A stretch of 27,361 nucleotides of DNA, taken from NCBI GenBank assembly GCA_030753015.1, contig JASMDC010000046.1, positions 1 through 27,361 of the forward strand. The letters run 5' to 3'. The position numbers and the translations under genes were made by a program. The DNA is from Candidatus Undinarchaeales archaeon (GTDB lineage Archaea > SpSt-1190 > JASMDC01). The notes under the pieces are model-generated. The model was not told where the DNA came from. It searched no databases and was given only the letters and a program-made list of their open reading frames with translations. Positions 1-27,361 of the stretch are shown here, one piece after another; the first letter of the stretch is position 1; each line of letters opens with the position of its first letter.

Positions 1-169
1 CAACAATATATACGTTTCCGTTATGCGTTTTCAAGAACGAGGCCGTTCAGCTCAGGGGTAAAATTCTAAAAGGTGCCAGTATTCCTTGGAGAGGTTCTCG
101 CATTGGGTCACACGCTACCTTTCTCAGATCCATCACTACGGCCGAGGTAGGATCATTCCTCAGAGTAGA

Positions 170-901
170 TCAGTAGCCGGGCCCCGGCGGATTGTAGTAG
201 CCGGAATAGCCGGTTGTATCGCCTGCCCGTCGGGACGCGTAGAAGGAAGGGTTCCCTCCCTGGAAGTACTGATAGGAGTAATCGTACCGCTGGGGAATGT
301 CCTCTGTCGGCTCTGTCTCGCGCTGGGTGTAGAGGAAGAGCCCCGCGGCAGTAATGACCAGCAGGCAGAGCGCTGCGATGATCGCGGTCGAGACGTCGAT
401 GAGCGGTCCTTCCTCGGGCGGACGTGCCGGTCCCCCGGTGTCGGTCGTTGACCCGGGACCATCGGACGTACCGCTGTCGGTTTCGCTTCCCGTATCCCCC
501 GCCGTCGGGATCACGCACTCCTTGACGATGATCTTGCCCTGCGCCTCTCCTGAGATGGCGCCGTCCCGCGGGACGCTGATGACGAGATAGGGGTAGGTGC
601 CAGGCCCCGCGTCAACATCGATCTCGAAGTTGAACACGAACTGGGACTCCATGTCGTGGCCGAGGTTCCAGGTGTACGCGGGCGTGACTACGAACCGTGC
701 AGCGGGCCCCGTGACGTTCGTGACGAACGGGAGGTTACCGCGCAGGAGGTTGCGAACGGTGCTCGTGATGCTGGCGGTGTCGCCCCGGCACACTTCCTTC
801 TCGGCGCCCTCGATGAACACCTCCACACGCAGCTCGCCGTAGTCGGGGGCCACGGCAAGAGCGAGCGACAGGACAATGAGCAGCGCGAGCGTCCGTCTCA
901 C
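170..901 (-). CDS. Type I membrane protein: signal peptide, Ig-like ectodomain, Gly/Thr/Ser linker, C-terminal TM helix, Tyr/Pro/Gly-rich tail
   Basis: MRRTLALLIVLSLALA signal peptide; beta-rich segment (FEIDVDAGPGTYPYLV); TM IIAALCLLVITAAGLFLY; start overlaps the rtcA stop (ATGA). Confidence 0.75.
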   Translation of the reverse strand: MRRTLALLIVLSLALAVAPDYGELRVEVFIEGAEKEVCRGDTASITSTVRNLLRGNLPFVTNVTGPAARFVVTPAYTWNLGHDMESQFVFNFEIDVDAGPGTYPYLVISVPRDGAISGEAQGKIIVKECVIPTAGDTGSETDSGTSDGPGSTTDTGGPARPPEEGPLIDVSTAIIAALCLLVITAAGLFLYTQRETEPTEDIPQRYDYSYQYFQGGNPSFYASRRAGDTTGYSGYYNPPGPGY

Positions 902-1926
902 ATGCCAGACCCCCGTGAACGGAGCTCGAGCACGTGCTCGCCCATGTCCTTTACTTCGAGCACGTCGCCAAGGAACATGCGTACGACGGCCATGTTGGTA
1001 CGCACGTGGGACGTATCGTGCACACGCACGCGCGATCCCGGGGCCAGTGCGATGAACGGAACGATTTGGTCGGAAAGATGAGGGTCGATGGGAAGGTCCT
1101 TCGAGAGGTTCTTCAGGAGGTCATCGGCCGCCTCCTGCCCCACGCGCTCGGCCGGTTTGCCGGGTGCTCCGAGCTCGGAACCCGCAATGTAACCTGTGTC
1201 GCTCCATACGCAGATGCCCGAGCCGGTGCAGCCCTTGTGCCCGGTCGTCGCCTCCTCTTGGATCGTCACCGGACCCAAGCCGTGCTCCTCGAGGGCGGCC
1301 GAACACGCGTTCGCCTGGCGTTGGGCGATCTTTCGCGGCAGACCGGTGCAGTAGGAGATCCCACCGACGGTCCGCGGTGGCAGTGACTCCACGCACTTCA
1401 TGGGTGAGAGAGTACTGGGACGGAAGTGGAACTCGGCCCACCCGCCCCCACGTGGATAGTAGCCCCTGGTGTTCACCGAGACGGTCCCATGGTAGCCCAT
1501 TGCGCCAAGGAACGGGAGCGTGACGTTCTTGACATAGTCTATCGGGGGGCTCCACTTCACATCGGTGCCGCCTGTGACGCTCACCTGGAGGTCACGCGGG
1601 CTCGCCAGGGCTGCAAGCATGAGGGACTGGAGCACCAGCGAGATGCTGCCGGCCGTCCCCACGTCCACGGAGAGCACACCACGCCGTGAATTCCGCGGCT
1701 CGAAAACGATGCTCCTCGAGCCCTCCTTGAGCCCGGCCACTGCACCGTTGCACAGGTCGGCCACGGCCCGGATGCCTGCCACGTGCTGCGGCCGGAGGCC
1801 CGGTTTCGGACGATCGGGTCGAATGTTCGTGATGGTCACCGGTGTCCCGGTCACCATGGAGAGCGCAACGCAGGTGCGGACTATCTGACCGCCCCCCTCC
1901 CCCATGGAGCCCTCCACCTGCAGCAC
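898..1926 (-). CDS. rtcA: RNA 3'-terminal phosphate cyclase
   Basis: GEGGGQIVR, RPKPGLRPQH, GTAGSISLVLQ, GGTDVKWSPPIDY, RGYYPRGGG, DPHLSDQ and catalytic-His TSHVRTN motifs. Confidence 0.97.
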   Translation of the reverse strand: MLQVEGSMGEGGGQIVRTCVALSMVTGTPVTITNIRPDRPKPGLRPQHVAGIRAVADLCNGAVAGLKEGSRSIVFEPRNSRRGVLSVDVGTAGSISLVLQSLMLAALASPRDLQVSVTGGTDVKWSPPIDYVKNVTLPFLGAMGYHGTVSVNTRGYYPRGGGWAEFHFRPSTLSPMKCVESLPPRTVGGISYCTGLPRKIAQRQANACSAALEEHGLGPVTIQEEATTGHKGCTGSGICVWSDTGYIAGSELGAPGKPAERVGQEAADDLLKNLSKDLPIDPHLSDQIVPFIALAPGSRVRVHDTSHVRTNMAVVRMFLGDVLEVKDMGEHVLELRSRGSGM

Positions 1927-1947
1927 GAAATAAACAGGGTGCCGAAA

Positions 1948-1958
1948 GCTTAAATAAC
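1948..1958. promoter_or_regulatory. Shared TATA element between divergent rtcA and serA-like genes
   Basis: GCTTAAATAAC AT-rich island in a 53-bp intergenic gap, about 25 nt from both starts (1926 and 1980). Confidence 0.6.
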
Positions 1959-1979
1959 ATAGCCCGGTGGCCGCTGGCG

Positions 1980-2924
1980 GTGCCGAACGTGGGAAATGAT
2001 GATGATGGACTGCGGGTCCTGGTGGCTGACGGTCTTGCGCCGAAGGCGATCGAGCTGCTCCGGGAAAGGCTGGAGACGGTGGAGGCGAACGACAACACGT
2101 CCGAAGAGGTCCAGGCCATGCTCCCGACCTTCGATGCAGCGATTATCCGGAGCAGAACCCAGGTAAGGGCCGACCGTCTCGCCGAGCCAGGTCGACTGAG
2201 GATCATCGTCCGTGCTGGTGTCGGACTGGACAACGTTGACCTGGACGCGGCTAAGGCGGCAGGGGTCGAAGTGCACAATACGCCCACGGCCACCACACGC
2301 TCGGTCGCTGAGCACGCTCTTGCACTGATGTTCGCACTGGCACGCCACGTCGCCCGCGGGGACGCGTCCACGAAGGCGGGCCTGTGGGAGAAGAAGAAGC
2401 TCAAAGGCGTGGAGCTTGCGGGCAAGACCCTGGGTCTGGCGGGCTTCGGCCGCATCGGACAGGAGCTTGGCAGGATGTGCCAGGCACTGGGCATGACCGT
2501 CATCGCCCACGACAAGTTCGAGGACGTGGTGAGGCCATTTGCCGACGAGATGGGCGTTCCCCTCGTGTCCAAGGAAGAGCTCTTGAGGTCATCGGACTTC
2601 ATCAGCATGCACATGCCCCTGGTCGAGAGCACCCGCGGATGGATCGGGGTCGAGGAGCTAGAGGCCATGCGACCGACCGCTTACATCGTGAACACCTCGC
2701 GCGGAGGCACCATCGACGAGGACGCGCTGCTAGCAGCGCTCCGCTCAAGCACCATTGCAGGGGCCGCACTGGACGTGTTCGCAAAGGAACCAGTGAAAGA
2801 GCCTTTCCCCGAGGCACCGAACCTCGTGCTCACACCGCATGTCGCTGGCACCACGGCCGAGGGTCAGGACCGTGCAGGGCTCGATGCCGCACGTATCGTG
2901 CTCTCCTTCCTCGGACTGGAATGA
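1980..2924 (+). CDS. serA: D-2-hydroxyacid dehydrogenase, phosphoglycerate dehydrogenase-like, without ACT domain
   Basis: RAGVGLDNVD, SVAEH, GFGRIG, SDFISMHMPL, VNTSRGG, AALDVF, LTPHVAG motifs; start moved to GTG 1980 downstream of the TATA box; substrate not certain. Confidence 0.85.
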   Translation: MPNVGNDDDGLRVLVADGLAPKAIELLRERLETVEANDNTSEEVQAMLPTFDAAIIRSRTQVRADRLAEPGRLRIIVRAGVGLDNVDLDAAKAAGVEVHNTPTATTRSVAEHALALMFALARHVARGDASTKAGLWEKKKLKGVELAGKTLGLAGFGRIGQELGRMCQALGMTVIAHDKFEDVVRPFADEMGVPLVSKEELLRSSDFISMHMPLVESTRGWIGVEELEAMRPTAYIVNTSRGGTIDEDALLAALRSSTIAGAALDVFAKEPVKEPFPEAPNLVLTPHVAGTTAEGQDRAGLDAARIVLSFLGLE

Positions 2925-2927
2925 CGG

Positions 2928-4040
2928 CTACCGATAGGCGGCCAATATGGCCCTGTAGACCTTGACGGCGGCACGCATCGACTCTATCGACACGTACTCG
3001 TCGGGCACATGCGTCATGGCCGAAGGGCCGGGCCCGAGATAGACCACGGGACAGCCCCAGGCCTCTGTGATCATCTGCCCCTCACCGTACCCGCTCATCG
3101 GTCTGAACTCTGCCGAGCCGAGCTGCGAGGAGACCGCCTCGGCAACGGGACCTGCCTCGTCCCTGCCTGTCAGGAGCGGCCCCCTGTCGTGGCGGATGGT
3201 AACGTCCTCGAGGGTGAGCCCACGTGCCTCGATCGCACCGCGGAGCAGCTCTTCGAGCTTGGCGGCGTCCAGGGACGGGACCGCAGGTCGGACATCGAGC
3301 ACGGCGTCTGCGAGGTCGGGTACCTGGTTCCCTTCCCTTCCCAGTCCTGCGCCCGTGTCGAGACCACCGTTCAGGTAGGCCAGGTTGCCGGTGGACGGAC
3401 CGAGGTCAGGGTGTGCGAACCGCTCGAGACCTATGTCACCGATGGCTCCCACCAGTCCTGTGATGGCGTTCTGGCCCCGGGACGGTTCGGAGGCGTGCGC
3501 GGTCCTGCCCCGGACGCGGAAGGACAGCTCGATAAGTCCGCGATGGGCGTGCTTGATGGTGAGGTCCGTCGGTTCCGTGACCACGACCATCTCGGGAGCG
3601 AAGGTGTGCTCGGACAGGAAGCGCTTGATCCCCCTGAAGTCGTACTCCTCACCCACGTCGAAAAGGGCCGCCCAGGTTCCGGGATCCTCCTTGCTCAGGG
3701 CTGTGACCAGGGCCGCGATAGGGCCCTTCATGTCCACGGCACCCACGCCGTGCACCCTCTCATCGCGCACCTCACCGGAAAAGGGATCCCCGGACCACGA
3801 GCTCGAGGGGGCCACCGTGTCCAGATGCGAGACGAAGAGGACGCGGGGGTCCTCGGCGCCCACGATGATGTTCCTTCTGCCGTCCTCCACGTCCTGCGAC
3901 CGCGGGGAGAGCCCGCGCTCACGCAGCACGAAGGAGAGGAACTCGCCGACGGCCCGCTCGGAGCGCAGGAGGCGATCGCCGTCCCGTTGCACGTAGCTGG
4001 GGATACGGACCAGCTCACGACAGAGGTTCACGACGTCCAT
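2928..4040 (-). CDS. M20 family metallopeptidase/deacylase (ArgE/DapE-like)
   Basis: SHLDTV, GAVDMKG, GEE, TEPT, GRTAHAS, THVPDE motifs; likely start MDVVNLCRELVRIPS at 4040. Confidence 0.9.
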   Translation of the reverse strand: MDVVNLCRELVRIPSYVQRDGDRLLRSERAVGEFLSFVLRERGLSPRSQDVEDGRRNIIVGAEDPRVLFVSHLDTVAPSSSWSGDPFSGEVRDERVHGVGAVDMKGPIAALVTALSKEDPGTWAALFDVGEEYDFRGIKRFLSEHTFAPEMVVVTEPTDLTIKHAHRGLIELSFRVRGRTAHASEPSRGQNAITGLVGAIGDIGLERFAHPDLGPSTGNLAYLNGGLDTGAGLGREGNQVPDLADAVLDVRPAVPSLDAAKLEELLRGAIEARGLTLEDVTIRHDRGPLLTGRDEAGPVAEAVSSQLGSAEFRPMSGYGEGQMITEAWGCPVVYLGPGPSAMTHVPDEYVSIESMRAAVKVYRAILAAYR

Positions 4041-4095
4041 GTCGCCAATCCTGTAGAAAAGGTTATTAATTCGTGATAGCACCTATCCGACCGTC

Positions 4096-4230
4096 ATGAA
4101 GATCGTGTGCGCACAATGCGGACAACACTTCACACCCCAGTTCTGCTACTCCTTCAAGCGGACCTCCCTATGCGTGGAATGCCTCAGGACCTACTACACC
4201 CTTGAACCCATGCGCCCTGCCAGGGCCTAG
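4096..4230 (+). CDS. Small 44-aa CxxC..CxxC zinc-finger protein (not in ORF track)
   Basis: Hand translation: MKIVCAQCGQHFTPQFCYSFKRTSLCVECLRTYYTLEPMRPARA*; purine-rich BRE plus TTATTAAT at 4063-4070 about 26 nt upstream of the ATG. Confidence 0.7.
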   Translation: MKIVCAQCGQHFTPQFCYSFKRTSLCVECLRTYYTLEPMRPARA

Positions 4231-4354
4231 GACGGGCATCCTTACATTTACTCGAATTCGAAACGTTTTTATACAACCTGTCGTGCTAAGACATGGCAGG
4301 ATTCTCCTGGGCTTGGAACACCCTGGAGGAAAGGGGACATAGGGGGTACGAGAG

Positions 4355-5425
4355 TTGTACGAACTTAGCGAGAGCACTATAGAGAGCGAGGAAGGGGCCG
4401 GGGAAAAGTATGCCGTCCTCATCTGTGGGATGGCGGACAGTTCTTCCTTCTACAACAACATATCCTTCGTCCACGACATGCTGCTGGAGAAGGGGTACAA
4501 GGAAGAGAACATCACCGTTCTCTACGACAAGGGCGATGATCCGGAGTCGTTCGACACGGTCCGGGCCCAGGGGGAGTCCAAGGAGGGGCCGGCGCGGTAC
4601 GTACCAGCATCCACATACGGCTTCTCTCCGCGGGAGGAGGGTATCGTGGACGGTGCAGCAGACCGCGAGACCATGACCAAGGTGTTCGCCGAGCTCGGCG
4701 AGAAGGTCACCGAGCGTGACGAGCTGTTCGTGTACGTCACGGACCACGGGGGACGCGTCGGCTCGGGACACAAGGCCGAGAGCACCATCGTTGTCACCGA
4801 TCCGGTGAAGGACGCCGAAAAGAGCTCTGAGGAAGGGAGCAATGCGTACCCACTCACCGTCGGATTCGAGCCGGAGTACACCAAGGCCGACGAGGACGAG
4901 GACACTCCACCCGATCCCGAGCAGCTGGAGGATCAGTACGGGGACCTCACGGAAGAGGAGCTCCTGTCCATGTTCTACGGTACCGACATCTACGGGTTCG
5001 AGGGCTTCGGCAGCTTCGATAACTACGACGAGATCACCGAGTCCGAGTTCGCCCAGATGATCAAGCCCATCAAGGCCAAGAGCGAGATCCTGGTGTTCGA
5101 CCAGTGCCACTCCGGCGGTTTTGCTGACCGCTTCGGCAGGGGCAACCGTGTGGCCGTCTCGGCGTGCCGCGCCAACGAGTCGTCCTACATCTCCCACCCG
5201 ATGGACGGATTTCCGGCGACGTTCTTCGGCGCGCTCCGGGGACGTGACTACGACGGCAACGCGATCGACGCGGACCTCAACGGCGACGGCAAGATATCCA
5301 TCAAGGAGGCCTACCAGTACGCGCTCGAGAACGATGAGTTCGCCAACGGCGATGACGGGTGGTTCACCGAGCACCCGCTGCTCATCGCACGGAACCGCGA
5401 CGCTGACGAGGCGTTCATCGATTAG
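4355..5425 (+). CDS. C13/legumain-like (caspase-hemoglobinase fold) cysteine peptidase, very acidic, with C-terminal EF-hand-like loop
   Basis: KYAVLICG first strand; FVYVTDHGG (His) and LVFDQCHSGGF (Cys) dyad; SACRANESSY; DADLNGDGKISIKEAY. Confidence 0.8.
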   Translation: MYELSESTIESEEGAGEKYAVLICGMADSSSFYNNISFVHDMLLEKGYKEENITVLYDKGDDPESFDTVRAQGESKEGPARYVPASTYGFSPREEGIVDGAADRETMTKVFAELGEKVTERDELFVYVTDHGGRVGSGHKAESTIVVTDPVKDAEKSSEEGSNAYPLTVGFEPEYTKADEDEDTPPDPEQLEDQYGDLTEEELLSMFYGTDIYGFEGFGSFDNYDEITESEFAQMIKPIKAKSEILVFDQCHSGGFADRFGRGNRVAVSACRANESSYISHPMDGFPATFFGALRGRDYDGNAIDADLNGDGKISIKEAYQYALENDEFANGDDGWFTEHPLLIARNRDADEAFID

Positions 5426-6744
5426 GCGAGCGGGGCTGCTATCCCGAACGTGACGTACGCCATGTAGATCGACAGCGCCAGTCCTGACCATACTGCGAGC
5501 CGGTGGCCCGCGCGCGGGAAGCCGCTGACGGCCATCTCGACGAGCCCTGCTGCCATGAGCACCGATGCTTGGGGGAGTAGGGGGACGAACCAGCCGGGAC
5601 CGTACGCTCCCGTCATTCCCTCCACGAACGGGTGGGCCAGCACGTAGGCGACCATGGGGACCAGGAACAGGAGCAGTATTACGCCCTGCTCCACGGTGAT
5701 GAGCGCCTTCCATCCCCGCGCGAGGAACACCAATCCCCCCACCACGATCAGGAATGCGGCGAGATAGGTCGGATTTCCGTCCGTGACGCCCGGCCACGCA
5801 AGCGACCGTGCGAGGTGCCCGCTCTCATCCACGACCCGTACAAGCCCGAGACCGGGATCCGTGACCATCTGGATCCGTCCAAAGATGAGCGGGAGCACGA
5901 TGCAGCTGGTGAGGATCACCCACACGACCGAGTGGGCCGCGGTCACCGCCCCCTCGCTCTTGAGTATGAACGCAAGGATGATCATCACGAGGAAAGGGAG
6001 GAGAACGGGGACGACCGTCCGCTCCGCTCCAGAGGCCAGCTCACCCAGATCGTCCGCACTGTATGCCCATACCCCGTAGGGCAGGAGCATCGTTGCGAGG
6101 AAGAGCACGGCCGGCACCATGTGTCCCGCCGGAACGGACCGGCCTAAGAGGGTCCTAGCCACGGCCACCGCCGGGATGAGGAGGTACGCGAGCGGCTCGA
6201 GCTGGACGGCGCACCCCAGGGCGAACCAGAGAGCCACCAGAGGTCGCGCCTTGCCGGTTTTGAACGAACGGACCATCGACAGCGCCACCAGCGAGACGAC
6301 GAGCGGGAGGTAGCCCCCCTGCCACGGCCCGAGAGCGTACCGAGTAACAGTGAACGGGAGAGTGAGGTAGAACAATCCTGCAAGGAGCCCCGTCTCGGCA
6401 CCCCCTACTGCGCGCCCGATGCGTGACACCAGGAACGCAGTGGCGAGGTGCACGAGCAGCATGACGTGCACGAGCGGTCCGGTGCCAGTGCCCGCTACGA
6501 GACCAACGGCGACATGAAGGAGCGTCCCGAGCGGTCCTGTTGGGACGCCCAGTTCTCCTGTCGGGCCCATGCTCGGGAACACGCCGTCCTCCAGTGCCTC
6601 CCGGGCCAGGGACGCGGCGGGCGCACCGGTGTTCCTGGATGCCGCTCCTGGTGCTGCCCAGAGGCCGAAGATCAGGGCTGCGAGAAGTGCCGCGGCAAGG
6701 ATGTGATCCGGGTCCGGTGGTTCCAGCACCCTTCTTGCGGCCAC
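5422..6744 (-). CDS. Polytopic membrane protein, probable GT-C glycosyltransferase (ArnT/PMT-like)
   Basis: About 11-12 hydrophobic segments; N-terminal loop GVFPSMGP..GVPTGPL and GLLAGLFYLTLP pattern resemble ArnT-like proteins. Confidence 0.6.
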   Translation of the reverse strand: MAARRVLEPPDPDHILAAALLAALIFGLWAAPGAASRNTGAPAASLAREALEDGVFPSMGPTGELGVPTGPLGTLLHVAVGLVAGTGTGPLVHVMLLVHLATAFLVSRIGRAVGGAETGLLAGLFYLTLPFTVTRYALGPWQGGYLPLVVSLVALSMVRSFKTGKARPLVALWFALGCAVQLEPLAYLLIPAVAVARTLLGRSVPAGHMVPAVLFLATMLLPYGVWAYSADDLGELASGAERTVVPVLLPFLVMIILAFILKSEGAVTAAHSVVWVILTSCIVLPLIFGRIQMVTDPGLGLVRVVDESGHLARSLAWPGVTDGNPTYLAAFLIVVGGLVFLARGWKALITVEQGVILLLFLVPMVAYVLAHPFVEGMTGAYGPGWFVPLLPQASVLMAAGLVEMAVSGFPRAGHRLAVWSGLALSIYMAYVTFGIAAPLA

Positions 6745-6794
6745 GCTCCTTTAAAGGTCCTCCCGCTTAATAAGGGTGCCGTCAGGCTGATGGT

Positions 6795-7685
6795 TCAGAG
6801 CCGGTCGAAGATCTGACACTTGAGCGCGATAGCGGTGCTGAGGCTATGTCCTTCGAACATAACGGAGCGGACGATGTTCTGGATGTAGAACCGGGAGGCG
6901 GCGTTGGGCGTCTGCACCGTAAGGCCGTCCATGATGGTCGTGCGCTCGTCATAGGGGTCGATGGTGCACTTGCGCCGTTCGGCCTCCTTGCCCACTAGAC
7001 GTGCGAGCTCGCTGATGTTCACGAACACCATGGCGACCACCTTGCCCCCTTTCACGAGGCGGCGGGCCTTGGGCCATAGCCAACGCGTGTAGGGGCGCTC
7101 GATACCCAGGTCCTTGTCCATCCCGATGGTCAGTGATGATGGCAGCCACAGGTCACGGATCCCGACCTCTCGCTCCAGGCGCTCGGTGGCCTGTTCGAGG
7201 GGCTCGCCGGCCGGGATGCACGCGATGAACATCCCCGGTTCGGGCCGTGCGTAGGCGGCCGAACCCTGCTGCCGACAGCGGAGGACCGTGCGGGCTACTT
7301 TCCGTCGCGGACGGAGCAGCTCGTCGCGGAGCGGGAGGTCCAAGGTCATCCGGAAGGAGCGGCCACCAGCGAGCTTCTTGTCGAGCACCTCGTTCTGCAC
7401 GTTCTCTCCCAGGCGAGGAACGATGTGGATCACGGTCCCCTCGTTACTTGCGCTGAAGATGGCATGGGGTACCGGAGGGGTTTCGCGCCTCGTGAAACTG
7501 AGCCGGGCCCGCATCTCCGTCGGCGTGTCCGCAGCGACGTCCCAGTACACGTCAACGACATACCCCTGTTCCTCCAGTCCCTGACGGATGGAGTCGAGGT
7601 TCTGGTTGACGGCCGGGAGCAGTGGCGGTATATTGAGCAGCAGCTGCGAGCTCGTGATCTGCTCATCGGTCCCGCTCATGGTCAT
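6795..7685 (-). CDS. Hypothetical soluble protein (about 296 aa)
   Basis: Long ORF with host-like codon usage; AGGAGG RBS just before ATG at 7685; no family recognised. Confidence 0.7.
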   Translation of the reverse strand: MTMSGTDEQITSSQLLLNIPPLLPAVNQNLDSIRQGLEEQGYVVDVYWDVAADTPTEMRARLSFTRRETPPVPHAIFSASNEGTVIHIVPRLGENVQNEVLDKKLAGGRSFRMTLDLPLRDELLRPRRKVARTVLRCRQQGSAAYARPEPGMFIACIPAGEPLEQATERLEREVGIRDLWLPSSLTIGMDKDLGIERPYTRWLWPKARRLVKGGKVVAMVFVNISELARLVGKEAERRKCTIDPYDERTTIMDGLTVQTPNAASRFYIQNIVRSVMFEGHSLSTAIALKCQIFDRL

Positions 7686-7791
7686 GTGCCCTCCTGTGCA
7701 CGGTGTGGCCCCGTTCGCATTTAACGTTTTCGCCCAAGGCCGCCTCTTCACTGTCGAAGCCATTATATTGGTTGCTGTCCATAAGGATGTC

Positions 7792-8490
7792 ATGACCGAT
7801 GTGCCTTGGTACGTGGACAACTATCAGGTGTTCATCCTCATCGTGCTCCTCACGATCGGGTACGGGGCCGTCGACATCATGAACGCCACGGAACGTGAGC
7901 CCGCCGGATCTACCTGGGAGGAGCGCAACGCCGACCGCCTGGAACTAATGGAGACCGCCACGACCGATGAGCTCATCGAGCTCTTGAAGGAGGACGAGAA
8001 CGATCCGCACCCGGGTTTCGAGAAGAAGTCACGGGAAATGTCCGCAGACGATGTAAAGCTGTTCGGCGGTTTAATCGTCATCATCCTCTCCTACAGCTGG
8101 TTCAAGACCTTCCAGCGGTTCAAGGAGGTCGTCGACGCCCTCGGCCCGCAGCTGGCCGTTGTGGAGGTGGTGAAGTTCATGCGTAACACCAGCCTCCACT
8201 GCACGACGCATGACGGCAGGGCCTTCTACCTCTACTACTTCGGCGGTGCAAAGCACTCTCGTGCCTACTACGAGCTGTGGATCGACACCATGACGATGCC
8301 CGATATCACGGGTGCCGAGCAGTACATAGCTGCCATCGACCATCTCGATTCGATCCTTGCGCTCCCTGGGGACACCGAGGGCAGCTGGAAGCTCACGGCC
8401 CGTCTGTCCGACGAGTGGTTCACTTCCGAGACGCCAGACATCCTCAAGACGCTGGACGCCCTCTACGCGCTGAGGGACCGGCGGCGGTGA
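7792..8490 (+). CDS. Two-TM membrane protein, tandem paralog 1
   Basis: MTDVPWYVDNYQVF start; shares LHCTTxDGRxFYLYY..GxKH..AYY and TLDAL..LRD motifs with the next two ORFs. Confidence 0.8.
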   Translation: MTDVPWYVDNYQVFILIVLLTIGYGAVDIMNATEREPAGSTWEERNADRLELMETATTDELIELLKEDENDPHPGFEKKSREMSADDVKLFGGLIVIILSYSWFKTFQRFKEVVDALGPQLAVVEVVKFMRNTSLHCTTHDGRAFYLYYFGGAKHSRAYYELWIDTMTMPDITGAEQYIAAIDHLDSILALPGDTEGSWKLTARLSDEWFTSETPDILKTLDALYALRDRRR

Positions 8491-8539
8491 CGGCCGGGTC
8501 CGGCTCATTTATTTATTGGTAGCCGTGTTCACGGTGAAC

Positions 8540-9136
8540 ATGGTCGAAGCTCCTTGGTACGTGGAGAACTACCGGGCGTTCCTTCTTGCGTCGCTCCTGG
8601 CGGTCGTGCTCTTTCTGGCACCGATGTTCCCCTGGATGTTCACACCGTACATGGACGACTGGATCGATCTTGTGGAGGACGCTGACGAACCAGGGTTCTT
8701 CATGGTCATGGCGTTAATACCGGGGATACTCGGGTACTCCTATTTCAAGACCTTCCAGCGGTACTGGGAGGTGGTCGAGGCCCTGGGCGACCGTCTGGTG
8801 TCAGTGGAGGTGATCGGCTTCATGCGTCACACGAGCCTCCATTGCACGACCTACGACGGCAGGTCGTTCTATCTCTACTACTTCGGCGGGGCCAAGCACA
8901 TGCCCGCTTACTACAAACTATCGATCGACCTGCCCGGCAAGCTGCCGCGGTTCGACTCCACGCCGCACGTGGAGGCCATCTACCACTTGAAGAGTATCGA
9001 GGTCGAGTACGGTGACGAGGAGGGACAGGACAAGCTCGTTGCCAAGTTGTCCGACCAGTGGTTCGTGTCGGAGACGAAGGACATCCTAAACTCGCTTGAC
9101 GCGCTCCACAAGATACGTGACGAGAAGCGGAAGTAG
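8540..9136 (+). CDS. Two-TM membrane protein, tandem paralog 2
   Basis: MVEAPWYVENYRAF start; YSYFKTFQRYWEVVEALG and FMRHTSLHCTTYDGRSFYLYYFGGAKH closely match paralog 1. Confidence 0.8.
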   Translation: MVEAPWYVENYRAFLLASLLAVVLFLAPMFPWMFTPYMDDWIDLVEDADEPGFFMVMALIPGILGYSYFKTFQRYWEVVEALGDRLVSVEVIGFMRHTSLHCTTYDGRSFYLYYFGGAKHMPAYYKLSIDLPGKLPRFDSTPHVEAIYHLKSIEVEYGDEEGQDKLVAKLSDQWFVSETKDILNSLDALHKIRDEKRK

Positions 9137-9184
9137 TCCGGCCGGTGCCGTAGCTATTTATTGGTTGTACCGCACAGAGGATGC

Positions 9185-9775
9185 ATGCCGGAGATCCCCG
9201 TGCACATCGAGCGGTACCAGCAGTTCCTGGCAGTTGGGATCATCGTGGGGCTCATCGTCGTGAGCGTGTACTTCCATGAACGACTCCCCTGGGGTGACAC
9301 TGTCAAGGACCTCTTCCCGACAGATACTCGTGCAGCACTGATAGCTCACATAGCTCTCATTGTGATTGGCCTCACCAGCCTCGCTCTGGCGCTCACGGGC
9401 GAGCGGTTCGTCTGGGCGCTCGACGCCCTTGCCACTCGCCTGGGTACGGCCGAGGTCCACGGCTCAATGTGGAGCGGGATCCTCCGTTGCACGACCCCCG
9501 ACGGAAGGAGCTACTTCCTGTATTACTATCCTGGCAGAAAGCACACTCGCGCCTACTACGAGCTCTGGCTGGAGCTACTGACCGAGCTCGAAGACCTCGA
9601 TTCCGGCGAGCATATCACGGCCATCGACCATCTGGAGAGCATAGCCGTGCGGCCGGGGGATGGCGGAGGCCCGGCGAGACTGGTCGCACACCTCAACGAG
9701 AGCGCAACGTCGACGGACGCTCTTCCCAGAACCCTGGACGCGCTGTTCGAGCTCAGGGACCACAGGCGACAGTGA
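9185..9775 (+). CDS. Two-TM membrane protein, tandem paralog 3
   Basis: MPEIPVHIERYQQF start; LRCTTPDGRSYFLYYYPGRKHTRAYYELW and AIDHLESI motifs. Confidence 0.8.
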   Translation: MPEIPVHIERYQQFLAVGIIVGLIVVSVYFHERLPWGDTVKDLFPTDTRAALIAHIALIVIGLTSLALALTGERFVWALDALATRLGTAEVHGSMWSGILRCTTPDGRSYFLYYYPGRKHTRAYYELWLELLTELEDLDSGEHITAIDHLESIAVRPGDGGGPARLVAHLNESATSTDALPRTLDALFELRDHRRQ

Positions 9776-9785
9776 GAACTGATCG

Positions 9786-9974
9786 TCATTCGACCTTGAT
9801 GCTCTTCTCCTTGATCTCGTTCAGTATCAGGTTCGTTTCCGTCCTTTCGATGAACTCGTACGTCTGTATATTCTTGAGGAACGCGTCCATGGATTTCCTG
9901 TTCTTCAACTTGGCGATGATCACGACATCGAAATGCCCGGTAACGTCGTAGACGGTAAAGACGTGCGGATTGAT
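9786..9974 (-). pseudogene. 3' remnant of Lrp/AsnC family regulator (effector-binding RAM domain only)
   Basis: Hand translation: INPHVFTVYDVTGHFDVVIIAKLKNRKSMDAFLKNIQTYEFIERTETNLILNEIKEKSIKVE*; no HTH domain and no start codon ahead of this segment, in-frame stop about 25 nt upstream. Confidence 0.8.
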
Positions 9975-10095
9975 GCGCGAGCTTCTCGGATAGGAGCTCT
10001 TTCAGAAGTTCGCTGAGACGAAGGAGAGGGAAGCGGAAGAGTCCAGGGTAGCTGTCACCGACTGGGACCTCGAGAAATACCTGGAAGCGTGCTAG
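9973..10095 (+). pseudogene. glnA: 3' remnant of type I glutamine synthetase
   Basis: Hand translation: MRELLG*ELFQKFAETKEREAEESRVAVTDWDLEKYLEAC*; matches the GSI C-terminal LG..F...K..E......VTDWE...YL pattern; internal TAG at 9991-9993. Confidence 0.7.
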
Positions 10096-10108
10096 AGGAT
10101 GGCCTGTA

Positions 10109-10828
10109 TCAGTGCAGACTGCGCCGCACGTCCGCGGGCGGGAAGTGACCGACCCAGGCCACGGCCACCGCCGCGAGCAGCAAGGGCCTGGTCACGAGGA
10201 TGAACCATGTCACGCCCCATGTCGCCTCAGCGTAGGCCGCTATCAGCGCTAGGAGGAAGGAGATCGCGCACGCCGCCAGGCGGTACATCATCATCTTGCT
10301 CCGTGCCTTGAAGGAGAGGAGAGGTATGGCCAGCGCAAGGACCGCTCCCGGTATGAGGCCCCACAAGGTCAGTATCCCCAGGGCAGTGCGGTCGTTGACG
10401 AACCAGGAGGTCCCCCAGACACCAAGGCTGTAGACGCCCAGACCCCCTTGCCATACGAGGACGCTGGCAGCCACACCCACCAGGAGCAGGAGGGTCGGGA
10501 GGCGTTCAGCGATCCCACCCGAGCGGTTTTCCGACATGAGGCCCACGAGGTAGGATGCCACCGGCACCGAGAGCACGCCCTGGACCACGAGGGCAAGTAG
10601 GAAGAGGATCCTGTCGATCCGCGGGAGGCCGATGCTGCCGGCCAGCTGACGCAGCCCGATGAGACCGTAGAGCAGTGTGGACAGGAGCCAGAAGACCGTG
10701 ACGCTGTCCGCCAGCCGGTCACGGAGCTCGACTAGCCGCGAAGCGAGGACGGCTGTGGCTGCCGCGAGCAACAGTGCACTGCATCCATTGAGCAAGTTGC
10801 CAATCACAGCAATGTCTACCTCCTGCAA
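10109..10828 (-). CDS. Hypothetical polytopic (about 7 TM) membrane protein
   Basis: Hydrophobic 3' part of the 396-aa track ORF; TTATAAAG box at about 10846-10853 and AGGAGGT RBS; start is TTG 10828 or GTG 10807. Confidence 0.65.
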   Translation of the reverse strand: MQEVDIAVIGNLLNGCSALLLAAATAVLASRLVELRDRLADSVTVFWLLSTLLYGLIGLRQLAGSIGLPRIDRILFLLALVVQGVLSVPVASYLVGLMSENRSGGIAERLPTLLLLVGVAASVLVWQGGLGVYSLGVWGTSWFVNDRTALGILTLWGLIPGAVLALAIPLLSFKARSKMMMYRLAACAISFLLALIAAYAEATWGVTWFILVTRPLLLAAVAVAWVGHFPPADVRRSLH

Positions 10829-10916
10829 CTGGAGAGCACCACATGCTTTATAATGCTGAACCCGTGGCCGCGCCCGGGTGTTAAACATAAAAGGGTTGCC
10901 CGACCCACTCCACGCG

Positions 10917-12320
10917 ATGGGAGCGCTCTTCGGCACTTCGGGCATGCGGGGAATCGTCAACCTCGAGATAACGCCACCACTGGTACTCAAGACCGGGATG
11001 GCGCTGGCGGCATCGCTGGACCACTGCGGCAGCGTCGCCGTGGGGACGGACCACCGTACCTCTGCGGAGGCCATCAAGCGCGCTATGGTCGCGGGCATTC
11101 TGGCAGGCGGATGCAACGTGATGGACGTCGGATTGGCCCCCACCCCGACAATCGTGTACGCAGGTTCCAAGCTCGGGTGCGACGCGTCCGTGAGCATCAC
11201 CGCCTCGCACAATCCGCCCGAGTACAACGGCATCAAGCTCTGGAATTCCGACGGCTCGGGTTTCTCACGGGAGCAGGAGGCTGATGTCGAGGAGCTCATC
11301 CTGGGCGCTCAGGTGCCAGGCGTCGAGTGGAACAACGTCGGCAGGGTGTTCCAACGCCCGCACGCCTCACGCACTCACATCGATGCGATCATCACGGCCC
11401 TGGGCCATGTGGACGGGTTCTCTGTTGTGTACGACGGCGGGTGCGGTGCCGGATCAAAGGTCACTCCCTACCTCCTCCGTGAGCTGGGGTGCAAGGTGTT
11501 CACGCTCAATGCCAACCCCGATGGAAGGTTCGATCCGAGGGACCACTTGCGGGGCGAGCCCCTCCCGGCCGCGGGTGATTGGAACCGCATTGCGGACCTG
11601 GCCAACCTCGTCGACACGGTCTTTGCGACCGAGGCCGATTTGGGGCTGGCCAATGACGGTGACGCGGACCGTGTGCTCGTCGTGGACGAGACCGGTACTG
11701 TTGTCCCTCCTGATGTGCTCATCGCCTTCTTCGCCGAGCAGGCACTGAAGGAGAAGAAGGGCGGTACAATCGTCACCACCGTCGAAAGTTCGATGCTCAT
11801 CGAAGAGGTCGCCAAGAAGAACAAGGGCAAGGTCGTGCGCACTCCCGTGGGTGACGTGTTCGTCTCGCGGGCGGTGAAGGAGCACGGTGCGCTCCTTGGT
11901 GCCGAGCCCGCGGGGACCTTCATATTCCCTGACCTTCACCTGTGCCCCGACGGCCCGTTCTCGGCAGCGTGTGCGGTGCGGGTGCTCGCTGAGCACGGCA
12001 GGCCGCTGTCCGAGATCCTGGCCGTGTACGAGCGCTACCCCATGGGTCGGCTCCGTCTCGAATGTCCCAATGAGCGCAAGGCGACTGCCATGGACGCCAT
12101 CGCCGTGGAGCTCGAGGACGCTCTCTCGGGGATCAAGGGCATCGATACCGCTGACGGCATCAGGGCCGAGCTCAAGGACGGTTGGATCCTGGTGCGGCCC
12201 TCCGGCACCGAGCCCATTCTACGGATCACCACCGAGGCACGGGACCAGCAGGCGCTCGACACCACGCTCGAGGCCGCTCAGGAGGCCGTGGGCGACATAA
12301 TCGCCCGGGTGACGCGGTAG
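10917..12320 (+). CDS. glmM: Phosphoglucosamine mutase / alpha-D-phosphohexomutase
   Basis: LFGTSGMRG, ITASHNPPEYNGIK, DGDADR, LGAEPAG, VRPSGTEP motifs; directly upstream of a glmU-like gene. Confidence 0.92.
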   Translation: MGALFGTSGMRGIVNLEITPPLVLKTGMALAASLDHCGSVAVGTDHRTSAEAIKRAMVAGILAGGCNVMDVGLAPTPTIVYAGSKLGCDASVSITASHNPPEYNGIKLWNSDGSGFSREQEADVEELILGAQVPGVEWNNVGRVFQRPHASRTHIDAIITALGHVDGFSVVYDGGCGAGSKVTPYLLRELGCKVFTLNANPDGRFDPRDHLRGEPLPAAGDWNRIADLANLVDTVFATEADLGLANDGDADRVLVVDETGTVVPPDVLIAFFAEQALKEKKGGTIVTTVESSMLIEEVAKKNKGKVVRTPVGDVFVSRAVKEHGALLGAEPAGTFIFPDLHLCPDGPFSAACAVRVLAEHGRPLSEILAVYERYPMGRLRLECPNERKATAMDAIAVELEDALSGIKGIDTADGIRAELKDGWILVRPSGTEPILRITTEARDQQALDTTLEAAQEAVGDIIARVTR

Positions 12321-12321
12321 C

Positions 12322-13458
12322 GTGGAAGCGGTCATCCTCGCCGCCGGCCAAGGGACGCGGATGCGCCCCATCACGCCCGGTGTCCCCAAATCGCTCATCC
12401 CCGTGGCCAACCGCCCATTCCTCTCCCTTGTCGTGGACCGGGTACGGGCAGCTGGTGCAAAGCGTATCGTGGTAGTGGTCTCCCCGGAGAACCGTGACGC
12501 GATCCAGAACGCGCTGGATGACGTACAGGTCGCGGTCCAGGAGGTGCCCCGCGGTACCGCCGACGCTGTGGCGGCCGCTGAGAACGCCGTAACGGACGAC
12601 TTCCTCCTGGTCAACGGCGACACTCTCATCGAGGTGGACGACCTTCGCCGCCTTGCGGACGAATCAGGTTGTGCCATGGGGCTCGCGCGTGTGGACGATC
12701 CCTCTGCGTACGGCATCGCTGAGGTCGTCGACGGTCGCGTGGTGGCCATCGACGAGAAACCCGAGCATCCCCGGGGCGACCTCGCCAACACCGGTACCTA
12801 CCGGCTCACCAGGGCGGTATTCGATGCCATCCGGCGGACGCCGCTCTCGGAACGGGGCGAGCTGGAGCTTACTGCTTCTCTCATGCTCCTGCACGAGCGA
12901 GGGACACCGGTGCATGCATGCCTCATCGAACGCGGGTGGCGTGATTTCGGTGCCCCCTGGCACGTGCTCGACCTCAACGACGAGGCGCTGGCCGTGCTCG
13001 AGGCCCCCACACCACGGATCGACGGCGCCATCGTCAACGGCCCTGTGGTGCTGGGCACAGGGTGCACGGTGGGCGAGGATGCCATCATCCAGGGTCCTGC
13101 TGTGGTCGGCAACGGGTGTGAGATCGGTGCCGGTGCACGCATCGGTCCGGGATCGTCCGTGGGCGCGGGGTGCGTGCTGGGTGACGGGAGCGTCGTGGAG
13201 GGCTCGGTCCTGTGCGAAAGGGTCACGGTCGGTGATGGTGCGCAGGTGCTCTCCTCCGTGCTCGGGGCCGGGGCGACCGTGGGGATGGCGGCCACTCTTC
13301 TGGACACGAACGACGACAGCTCGACGGTCCGGATGACCGTGAAGGACAGGGACCTCGACACAGGCCGCACGCGGTGCGGTGCACTGGTCGGGTGCGGTGC
13401 CGCCGTGGACGACATGGAGGTCGTGTTCCCGGGATCGCTTGTGTTTGCGATGGAATGA
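12322..13458 (+). CDS. glmU: Sugar-1-phosphate nucleotidyltransferase with left-handed beta-helix (archaeal GlmU-like)
   Basis: AVILAAGQGTRMRP, PKSLIPVANRP, GTADAV, VNGD, EKP, SERGELELT, hexapeptide repeats, DTGRTRCGALVG. Confidence 0.85.
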   Translation: MEAVILAAGQGTRMRPITPGVPKSLIPVANRPFLSLVVDRVRAAGAKRIVVVVSPENRDAIQNALDDVQVAVQEVPRGTADAVAAAENAVTDDFLLVNGDTLIEVDDLRRLADESGCAMGLARVDDPSAYGIAEVVDGRVVAIDEKPEHPRGDLANTGTYRLTRAVFDAIRRTPLSERGELELTASLMLLHERGTPVHACLIERGWRDFGAPWHVLDLNDEALAVLEAPTPRIDGAIVNGPVVLGTGCTVGEDAIIQGPAVVGNGCEIGAGARIGPGSSVGAGCVLGDGSVVEGSVLCERVTVGDGAQVLSSVLGAGATVGMAATLLDTNDDSSTVRMTVKDRDLDTGRTRCGALVGCGAAVDDMEVVFPGSLVFAME

Positions 13459-13460
13459 CC

Positions 13461-13494
13461 GTGAACTACCCCTCTCAGAAGGGGACTTCCCGCC
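13461..13494 (-). mobile_element. Short IS200/IS605 right-end remnant (hairpin)
   Basis: GTGAACTACCCCT-ctcaga-AGGGGACTTCCCGC, nearly the same as the element at 27262; CCCCT/AGGGG stem, terminal TTCAC on the minus strand. Confidence 0.65.
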
Positions 13495-13539
13495 GAAACG
13501 TAAAAAAGAGTTAAAAAAACGTACGACCAATCCACGAGC

Positions 13540-15057
13540 GTGGTAGTCTGCCTCGTCAATCCACCGCAGCTGTCCACACCCTACCAAGTGACGGACGGCC
13601 TCATGCCGCCCCTTGGCATCATGTTCCTTTCCGCAGTGCTCAAGAAGGAGGGGTTCGATGTGCACGTAATCGATGCACCGGGCGAGGCATCGACGAATCG
13701 GTACGAGCATGACGGGAACCCGCTCCGCGGCCTCGGGATCGAAGCGATCATCGAGCGCATCCCCGAAGGGACGCGGCTCGTGGGGATCGCCGGTATCTTC
13801 TCCATGAACCACCACGTACTCATGGAGCTTGCCCATTCCGTCAAGGAACGGTTGCCAGATGTCATCGTGGTCGTCGGGGGGTCACATGCGACCGCCGTGG
13901 CCGAGTACGTCATGAAATCCGAGGATGTTGATGTCGTGTGCCTGGGGGAAGCTGAACGCTCGCTGCTCGCCCTTTGCCACACCCTGGAGCGTAACGGATG
14001 GCGGACGGTCCCAGCCGACCTTGCTGGGATCGCGGGGATAGCCTACCGTGACGGGGAGCGTATCGTAGTCAATAGGGACGTGGAGCTCATCGACGACGTG
14101 GACGCTATTCCCTATCCCGACTGGAAGAGCGTGCCCATGGAGACCTACTACACCTCTAAAGAAGCGAATGGACCGGTATGGACCGATCGCTGGGTACCGC
14201 TGCTCTCCTCACGGGGCTGTCCGTACGACTGTGCCTTTTGCAGCACACCGGCCATATGGCGTCGTCGATGGCGTCCGCGCGACCCGGTCAAGCTCATCGA
14301 CGAGATAGCCTGGCTCCAGCGTGAGCATGGGATCCAGGAGGTGCACTTCGAGGACGAGAACATGAGCACCGATCCCAAGAGGCTGGAAGCGTTCTGTGAC
14401 GAGCTCGTACGACGGGACATCGGTATCAAGTGGCAGGCAGCGAACGGAATGCGCGCCCACGGCCTCGACAGGGAGCTGCTGACAAAGATGGTCGCCTCCG
14501 GGTGCACGAACCTCGTGCTCGCCCCCGAGTCAGGTTCCCGCTGTCTCCTCCGTGAGGGACTTAACAAGGACATCGACCTGGACGAGATCGCGCAAGCTGG
14601 TCGGACCGCCCACGGACTGGGACTGCGTACGTCCACATTCTTCATGATGGGCATGCCCGGGGAGACACGAAGGGACGTCGCCCGGACCCTGGTATATCTC
14701 ATGCGGCTGGCGTTCGCTGGGGTGGACGAGTGCTCGATCGGGCAGTTCGTGCCTCTCCCCGGGAGCCGTCTGTTCGACCGACTGCGCTCCGAGGGACGGA
14801 TCGAGCTCGATGACGCGTTCTTCCGCTCGCTCACGGCAATGGGCGATCTCTCCTCGTCACGCTCGTGGTCCGAGCACTACTCCAATCCGGAGCTGAAGAT
14901 ATACCAGCTGATCGGCCTCGGCCTGTTCCACGTCACCCGGCTCGTGTTCCATCCCGTGAGCACGGCACGGACCTTCGCCAATGTGCTCAAGGGACGGCAG
15001 GAGCTGAAGAGCGAGCGGTTCCTCATCTCGAAGCTACGCCGGTTTAGAGGTAGATGA
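13540..15057 (+). CDS. Cobalamin-binding radical SAM protein
   Basis: LVNPP, PPLG, VGGSHAT, GEAE B12-binding domain; SSRGCPYDCAFC; FEDEN; PESGS; FMMGMPGET; PLPGS. Confidence 0.93.
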   Translation: MVVCLVNPPQLSTPYQVTDGLMPPLGIMFLSAVLKKEGFDVHVIDAPGEASTNRYEHDGNPLRGLGIEAIIERIPEGTRLVGIAGIFSMNHHVLMELAHSVKERLPDVIVVVGGSHATAVAEYVMKSEDVDVVCLGEAERSLLALCHTLERNGWRTVPADLAGIAGIAYRDGERIVVNRDVELIDDVDAIPYPDWKSVPMETYYTSKEANGPVWTDRWVPLLSSRGCPYDCAFCSTPAIWRRRWRPRDPVKLIDEIAWLQREHGIQEVHFEDENMSTDPKRLEAFCDELVRRDIGIKWQAANGMRAHGLDRELLTKMVASGCTNLVLAPESGSRCLLREGLNKDIDLDEIAQAGRTAHGLGLRTSTFFMMGMPGETRRDVARTLVYLMRLAFAGVDECSIGQFVPLPGSRLFDRLRSEGRIELDDAFFRSLTAMGDLSSSRSWSEHYSNPELKIYQLIGLGLFHVTRLVFHPVSTARTFANVLKGRQELKSERFLISKLRRFRGR

Positions 15058-15059
15058 GC

Positions 15060-16913
15060 TCAGGTGTCCTGCCAGCAGTTTCCGTCCAGACCGCACTCCG
15101 CATCCTGGGGACAGCCACACACCTGGCATGCGGGTACGAGCCCCCGTTCTCGTACGCAAAGGAACGGCTTCACTGCGGAGCATGAGCCGTGGTTGGTTCC
15201 ATCGTCACATATCTGGTCCGGATCGTAGCACCGATCGTCGGAGTAGCACCCCATGCCGTCCGGACAGCCGCAGAGGGCGCAGTCGGGGATGAGCGATGGT
15301 TTGTCCGGCTCGCAGTAGTTACCGCCGCCGGCCGCACAGGTGCCCGCTGGTGTACCGTCCGCGCATGACTCGTACGGGTAGGGAAGGAACCAGCCACGGA
15401 TGCCCCCGGCGTCGTCCATGGTCCCCGATGCACGGGCCGTGGTCTCGATGAACCTGCTTGCCCCGTCGCTGAACGTGACGTGGAGGAGGACGTGGTTGAT
15501 GGTGCGTGGCGCGGACAGGCTGTCCGAGTCGACGTAGGCGAACTGCAGGTGCATCCCGTACGACGCGTGCCCGTTACCTGCCATGACGAGCGCGGCCATG
15601 AGCACCGCCGAGTCACGGCAGCTCCCCCGTCCCTCAGTGAGGGTCTCCAGTGGCCACTGGGCCGTTTCGTTGGTGACCTGGTAGATCATGAGCCGGTTCT
15701 TGAGGTTGTACACCTCGTCGATGAACTGTCGTGCCGTCCGGCCATCGGTCAGGTCGCCGATCACGTCGGTGAACGCCTCCGGCCGCACGAAGGTGCGGTA
15801 GTCCGGCGTGGTGAGGTTCTCCTCCGTGCAACCAGGGCAGGAGATGGGCCGGTAGTACACGGGTCGGGGCGCCGATACCAGGGTGCGGTAGGTGTCCACG
15901 GGCATGTTCCACACCACGGTCTCCCCGCGATTGTCGGGGTACTGCCAACGGATCGTCCCCTCGTTGATGACAGTGTGGAATCCCTCGGGCGACGTCGTCT
16001 GTGGCCGTTCGACGCAGTACGAGCGGTCGGTGTCGCACGCATGGTCCGGCGGGCAGTCCGCATCCGTCCGGCAGCACAGTGTCCCCGCAAGGCAGCACAC
16101 CCCTCCTGCACAGTTACCGCTCGCGCACTCGCCCGATGCATTACAGTCGCCACCATTGGGCACGTGCGTGACGGTCGGGGACGGTGAGGGTGTGGATGAC
16201 GGTCCGGTCCCGTCCCCCGTACAGGCCGACTCGGCATGGTCGCACGCCATCCCTCCGGGACAGTCGCGGTCATCCTGGCAGCATGTCCTGCCCACGGTAC
16301 AGCACACGCCGTTGATACAGTTGTCGCTGAGGCACTCATCGTCCACGGTGCACGGCATGCCGTTGAGCCGCGTGGCCTCAGGTACCGTCCCCCCGCTCCC
16401 CGGTGTAGGTACCTGACTGGTGCCTGCCACGCAGTAATAACGGTCCGTGTCGCACTGCTCCTCCGGGCCGCAGTCCCGGTCATCGAGACAGCATGCATTG
16501 CCTTCGAGGCAGCACACTCCGGCCCCGCAGTTACCGCTGAGGCACATGTGGTCCCCGTCGCACATCATGCCGTTGCGGCGCGGTGCTTGGGTGGGTGAAG
16601 ATGTGGGTGCTGGTGTTTGCGAGGGTGTCGGGAGTGGGATGCAGAAGGACCGGTCGGTATCGCAGCGATCCCCATCGTCACAGTCACGGTCGGTGCTGCA
16701 ACAGTCCCTCCCGAGCAGGCAGCATATGCCGTTCCGGCAGTTGCCGCCGAGGCACTCCATATCATCGGAACAGGGCTCGCCGATCCCGGACAATGGCGGT
16801 GCTGCTATGGGTAGCGTGGTGGGTGCAGGGCCCGTGTCGGTCTGCTCACCGACGCAACCCGATATGAGGACGAGTGCGAGGACGAGCGCCGCGACCATCC
16901 GTCCCGGGACCAT
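15060..16913 (-). CDS. Secreted lipoprotein with Cys-rich repeats and a transglutaminase-like domain
   Basis: Lipobox-like LVLISGC; four 10-Cys repeats; WPLETLTEGRGSCRD (Cys), NHVLL (His), FIETT (Glu) triad; two C-terminal 8-Cys repeats; start 16913 or 16898. Confidence 0.8.
   Translation of the reverse strand: MVPGRMVAALVLALVLISGCVGEQTDTGPAPTTLPIAAPPLSGIGEPCSDDMECLGGNCRNGICCLLGRDCCSTDRDCDDGDRCDTDRSFCIPLPTPSQTPAPTSSPTQAPRRNGMMCDGDHMCLSGNCGAGVCCLEGNACCLDDRDCGPEEQCDTDRYYCVAGTSQVPTPGSGGTVPEATRLNGMPCTVDDECLSDNCINGVCCTVGRTCCQDDRDCPGGMACDHAESACTGDGTGPSSTPSPSPTVTHVPNGGDCNASGECASGNCAGGVCCLAGTLCCRTDADCPPDHACDTDRSYCVERPQTTSPEGFHTVINEGTIRWQYPDNRGETVVWNMPVDTYRTLVSAPRPVYYRPISCPGCTEENLTTPDYRTFVRPEAFTDVIGDLTDGRTARQFIDEVYNLKNRLMIYQVTNETAQWPLETLTEGRGSCRDSAVLMAALVMAGNGHASYGMHLQFAYVDSDSLSAPRTINHVLLHVTFSDGASRFIETTARASGTMDDAGGIRGWFLPYPYESCADGTPAGTCAAGGGNYCEPDKPSLIPDCALCGCPDGMGCYSDDRCYDPDQICDDGTNHGSCSAVKPFLCVRERGLVPACQVCGCPQDAECGLDGNCWQDT
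16014..16781 (-). repeat. Four copies of a 10-Cys protein repeat separated by Pro/Thr/Ser linkers
   Basis: Spacing C-x5-C-x4-C-x4-CC-x5-CC-x5-C-x5-C-x6-C is the same in all four copies. Confidence 0.9.
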
Positions 16914-16941
16914 AAGAAGACAGGTGGCGCCCAAAGATTAT

Positions 16942-17925
16942 CTACCTATCGATAACGGGGACGGTCACAGCATCGCGCCATCGCCGGTGGTAGGCGAGCG
17001 CCGCCATGGCACCGATGCACCCGCGCCTGCCCGTGACCGGTTCAAGGCCGACGGAGGGAAGGGTCGCGGCCGTGCTGAACGTGTCATCAATGCTCACCAC
17101 AGCTCCCCTTGCGGCCCGACCGAAGAACGAGAGCGCTGGTGGGACGTCCCGGCCATGGAGCCAGGCCAGCCCCGTGTGCTCGGACAGGGTCCACTTCTCC
17201 AGGAGGTGGCGGGCCCTTCGCAGGAGAGCGTCACGTCCGTCCGTTGGTACGGCGAGCGTGATCGCGGTGGCCACGCAGTTGCGCGTTCGGTGTGGGGCGC
17301 TGGGGTAGAGCTGGGCGAGAGCGTGGTAGAGATAGTCTCCCAGTCCACCTTCCTGGAGCGCGGTCCCGAGGGTGTGACACAGGGACCACGTGGATCCCTC
17401 GTCCTCGGTGTCCGTGTCGTCGACACCCAGTACGACCTTCTCCCGGAGCGGGAGCACGACCGTGGCAGAGCTCTTTCGTGAGCCTCCCGGGGGTTCGTGG
17501 ACCACGATGCGCAGCACACCCTTGGCGAGCCCGCGGGAGATACATGCCCCGACCCCACCTCCGCCGAGACCGTGGTACGTGACACGCACCTCATCGGCCT
17601 CCCGGTCCACGACCACAGCACCGATACCCGCGGGGCGGAGGCCAGGTACCAGTTCTGGCTCGACATCACCGGTACACAGGTCATAGATGGCGAGCGTCCC
17701 CTCACGTTGCGCGCTGGTGACCAGCTTACTGGCGGCCGGGTAGTGGTGGCCTGTCCATGCAGCACCGCCGAGGCAGCTGCCCTCCTCTACGAGCTCGACG
17801 AACGTGGGATCCGCTGGATCGACCGTGGCAGTGATCCGCTTCGTGGAGGTCGCCCAGGGGACGTCCGCTACCAGGGAACGCAGCTCCGAGGGCAGGTGCT
17901 CACCGGGTGACAGCTCCAGCGCCAT
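16942..17925 (-). CDS. mmp11: Methanogenesis marker protein 11 (C-terminal half TiaS-like)
   Basis: VELVEE.SCLGGAAWTGHHY, TYHGLGGGGVGA, LGVDDTDTEDEGSTW, QLYP...RTRNCV, GRRGCIGAMAAL; likely start MALELSPG at 17925. Confidence 0.85.
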   Translation of the reverse strand: MALELSPGEHLPSELRSLVADVPWATSTKRITATVDPADPTFVELVEEGSCLGGAAWTGHHYPAASKLVTSAQREGTLAIYDLCTGDVEPELVPGLRPAGIGAVVVDREADEVRVTYHGLGGGGVGACISRGLAKGVLRIVVHEPPGGSRKSSATVVLPLREKVVLGVDDTDTEDEGSTWSLCHTLGTALQEGGLGDYLYHALAQLYPSAPHRTRNCVATAITLAVPTDGRDALLRRARHLLEKWTLSEHTGLAWLHGRDVPPALSFFGRAARGAVVSIDDTFSTAATLPSVGLEPVTGRRGCIGAMAALAYHRRWRDAVTVPVIDR

Positions 17926-17945
17926 GGCACCGACGCCGCTGACAA

Positions 17946-17956
17946 GCTTAATAAAC
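17946..17956. promoter_or_regulatory. Bidirectional TATA element for mmp11 and the mtxX operon
   Basis: CTTAATAAAC is the only AT-rich stretch in the 53-bp gap between starts at 17925 (-) and 17979 (+). Confidence 0.65.
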
Positions 17957-17978
17957 CATGCGCCCGGTGGTGGAGGGT

Positions 17979-18827
17979 ATGGGGGCCACCGTGTGGGAGG
18001 CGGTCGTGGCCATGGCACGGGAAAGACCGTCCAAGGTGGCGCTTGGCATGCGTCCCGGTGTGTCCCCTGATGATGACGCCTTCCTTGCCGACGCTGAGCG
18101 GTTCCGATCAGAGGGTTTCGGTTGCCCGATCGTCGTGACGCTCCCCGGTGTGCAGGTCCCCGGCGAACTGGACGTGATCGAGGCCAAGGATCCCGAGCGT
18201 GAGCTCGTCCGCCTGCTGGCCGACGGCGAGGTGGATGCTGCCGTCCGCGGTGCCCTGGACGCCGCAACGACCCTGGGGCACCTGAAGCGCGCCTTCAACG
18301 TCCCTTCGCTCTGTCGTATCGCCCTCCTTCGTGCTGCGAACGGGCAGGAGTTCTTCCTCGCGCCCGTGGGCGTGGTGGAGGGTGCTGCAATGGTCGACCG
18401 TCTCGAGCTCGTGCGACGGTTCACCGAACTGGCCGCACTCCTTGGGATCGAGCCCAAGATATCGGTGCTCGCCGAGGGCAGGATGGAGGACCGTGGGCGA
18501 GGCCGAACCGTGGAGGAGAGCCTTCACGAGGCCGAGCTCATCACGAAGCTGGCCCGGGACCGTCTCGGAGTGACGGACGTCCGGATGACGGGCATCGTCA
18601 TCGAGGAGGCCTTGGAGGACGGACCTCGTCTCGTGCTGGCGCCGAGCGGACCTACCGGCAATCTAGTGTTCCGGAGCCTCGTGTACCTGGGCGCAGGGGA
18701 AGCTCTGGGTGCCCCCGCCTGCTCCCTCCGCCGTCCCTTCGTGGACGTGTCCCGTGGTCGAACGGACGTGCTCAATGCCATGGTCTTCGCGTCCGCGATG
18801 GTGGCCGGGGGATGGGATAATGGGTGA
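17979..18827 (+). CDS. mtxX: Methanogenesis marker protein 4 / MtxX (phosphotransacylase-like fold)
   Basis: VDAAVRG, FFLAPVGVVEG, EPKISVLAEGRMEDRGR, LAPSGPTGNLVFRSLVYLG, FVDVSR motifs; GGAGG before ATG 17979. Confidence 0.88.
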   Translation: MGATVWEAVVAMARERPSKVALGMRPGVSPDDDAFLADAERFRSEGFGCPIVVTLPGVQVPGELDVIEAKDPERELVRLLADGEVDAAVRGALDAATTLGHLKRAFNVPSLCRIALLRAANGQEFFLAPVGVVEGAAMVDRLELVRRFTELAALLGIEPKISVLAEGRMEDRGRGRTVEESLHEAELITKLARDRLGVTDVRMTGIVIEEALEDGPRLVLAPSGPTGNLVFRSLVYLGAGEALGAPACSLRRPFVDVSRGRTDVLNAMVFASAMVAGGWDNG

Positions 18828-20346
18828 TCTGGCCCACGCGCTGGCCGACACACTGGCCGCGCTCGGCTCCCGTCGATGCATGTGCAACCCTGGCCAGGAC
18901 GTCGTTGCCGTTATCGATGCCCTGGAGGGCAGTATGGGGACTACCATGTTCCCAACAGAAGTGGGGGCAGGATTCGCCGCTGACGGGTATCGTCGTGTGG
19001 ACCCGCGGGGGACGGACCTTCCCGTGTGCGTCGTGACCGGCAAGGCCGGTGCCGCACACCTCGCCCTCCCGCTCGAGAACGCGTTCGCCGACGGAGTCGG
19101 GATGCTCGCAGTGACGGGCAGGTGCACCGTGGAGCTTGCGACGGTGAGCGTGGCAAACGTCGACATCGGCGATAACACCAGCAAGGGCCTTCCTGAAGTG
19201 GTGAACGCCTTCGAGCTCGCATGTACGCCACCGCAGGGTCCGGCGCTCGTCACGCTCGACCGTACGGCCCAGTACGGACCGGCCGAAGCAGCGCCCCGTG
19301 AGCTTACCTTCGGGCATCGCGATCCCTCTCCGCGCGATGTGGAACAGGCCACGGACATCATCGCGAGCGCCGAACGACCGCTCATCCTCCTGGGCACTGG
19401 CTGCCTGTCAGGGGACGTGGAGGGCCTGCGCGAGGCCGTGACGGCCATCGGGATCCCCTGTGTGACCTCGATGCCTGCGCGGGGTGTCGTGGACGAGGAG
19501 CTCGAGCAGTGCCTCGGTCCTGCCGGTATGCGCGGCAAGGCAGCAGCGAACGACGCCCTGCGCGGGGCCGACGCTGTCCTCGCCGCTGGCTGCTCACTCT
19601 CTCATCTGACGGTCCCCGTCGGTGCACTGGACGGCACGCGTGTGTTCCGGGTGGACGTACGTGGGCAGGCCGATGCCGATACGGATGCTGCGGCCTTCGT
19701 CACAGCGACCCTACACGCCGTCGATGAGCGTGAGCCGTGGGTCCGGGCCGATGGACCGCTCGTGTACGAGGGTTCGTTCGCGGCACCGGTCGCGGTATCG
19801 TCGATCATGGACACCCTCCGCCCCGGCGACTGCCACGTCTATGATGTGGGGGCGTTCTCCATGTGGGCGTGTGCTGCCGGCACCGTCCGTGAGCCGGGAT
19901 CCTTCCTCATGCCCCATAACGTGTACCCGCTCGGGTACGCCGTCCCGGGGGCCATCGGCGCCCTCATGCGCGGGACACGAGAAAGGATCGTGGCCGTGTG
20001 CGGCGATGGAGGTTTTGTCGCATCGCTGGCCACCCTCCCTATGGCCGCTGAGCACGACATCACGATCGTGGTGCTCGATGACGGGGGGATGGACATCATC
20101 CGCCAGCGGCAGGTCGAGCGAGGGCTCTCCACTTTGACCTCGCACCTACCCCGGACCGATCCCGTGGCGTTAGCGCGTGGCTGTGGCATCGAGTCCGTGC
20201 GTGTCGACCGTCGCGAGGACCTTGTGGCCCAGCTCGAGGGTGCGGGCCGCGGAGCGCTCCTAGTACACTGTCGGCTGGAGCGGGGCCCCAGGATCCTGGG
20301 CGCTCTGGATGGCAACAATTTTAAAGTCAGGGATGGTTCGGGATGA
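18820..20346 (+). CDS. Thiamine diphosphate-dependent enzyme (acetolactate synthase/decarboxylase superfamily)
   Basis: TEVGAGFAADGY (catalytic Glu), GMRG, LGYAVPGAIG, CGDGGF...VVLDDGG ThDP-binding motif; start overlaps the mtxX stop. Confidence 0.9.
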   Translation: MGDLAHALADTLAALGSRRCMCNPGQDVVAVIDALEGSMGTTMFPTEVGAGFAADGYRRVDPRGTDLPVCVVTGKAGAAHLALPLENAFADGVGMLAVTGRCTVELATVSVANVDIGDNTSKGLPEVVNAFELACTPPQGPALVTLDRTAQYGPAEAAPRELTFGHRDPSPRDVEQATDIIASAERPLILLGTGCLSGDVEGLREAVTAIGIPCVTSMPARGVVDEELEQCLGPAGMRGKAAANDALRGADAVLAAGCSLSHLTVPVGALDGTRVFRVDVRGQADADTDAAAFVTATLHAVDEREPWVRADGPLVYEGSFAAPVAVSSIMDTLRPGDCHVYDVGAFSMWACAAGTVREPGSFLMPHNVYPLGYAVPGAIGALMRGTRERIVAVCGDGGFVASLATLPMAAEHDITIVVLDDGGMDIIRQRQVERGLSTLTSHLPRTDPVALARGCGIESVRVDRREDLVAQLEGAGRGALLVHCRLERGPRILGALDGNNFKVRDGSG

Positions 20347-20347
20347 C

Positions 20348-21358
20348 GTGGTCGGTCACATCCTGCAGCTGAAAGCAGAGCTCCTCGCTGATGGCCGGGT
20401 CCGCCTTCATCCGGGCGTTTCCACGATCGGCATCATCTCCGCCCCAACCGCAGGACCGGCAGCGGGCGAGTCTACCGTGTTCATCCGCCTTGACGGCTCC
20501 CGGGTGCGCCTCAGGCTCGACGACCATGCACGTGTGGCCCTGACGGCCGAGGGGACGCTCGAGCGTGACGGTGAGGTCATCGCCACCGGTGTCAAGCTTG
20601 AGCCCGTTGTGGCACACTGCCCGGAACAGGTGTACACGACCGTGGTCCCAGGATGTATCCACAAATGTGCATTCTGCGCCCTTTCGGGGCACGTAGCTGC
20701 CGCCCGCTCCGAGGAGATAATTATTTCACGTATCGAGCATGCATTCAAGTCATCGGTGGTTGTCCCCGTGGCGCTCACGTCCGGTGTGTCACCCGACGGT
20801 TCCGAGCTGGACCTCTGCGTGAGAGTCGTGAATCGCATCAAGGACAAATGGCGCGTGGTCCCGGTCGGAGTGTCGATCTGCATCAAGGACAAGAAGGACC
20901 TCGAGCGGCTCCTTGAGGCCGGGTGCGACGAGATCAAGATCAACCTCGAGGTGGCCGATCCGGACATCCTTCGCAAGGTGTGCCCCCATAAGGACCGGGA
21001 CGCCATCATCGCTCTCATGAAGGAGGCCGTTGAGATGTTCGGCCGGGGCAGAGTGTGCTCCAATATCATCCTCGGCCTCGGGGAGAGCGATCAGGCCGTG
21101 CTGGACACCATGAAAGAGCTTGCAGCAATAGGGGTCGTGGCCAACCTGCGACCGTTGGAGGTGACGCTGGCCGTTGAGCCCGCCCTGGAGCGTGCTCTGG
21201 GGATCGGGGGTTTCGCTCGACCGCAGGCCGACCGGCTCATCCGGCTGGCAGAGGCGCAGTGCAAGATCCTCGCCAAGCACCGTCTTTCGGCCTCCGGTAT
21301 GGACACGATGTGCTCGGCATGCACGGGGTGTGACCTGGCTCCTGGAGAGGACCTGTGA
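20348..21358 (+). CDS. Radical SAM protein (biotin-synthase-related) with extra C-terminal CxxCxxC
   Basis: AHCPEQ, GCIHKCAFC, ALTSG, IKINLE, SNIILGLGE, TMCSACTGCDL; start is GTG 20348 or ATG 20333. Confidence 0.88.
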   Translation: MVGHILQLKAELLADGRVRLHPGVSTIGIISAPTAGPAAGESTVFIRLDGSRVRLRLDDHARVALTAEGTLERDGEVIATGVKLEPVVAHCPEQVYTTVVPGCIHKCAFCALSGHVAAARSEEIIISRIEHAFKSSVVVPVALTSGVSPDGSELDLCVRVVNRIKDKWRVVPVGVSICIKDKKDLERLLEAGCDEIKINLEVADPDILRKVCPHKDRDAIIALMKEAVEMFGRGRVCSNIILGLGESDQAVLDTMKELAAIGVVANLRPLEVTLAVEPALERALGIGGFARPQADRLIRLAEAQCKILAKHRLSASGMDTMCSACTGCDLAPGEDL

Positions 21359-21370
21359 GGTGACCGGGGC

Positions 21371-22543
21371 GTGGTGCGCGAGCTGACGGACGTGGGAGCG
21401 GCATCACTGTACGCACAAAGGATACGACTGAAGGGGCCGATCGAGCTCTACGATTCAACTCTCCGGGACGGCGAGCAGACCCCTGGCGTGTGCTTCACCC
21501 CTGACGAGAAGGAGGCGATCGCGCGCGAGCTCGACGCAGTGGGCGTACCCATCATCGAGGCCGGATTCCCTGTGGTATCGCCCAAGGAGGCCGAGGGCGT
21601 CAGGCGGATCGTGGCTGCTGGACTCGACGCGCGGCTAGTGGCGCTCTCGCGACTCAGGGATGAGGACATCGACGTCGCCGTGGACTGCGGTGTGGATGGC
21701 GTGCTCCTCTTCATCGCGAGCTCGGACGTCCATCTCGACCACAAGCTCCACATGGACCGGGAACAAGTACTGGAGGCCGTCGCCTCTAAGGTTGCCTATG
21801 CTCGCGACCGTGGGCTCCGTGTCCAGTTCACTCCCGAGGACGCGTCCCGGACAGATCCTGCATTCCTCAAAGAAGTGCTCGCCACTGCCGAGTGGGCGGG
21901 TGCCGAGCGTGTGGGCGTGGCCGATACCGTGGGTATCCTCGATCCGGCAGCGACCAGACGGCTGGTGCGTACGGCCATGGAGGCCGTGAAGGTACCGGTC
22001 TCCGTCCACCTCCACAATGACCTGGGTCTGGCGACCGCGAACACCCTTGCAGCCTTCGAGGAGGGGGTCGTGGCCGCTGCCGTGACGGTGAACGGCATCG
22101 GCGAGCGTGCCGGAAACGCCTCCCTGGAAGAGGTCGCTGCGTCGCTGGCCGTCCACTACGGGTACGACTGCGGCATCGACCTCTCCCGACTCACAGAGCT
22201 ATCCGAGCTCGTCTCCCATCTCACGGGCATACCCGTACCAGGCAACAAGGCGGTGGTCGGCCCCAATACGTTCACCCACGAGTCCGGTATCCATGTGGCC
22301 GCAGTACTGGAGGAGCCTGCCACCTACGAACCGTTCCCAGCTGAGCTCGTGGGAGGGCGGCGCAACCTTGTGTTCGGCAAACACAGCGGACGGAAGGCCG
22401 TGCGCCACCTCCTTCGGAAGGAGGGTCTCGCTCATGGTCCCGATGCCGTCGGTCGCGTGCTGGCACTGCTCAAGGACGTGGAGGGGCCGTTGACCCATCG
22501 GGAGCTGATTGTGCTGACAAGGGACGGGGGTACGATGCAGTGA
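21371..22543 (+). CDS. aksA: Homocitrate synthase family (DRE-TIM), no regulatory domain
   Basis: DSTLRDGEQTPG, IEAGFP, EDASR, ADTVG, HLHNDLGLA, NGIGERAGN, HESGIH, GKHSG; 390 aa lacks the LeuA C-terminal regulatory domain. Confidence 0.8.
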   Translation: MVRELTDVGAASLYAQRIRLKGPIELYDSTLRDGEQTPGVCFTPDEKEAIARELDAVGVPIIEAGFPVVSPKEAEGVRRIVAAGLDARLVALSRLRDEDIDVAVDCGVDGVLLFIASSDVHLDHKLHMDREQVLEAVASKVAYARDRGLRVQFTPEDASRTDPAFLKEVLATAEWAGAERVGVADTVGILDPAATRRLVRTAMEAVKVPVSVHLHNDLGLATANTLAAFEEGVVAAAVTVNGIGERAGNASLEEVAASLAVHYGYDCGIDLSRLTELSELVSHLTGIPVPGNKAVVGPNTFTHESGIHVAAVLEEPATYEPFPAELVGGRRNLVFGKHSGRKAVRHLLRKEGLAHGPDAVGRVLALLKDVEGPLTHRELIVLTRDGGTMQ

Positions 22544-23544
22544 CCATACCTCTCGTGGTGGTCCGTGGCGATGGTGTGGGGCCCGAGGTCGTTGACGCGG
22601 CCCTTGCGGCAGCATCCCCCCTTCTGGACGGCTTCGAGCTCGTGGAGGCCCGGATGGGGTTGACATGCTACCGGGAGACTGGGAGCGCGCTGCCCGCGGA
22701 CACGCTCGAGATGCTACGGGACGGAGGGCTCGCCCTCCTTGGCGCGGTCCAGACCCCGCCCAACGCCCATTACAGCTCGCCATTGTTACGTATGCGACGG
22801 GAGCTCGACCTGTTCGCCAACCTGCGCCCGGTCCGCGACCTCCGTGGCGGGCCCGTCGACCTGGTGGTCGTGCGGGAGAACCTCGAGTGCCTGTATGCCG
22901 GTCTCGAAGGCGGTAATGAGGACACTGCCCTGGCGATCCGCGTGATCACACGACAGAATTGCGAGAGGATATCGCGGTTCGCTCTGGAGCTCGCTCGTGA
23001 CCGGTCGGAGGATCACCGGAAGGTGACCTGCGTGCACAAGGCCAACGTACTGGCCCAGACCTGCGGTCTCTTCCGAGACACCTTCACCAGGGTGTCCGGG
23101 GACTACCCGGACGTGCCCGTGGACGAGCTCCATGCGGATGTGTGCGCCATGCGGATGGTCATGGATCCAGGCTCCATGGACGTTCTTGTCACCACCAACA
23201 TGTTCGGTGACATCCTCTCCGACCTGGCCGCGGGACTGGTCGGCGGCCTTGGCACGGTGCCCTCGGGCAACATCGGCGAGCGATGCGCGGTGTTCGAGCC
23301 CGTCCACGGTGCCGCACCAGACATCGCTGGGAAGGGTGTGGCCAATCCGGCCGCCGCCATCCTCTCGCTCGCCATGCTGCTCGAGCATGCGGGGGACATT
23401 GACGGTGGTCGCCGCCTCTCCCGCGCGGTCGAGTCGTGCGTGCTCGCAGGGGAGACCACACCGGACCTTGGCGGGTCCCTTGGCACCGACGCGGTCGCTA
23501 GGGCGGTCCTGCATCGGCTGGAGACCGATACGGTGGAGGGATGA
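22540..23544 (+). CDS. aksF: Isocitrate/isopropylmalate family beta-decarboxylating dehydrogenase, probable homoisocitrate dehydrogenase
   Basis: [56 protein letters not shown]; coupled to the aksA-like gene; AksF versus LeuB assignment is from context. Confidence 0.75.
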
Positions 23545-24188
23545 GGTTGCGCTGGAACGCTCACGTGATGCTCGCGCTGTGCGGACTTCCTGTCATGGCA
23601 CGCCTCCTGCCCGGCTTCGACCTGTTGGCGGACGGGTTTGTGGCCGCCGTAACGCTCTGTCTGGCCGCCATGCTCCCCGACTTCGACCGGGTGGAGGGGC
23701 TGGACCAGGTTCCCGGCTACCTAACGGGCGTCTGGCGACGCACTCTGGCAGGATGCGTGGTGCTCTATCCCCTGTTCCTCGTAGCCCGTTACATGAATGG
23801 CTGGCGCCCTGTCACACCGGACCTGGGGCTCATGCTGCTGCTCTTGGTCCTGGTCGTGGCCTCGTTCGTGGTGCTTGCCATCGCGTTCGCGCTCCTCACA
23901 CGCCTGCTCGGCCTCGCCCATCGGAAGCTACTCCATTCCCTCGTGCTACCGGTCACTGGCGCTGCTGCTGCCATGATTGAGGGCATTCCCATCATAGTCC
24001 CTGTAGCGTTCGTTCTTGGTTTCGGTTCCCATGCACTGGCCGACGCGCTCACACCGTCCGGTGTGTACCCGTTCTATCCCCTCTCGACCCGCCGGATCTC
24101 CCTGGACGTCGTACGCACCGGCGGGTGGGGCGAGCGCTCCTTCTTGGTCGTGTTCTTCATCACGTTCGTGGCCCTGAGTATATTCTAG
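23541..24188 (+). CDS. Membrane-bound metal-dependent hydrolase (YdjM-like)
   Basis: N-terminal His, [25 protein letters not shown] motifs; ATGA overlap with aksF. Confidence 0.85.
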
Positions 24189-24239
24189 CTGGCCTTGGCC
24201 GGCGAAAGGCACTTAAAGCATCACAGGCGTTGCGATAGT

Positions 24240-24644
24240 ATGCTCAGGCCGCTCAGGGAGGAGGTCCAGCGACTCGAGACTCAGGACTATGCGATGCTCG
24301 GTTCCGTTGTGATAATCCTGGCCCTCGCATGGCACCAGTTCCTCACAGAGATGCCTTTAACGAACGTGACCGAGGAGAGCCAGACGGTCTTTATAATCTC
24401 CGGGCTGTTCGACCTTGTGCTCCTGCTGTTCATTCTCAATCTGCTCTTCCACCTCCACCGCATTGAGCGCCGGCTCGAGGGAGAGGTCGAGGCCGTGGAG
24501 GCCGAGGTCAAGGACATCGAGGACGAGGTCGAGGCTGTTGAGGATGAGGTCCATGAGGTTGAGGCCGAGGTCAAGGCCGTCGAGCATGAGGTAGAGACCG
24601 AGCTGGAGCGTTCACGGAAGAAGCGCAGCAAGCGGAAGAAGTAA
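24240..24644 (+). CDS. Small two-TM membrane protein with acidic heptad coiled coil and basic tail
   Basis: TTAAAG box about 25 nt upstream of ATG 24240; two hydrophobic segments; six EVxxVEx-like heptads; RSRKKRSKRKK end. Confidence 0.75.
   Translation: MLRPLREEVQRLETQDYAMLGSVVIILALAWHQFLTEMPLTNVTEESQTVFIISGLFDLVLLLFILNLLFHLHRIERRLEGEVEAVEAEVKDIEDEVEAVEDEVHEVEAEVKAVEHEVETELERSRKKRSKRKK
24483..24608 (+). repeat. Six degenerate 21-bp coding tandem repeats
   Basis: Units beginning GAGGT every 21 nt, e.g. GAGGTCGAGGCCGTGGAGGCC / GAGGTCAAGGACATCGAGGAC. Confidence 0.8.
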
Positions 24645-24768
24645 CGGTCACGGGCCCCTGTCGAGATCCTTTTCCAGGACCTCGCGTACCTTTCTTGCGT
24701 CCCTCGTCGCTCTCCCAGCCCTCGCGAACAGCTATTTAAGTTTGAATGCACAGGACCGCATCGGGCCC

Positions 24769-26343
24769 ATGGCGGATGCTACAGCGCTCATCAACGCCTC
24801 CTATCCGCTCGTGCTCTATGCCAACCTTGCGGCCATCGTGCTCGCCCTCGTGGGGTTGCGCGCGACGTTCACCCGAAGGCTAGCTCCATTACATCGCTCG
24901 TTCCCGTTGCTGGCCATGCTCATCATCGGAGGGTTCGCCCTTCGTGCCGTCCACGGAGTCCAGGTTGACCCCCTCTGGTCCTCTGGCCAGGAGCTACGTA
25001 TCGTGGCCAAGGGGCTTCTCCTCAACCACGAGCTAGCGGACTGCGGGTGGGGGAGCTTCGCGGAATGCGACCGGCCTGGACCACCGGGTCACCCGAGCGG
25101 CTACTCGGCCATGCTAGCTGCGTGGTTCTCGCTCTTCGGTGTCACGCTCTGGTCGGCCCGCGCCTTCTCCCTTTTCGCTAGTACGCTCGCAATCCCGCTC
25201 GCATACATAACTGCATTATTGTTGTGGGATGACCGCCGCGCCGCCGAGGGGGCCGCGCTCATCACGACCGTTCTCCCATGGATCGTGAACTTCGCGGGGC
25301 ACGGGGACCTCGTCCCGGTGACCGCACCATGGGTGCTCCTCTGCGTGTCCGCTTTAGCGCAGGCGGTCCATACTCGGAGTCGCGGACACCAGATGCTCAC
25401 CGTGCTAATCGTGTGCTACGCGGTGCACCTCTCTCTTGAGAACGGGCTCCTCCTGGCCATCCTTGTGCTACTGCCCATCGTTCGACGGATGCTTCCCTTC
25501 CTGGTGGCGGCGCTCTTGGTGCTACCGCTGATCGCATGGCACCTGGATATACCGGGCCATTTCCAACCAGGGGACGCGTCCTCTGTGACACCCTTGGGGA
25601 TGTTCACCATCGAGGCGTTCCTCAGGGACGTTCCCGCCATTGTGAGGGGCCTTATCGCTCCTGATTCGTTCGGATTAATTCCCCTGATCCTCGTCGCGTG
25701 TGCCCTGATAGGGGGGAGGGATCGCCGAGGCAGCACACTGGCGCTGGCGCTCCTTGCCGCGATCTACCTCGTAACGTACGGTGCCTATTGGACCGAGGAC
25801 GTCCACGAGTACCTCCCATTGCCCTTCACTCTTCTTGCGGTCCTGGGTGGACGGGGCCTCGTTGTACTCGCGGGCTGGACAGGGGACGATGATGCCGGCC
25901 GCACACTCGCCGTAGTCGCCATGGTCCTTGCCCTCTCGATTTCCTATGGTCGGTTCTCAACGGTGTACCCGACACTATCCACTCCGGAGGACCTGGTCGC
26001 CGCATCGTCCGTCGCATCGCCAGATGGATATGTGATGACCTCGAGCTGCAACGGTGCACGCGCCCTCCTATTCGCACGCGATGATGTCAGGGCCATATGT
26101 AGCGTCTACGGACTCGAGGTCCTTGAGAGCGGGCTCGCTGAGCGGACGGACGTTCACTTCCTTCGCTCCTGGGAGTGCGACGCCCAGGACGGCTTCTACC
26201 TCCCCAAGCGGGACAGGTACAATCTCTTCTGCCGCTCCATCGAGCGCAACTTCGACATGACCTTCGAAGGTAGCCACGGGGATATAATGGCCTATCGCCT
26301 TTCCCCACGACCGATTGGTGAGCGGTACATTCCCGGGAGCTGA
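24769..26343 (+). CDS. GT-C (family 39/PMT-like) membrane glycosyltransferase
   Basis: GFALR, GHPSGYSAMLAAWFSLFGVTLWSARAFS, AALITTVLPW, YLPLP pattern; more than 10 TM plus a soluble C-terminal domain; TATTTAAG box upstream. Confidence 0.7.
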   Translation: MADATALINASYPLVLYANLAAIVLALVGLRATFTRRLAPLHRSFPLLAMLIIGGFALRAVHGVQVDPLWSSGQELRIVAKGLLLNHELADCGWGSFAECDRPGPPGHPSGYSAMLAAWFSLFGVTLWSARAFSLFASTLAIPLAYITALLLWDDRRAAEGAALITTVLPWIVNFAGHGDLVPVTAPWVLLCVSALAQAVHTRSRGHQMLTVLIVCYAVHLSLENGLLLAILVLLPIVRRMLPFLVAALLVLPLIAWHLDIPGHFQPGDASSVTPLGMFTIEAFLRDVPAIVRGLIAPDSFGLIPLILVACALIGGRDRRGSTLALALLAAIYLVTYGAYWTEDVHEYLPLPFTLLAVLGGRGLVVLAGWTGDDDAGRTLAVVAMVLALSISYGRFSTVYPTLSTPEDLVAASSVASPDGYVMTSSCNGARALLFARDDVRAICSVYGLEVLESGLAERTDVHFLRSWECDAQDGFYLPKRDRYNLFCRSIERNFDMTFEGSHGDIMAYRLSPRPIGERYIPGS

Positions 26344-26388
26344 CGTAAAGGGAAGGTATAAACGGGAGTTGCAGGGCACGAGCGTACA

Positions 26389-27255
26389 GTGCCCATCACG
26401 CATGTGATCCTCGACTGGGATGGTACGATCACCGACATCGATCGCGAGTCGCAGTCATTCCAAGAGCTCTATCCTCAGCTCTTCTGTGAGCGTCTAGGCA
26501 TCGATCAGGAGACCTACCGCACCATGTTCGATGAGCTACGGGATGATGTGCTCAGTGATCCCGGACTGGGCTTCGAAATACTCGGCTATGATGTGGTCCC
26601 TGCAGCGGCCGATCCGTACCTATTGACCCAGAAGACCATCCAGGTGACGCTCCAGCAGCTACGGGACGGGAGCCTCGATGTCCCGCACGCGGACCTTCCC
26701 GATGACGAGAGCGCCTTCCTGATCGACCTGTACAAGGACGCGGTCGGACGAGCTGAGAACGAAGCGTACTTCAGGGATGGGAAGGACGCCACCAAGCGGT
26801 TCCTTGATGACCTCATCACGCACAAGGACGTCGCAATCGTGACGAACTCGAGCACGGCGAAGGTCGAGGCCCAGCTCGGTGAGCTAGGCTACACGAACGA
26901 TGACATTTCACACTTCACGATCAGAGGTAACGCAAAGAAGCTCTTCGTTACCCCATCGTACGACAGCCTCCCCGACGAGGTGACACCGCCCGGATTTCCG
27001 AGAGCTGTCCAACTTCGGAGGGGCCACTACAACGATGTACTCACGGACCTGGAACAGCAGGGCTACTCGCCGGAGAGCACGGCGGTGGTCGGCGACTGCT
27101 ACGAGCTAGACCTCGCCCTCCCAGAGGTTCTTGGCTATGCCACCGTCCAGTTCGCCACGCCATTCACACCGGAGCACGAGAGAGCCTACAACGAGGGCAA
27201 GGGACCGACCTGCTTCGTTCGGACTTACGGTGAGCTGAGCGAAGCGCTCTGCTAG
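26389..27255 (+). CDS. HAD superfamily hydrolase
   Basis: Motif I VILDWDGTITD, motif II IVTNS, motif III AKK, motif IV VVGDCYELDL. Confidence 0.88.
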   Translation: MPITHVILDWDGTITDIDRESQSFQELYPQLFCERLGIDQETYRTMFDELRDDVLSDPGLGFEILGYDVVPAAADPYLLTQKTIQVTLQQLRDGSLDVPHADLPDDESAFLIDLYKDAVGRAENEAYFRDGKDATKRFLDDLITHKDVAIVTNSSTAKVEAQLGELGYTNDDISHFTIRGNAKKLFVTPSYDSLPDEVTPPGFPRAVQLRRGHYNDVLTDLEQQGYSPESTAVVGDCYELDLALPEVLGYATVQFATPFTPEHERAYNEGKGPTCFVRTYGELSEALC

Positions 27256-27261
27256 GTACCA

Positions 27262-27361
27262 GTGAACTACCCCTAGCTGACGCAAGGGGCTTCCCGCTTC
27301 GACGCTGTTTCCAGCTCCACGGGCGCATCGGGTGGTCCCCACCCTGAGCGATCCTGAATGT
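27262..27361 (-). mobile_element. IS200/IS605-family right end / tnpB 3' end with reRNA (omegaRNA) scaffold, running off the window
   Basis: Minus strand reads ...GCCCGTGGAG...GTCGAAGCGGGAAGCCCCTTGCGTCAGCTAGGGGTAGTTCAC, the usual tnpB-element terminus with subterminal hairpin and TCAC end. Confidence 0.75.

Follow-up and report, generated by a model that had tools for sequence, protein, structure and literature searches.

An archaeal genome in which mcrA is not found nevertheless carries genes of a methanogen type, and the question is whether a cluster within a 27,361-nucleotide stretch of its DNA (the window, taken here at its full length) encodes the late steps of coenzyme B (CoB) biosynthesis, as an earlier note proposed, and which enzyme would use the product.

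Host genome and organization of the locus

The host genome (G000) is that of a marine archaeon and is 98.92% complete; a second genome of the same genus (G001) was available for comparison. The composition of the contig fits the bin, with a GC content of 0.636 (0.603 for the genome) and a tetranucleotide correlation of 0.971 (mean for the bin, 0.979; sd 0.019). All seven genes lie where the earlier note had placed them, with mmp11 divergent from a tight run of six genes (Table 1), and the spacing that it gave, overlaps or gaps of no more than 12 bp, is true once later start choices are taken. Starting at its ATG at 18820, the gene for the thiamine diphosphate (ThDP)-dependent enzyme overlaps the mtxX stop by 8 nt, its end overlaps the radical SAM gene by 38 nt (14 nt with start M9), a 12-nt gap precedes the AksA-like gene, and the AksA-like/AksF-like and AksF-like/YdjM overlaps are 4 nt each. 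Gene order and orientation are the same in G001, with protein identities of 80 to 87%, so a fortuitous series of open reading frames can be discounted.

Table 1. Features of the cluster, with window coordinates and the basis of each assignment
Feature	Coordinates	Strand	Basis
mmp11	16942..17925	-	TIGR03280, TiaS_TCKD; ORF to 18267
Divergent intergenic region	17926..17957	.	Sequence reading
MtxX / methanogenesis marker 4 homologue	17958..18827	+	TIGR03270, PDB 9nzy
ThDP-dependent enzyme, IlvB-paralog clade	18820..20346 (ORF 18709-20346)	+	Pfam TPP_enzyme, tree
Radical SAM enzyme	20309..21358	+	Pfam Radical_SAM, Cys motifs
AksA-like synthase	21371..22543	+	HMGL-like + HCS_D2, tree
AksF-like dehydrogenase	22540..23544	+	AksF2_Meth, PDB relatives
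YdjM-family membrane protein	23541..24188	+	Pfam YdjM

Membership of the run extends beyond this genus only in part. The YdjM gene (Pfam YdjM, 41.5 bits) is translationally coupled to aksF and is unconserved elsewhere; of 80 radical SAM loci, only 1 has it, that of the same-genus genome. MtxX, too, is part of the cluster in no genus but this one (2 of the 80 loci). The isomerase genes aksD and aksE are absent from the window; homoaconitase-type genes are present on contigs C24, C27, and C40 of the host genome.

mmp11, MtxX, and the region between them

The mmp11 product scores 266.1 bits against TIGR03280 (267.4 in the genome search), above the cut-off of 255.8. Within the long reading frame (16942-18267, minus strand) the match begins only at residue 143, and a homologue (P0122) that is 88% identical has a much shorter N terminus (338 aa), so the start is probably ATG 17925 and the 114 codons upstream are likely non-coding. 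The N-terminal domain contains a GLGGGGVG stretch and is followed by a TiaS-type kinase domain (Pfam TiaS_TCKD, 36.9 bits) with a DDTD motif, of which D149, T151, and D152 are invariant among 16 sequences and D150 nearly so. The sole AT-rich octamer in the mmp11/MtxX intergenic region, TTAATAAA at 17948-17955, lies about 26 to 28 nt from candidate starts at 17925 (-) and 17979 (+), the latter a candidate second start for MtxX. By the geometry of archaeal promoters, this region is a putative shared TATA box directing leaderless transcripts both ways; a sigma-70 scan has no bearing on it.

MtxX scores 173.9 bits against TIGR03270, under the cut-off of 190; its homology to MTH_231 (PDB 9nzy; E 3e-32) is clear, and a match to the branched-chain phosphotransacylase 1yco (E 0.001) indicates a phosphotransacylase (Pta/Ptb) fold. 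In a first sample of 151 archaeal genomes, mmp11 is present in 26 of 28 mcrA-positive genomes and MtxX in 25, only 5 of 123 mcrA-negative genomes carry them, and 26 of the 31 mmp11 carriers have mcrA. The tie of MtxX to the cluster rests on this genus and on the phyletic pattern.

The elongation enzymes and the ThDP-dependent enzyme

The AksA-like synthase (390 aa) has just two domains, HMGL-like and HCS_D2, and lacks the LeuA regulatory domain. In a tree that took in no characterised AksA sequence, it falls in a short-form clade (16 rows; SH-aLRT 93) and is sister to methanogen paralogs of family f44 (92), grouping with short methanogen paralogues and away from the long LeuA/CimA-type forms; the host genome yielded just two synthase paralogues, both of them short. 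Among solved structures, homocitrate synthase 6ktq is the best match (286 bits). Among equivalogs the AksF-like dehydrogenase scores highest against AksF2_Meth (342.8 bits; cut-off, 540), and it is under the cut-offs of both AksF models, NF040626 (342.8 versus 540) and NF040619 (322.8 versus 500), and of leuB (222.9 versus 353.2). A cluster-encoded AksF from an mcrA-positive genome is also under the cut-off (313.7 versus 540). The closest solved structures are the homoisocitrate dehydrogenases 3asj and 1x0l (276 bits), with isopropylmalate dehydrogenases at no more than 208 bits.

The ThDP-dependent enzyme has all three Pfam TPP_enzyme domains (N, M, and C) and retains E48 and GDG396-398, and it is far under the cut-off of every acetolactate synthase model (141 bits versus 866 at best; 138 versus 538.35 for TIGR00118, the large subunit). 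It belongs to a 13-row, methanogen-linked clade of IlvB paralogs (SH-aLRT 98; 99 and 98.9 after either long-branch pair is dropped) that lies outside 42 canonical IlvB rows and whose members were found only in families f1, f6, f11, f39, f50, and f58. Of 124 columns that are at least 95% identical in canonical IlvB, the enzyme keeps 48, and 12 are altered in all 13 clade members.

Could these be ordinary genes for leucine, isoleucine, valine, or aminoadipate-lysine synthesis that merely sit beside marker genes? The host genome has no canonical IlvB, the cluster enzyme is one of three ThDP proteins there that match the acetolactate synthase model, and the Aks-like proteins have lysine-pathway enzymes as their closest solved structures. 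We nonetheless regard this as highly improbable. IlvC was found in all 14 control genomes and in neither G000 nor G001, and the acetohydroxyacid synthase small subunit was not found in G000. A role in branched-chain amino acid synthesis was discounted because the host has neither IlvC nor canonical IlvB. The lysine route has other sets available, a LysS-like synthase with LeuCD-type genes on C27, separate from the cluster, and a homoaconitase and dehydrogenase set on C24. The AksA-like and ThDP proteins stand apart from LeuA/CimA-type forms and canonical IlvB, respectively, as expected were they CoB enzymes, with loss of columns conserved in acetohydroxyacid synthase in the latter, and the cluster is kept with mmp11 and the radical SAM gene in other lineages.

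The radical SAM enzyme and an XcbA-family protein

The radical SAM enzyme matches PF04055 at 62.5 bits (gathering threshold, 29.5), and the cysteines of its CxxxCxxC motif (C116, C120, and C123; alignment A1) and of a C-terminal CxxCxxC motif (C335, C338, and C341) are invariant. An N-terminal domain of about 100 residues includes an AGPGAG stretch; alignment with homologues begins at about residue 14 to 17. Among solved structures, biotin synthase 8vdw (48 bits) and lipoyl synthase 5exi come closest. The nearest family models are likewise of these types, but scores are far under the cut-offs for BioB (53.9 versus 225), LipS2 (67.4 versus 270), and LipA (30.6 versus 310).

Outside the window, at C34:34420-35271, the host encodes an XcbA-family (DUF7714) protein, a partner overlooked in the earlier note, which scores 146.1 bits against PF24830 (cut-off, 25) and 74.9 against NF052538 (cut-off, 150). 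In the part of PMC9457059 available to us, XcbA is a bacterial [2Fe-2S] thioaldehyde reductase that forms the coenzyme M (CoM) thiol. In the first sample, DUF7714 is found in 11 of 151 genomes, and exactly these 11 contain a full-length radical SAM match (at least 302 bits); DUF7714 is also present in all five additional radical SAM genomes. Among 151 Halobacteriota, 68 carry both genes, 7 the radical SAM gene only, 2 DUF7714 only, and 74 neither, such that the two are together in 68 of 77 carriers. The XcbA-family protein appears to be an essential partner, and its presence with the radical SAM enzyme in nearly all carriers suggests that a thio-carbonyl is reduced in the last thiol step. In the Halobacteriota mcrA is present in 73 of 75 radical SAM carriers, and the radical SAM gene is in 2 of 59 mcrA-negative genomes; profiles against mcrA thus agree with the CoB reading. 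However, the pair was not found in 19 of 92 mcrA-positive Halobacteriota or, in the first sample, in the mcrA-positive families f6, f17, f27, f39, f50, and f58, and it cannot be the universal route.

Comparable clusters in other archaea

In four mcrA-positive Halobacteriota (L198 to L201) the cluster starts with an mmp11 paralogue, mmp11, the radical SAM gene, and an IOR-alpha-like ThDP protein, and continues with aksA, aksD, aksE, DUF7714, and aksF. Three others (L202 to L204), also mcrA positive, have mmp11, the radical SAM gene, an opposite-strand gene (read in L202 and L203 only, and archaeal CobT in L203), the IOR-like protein, aksA, aksD, aksE, aksF, and DUF7714. The IOR-like protein and the IlvB-type enzyme of the window, which occupy the same place, have no detectable similarity. 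By coordinates, the radical SAM gene and DUF7714 are about 4 kb apart in 18 of 151 sampled genomes and 6.7 to 8.2 kb apart in three more, and among these 21 the cluster was confirmed in 7. An mcr-less archaeon (G023) has mmp11, the radical SAM gene, DUF7714, aksA, aksD, aksE, aksF, and a ThDP enzyme in a single run, and Hydrothermarchaeum (L049) has mmp11, the radical SAM gene, and DUF7714, with mtxX 7 kb off. The closest relatives of every conserved cluster member are methanogen proteins. The proposal that the unassigned families belong with the Aks genes, and hence with CoB, is backed by independent clusters in seven mcrA-positive Halobacteriota and in G023.

A different reading is that mmp11, the radical SAM enzyme, DUF7714, and MtxX help to form the CoM thiol, for example, or act in general sulfur trafficking and that adjacency to aks genes reflects shared regulation. 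The radical SAM/DUF7714 pair is distributed like the CoM route other than ComABC: by record titles it is in Methanosarcina, Methanothrix, Methanomicrobiales, and Methanomassiliicoccales, and it was not found in the six families above. The demonstrated XcbA reaction yields CoM, not CoB, as far as the available part of PMC9457059 goes, and cysS is directly upstream of the radical SAM gene in 21 of 80 loci, with one run (L029) of a PALP enzyme, a hexapeptide acyltransferase, CysRS, and the radical SAM enzyme. We consider this explanation quite unlikely, given that DUF7714 adjoins the aks genes, between aksE and aksF in four methanogens and right after aksF in three, that mmp11 and MtxX are present also in methanogen families without the radical SAM pair, and that the host genome has no ComA, ComE, or MMP16, so that none of the known ways to the CoM aldehyde precursor was detected there.

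Candidate users of the product

No mcrA was found in G000, G001, G023, or another genome, G047, and the canonical CoB user is therefore missing; as ComA, ComE, and MMP16 were not found in G000, the partner thiol CoM may not be produced. A COG1900-type protein (MMP16 or L-ASST), the alternative candidate for thiolation, was also not found in G000, with a best TIGR03287 match of 36 bits, which speaks for the cluster enzymes. The host does have MtrH and a single operon with hdrC, hdrB, and an hdrA-like gene; HdrC scores 163.7 bits (cut-off, 160), HdrB 343.1, just under its cut-off of 345.15, and the HdrA2-like protein 717 (cut-off, 1100). HdrABC-like enzymes are known from non-methanogens. The earlier note had made its reading depend on a CoB-using enzyme in the genome; Mcr is missing, and HdrCBA, at or near cut-offs, is the sole candidate, which counts in part against that reading. 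In G023, MMP16 and three HdrB copies are above cut-off, which is compatible with true CoM/CoB chemistry.

A host without mcrA or a known CoM pathway could alternatively use the cluster to make some other thiol or cofactor of Mcr-less archaea, built from an elongated 2-oxoacid of different chain length or head group by CoB-type enzyme families. The divergence of the proteins (MtxX under its cut-off, mmp11 barely over, and 48 of 124 columns in the ThDP enzyme) and the extra coupled YdjM of this genus would fit such a product. We think this unlikely, since the nearest relatives of each conserved member are in methanogens, mcrA-positive genomes have these genes clustered as well, and mcr-less G023 has MMP16 and HdrB.

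A proposed route to CoB

We find it moderately probable from the sequence evidence that the cluster encodes late steps of CoB synthesis and that, in a host without Mcr, the product would go to another enzyme, most plausibly an HdrCBA-type disulfide reductase. The evidence covers gene families, order, conservation, co-occurrence, and tree placement, from which we infer the assignment of enzymes to steps. The AksA-like and AksF-like enzymes, with homoaconitase encoded elsewhere, would elongate 2-oxoglutarate to 2-oxosuberate, and the IlvB-paralog ThDP enzyme would decarboxylate this to 7-oxoheptanoate. The radical SAM enzyme, with its second Cys triad, and the [2Fe-2S] XcbA-family protein encoded on C34 may then bring in sulfur and reduce the intermediate to 7-mercaptoheptanoate. 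With ATP, mmp11 could convert the carboxylate to an acyl phosphate and/or phosphorylate the threonine hydroxyl, and MtxX might hand the acyl group to threonine. The chemistries named in the earlier note correspond to families recognized here: a ThDP enzyme, a BioB/LipA-like radical SAM enzyme, a phosphotransacylase-fold MtxX, and a TiaS-kinase-like mmp11. Its statement that these steps lack assigned genes holds in that the CoB pathway is still described as unknown, but MMP16 and/or L-ASST are suspected in the thiol step, according to the part of PMC12068725 available to us. We found no published assignment of these cluster genes in the literature. The cluster and its methanogen counterparts point to long-missing genes for the last CoB steps.

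Comparison with known systems

As in the AksA/AksDE/AksF pathway, the window has a short-form synthase, which in the tree joins the one short paralogue that each methanogen has, and a dehydrogenase of the homoisocitrate type with AksF2_Meth as its best equivalog; unlike that pathway, it has no isomerase genes, its host is without Mcr, and its Aks-like proteins are under the NCBIfam equivalog cut-offs. In TiaS, ATP phosphorylates a carbonyl oxygen and an amine then displaces the phosphate, the chemistry that would be required for joining an acid to threonine. Like TiaS, mmp11 matches the TCKD (and in relatives the FLD too) and keeps the DDTD motif, whereas it lacks the tRNA-binding part, differs in its N-terminal domain, and forms a separate family (TIGR03280), the G023 copy scoring 50.3 bits against the TiaS model (cut-off, 600). 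The radical SAM enzyme shares with BioB and LipA/LipS2 a radical SAM core and a second Cys triad, a possible holder of an auxiliary cluster, yet its triad is a C-terminal CxxCxxC and its N-terminal domain is distinct.

The ThDP enzyme resembles IlvB and its methanogen paralogue (MJ0663 type, as described in the available part of PMC5311999) in its three ThDP domains, catalytic Glu, and GDG, and groups with the shorter second IlvB-like protein that mcrA-positive genomes encode. Compared with the bacterial XcbA-E pathway for CoM, the partners here are aks genes, the radical SAM gene, and mmp11 instead of XcbB-E, a C7 acid and not a sulfoacetaldehyde derivative would be the substrate, and the XcbA-family gene of the host is on a contig other than that of the cluster, but here, too, an XcbA-family (DUF7714) protein is present, accompanying the radical SAM enzyme in nearly every carrier.

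Organization of the gene cluster

The gene cluster is real and conserved, and is probably best explained as a pathway to a coenzyme B (CoB)-type thiol, although confidence in the individual step assignments is lower. ORF calling and family profile searches identify seven genes, all of which are present in the same order in the same-genus genome G001, with protein identities of 80 to 87%. The arrangement described in the earlier note, in which mmp11 (methanogenesis marker 11) is divergent from an mtxX (methanogenesis marker 4)-ThDP enzyme-radical SAM-aksA-like-aksF-like-ydjM run, is thus borne out. The YdjM-family membrane protein falls outside the conserved set, and the note missed an XcbA-type partner (DUF7714), which is coded outside the window on contig C34 of the same genome, G000. 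One AT-rich octamer lies between the mmp11 and mtxX starts, and the region containing it is a putative divergent promoter common to both genes. No Rfam or tRNA match was found in the window, and sigma-70 and terminator scans gave matches only at chance level.

Features of the window (plus-strand junction spacings computed with homologue-supported start codons)
Feature	Position (nt)	Strand	Description	Junction with next gene
Upstream region	1-13500		RNA 3'-phosphate cyclase, D-2-hydroxyacid dehydrogenase, M20 peptidase, phosphoglucomutase/phosphomannomutase, sugar-nucleotidyl transferase; several ORFs without a family match	
B12-binding radical SAM protein	13540-15057	plus	Pfam B12-binding and Radical_SAM; convergent with the 624-aa gene	
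624-aa protein	15060-16934	minus	Begins 7 nt past the mmp11 stop	
Seven-gene cluster	16942-24188		mmp11 to YdjM	
mmp11	start most likely 17925	minus	TIGR03280, 266.1 bits (cut-off 255.8); TiaS kinase domain by Pfam	
AT-rich octamer	17948-17955		~26-28 nt from each start	
MtxX	start most likely 17958 or 17979	plus	TIGR03270, 173.9 bits (under cut-off of 190); matches solved MTH_231 protein (E 3e-32), phosphotransacylases weakly	8-nt overlap
ThDP enzyme		plus	Three-domain	overlap of 14 to 38 nt
Radical SAM protein		plus		12-nt gap
AksA-like		plus	Short homocitrate-type synthase	4-nt overlap
AksF-like		plus	Homoisocitrate-type dehydrogenase	4-nt overlap
YdjM-family membrane protein		plus		
Region with partial marine matches	22091-23387		Short conserved aksA-like/aksF-like pieces	

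The window is the entire contig C58 of an assembly of 3.85 Mb in 117 contigs (98.92% complete, 5.01% contaminated). Mis-binning of this contig is rejected because its composition fits the bin and G001 carries the same cluster on a 111-kb contig. Cluster DNA is present in marine, seawater, and hydrothermal-vent metagenomes from 12 studies, and 11 runs contain at least 0.97 of the sampled words of the cluster, nine of these runs being possible sources of the assembly itself. Four short contigs of a single metatranscriptome library match exactly, lying within the radical SAM, aksA-like, and aksF-like genes and the ORF that follows ydjM; this is a hint of expression at most, because DNA carry-over is possible and the contigs are the sole data. 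In the marine runs, contigs of other organisms agree with the aksA-like and aksF-like genes over short conserved stretches before diverging, and these are genes of relatives rather than variants of the window locus.

The 624-aa protein coded beside mmp11 has a signal-peptide-like N terminus followed by an SGC motif and four Cys-rich repeats, with no Pfam or NCBIfam match. It is kept in G001 at 78% identity, and repeat-bearing paralogues are coded on at least 14 other G000 contigs.

Recurrence of the cluster in other genomes

Clusters of related composition are found in several archaeal lineages. In four mcrA-positive Halobacteriota genomes (L198 to L201) the genes are co-directional, in the order mmp11 paralogue, mmp11, radical SAM, IOR-alpha-like ThDP protein, aksA, aksD, aksE, DUF7714, and aksF, with the paralogue directly upstream of mmp11 in L198, L200, and L201 and no match to it in L199. 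Three others (L202 to L204) have mmp11, radical SAM, an opposite-strand gene (read in L202 and L203 only, and coding for archaeal CobT in L203), the IOR-like protein, aksA, aksD, aksE, aksF, and DUF7714. These seven are the ones checked among 21 of 151 sampled Halobacteriota genomes in which radical SAM and DUF7714 lie within ~8 kb of each other by coordinates. G023, a genome lacking mcr, has a run of mmp11, radical SAM, DUF7714 (an XcbA-family protein, coded next to radical SAM), aksA, aksD, aksE, aksF, and an IlvB-type ThDP enzyme. The mmp11, radical SAM, and DUF7714 genes are also together in Hydrothermarchaeum and in one Methanarcanum genome, and aksA is within 10 kb of radical SAM at six Methanomassiliicoccales-type loci, five of which also have DUF7714. 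Most Methanosarcina and Methanothrix loci have no such partner within 10 kb, and across all 80 radical SAM loci the partners are aksA-like (8 loci), DUF7714 (8), mmp11 (4), aksF (3), ThDP (2), and mtxX (2). A recurring cluster therefore ties mmp11, the radical SAM protein, a ThDP protein, and an XcbA-type reductase to the Aks genes, and the window carries one variant of it.

Phyletic patterns point in the same direction. Among 151 archaeal genomes in our first sample, mmp11 is present in 31 and MtxX in 30; the 28 that are mcrA positive include 26 with mmp11 and 25 with MtxX, the misses all belonging to a single family whose Mcr is divergent. Carriers without mcrA in this sample are confined to G000, G001, G023, G047, and G148, the last counted as negative with 276 kb of its sequence outside the search. 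The interpretation in the earlier note is thus partly upheld. The neighborhood and phyletic profiling that it proposed gives an association with Aks genes that is far stronger than the window alone showed, although the host has no Mcr. Of the four enzyme families that it tied to CoB, mmp11, radical SAM, and ThDP are in recurring clusters, but MtxX is placed by one genus and its phyletic pattern.

We note that cobamide nucleotide-loop genes flank mmp11 and radical SAM in mcrA-positive L203 (1486-6752) and L204. CobY (PDB 2mzb, 95 bits) and archaeal CobT (3u4g, 248 bits) were checked, and two upstream membrane proteins resemble CbiB and CobS by eye only. Both cobamide and CoB synthesis draw on threonine phosphate.

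ThDP and Aks-like enzymes

The IlvB-family tree, of 58 proteins, groups the ThDP cluster enzymes of G000, G001, G023, and G047 in one 13-row clade (SH-aLRT 98), whose other members are a second, shorter IlvB-like protein (494 to 569 aa) of mcrA-positive families f6, f39, f50, and f58, and whose sister group is the 42 canonical IlvB rows. When either long-branch pair is dropped the other stays in the clade, with support of 99 and 98.9, and all 13 rows are from mmp11-bearing genomes. We believe that this clade probably corresponds to the uncharacterized MJ0663 group (PMC5311999). Of the 124 columns with at least 95% identity in canonical IlvB, the window enzyme keeps only 48, although its catalytic Glu and GDG motif are retained; 12 of the 124 are changed in every clade member. 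Score ranking failed to sort the orthologues, with the G023 enzyme matching canonical IlvB and the paralogues approximately equally well (300 to 346 bits), and only the tree separated them. Orthology with the IOR-like protein of the Halobacteriota clusters is rejected, there being no BLASTP match, and we read that protein as a probable non-orthologous ThDP protein occupying the same place.

The LeuA-family tree (44 proteins from 18 genomes, with one truncated duplicate row left out) took in no characterized AksA or AksF. It places the AksA-like protein among 16 short forms that make up one clade (SH-aLRT 93), to which nine mcrA-positive genomes each contribute exactly one paralogue of ~390 to 410 aa, and as sister to two f44 methanogens (92). 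Long LeuA/CimA-type forms fall into two other groups, and on C27 G000 has a second LeuA-family paralogue, which forms a pair with a LysS-like protein (97). Tree placement, as the earlier note had called for with the Aks-like proteins, therefore sets the AksA-like protein with short forms apart from LeuA/CimA; the IlvB-family tree likewise sets the ThDP enzyme apart from canonical IlvB. Among solved relatives, the nearest to the AksA-like protein is a homocitrate synthase (286 bits), and the AksF-like protein matches homoisocitrate dehydrogenases at 276 bits versus no more than 208 for isopropylmalate dehydrogenases.

The same enzyme families could instead serve branched-chain amino acid synthesis. 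This reading is rejected on the two tree placements and the lost IlvB columns, and because IlvC was not found in G000 or G001 (it is present in 14/14 control genomes) and G000 has no acetolactate synthase over the cut-off, its other IlvB-like gene (on C31) being IolD-like (644 bits). Branched-chain amino acid synthesis seems, by gene content, to be missing from G000. Neither a long-form LeuA nor a LeuB over the cut-off is present in this genome, which codes for a LysS-like synthase with LeuCD-type genes plus a homoaconitase and dehydrogenase set (C27, C24).

The radical SAM protein and its XcbA-type partner

Alignment of the radical SAM family shows two invariant Cys motifs, CxxxCxxC and a C-terminal CxxCxxC, as well as conservation of the N-terminal domain. 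Relatives are encoded in 319 of 326 candidate stretches from one-per-species genomes, and the best 80 of the 319 are, by record titles, mostly from Methanosarcinales, Methanothrix, Methanomicrobiales, and Methanomassiliicoccales. DUF7714 is present in 11/151 archaeal genomes of the first sample, and the same 11, with no others, have a full-length radical SAM match scoring at least 302 bits; nine further genomes have partial matches only (74 to 125 bits). Five additional radical SAM genomes all have DUF7714. Among 151 Halobacteriota, 68 have both genes, seven radical SAM only, two DUF7714 only, and 74 neither; mcrA is present in 73 of the 75 radical SAM carriers, and radical SAM in just 2 of 59 mcrA-negative genomes. 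Nineteen of 92 mcrA-positive Halobacteriota genomes have no radical SAM gene, and it is clear that not all methanogens use the radical SAM route.

A cysteinyl-tRNA synthetase (CysRS) gene is directly upstream of radical SAM in 21 of 80 loci (including L023, L029, L031, L032, and L039), in Methanomassiliicoccales and Methanothrix alike, and L029 has a run of PALP enzyme, hexapeptide acyltransferase, CysRS, and radical SAM. The adjacency hints at cysteine as the sulfur source.

A host without Mcr

Genome searches found no mcrA in G000, G001, G023, or G047, and among the controls gave matches in the two methanogens only; ComA, ComE, and MMP16 or any other COG1900 protein were likewise sought in G000 and not found. 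From its gene content, G000 appears to be a non-methanogen. Contig C50 does carry an hdrC-hdrB-hdrA-like operon (HdrC 163.7 bits, cut-off 160; HdrB 343.1 bits, cut-off 345.15). An MtrH homologue is also present (350.4 bits versus a cut-off of 271.4), as it is in G001, G023, G047, and Hydrothermarchaeum. G023 and G047 (loci L017 and L068) represent a second lineage without mcr, with the full cluster, MMP16 over the cut-off (463 bits), MtrH, and three HdrB copies that are each over the cut-off. To judge from its genes, this lineage looks equipped for synthesis of both coenzyme M and CoB without Mcr.

At 3.85 Mb and 60% GC, G000 compares with 0.6 to 1.2 Mb for the other 15 sampled genomes of its class, and its taxonomic placement or bin deserves a second look (contamination 5.01%).

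Candidate CoB pathway and relation to known enzymes

To our knowledge, CoB is required by every biological methane-forming and methane-oxidizing reaction, and we know of no genes assigned over decades to its synthesis past 2-oxosuberate. PMC12068725 gives the pathway as still unknown as of 2025 and suggests that MMP16 and/or L-ASST may be needed, and PMC3087415 lists MtxX as being of unknown function and gives the Aks steps alone for CoB. A literature search, with subscription journals and supplementary tables (such as the methanogen-specific gene table of PMC3087415) outside its scope, found no paper assigning mmp11, MtxX, this radical SAM protein, DUF7714, or the IlvB paralogue to CoB synthesis. 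The cluster and its fuller methanogen versions thus offer a short list of candidate genes, two of them methanogenesis markers of unknown function. If confirmed, these would fill in the last large piece missing from the biosynthesis of methanogen cofactors, provide new targets for methane mitigation, and help efforts at Mcr expression in other hosts.

We tentatively propose a broader reading, in which the late CoB pathway comprises mmp11, MtxX, a ThDP decarboxylase (the IlvB paralogue or the IOR-alpha-like protein, by lineage), and a radical SAM/XcbA-type thiolation pair that in many lineages stands in for the COG1900 route, and in which widespread Mcr-less marine archaea have kept synthesis of the thiol, cycling it with HdrCBA and with methyl metabolism linked to MtrH. 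The presence of the cluster in a marine archaeon that has no Mcr raises the question of further uses for the thiol product and, if this reading is true, CoB use extends beyond methane or alkane metabolism.

The acyl-phosphate roles of mmp11 and MtxX are the least secure portion of the model. All 16 aligned mmp11 sequences keep a DDTD motif, with D150 near-invariant, and in the TiaS kinase domain we take this motif to be the one that binds ATP. TiaS activates a carbonyl by phosphorylation, after which an amine replaces the oxygen, and White's laboratory reportedly found that both the amide bond and the phosphate of CoB depend on ATP for their formation. An acyl-phosphate route to the CoB amide would suit both a kinase-type mmp11 and an MtxX with a phosphotransacylase fold, and the second mmp11 paralogue of the Halobacteriota clusters may be a second ATP-dependent enzyme; it is divergent, and in L198 (1337-2353) it scores 180.6 bits with TIGR03280, below the cut-off, with the TiaS kinase domain present.

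Among solved structures, the radical SAM protein comes nearest to biotin and lipoyl synthases, although the scores are low. A role in biotin synthesis is rejected, as BioB over the cut-off is found in none of the five mcr-less carriers and the sole BioB-like match in G000 is the radical SAM protein of the cluster itself. Its DUF7714 partner belongs to the family of XcbA, a [2Fe-2S] enzyme that in Xanthobacter forms coenzyme M by reducing sulfoethanethioaldehyde (PMC9457059).

Follow-up and report, generated by a model that had tools for sequence, protein, structure and literature searches.

Gene content of the locus

The window, by which we mean the whole 27,361-nt stretch of DNA that was analyzed, carries a tight array of genes on the plus strand encoding, in order, an MtxX-like protein, a ThDP-dependent enzyme, a radical SAM protein, an AksA-like protein, an AksF-like protein and a YdjM-like protein. 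Plus-strand junctions, in array order, are -8, -38 (or -14), +12, -4, -4 and +6 nt. The first gene (17958..18827, plus strand) resembles MtxX, or methanogenesis marker protein 4, with an NCBIfam TIGR03270 score of 173.9 bits (cut-off 190); its start is uncertain, and an ATG at 17989 is preceded by GGAGGG. The gene for methanogenesis marker protein 11 (16942..18267, minus strand) runs divergently from the array. This protein scores 266.1 bits with TIGR03280 (cut-off 255.8) over residues 143-434 and has a Pfam match to TiaS_TCKD (36.9 bits), and the first ~130 codons of its ORF, which overlap mtxX on the opposite strand, are probably non-coding.

The gene for the ThDP enzyme (18820..20346, plus strand) lies in an ORF spanning 18709-20346, in which the internal ATG at 18820 opens a 508-aa protein and overlaps the end of the preceding MtxX-like gene by 8 nt. 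Residues 1-20, modelled at a pLDDT of 94-97, line up with the opening helix and strand of AHAS-type enzymes, and 18820 is therefore the likely start. The protein read from this ATG is as short as the first-pass annotation had described it. At 0.758, the GC3 of the gene is in line with that of the window and gives no hint of recent transfer.

Overlapping the 3′ end of this gene is that of a 349-aa radical SAM protein (20309..21358, plus strand; Pfam Radical_SAM, 62.5 bits), with a CxxxCxxC motif at residues 116-123 and a CxxCxxC motif at its C-terminus. Its NCBIfam matches (variant_rSAM 79, LipS2 67 and bioB 54 bits) are all under their cut-offs, suggesting a protein that is distantly BioB/LipS2/LipA-like; a PDB sequence search returned no match for it at E<=0.01. 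The following gene (21371..22543, plus strand) encodes an AksA-like homocitrate-type synthase of 390 aa in which Pfam finds the HMGL-like and HCS_D2 domains only, the LeuA regulatory domain being absent. Its NCBIfam scores are 438.6 for LEU1_arch (cut-off 484.75) and 392.8 for nifV (cut-off 462.9), and its best PDB match is homocitrate synthase 6ktq at 286 bits, compared with 244 for isopropylmalate synthase. Next comes an AksF-like homoisocitrate-type dehydrogenase of 334 aa (22540..23544, plus strand; Pfam Iso_dh, 287 bits), which scores 342.8 with AksF2_Meth (cut-off 540) and 322.8 with AksF_Meth (cut-off 500) and matches homoisocitrate dehydrogenases 3asj/1x0l best in the PDB (276 bits versus 208 for isopropylmalate dehydrogenase). 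Both proteins thus score under the curated NCBIfam cut-offs, and their closest structural matches lean to the homocitrate and homoisocitrate type over the leucine enzymes. A further 4-nt overlap, the last in the array, joins the gene of a 215-aa YdjM-like membrane protein (23541..24188, plus strand; Pfam YdjM, 41.5 bits).

The packed, overlapping or near-abutting junctions are those expected of the co-transcribed unit assumed in the first-pass annotation, and we infer a shared transcript from this spacing; a bacterial-type scan for promoters and terminators does not exceed chance, with four terminator-like sites found versus 4.0 expected from shuffles. The same annotation had the neighboring genes making long-chain 2-oxo-diacids. 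AksA-like and AksF-like genes are present as that claim requires, but homoaconitase (AksD/E) is absent from the window, and therefore the neighbors alone could not make long 2-oxo-diacids. The link between the ThDP and Aks genes was seen in one window only. According to a passage of one report, mtxX synteny varies between methanogen orders (PMC12978539); part of the gene order in the window is therefore lineage-specific.

Domains and active-site residues of the ThDP enzyme

By its domains, the protein belongs with the three-domain ThDP enzymes of POX/AHAS-like type. Pfam identifies TPP_enzyme_C (PF02775, 89.9 bits, E 1.8e-25), TPP_enzyme_M (PF00205, 74.9 bits) and TPP_enzyme_N (PF02776, 61.5 bits), all above their gathering scores. 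The AF2 model has a pLDDT of 91.7, and its top Foldseek match in the PDB is yeast AHAS (TM 0.84). Foldseek matches in the PDB were AHAS and ALS only, and they do not discriminate between functions. In the ESM Atlas, the window protein and P0125, a protein lacking the Glu, fall only in generic 'thiamine pyrophosphate-binding protein' clusters, mostly bacterial.

We aligned the protein with a set of 153 AHAS sequences and a set of 116 short AHAS-like sequences. The catalytic Glu and the GDG motif reported in the first-pass annotation are both borne out. Glu47 (18958-18960) occupies a column that is Glu in 153/153 sequences of the AHAS set and 116/116 of the short set, and G395-D396-G397 (20002-20010) belongs to a GDGGF motif at residues 395-399. 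The protein also keeps 14 columns that are invariant over 103 sequences. In the second half of the ThDP motif, D420-D421 (20077-20082) stand where NN is usual. The Asp421 found at the Mg-ligand Asn position is rare, with Asp there in four of the 153 AHAS-set and three of the 116 short-set sequences.

Comparison with AHAS

NCBIfam AHAS models give the ThDP protein 138-141 bits at best, against cut-offs of 538-866 (TIGR00118, 138 bits, cut-off 538.35; NF004919, 141 bits, cut-off 866). Other genes of the window clear their NCBIfam cut-offs, given here in brackets: RtcA 349 (250), GlmM 482 (439) and GlmU 300 (292). The FQE loop of AHAS is shortened in the window protein (VAN-V), the GMHG motif reads GMRG, which places Arg238 (19531-19533) where AHAS has His, and RFxDR is replaced by SLSHL. 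Within the AHAS set, the His of GMHG is found in 137 of 153 sequences and the R, F, D and R of RFxDR in 150, 138, 132 and 150, respectively. The set was itself defined by FQE, so the presence of that motif in 153/153 is circular, whereas the GMHG and RFxDR counts are not. The Trp of the AHAS QWQ motif was considered as a further family discriminator and dropped, with W in 106/153 of the AHAS set versus 60/116 of the short set.

A separate, canonical AHAS of 565 aa is present in Methanopyrus kandleri and Methanopyrus sp. and scores 960-970 bits against the cut-off of 866 (for the Methanopyrus sequence P0470, 840 bits with TIGR00118 and 960 with NF004919). The window protein and this AHAS share 28% identity. 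ACT/IlvN, IlvC and aconitase domains were absent (Pfam, E<=1e-5) from the 28 window ORFs scanned, which were chosen from the 123 listed by leaving out smaller overlapping ones. The first-pass annotation had described the protein as divergent from acetolactate synthase and the window as devoid of ilvH and ilvC, and the scores, the identity and this domain scan agree with it on both counts. Because the protein falls below the curated cut-offs, has a shortened FQE loop and an Arg in place of the GMHG His, and because Methanopyrus has a separate AHAS, we conclude from these sequence features that the ThDP protein is distinct from the AHAS that serves branched-chain amino-acid synthesis.

Relatives and family placement

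The ThDP protein has three relatives in Methanopyri, 83-91% identical among themselves; its close relatives came from contigs of at most 125 kb. Outside Methanopyri, an exhaustive search ranked seven short paralogs best (E 2e-45 to 4e-30), with canonical AHAS at about 1e-28. All 17 organism-named members of the short set come from methanogen lineages, and among the best 120 matches listed the named relatives belong to Methanomethylicia, Methanobacterium and Methanopyri only. Judged by these matches, the family seems not to be shared by all methanogens. This named distribution counts against a universal coenzyme B step, because such a step is expected in every methanogen.

At the GMHG position the window protein shares its Arg with 110 of the 116 short-set sequences and six of the 153 AHAS-set sequences. 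The HMM of the short family gives it 251 bits versus 234 for the AHAS profile, a small preference, and these 251 bits are far lower than the 479-533 bits that the short-family profile gives P0178 and P0111. The very long branch leading to the protein (1.5-2.3 changes per site) leaves its family membership weakly resolved. When the alignment kept three other long rows, the protein joined two proteins lacking the Glu, outside the short clade (SH-aLRT 84); without those three rows, it fell inside the short clade (97). Constraining it to the short clade raised the log-likelihood by 10.4 over the unconstrained quick search (p-AU 0.72). The placement beside the Glu-less P0125/P0133, obtained with FastTree and in the first IQ-TREE run, was judged to be long-branch attraction and rejected, since the protein shifts to the short clade once the three long rows are dropped and the constraint improves the tree.

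We also scanned contigs for relatives, using a seven-sequence alignment and the pattern Ax[HFY]A[AC]DGY[AR]R, which is common to all AHAS-like enzymes. This generic pattern listed at least 80 loci, of which 78/80 were bacterial; the archaeal ones were L002 (Methanophagales) and L010 (Pyrobaculum), and none of those listed was a Methanopyrus locus. Neither archaeal locus appears to be a short paralog. Genes of 572, 166 and 331 aa follow one another at L002, which from these sizes and this order looks like canonical ilvB-ilvN-ilvC.

The short methanogen paralogs may form one group with the uncharacterised MJ0663 family (arCOG02000), with which they were compared by published description only. 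Part of that description gives this family of Methanococci a length of 506 +/- 26 aa and ~30% identity to AHAS (PMC5311999).

A candidate for 2-oxosuberate decarboxylation

Every methyl-coenzyme M reductase needs coenzyme B, both in methane formation and in anaerobic methane/alkane oxidation. In the literature searched, we found no gene assigned to the steps after 2-oxosuberate, and a 2011 review counts an 'estimated 2 unknown proteins' for coenzyme B (PMC3087415). The gene order in one lineage, together with the chemistry of the superfamily, led us to consider the ThDP gene as encoding a 2-oxosuberate decarboxylase on the way to coenzyme B. We regard it as a real and interesting candidate and hold the assignment tentatively, as a possibility well short of an even chance. 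The first-pass annotation had proposed this very function. What stands of the proposal is a ThDP enzyme other than AHAS, packed among genes of the homocitrate/homoisocitrate type, while the single window showing the Aks link, the patchy named relatives, the fragile family placement, the sub-cut-off AksA-like and AksF-like scores, the absence of AksD/E, the rare Asp421 and the order-dependent mtxX synteny count against it. Non-oxidative decarboxylation to an aldehyde, which that annotation called typical of the superfamily, does occur there as one among several chemistries.

Under this hypothesis, the protein would be a second, strongly diverged ThDP enzyme of AHAS-like (POX-type) fold and most likely a plain 2-oxoacid decarboxylase. 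We infer its substrate to be a product of chain elongation by AksA/AksF, with the conversion of 2-oxosuberate to 7-oxoheptanoate and CO2 as our best guess; 7-oxoheptanoate would then lead to the 7-mercaptoheptanoate part of coenzyme B. By analogy with the superfamily, Glu47 would activate ThDP, the C2 ylide would attack the 2-oxo group and CO2 would leave. The resulting enamine would take up a proton instead of joining a second oxoacid, and release the aldehyde. The distal carboxylate could be held by Arg238, which stands in the substrate channel where AHAS has His.

An expressible and assayable candidate gene makes the old coenzyme B gap directly testable. If confirmed, the enzyme would be a methanogen-specific target, and engineered Aks-based routes to C6/C7 monomers, which reportedly now borrow unrelated decarboxylases, would gain a natural enzyme for C8-to-C7 oxoacid decarboxylation.

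A more speculative extension takes the two divergent transcription units at 16.9-24.2 kb as a 'late steps' cluster for coenzyme B. AksA and AksF would feed the chain, the ThDP enzyme would decarboxylate 2-oxosuberate, and sulfur would come in through the BioB/LipA-like radical SAM protein or some other partner; PTA-like MtxX and Mmp11, which bears a kinase domain, would activate the acid, join it to threonine and phosphorylate it. This is a long shot. If it is true, two orphan methanogenesis marker proteins would gain functions, and all missing steps of the pathway would be filled at once.

Alternative functions

The ThDP enzyme could instead be a carboligase of the AHAS/ALS kind, that is, a second acetolactate/acetohydroxybutyrate synthase or a related former of C-C bonds, with LeuA/CimA-like and LeuB-like genes downstream in a branched-chain-type operon. 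AHAS models are its best named NCBIfam matches and AHAS structures its best matches in sequence and fold, the downstream genes score under the curated AksF and homocitrate-synthase cut-offs, and clustering in the ilvB-leuA-leuB style is common. We nonetheless find this explanation unlikely. The scores are about one fifth of the AHAS cut-offs, while housekeeping genes of the window pass theirs; the FQE loop with its conserved Gln is shortened and the His is an Arg; small-subunit and ilvC domains are absent from the 28 ORFs scanned; Methanopyrus already has a canonical AHAS; and the neighbors are closer to homocitrate and homoisocitrate enzymes than to leucine enzymes.

It is likewise rather improbable that the enzyme decarboxylates some other 2-oxoacid (sulfopyruvate, 2-oxoglutarate, 2-oxoadipate, or an aromatic or guanidino oxoacid) and that the aks-like neighborhood is incidental. 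AHAS-like simple decarboxylases are known, the NCBIfam model for 5-guanidino-2-oxopentanoate decarboxylase matches at 104.7 bits, and the PDB matches include benzoylformate decarboxylase (E ~1e-10). These matches are far under the cut-offs (104.7 versus 500), however, and the gene overlaps favor a transcript shared with the aks-like genes.

Less probable still is an acyl phosphate formed by the ThDP enzyme together with the PTA-like MtxX, in the manner of pyruvate oxidase or of sulfoacetaldehyde acetyltransferase/phosphotransacetylase, whereby a 2-oxo-diacid would yield an acyl phosphate or thioester, for example a pimeloyl unit, and not an aldehyde. The two genes overlap by 8 nt from mtxX stop to ThDP start, pyruvate oxidase and Xsc belong to the same superfamily and are among the weaker matches, and Xsc works paired with Pta. 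The passage on MtxX cited above describes a phosphate acetyltransferase-like fold with no known function (PMC12978539), which fits such a pairing. The same source, in that part, describes MtxX as a near-universal methanogen marker whose neighbors differ between orders (PMC12978539), in contrast to the patchy ThDP family, and the NCBIfam pyruvate oxidase model gives 98.5 bits (cut-off 742).

A decayed or non-catalytic paralog with, for instance, a structural or regulatory role would fit the very long branch, the shortened loop near the active site and the replacement of the Mg-ligand Asn by Asp, but it is very improbable given the retained Glu47, GDG and 14 invariant columns (103 sequences), the intact reading frame, the 83-91% identity among the three Methanopyri relatives and the confident model (pLDDT 91.7).

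Comparison with known ThDP enzymes

With IlvB (yeast 1jsc/5wkc and P0470), the candidate 2-oxosuberate decarboxylase shares the three-domain fold (TM 0.84), the activating Glu, GDGGF and the GxG of the middle domain. It differs in being ~57 residues shorter, with the shortened FQE loop, in having Arg238 for the GMHG His, SLSHL for RFxDR, Arg for the QWQ Trp and DD for NN, and in lacking a small-subunit gene nearby (28 ORFs scanned). The short methanogen AHAS-like paralogs (~500-545 aa) resemble it in length, in the Arg at the GMHG position, in an [RS]LSxL-type motif and in scoring under the AHAS cut-offs throughout. Their monophyly with the window protein is not rejected and is favored by the constrained tree, whereas identity is 25-30%, and the loop shortening and the DD for NN are found in the window protein alone.

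AruI (5-guanidino-2-oxopentanoate decarboxylase) and benzoylformate decarboxylase belong to the same superfamily, have the AHAS fold and decarboxylate only, offering a precedent for the conversion of a 2-oxoacid to an aldehyde on this fold. Specific kinship was not found: the AruI model NF005712 gives the window protein 104.7 bits (cut-off 500), and benzoylformate decarboxylase reaches only E ~1e-10 in the PDB search. ComDE, the sulfopyruvate decarboxylase of coenzyme M synthesis, is a two-subunit enzyme without the middle domain and is absent among the NCBIfam, PDB and exhaustive-search matches of the window protein. In function, ComDE is the closest analogy to the proposed decarboxylase: as described in part of a review, its ThDP-dependent, non-oxidative decarboxylation supplies the aldehyde from which a methanogen thiol cofactor is built (PMC3087415).

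A divergent ThDP-dependent enzyme in a methanogen

The first-pass annotation had placed a ThDP-dependent enzyme at 18820-20346 (+) and proposed it as a 2-oxosuberate decarboxylase. The ORF (18709-20346, +) holds an ATG at 18820 that yields 508 residues; the gene starting there and the end of MtxX share 8 nt. In alignments, the residues added by this start correspond to the initial helix and strand of acetohydroxyacid synthase (AHAS)-type enzymes, and they are confidently modelled, so the annotated coordinates are right. All three ThDP-enzyme Pfam domains score above thresholds, and the catalytic Glu and GDG motif are kept as claimed: Glu47 lies in a column that is Glu in 153/153 AHAS-type and 116/116 short-type sequences (AHAS-like paralogs), and GDGGF occupies residues 395-399. 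An AlphaFold2 model built from 103 sequences (pLDDT 91.7, pTM 0.92, disorder only at 495-508) finds its nearest solved folds in yeast, Candida, plant and Bacillus AHAS/ALS (TM 0.79-0.85, 20-23% identity); this prediction confirms an AHAS-type fold and nothing beyond.

The window (G+C ~64%) encodes methanogenesis marker protein 11, which passes its NCBIfam cut-off (266 bits against 255.8), and an MtxX/Mmp4-like protein that stays short of its own (174 against 190 bits); judged from these genes, its host is a methanogen. One of the closest relatives of the ThDP gene is labelled 'Methanopyri archaeon' by its source.

The protein is not the housekeeping acetolactate synthase

Against the best curated AHAS models the protein reaches 138-141 bits, with cut-offs of 538-866. 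General divergence of the organism does not explain this low score, since RtcA, GlmM and GlmU of the same window exceed their curated cut-offs and the two neighbouring aks-like genes attain 60-90% of theirs. A 565-aa 'acetolactate synthase large subunit' was found in Methanopyrus kandleri, Methanopyrus sp. and Methanopyrus sp. SNP6. The two of these three that were scored reach 960-970 bits (cut-off 866), so the lineage owns a normal AHAS and the window protein, 28% identical to one of the 565-aa proteins, is a second paralog.

Aligning the protein with 153 AHAS-type and 116 short-type sequences locates the differences. The AHAS loop bearing the FQE motif is shortened in the window protein (FQE served to sort the two sets, which makes its count circular), the GMHG His (H in 137/153 AHAS) is replaced by Arg238, RFxDR by SLSHL, and the NN of the metal motif by DD. 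In AHAS the FQE, GMHG and RFxDR residues line the substrate and herbicide channel. On these sequence comparisons the housekeeping acetolactate synthase is ruled out, and the divergence noted at first reading stands.

Relatives and phylogenetic placement

Close relatives form only three clusters (83-91% identity), all on short contigs of <=125 kb. HMMER, run exhaustively over 1.84 billion representatives, returned 7243 proteins at E<=0.001, of which only 7 reach E<=1e-30. Seven proteins of 502-532 aa rank next to the Methanopyri representative (E 2e-45 to 4e-30), and canonical AHAS first appear near E 1e-28. On the two best AHAS models these seven score 347-466 bits, likewise below the cut-offs, and profile and single-sequence searches with short proteins gave a family of ~500-545 aa. 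Among the matches listed, all 17 organism-named members of the short set are of methanogen-lineage origin, 11 from Methanomethylicia (Verstraetearchaeota, Methanosuratincola) and 6 from Methanobacterium, under a crude sorting by length and motif that excluded four more named Methanobacterium/Methanobacteriaceae proteins, with one landing in the AHAS set. The family seems patchy, not universal, among methanogens in these listed matches. A 2016 paper (PMC5311999) describes MJ0663 and its homologs, possibly the same group, as an AHAS-like paralog that is uncharacterised, measures 506 +/- 26 aa and occurs in each of the 15 Methanococci it covers.

At 1.5-2.3 changes per site, the branch leading to Methanopyri is very long. 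FastTree and the first IQ-TREE join it (SH-aLRT 84) to P0125 and P0133, two AHAS-like search matches that lack the catalytic Glu and carry Pro at the cofactor-activating Glu position. A VDE / CxGP motif is common to these two and the window protein, and Atlas points to a bacterial neighbourhood for the pair. With both and one other long row left out, the branch falls inside a 25-row short clade (SH-aLRT 97); with all rows kept, a tree constrained to keep the branch with the short clade lies 10.4 log-likelihood units above the free quick search (p-AU 0.72). HMM scores agree weakly with the short clade (251 bits for the short family vs 234 for AHAS), and Arg at the GMHG position, shared by the window protein with 110/116 short-set but 6/153 AHAS-set sequences, counts as independent support. 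The protein probably belongs among the short methanogen paralogs as a very diverged member, or stands as their sister; this placement is not firm.

Genomic context

The array on the + strand runs from MtxX through the ThDP enzyme, a radical SAM protein, an HMGL-type synthase and an Iso_dh-type dehydrogenase to a YdjM-like protein, with junctions of -8, -38 (or -14), +12, -4 and -4 nt. Such tight or overlapping junctions indicate one transcript with translational coupling; the co-transcription asserted in the first-pass annotation agrees with them, although the single transcript is inferred from the junctions. A terminator scan, which models bacterial-type signals, was uninformative. GC3 of the ThDP gene (0.758) is in line with its neighbours (0.70-0.81).

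The synthase (21371-22543, +; 390 aa) has no LeuA regulatory domain in Pfam, and among solved structures it comes closest to homocitrate synthase 6ktq (286 bits; best isopropylmalate synthase 244). The dehydrogenase (22540-23544, +) is closest to solved homoisocitrate dehydrogenases (276 bits; isopropylmalate dehydrogenase 208), and its best NCBIfam equivalogs are two AksF models, both under cut-off (343 vs 540; 323 vs 500). These likenesses make it reasonable to read the pair as AksA and AksF. Between the ThDP and AksA-like genes, the radical SAM protein (20309-21358, +) carries CxxxCxxC at 116-123, ~100 N-terminal residues without assignment and a C-terminal CxxCxxC. It has no PDB sequence match, and its sole named likenesses, far under cut-offs, are sulfur-inserting enzymes (LipS2 67, BioB 54, LipA 31-36 bits), of special interest because the next coenzyme-B step requires sulfur.

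Its overlap with the ThDP gene would couple the MtxX/Mmp4-like gene (17958-18827, +) to it in translation; an AT-rich TTAATAAA box lies directly upstream of mtxX (~17949-17956). Divergent from the operon is methanogenesis marker protein 11 (16942-18267, -). Over its initial ~130 codons this ORF overlaps mtxX on the opposite strand, so that the true start is probably further inside. Residues 280-339 give a weak TiaS TCKD kinase-like match (36.9 bits).

Elsewhere, a 505-aa B12-binding radical SAM protein (13540-15057, +) best matches P-methyltransferase-like (186 vs 575) and BchE-like (166 vs 481) models, far under cut-offs, and scores 78 bits on the MCR glutamine C-methyltransferase model (cut-off 360). 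At 4286-10100 and 15060-16934 lie eight long ORFs (204-624 aa) with no Pfam/NCBIfam match at 1e-5, the 624-aa ORF (15060-16934, -) having only faint transglutaminase-like matches (18 bits); some of the overlapping ones may not be genes.

Candidate function

Loss of the AHAS acceptor-side residues, coupling to AksA/AksF and a separate AHAS in the lineage make the protein a tentative candidate for non-oxidative decarboxylation of 2-oxosuberate. A literature search that fell short of most subscription journals turned up no gene assignment for this step. Counting against this reading are the patchiness of the short family and the order-dependent neighbours of mtxX (uppS, mmp12, mmp2 or mtxAH) shown in a recent structural paper (PMC12978539), whose passages on synteny make no mention of an mtxX-ThDP gene arrangement. 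That the aks linkage is known from a single window counts against it too; were the linkage incidental, the enzyme might decarboxylate another oxoacid, which we think unlikely.

A carboligase in a branched-chain-type operon would suit the AHAS-type fold and appears improbable; none of the 28 window ORFs scanned has an IlvN/ACT, IlvC or aconitase domain, so that the window lacks ilvH and ilvC, as first noted, and also AksD/E. Pyruvate oxidase, or Xsc paired with Pta, offers a model for an acyl-phosphate-forming enzyme partnered with the PTA-like MtxX, an analogy to which we give little credence. A decayed paralog is very improbable. Together with the main reading, these alternatives leave part of the probability unassigned.

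The ThDP gene is real and unusual, and 2-oxosuberate decarboxylation is a good testable hypothesis for it, partly supported and not established. Among AHAS-fold enzymes, named NCBIfam families exist for members that only decarboxylate.

Follow-up and report, generated by a model that had tools for sequence, protein, structure and literature searches.

The gene and the question

Each turnover of methyl-coenzyme M reductase uses up two thiols, of which coenzyme B (7-mercaptoheptanoyl-threonine phosphate) is one. White's labelling work reportedly places its synthesis on a route via an aldehyde, the conversion of which to a thiol does not require hydrogen abstraction from an unactivated carbon, a point against a radical SAM enzyme at this step. 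The accepted route is outlined as passing through an aldehyde in the available portion of one account (PMC3087415), and a 2025 study, in the part available, describes the enzymes acting after 2-oxosuberate as still unassigned (PMC12068725). The DNA analysed here (a stretch of 27,361 nucleotides, hereafter the window) raises the question of whether a radical SAM enzyme encoded among Aks-like genes takes part in forming this thiol. In the literature searched, which lay mostly outside subscription journals, no paper ties the radical SAM family concerned or methanogenesis marker 11 to coenzyme B.

The radical SAM ORF spans 20309..21358 on the plus strand (349 residues, stop codon 21356-21358) and has three alternative starts, i.e. 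ATG 20309, giving the longest form, ATG 20333 (Met9) and GTG 20348. The first-pass annotation had begun the gene at the last of these, which lies one base past the stop codon (20344-20346) of the upstream TPP gene. Since a close homologue (P0001) and an ESM Atlas record both begin at Met9, ATG 20333 is likely to be the true start, and is used in Table 1.

[quoted passage not shown] This is the sole Pfam match on the whole protein, the N- and C-terminal parts matching no family. No Rfam family was found in the 16.5-24.5 kb region of the window, and a tRNA scan found no tRNA.

Table 1. Features of the radical SAM gene and of its neighbours in the window
Feature	Position	Strand	Evidence
Methanogenesis marker protein 11	16942..18267	-	TIGR03280, 266.1 bits vs cut-off 255.8; Pfam TiaS_TCKD; GxDDTDT motif
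Mmp4/MtxX-like gene, first gene of the plus-strand cluster	17958..18827	+	TIGR03270, 173.9 bits, below cut-off 190
Acetolactate-synthase-like TPP enzyme	18709..20346	+	Pfam TPP_enzyme N, M and C; below every NCBIfam cut-off
Radical SAM gene (likely start)	20333..21358	+	ORF; homologue starts; 126 homologues at E<=1e-3
Family-specific N-terminal domain, residues 9-105	20333..20623	+	AF2 models; conservation
H103-C104-P105 ('HCP')	20615..20623	+	13 residues ahead of the radical SAM motif
Radical SAM core, residues 112-270	20642..21118	+	Pfam PF04055; BioB/LipA alignments; conservation
CIHKCAFC (C116/C120/C123)	20654-20677	+	CxxxCxxC motif
Cys225 in 'VCP' motif	20981..20983	+	Conservation
CSACTGC (C335-x2-C338-x2-C341)	21311..21331	+	Conservation; pLDDT 94-98 in C-terminal blocks
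AksA-like homocitrate/isopropylmalate synthase	21371..22543	+	HMGL-like, 279 bits; LEU1_arch, 438.6 vs cut-off 484.75
AksF-like homoisocitrate/isopropylmalate dehydrogenase	22540..23544	+	Iso_dh, 287 bits; best equivalog AksF2_Meth, 342.8 vs cut-off 540

Cysteine conservation and a probable second Fe-S site

Conservation was assessed over 87 sequences, comprising the window protein and, from clustering at 50% identity, 86 representatives no shorter than 300 residues. The radical SAM cysteines C116, C120 and C123 are kept in 81, 82 and 81 of these, respectively. The C-terminal CSACTGC motif, which the first-pass annotation had picked out as an additional cysteine site, is similarly well conserved, with C335 present in 85, C338 in 86 and C341 in 76 of the 87 (serine replaces the last in 9); all three are invariant in an alignment of 64 sequences. 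The HCP motif upstream of the radical SAM motif, which had been assigned to the same second set, fared differently. Its flanking residues are conserved (His103 in 84/87, Pro105 in 83/87), but position 104 is cysteine in only 26 of the 87 sequences, alanine occurring in 48 and serine in 10, so that Cys104 is not a family-wide cluster ligand.

A cysteine that had been overlooked, C225, is kept in 71 of the 87 and is invariant in the 64-sequence alignment, as well as in a further alignment of 11 sequences, 5 of which score best against the model of the bacterial MSMEG_0568 family. To judge from these alignments, C225 probably supplies the fourth ligand to the putative second Fe-S site, being a likelier candidate than Cys104. 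Thus, the earlier proposal of a second cysteine cluster holds with regard to a conserved site and is revised with regard to its composition. We infer that an auxiliary Fe-S cluster is most likely bound by C225 together with the C-terminal CxxCxxC. With all four ligands supplied by cysteines, no iron of the cluster would be open, and it is possible that the cluster is purely structural or serves in electron transfer.

Domain architecture and family placement

The AF2 model has a pLDDT of 93.7. Its N-terminal domain is predicted to comprise a single long helix and, after it, a small beta domain; here K22, an AGPxAG loop (G49, P50) and H103-x-P105 are conserved. This domain has no Pfam match at E<=1, and a separate AF2 model of it (pLDDT 87.2) has no PDB match at E<=0.001, the best having an E of 0.3; its look-alikes in the Atlas are the N-termini of related radical SAM proteins, together with barrel-sandwich folds at TM about 0.4. 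In alignments of the core to BioB and LipA, the E208-x-K210-x-N212-x-E214 strand and the GLGES motif pair with NxE(T) and GLGET. No longer fused forms of the family were found in the search, which is weak evidence, and nine longer family members are without any extra Pfam domain.

The window protein scores below the cut-off of every named NCBIfam family. Over its full length it is homologous to a bacterial family, MSMEG_0568 (TIGR04043; hhalign probability 100, E 6.8e-51 over 317 columns), of which, at 62.5 bits versus a cut-off of 303.7, it is not a member. Common to the two are the N-terminal domain with its conserved lysine and AGPxAG loop, the histidine before the radical SAM motif, the 'CP' cysteine C225 and the C-terminal cysteines, with which the CxxCxxC of the window family lines up. 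By contrast, the radical SAM motif of MSMEG_0568 is lengthened, its first two cysteines being separated by 8-9 residues, whereas that of the window protein is a canonical CX3CX2C; likewise, MSMEG_0568 genes keep company with a GNAT acetyltransferase, fused to the enzyme in P0261, whereas the window holds no GNAT gene. The MSMEG_0568 proteins, which are also matched by NF045502 ('variant_rSAM'), belong to a family that we take to be a member of the Nit1C nitrilase cluster and the NCBIfam name of which points to a nitrogen-starvation context.

A search at E<=1e-3 gave 126 homologues of the window protein. They include proteins from Hydrothermarchaeota (locus L007 and probably L014) and proteins named as bathyarchaeotal, i.e. 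from groups which for the most part are not known to have methyl-coenzyme M reductase, a point against a role in coenzyme B synthesis. An apparent bacterial occurrence, in a locus labelled 'Acidiferrales' (L036), is probably due to misbinning, its radical SAM protein being near-identical to those of two archaeal loci (L056 and L065), with which it also has 5 downstream ORF clusters in common. JGI labels family members as 'biotin synthase-related'. Methanococcales, Methanobacteriales and Methanopyrales, which also make coenzyme B, are not represented among the best 80 of the 310 matching loci, which were found with a family-specific search pattern; the radical SAM enzyme is therefore probably not a universal solution to coenzyme B synthesis.

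A function apart from coenzyme B has to be considered at this point, be it as a biotin- or lipoate-type synthase, in modification of another cofactor, a protein or RNA, or as a counterpart of MSMEG_0568 (Nit1C), in which case the aks context would be due to chance or to the sharing of C7 precursors. We consider this unlikely, if by no means negligible. MSMEG_0568, with its GNAT association and nitrogen-starvation naming, is the closest family by sequence, the JGI label points towards biotin, and methanogens make pimelate for biotin by the same 2-oxoacid pathway. The scores, however, do not place the protein with the synthases in question: the best function-named NCBIfam matches are to LipS2 (NF053743, 67.4 bits versus a cut-off of 270) and BioB (TIGR00433, 53.9 versus 225), with LipA (TIGR00510) at 30.6 versus 310.25, and membership of all three is rejected. 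Nor are biotin or lipoate genes among the recurrent annotated neighbour families in the window and the best 80 of the 310 loci. The biotin- or lipoate-type alternative offered in the first-pass annotation is accordingly not supported.

Gene neighbourhood in the window

The radical SAM gene is the second in a tightly packed operon in the order TPP enzyme, radical SAM enzyme, AksA-like and AksF-like, with the TPP and radical SAM genes separated by 1 nt or overlapping (depending on the start), the radical SAM and AksA-like genes 12 nt apart and the AksA- and AksF-like genes overlapping by 4 nt. The best matches of the Aks-like proteins are methanogen Aks/Hac models, all below the equivalog cut-offs. 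The TPP enzyme is a candidate 2-oxoacid, i.e. 2-oxosuberate, decarboxylase. No XcbA-, AksD- or AksE-like gene is present in the window.

Directly upstream of the operon are the Mmp4-like gene and, divergent from the operon, the gene for marker 11. The latter had a 'TiaS' label from its Pfam match, which is replaced here by that of methanogenesis marker 11. Its real start is probably near nucleotide 17925, since the homologous part begins in the alignment near residue 115 of the ORF.

Gene neighbourhoods across homologous loci

The window was compared with the best 80 of the 310 matching loci (81 loci with the window included). In 9 of the 81, the radical SAM gene has marker 11, XcbA-like and/or Aks-like genes no more than 7 kb away, and Aks-like genes are so placed in the window and in L001, L014, L033, L035, L042 and L047. 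The arrangement in L014 is particularly compact: the marker 11, radical SAM and XcbA-like genes are joined by ATGA overlaps, and after them come AksA-, AksD- and AksF-like genes together with a homologue of the window TPP enzyme. Similar clusters, with the XcbA-like gene among the aks-like genes, are present in L033, L035 and L042, and an IOR-alpha-like TPP protein occupies the place equivalent to that of the window TPP enzyme in L033 and L035. An XcbA-like gene is the direct neighbour of the radical SAM gene in three loci (L007, L014 and L061); the L061 protein matches NF052538 at 209 bits versus a cut-off of 150, and that of L014 matches Pfam DUF7714 at 200.8 bits, a homologue search with the latter giving only 2 matches.

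The link to coenzyme B drawn in the first-pass annotation is supported by the TPP, AksA-like and AksF-like neighbours in the window and by the coupling of distant homologues to marker 11 and XcbA-like genes in aks-like clusters. The coenzyme B context undergoes at least 5 changes of state on the family tree, so the linkage is not a single inherited synteny block. If each lineage is given, as a rough assumption, a ~2% chance of having the gene linked to aks, marker 11 or XcbA-like genes, the binomial p for at least 6 of 20 lineages is about 3e-6. This value and the ATGA coupling with the marker 11 and XcbA-like genes argue against a function apart from coenzyme B, in favour of which stand the 45 of the 81 loci that have neither a coenzyme B nor a cysteine/sulfur context. 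Among the best 80 of the 310 loci, none of those with the coenzyme B context is labelled Methanotrichales or Methanosarcinales.

Genes of cysteine and sulfur metabolism (CysS, CysE, CysK, NifS-like and O-acetylhomoserine sulfhydrylase) occur near the radical SAM gene in a further 27 of the 81 loci, and no locus has both contexts. It may be that the enzyme has a general role in thiol-cofactor synthesis or sulfur trafficking, using a cysteine-derived donor or cysteine-aldehyde adducts and serving coenzyme M, coenzyme B or other thiols, the coenzyme B cluster being one context of several. The loci with cysteine/sulfur genes and without coenzyme B genes are as this predicts, and in 5 loci from Methanomassiliicoccales the radical SAM gene is followed after 15 nt by CysS on the same strand, in an operonic arrangement. 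Two copies from one MAG are found in differing contexts, one near AksD- and AksF-like genes (L047) and the other near CysE and NifS-like genes (L003). HydE, a close structural relative, uses cysteine-derived sulfur according to PDB entry titles, and XcbA itself belongs to coenzyme M chemistry, the Xanthobacter protein being described, in the available portion of the report, as a [2Fe-2S] protein by which coenzyme M, a thiol, is formed through reduction of a thioaldehyde (PMC9457059). The linkage to CysS is, however, largely inherited synteny in Methanotrichaceae, where the genes are divergent or convergent rather than co-oriented; comDE or cysteate synthase genes are linked to the radical SAM gene in none of the best 80 of the 310 loci, and MMP16 is given as the primary coenzyme M synthase in Methanosarcina in the part of the 2025 study available (PMC12068725). 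Overall, we regard such a general role as distinctly unlikely.

Proposed role in coenzyme B synthesis

From the observed gene linkage, homology, motifs and conservation we infer a substrate and a type of chemistry. The best reading, unproven and held at somewhat less than even confidence, is that the radical SAM enzyme takes part in forming the thiol of coenzyme B. In this scheme 2-oxosuberate would be made by the Aks-like enzymes and converted to 7-oxoheptanoate by decarboxylation on the neighbouring TPP enzyme; the following step, from aldehyde to thiol, would involve the radical SAM enzyme and marker 11, joined in other lineages by an XcbA-like thioaldehyde reductase. The protein has three parts, i.e. 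the N-terminal beta domain, a barrel of the BioB/LipA/HydE type with the predicted SAM-cleaving [4Fe-4S] site, and the putative site formed by C225 and the C-terminal CxxCxxC. Two mechanisms can be envisaged. A substrate radical might take up sulfur from the auxiliary cluster, as happens in LipA and BioB; alternatively, a cysteine-aldehyde adduct might be split by radical chemistry to give a thioaldehyde, which the XcbA-like protein would then reduce.

A more specific proposal, which is tentative and on balance doubtful, is that marker 11, the radical SAM enzyme and the XcbA-like protein constitute the missing aldehyde-to-thiol module of coenzyme B synthesis in methanogens of the Methanomicrobia type, Methanomassiliicoccales, Hydrothermarchaeota and the lineage of the window. 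Marker 11 would be a TiaS-like, ATP-dependent activator of the carbonyl; the radical SAM enzyme would form the C-S bond or free the thioaldehyde, with sulfur or cysteine at the C225/CxxCxxC cluster; and the XcbA-like protein would reduce the thioaldehyde. Such a route would be non-orthologous to that involving COG1900 enzymes, two of which, MMP16 and L-ASST, have been suggested, in the available portion of the 2025 study, to act in coenzyme B synthesis in Methanosarcina (PMC12068725). Since Methanosarcina also carries a radical SAM gene of the window family, these published genetic data count against the radical SAM enzyme as the source of the thiol.

The same gene linkage would be expected if the enzyme worked in the coenzyme B pathway at a step other than sulfur insertion, e.g. 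by decarboxylating or rearranging a 2-oxoacid or a C8 intermediate in a radical reaction, or by activating or maturing the XcbA-like protein or marker 11, with the second cluster serving in electron transfer only. The four cysteine ligands would suit such a closed cluster, structural relatives including MqnE, ThiH, PylB, HydG and NifB have chemistry that is not sulfur insertion, and an XcbA-like reductase with a sulfurtransferase of the COG1900 type could suffice for the sulfur step. However, a TPP enzyme capable of decarboxylation is already encoded alongside, and chain elongation, TPP-dependent decarboxylation, amide formation and phosphorylation need no radical chemistry, as far as the available portion of one account goes (PMC3087415); a role at another step is improbable.

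The comparison across loci yields a testable gene set, i.e. the candidate TPP decarboxylase, the two-site radical SAM enzyme, marker 11 and the XcbA-like reductase. Its confirmation would close a gap of long standing in the biochemistry of methanogens, explain what at least one 'methanogenesis marker' does, introduce an auxiliary-cluster architecture new to the sulfur-related radical SAM enzymes and provide new targets for methane mitigation; the three-protein module, if true, would represent new radical SAM sulfur chemistry on an aldehyde-derived substrate. If refuted, the family would still be the archaeal sister of the MSMEG_0568 enzymes of bacteria, both of them uncharacterised.

Comparison with related enzymes

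The nearest solved relatives of the window protein are sulfur-inserting or sulfur-handling radical SAM enzymes, i.e. type II BioB, LipA and HydE. When the family profile was compared with PDB sequences, a type II biotin synthase (8vdw) was the best match (E 3e-11), with Mycobacterium tuberculosis LipA at E 1.7e-9 and HydE at E 4e-7. Foldseek with the AF2 model gave LipA (5exk, E 8.7e-9) and human LIAS among its top matches and also found BioB, the highest TM-scores being those of HydE (TMq 0.53-0.54); other relatives in the same structural group are the MqnE, ThiH, PylB, HydG and NifB referred to above. Assignment as a MiaB/RimO/MtaB-type methylthiotransferase is rejected (TIGR01579, 18 bits versus 357; no UPF0004 or TRAM domain matched).

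Both type I BioB (1r30) and type II BioB (8vdw, 8vcw) have the barrel and the NxE and GLGE(S/T) motifs in common with the window protein. In BioB a second Fe-S cluster is the source of sulfur, a 4Fe-5S auxiliary cluster in the case of type II, with the auxiliary ligands given in the available portion of the report as C97/C128/C188/R260 for type I and C52/C138/C198 for type II (PMC10813225). In HMMER alignments read by eye, at the sequence level, these ligand positions fall on non-cysteines of the family, near V188/S189 and S251/N252, suggesting that the BioB auxiliary ligands do not correspond to C225 and the C-terminal CxxCxxC. By contrast with the window family, BioB is also without the N-terminal domain, and there are no bio genes nearby in the window.

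LipA catalyses sulfur insertion into a medium-chain acyl group at the terminal carbon, the type of chemistry envisaged in the first-pass annotation, and its auxiliary cluster is held by an N-terminal CX4CX5C motif and a C-terminal serine ligand of the RSSY type. Neither feature is present in the window protein, in which C104 is the only cysteine before C116; furthermore, the LipA substrate is protein-bound. HydE differs in its cysteine spacing and in its N-terminal domain, and no hyd genes are present in the window. It too, however, has a C-terminal auxiliary cluster, which is dispensable (a PDB entry is titled 'Auxiliary cluster deleted variant'), and it acts on cysteine-derived or thiazolidine sulfur according to the titles of entries 5few, 5ff2 and 5fep. 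The likeness to BioB and LipA pointed out in the first-pass annotation thus stands with regard to overall relationship, whereas their auxiliary ligands do not appear to match the extra cysteines of the window protein, and a sacrificial sulfur-donor role like that of BioB and LipA would be an analogy only.

A functional, as opposed to a structural, comparison is with the COG1900 enzymes (MMP16/ComF and L-ASST) and XcbA, for which the same task has been proposed, i.e. production of a cofactor thiol from a carbonyl precursor. These have no sequence relationship to the radical SAM protein, of which they are candidate partners or competitors.

Gene boundaries and neighbourhood

The radical SAM gene lies among tightly packed plus-strand genes spanning 17958-24188 (see the table). 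Three start codons are candidates, ATG 20309, ATG 20333 and GTG 20348, and the upstream gene has its stop at 20344-20346. The GTG from which the first-pass annotation read the gene is a legitimate alternative, but ATG 20333 is likely the start, because both P0001, a homologue 90% identical to the window protein, and the ESM Atlas record begin at the residue encoded there, Met9 (numbering from ATG 20309). The ORF includes a radical SAM motif, CIHKCAFC (C116, C120 and C123), an HCP motif (residues 103-105) and a C-terminal CSACTGC motif (C335, C338 and C341); Pfam Radical_SAM matches residues 112-270 with 62.5 bits (gathering score 29.5).

The neighbours include homologues of Aks enzymes, which elongate the coenzyme B chain, and methanogenesis marker protein 11 (marker 11), which contains a TiaS TCKD-like domain. 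AksD- and AksE-like genes are missing from the window, as is any gene resembling XcbA, the thioaldehyde reductase of bacterial coenzyme M synthesis. The window also lacks tRNA genes, and there is no Rfam match within 16.5-24.5 kb. Many of the ORFs at 4286-10100, which gave no NCBIfam match, are probably spurious, because G+C content there is 58-68% (1-kb windows).

Positions of the radical SAM gene, its neighbours and partner genes at loci from other genomes (L numbers) encoding relatives
Sequence	Feature	Positions	Strand	Remarks
Window	Radical SAM ORF, 349 aa	20309-21358	+	ORF call
Window	Mmp4/MtxX-like, first of cluster	17958-18827	+	173.9 bits, cut-off 190; weak PTA_PTB-like tail, E 0.23
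Window	Acetolactate-synthase-like TPP enzyme	18709-20346	+	
Window	AksA-like synthase	21371-22543	+	
Window	AksF-like dehydrogenase	22540-23544	+	
Window	YdjM-like membrane protein	23541-24188	+	
Window	Marker 11, divergent, upstream	16942-18267	-	TIGR03280 266.1 bits, exceeding cut-off 255.8
Window	B12-binding radical SAM protein, 505 aa	13540-15057	+	Conserved in L001; best NCBIfam matches far under cut-offs (P-methyltransferase-like 186 bits, BchE-like 166 bits)
Window	Long overlapping ORFs	4286-10100	both	Pfam: weak Peptidase_C13 match only (4355-5425 +)
Window	Ordinary archaeal housekeeping genes	898-1926	-	Set: RNA 3'-phosphate cyclase, phosphoglycerate-dehydrogenase-like gene, archaeal GlmM and GlmU
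Window	Housekeeping genes, same set	1842-2924	+	
Window	Housekeeping genes, same set	10878-13458	+	
L014	Marker 11	6057-6995		
L014	XcbA-like	7990-8895		
L014	TPP enzyme	12737-14245		
L007	Marker 11	6105-6995		
L007	XcbA-like	7912-8871		
L033	Marker 11	6117-7010		
L033	TPP enzyme	7912-9231		
L033	XcbA-like	12082-12897		
L035	TPP enzyme	2181-3689		
L035	XcbA-like	8272-9105		
L042	XcbA-like	11736-12662		
L061	XcbA-like	6076-6945	-	
L061	Marker 11	8071-9027		

A conserved second cysteine site

A word-indexed search returned 126 homologues at E<=1e-3, and a profile search run exhaustively over 1.84 billion cluster representatives recovered 2676 proteins at E<=1e-3, of which 918 reached E<=1e-10 and 172 reached E<=1e-30. 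Conservation was assessed for the window protein and 86 in-family representatives of >=300 aa (n=87; shorter fragments excluded). The radical SAM cysteines C116, C120 and C123 are kept in 81, 82 and 81 of these, as are K22 (84/87), H103 (84/87) and P105 (83/87). The C-terminal motif, proposed in the first-pass annotation to mark an auxiliary cluster, is real, with C335 kept in 85/87, C338 in 86/87 and C341 in 76/87 (Ser in 9). The cysteine of the HCP motif, which had been assigned to the same extra site, is no conserved ligand, since position 104 is Cys in only 26/87 (Ala in 48, Ser in 10). A fourth conserved cysteine, absent from the earlier list, is C225 (71/87); in a 64-sequence alignment C225, C335, C338 and C341 are all invariant. 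Together these four would suit a second Fe-S cluster, which the protein is predicted to bind.

Genomic context of the family

Scanning one genome per species identified 310 loci encoding a relative. By label, the best 80 of the 310 comprise 30 Methanotrichales, 22 Methanosarcinales, 7 Methanomicrobiales, 7 Methanomassiliicoccales, 6 unclassified Methanobacteriota, 3 Thermoplasmata and 5 singletons, i.e. Undinarchaeota (L001), Hydrothermarchaeota (L007), an unclassified archaeon (L014), Acidiferrales (L036) and Anaerolineales (L075); none is from the Methanococcales, Methanobacteriales or Methanopyrales. L001 shows 84% identity to the window and synteny with it. The L001 MAG (CAZFHY010000014.1), which contains the closest relative of the window, is labelled Undinarchaeota (DPANN), a label made doubtful by its methanogenesis-marker and aks-like genes; the 'Acidiferrales bacterium' contig of L036 is probably misbinned, because its downstream genes are common to the archaeal loci L056 and L065.

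Neighbours were compared by BLASTP clustering of crudely called ORFs in 81 sequences (the best 80 of 310 plus the window), the L042 radical SAM ORF being added by hand. No neighbour is universal across these 81 loci. Coenzyme-B-type context occurs in nine (window, L001, L007, L014, L033, L035, L042, L047 and L061) and cysteine/sulfur metabolism genes in 27 (CysS in 18, CysE in 6, CysK in 6, NifS-like in 4, O-acetylhomoserine sulfhydrylase in 7); the two contexts never coincide at one locus, and 45 loci have neither. On a quick maximum-likelihood tree with long branches and SH-aLRT support only, coenzyme-B context requires at least five changes of state and so was not inherited as a single block.

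The cysteinyl-tRNA synthetase (CysS) gene follows the radical SAM gene by ~15 nt in five Methanomassiliicoccales loci (L020, L026, L039, L045 and L062), three of which (L020, L026 and L045) also have CysE and CysK, and adjoins it, not co-oriented, in 13 Methanotrichaceae-type loci (Methanothrix). This neighbourhood hints at a link of the radical SAM gene to cysteine. Two genomes have two family copies, L010 with L052 on one contig (CAWBKV010000001.1) and L003 with L047 in one Methanomicrobiales MAG (JARYLJ01). In the latter, L047 is near AksD-/AksF-like genes and L003 near CysE and NifS-like genes, a pairing that may mark functional divergence.

A possible role in coenzyme B synthesis

Six loci have informative gene orders. 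They include L014 (small radical SAM, marker 11, radical SAM, XcbA-like, AksA-like, AksD-like, AksF-like, acetolactate-synthase-like TPP enzyme), where marker 11/radical SAM and radical SAM/XcbA-like genes have ATGA overlaps; L007, from Hydrothermarchaeum (MtmB-like, marker 11, radical SAM, XcbA-like); and L061, from Methanarcanum (XcbA-like divergent from radical SAM, then marker 11). In the Methanomicrobiales, L033 has Ftr, marker 11, radical SAM, an IOR-alpha-like TPP enzyme, AksA-, AksD-, AksE-, XcbA- and AksF-like genes, and L042 has Ftr, marker 11, radical SAM, then AksA- (by tblastn), AksD-, XcbA- and AksF-like genes. L035 has radical SAM, IOR-alpha-like, AksA-like (opposite strand), AksD-, AksE-, AksF- and XcbA-like genes. 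The top equivalog models for the Aks-like genes are methanogen Aks and homoaconitase, all under cut-offs.

Coenzyme B synthesis starts with 2-oxoglutarate, which Aks-type elongation converts to 2-oxosuberate, and continues to an aldehyde (PMC3087415); a 2025 paper describes the pathway as still unknown and states that the COG1900 enzymes MMP16 and/or L-ASST may be needed (PMC12068725). The window order, with a TPP decarboxylase candidate followed by radical SAM and then Aks genes, fits the expectation for a 2-oxosuberate-to-thiol cluster; the same applies to the coupling, elsewhere, of marker 11 with radical SAM and XcbA-like genes. Two unrelated types of TPP enzyme are encoded in these clusters: one resembles acetolactate synthase (window, L001, L014), and the other is IOR-alpha-like, its gene immediately following that of the radical SAM enzyme in L033 and L035. 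The pattern suggests that one candidate 2-oxosuberate decarboxylase has been replaced by a non-orthologous one.

We tentatively propose, at somewhat below an even chance, that the radical SAM enzyme acts in the aldehyde-to-thiol step. Two variants are consistent with the data. In a LipA/BioB-like variant, a substrate radical would attack sulfide on the C225/CxxCxxC cluster; alternatively, radical fragmentation of a cysteine-aldehyde adduct would give a thioaldehyde, to be reduced by the XcbA-like protein. The latter agrees with the old thiazolidine proposal attributed to White, with the activity of HydE, according to its PDB titles, towards thiazolidines and the sulfur of cysteine, and with the cysteine genes that neighbour some family members. 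The TiaS kinase domain works by ATP-dependent carbonyl activation. Marker 11, whose gene lies next to that of the radical SAM enzyme, or overlaps it, in four distant loci, and which has an invariant GxDDTD motif in its TCKD-like domain, could by analogy activate a carbonyl oxygen with ATP and so serve coenzyme B synthesis as an activator of carbonyls or as an amide ligase.

Against the proposed aldehyde-to-thiol role, an aldehyde needs no C-H activation, and the second site could, by analogy with HydE, be a mere accessory cluster. Furthermore, most of the 81 loci (best 80 of 310 plus window) are without coenzyme-B context, none of those best 80 belongs to the methanogen orders that were described first, and Methanosarcina has this radical SAM gene as well as the genetically implicated COG1900 enzymes. 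Literature searches, mostly without subscription journals, found no published genomic association of the family with coenzyme B genes, marker 11 or an XcbA homologue.

Comparison with known systems

Xanthobacter XcbA is described as a [2Fe-2S] protein reducing sulfoethanethioaldehyde to coenzyme M (PMC9457059). The archaeal XcbA-like proteins are candidate reductases for the coenzyme B thiol, because they are encoded in aks-like clusters and have six invariant cysteines (7 sequences aligned). Scores against NF052538 (cut-off 150) are 209 bits for the L061 protein and a sub-threshold 119.7 bits for that of L007; for the L014 protein the match is to Pfam DUF7714, with 200.8 bits.

For the radical SAM protein no NCBIfam model reaches its cut-off, including NF045502 'variant_rSAM' (79 bits, cut-off 125), LipS2 (67.4, 270), MSMEG_0568 (62.5, 303.7), BioB (53.9, 225) and LipA (30.6, 310); JGI labels family members 'biotin synthase-related'. 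MSMEG_0568 is the best model for 8/8 scanned hits of E ~1e-37 or weaker, among the exhaustive-search hits listed. Profile-profile comparison (probability 100, E 6.8e-51, 317 columns) shows full-length homology between this family and MSMEG_0568. Both have the N-terminal domain, with Lys22 and the AGPxAG loop, as well as His103, Cys225 and the cysteines at the C-terminus. By contrast, the bacterial MSMEG_0568 proteins have a lengthened radical SAM motif and a GNAT acetyltransferase in their company, which is fused to the radical SAM protein in P0261, one of these proteins. ESM Atlas structural neighbours include a cluster of 774-aa Bacillota proteins with two ATP-grasp domains and a radical SAM portion, to which the window protein aligns over its entire length (query-based TM 0.82). 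These proteins did not turn up when longer fused forms were sought by sequence.

The AF2 model (64 sequences; pLDDT 93.7, pTM 0.90) matches, in Foldseek against the PDB, M. tuberculosis LipA first (E 8.7e-9, TMq ~0.5), then MqnE, HydE (TMq 0.53-0.54), human LIAS, BioB, NifB, ThiH, PylB and HydG, all over the barrel only. The N-terminal domain, one helix and a small beta domain, has no Pfam match and no significant fold match in the PDB; its Atlas look-alikes are N-termini of related radical SAM proteins only. Against PDB sequences the family profile ranks type II biotin synthase 8vdw first (E 3e-11), followed by LipA (1.7e-9) and HydE (4e-7), and NxE and GLGE(S/T) motifs are common to the BioB/LipA/HydE group and this family. 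By sequence comparison, the second site appears to be built unlike that of any solved relative, because the type II BioB auxiliary ligands C52, C138 and C198 (PMC10813225) fall on non-cysteine positions in alignments read by eye, and the protein lacks the N-terminal cysteine motif of LipA. Structurally, the window protein belongs with the BioB/LipA/HydE group of radical SAM enzymes, and its predicted second-site architecture and its N-terminal domain have not been seen among solved or named families.
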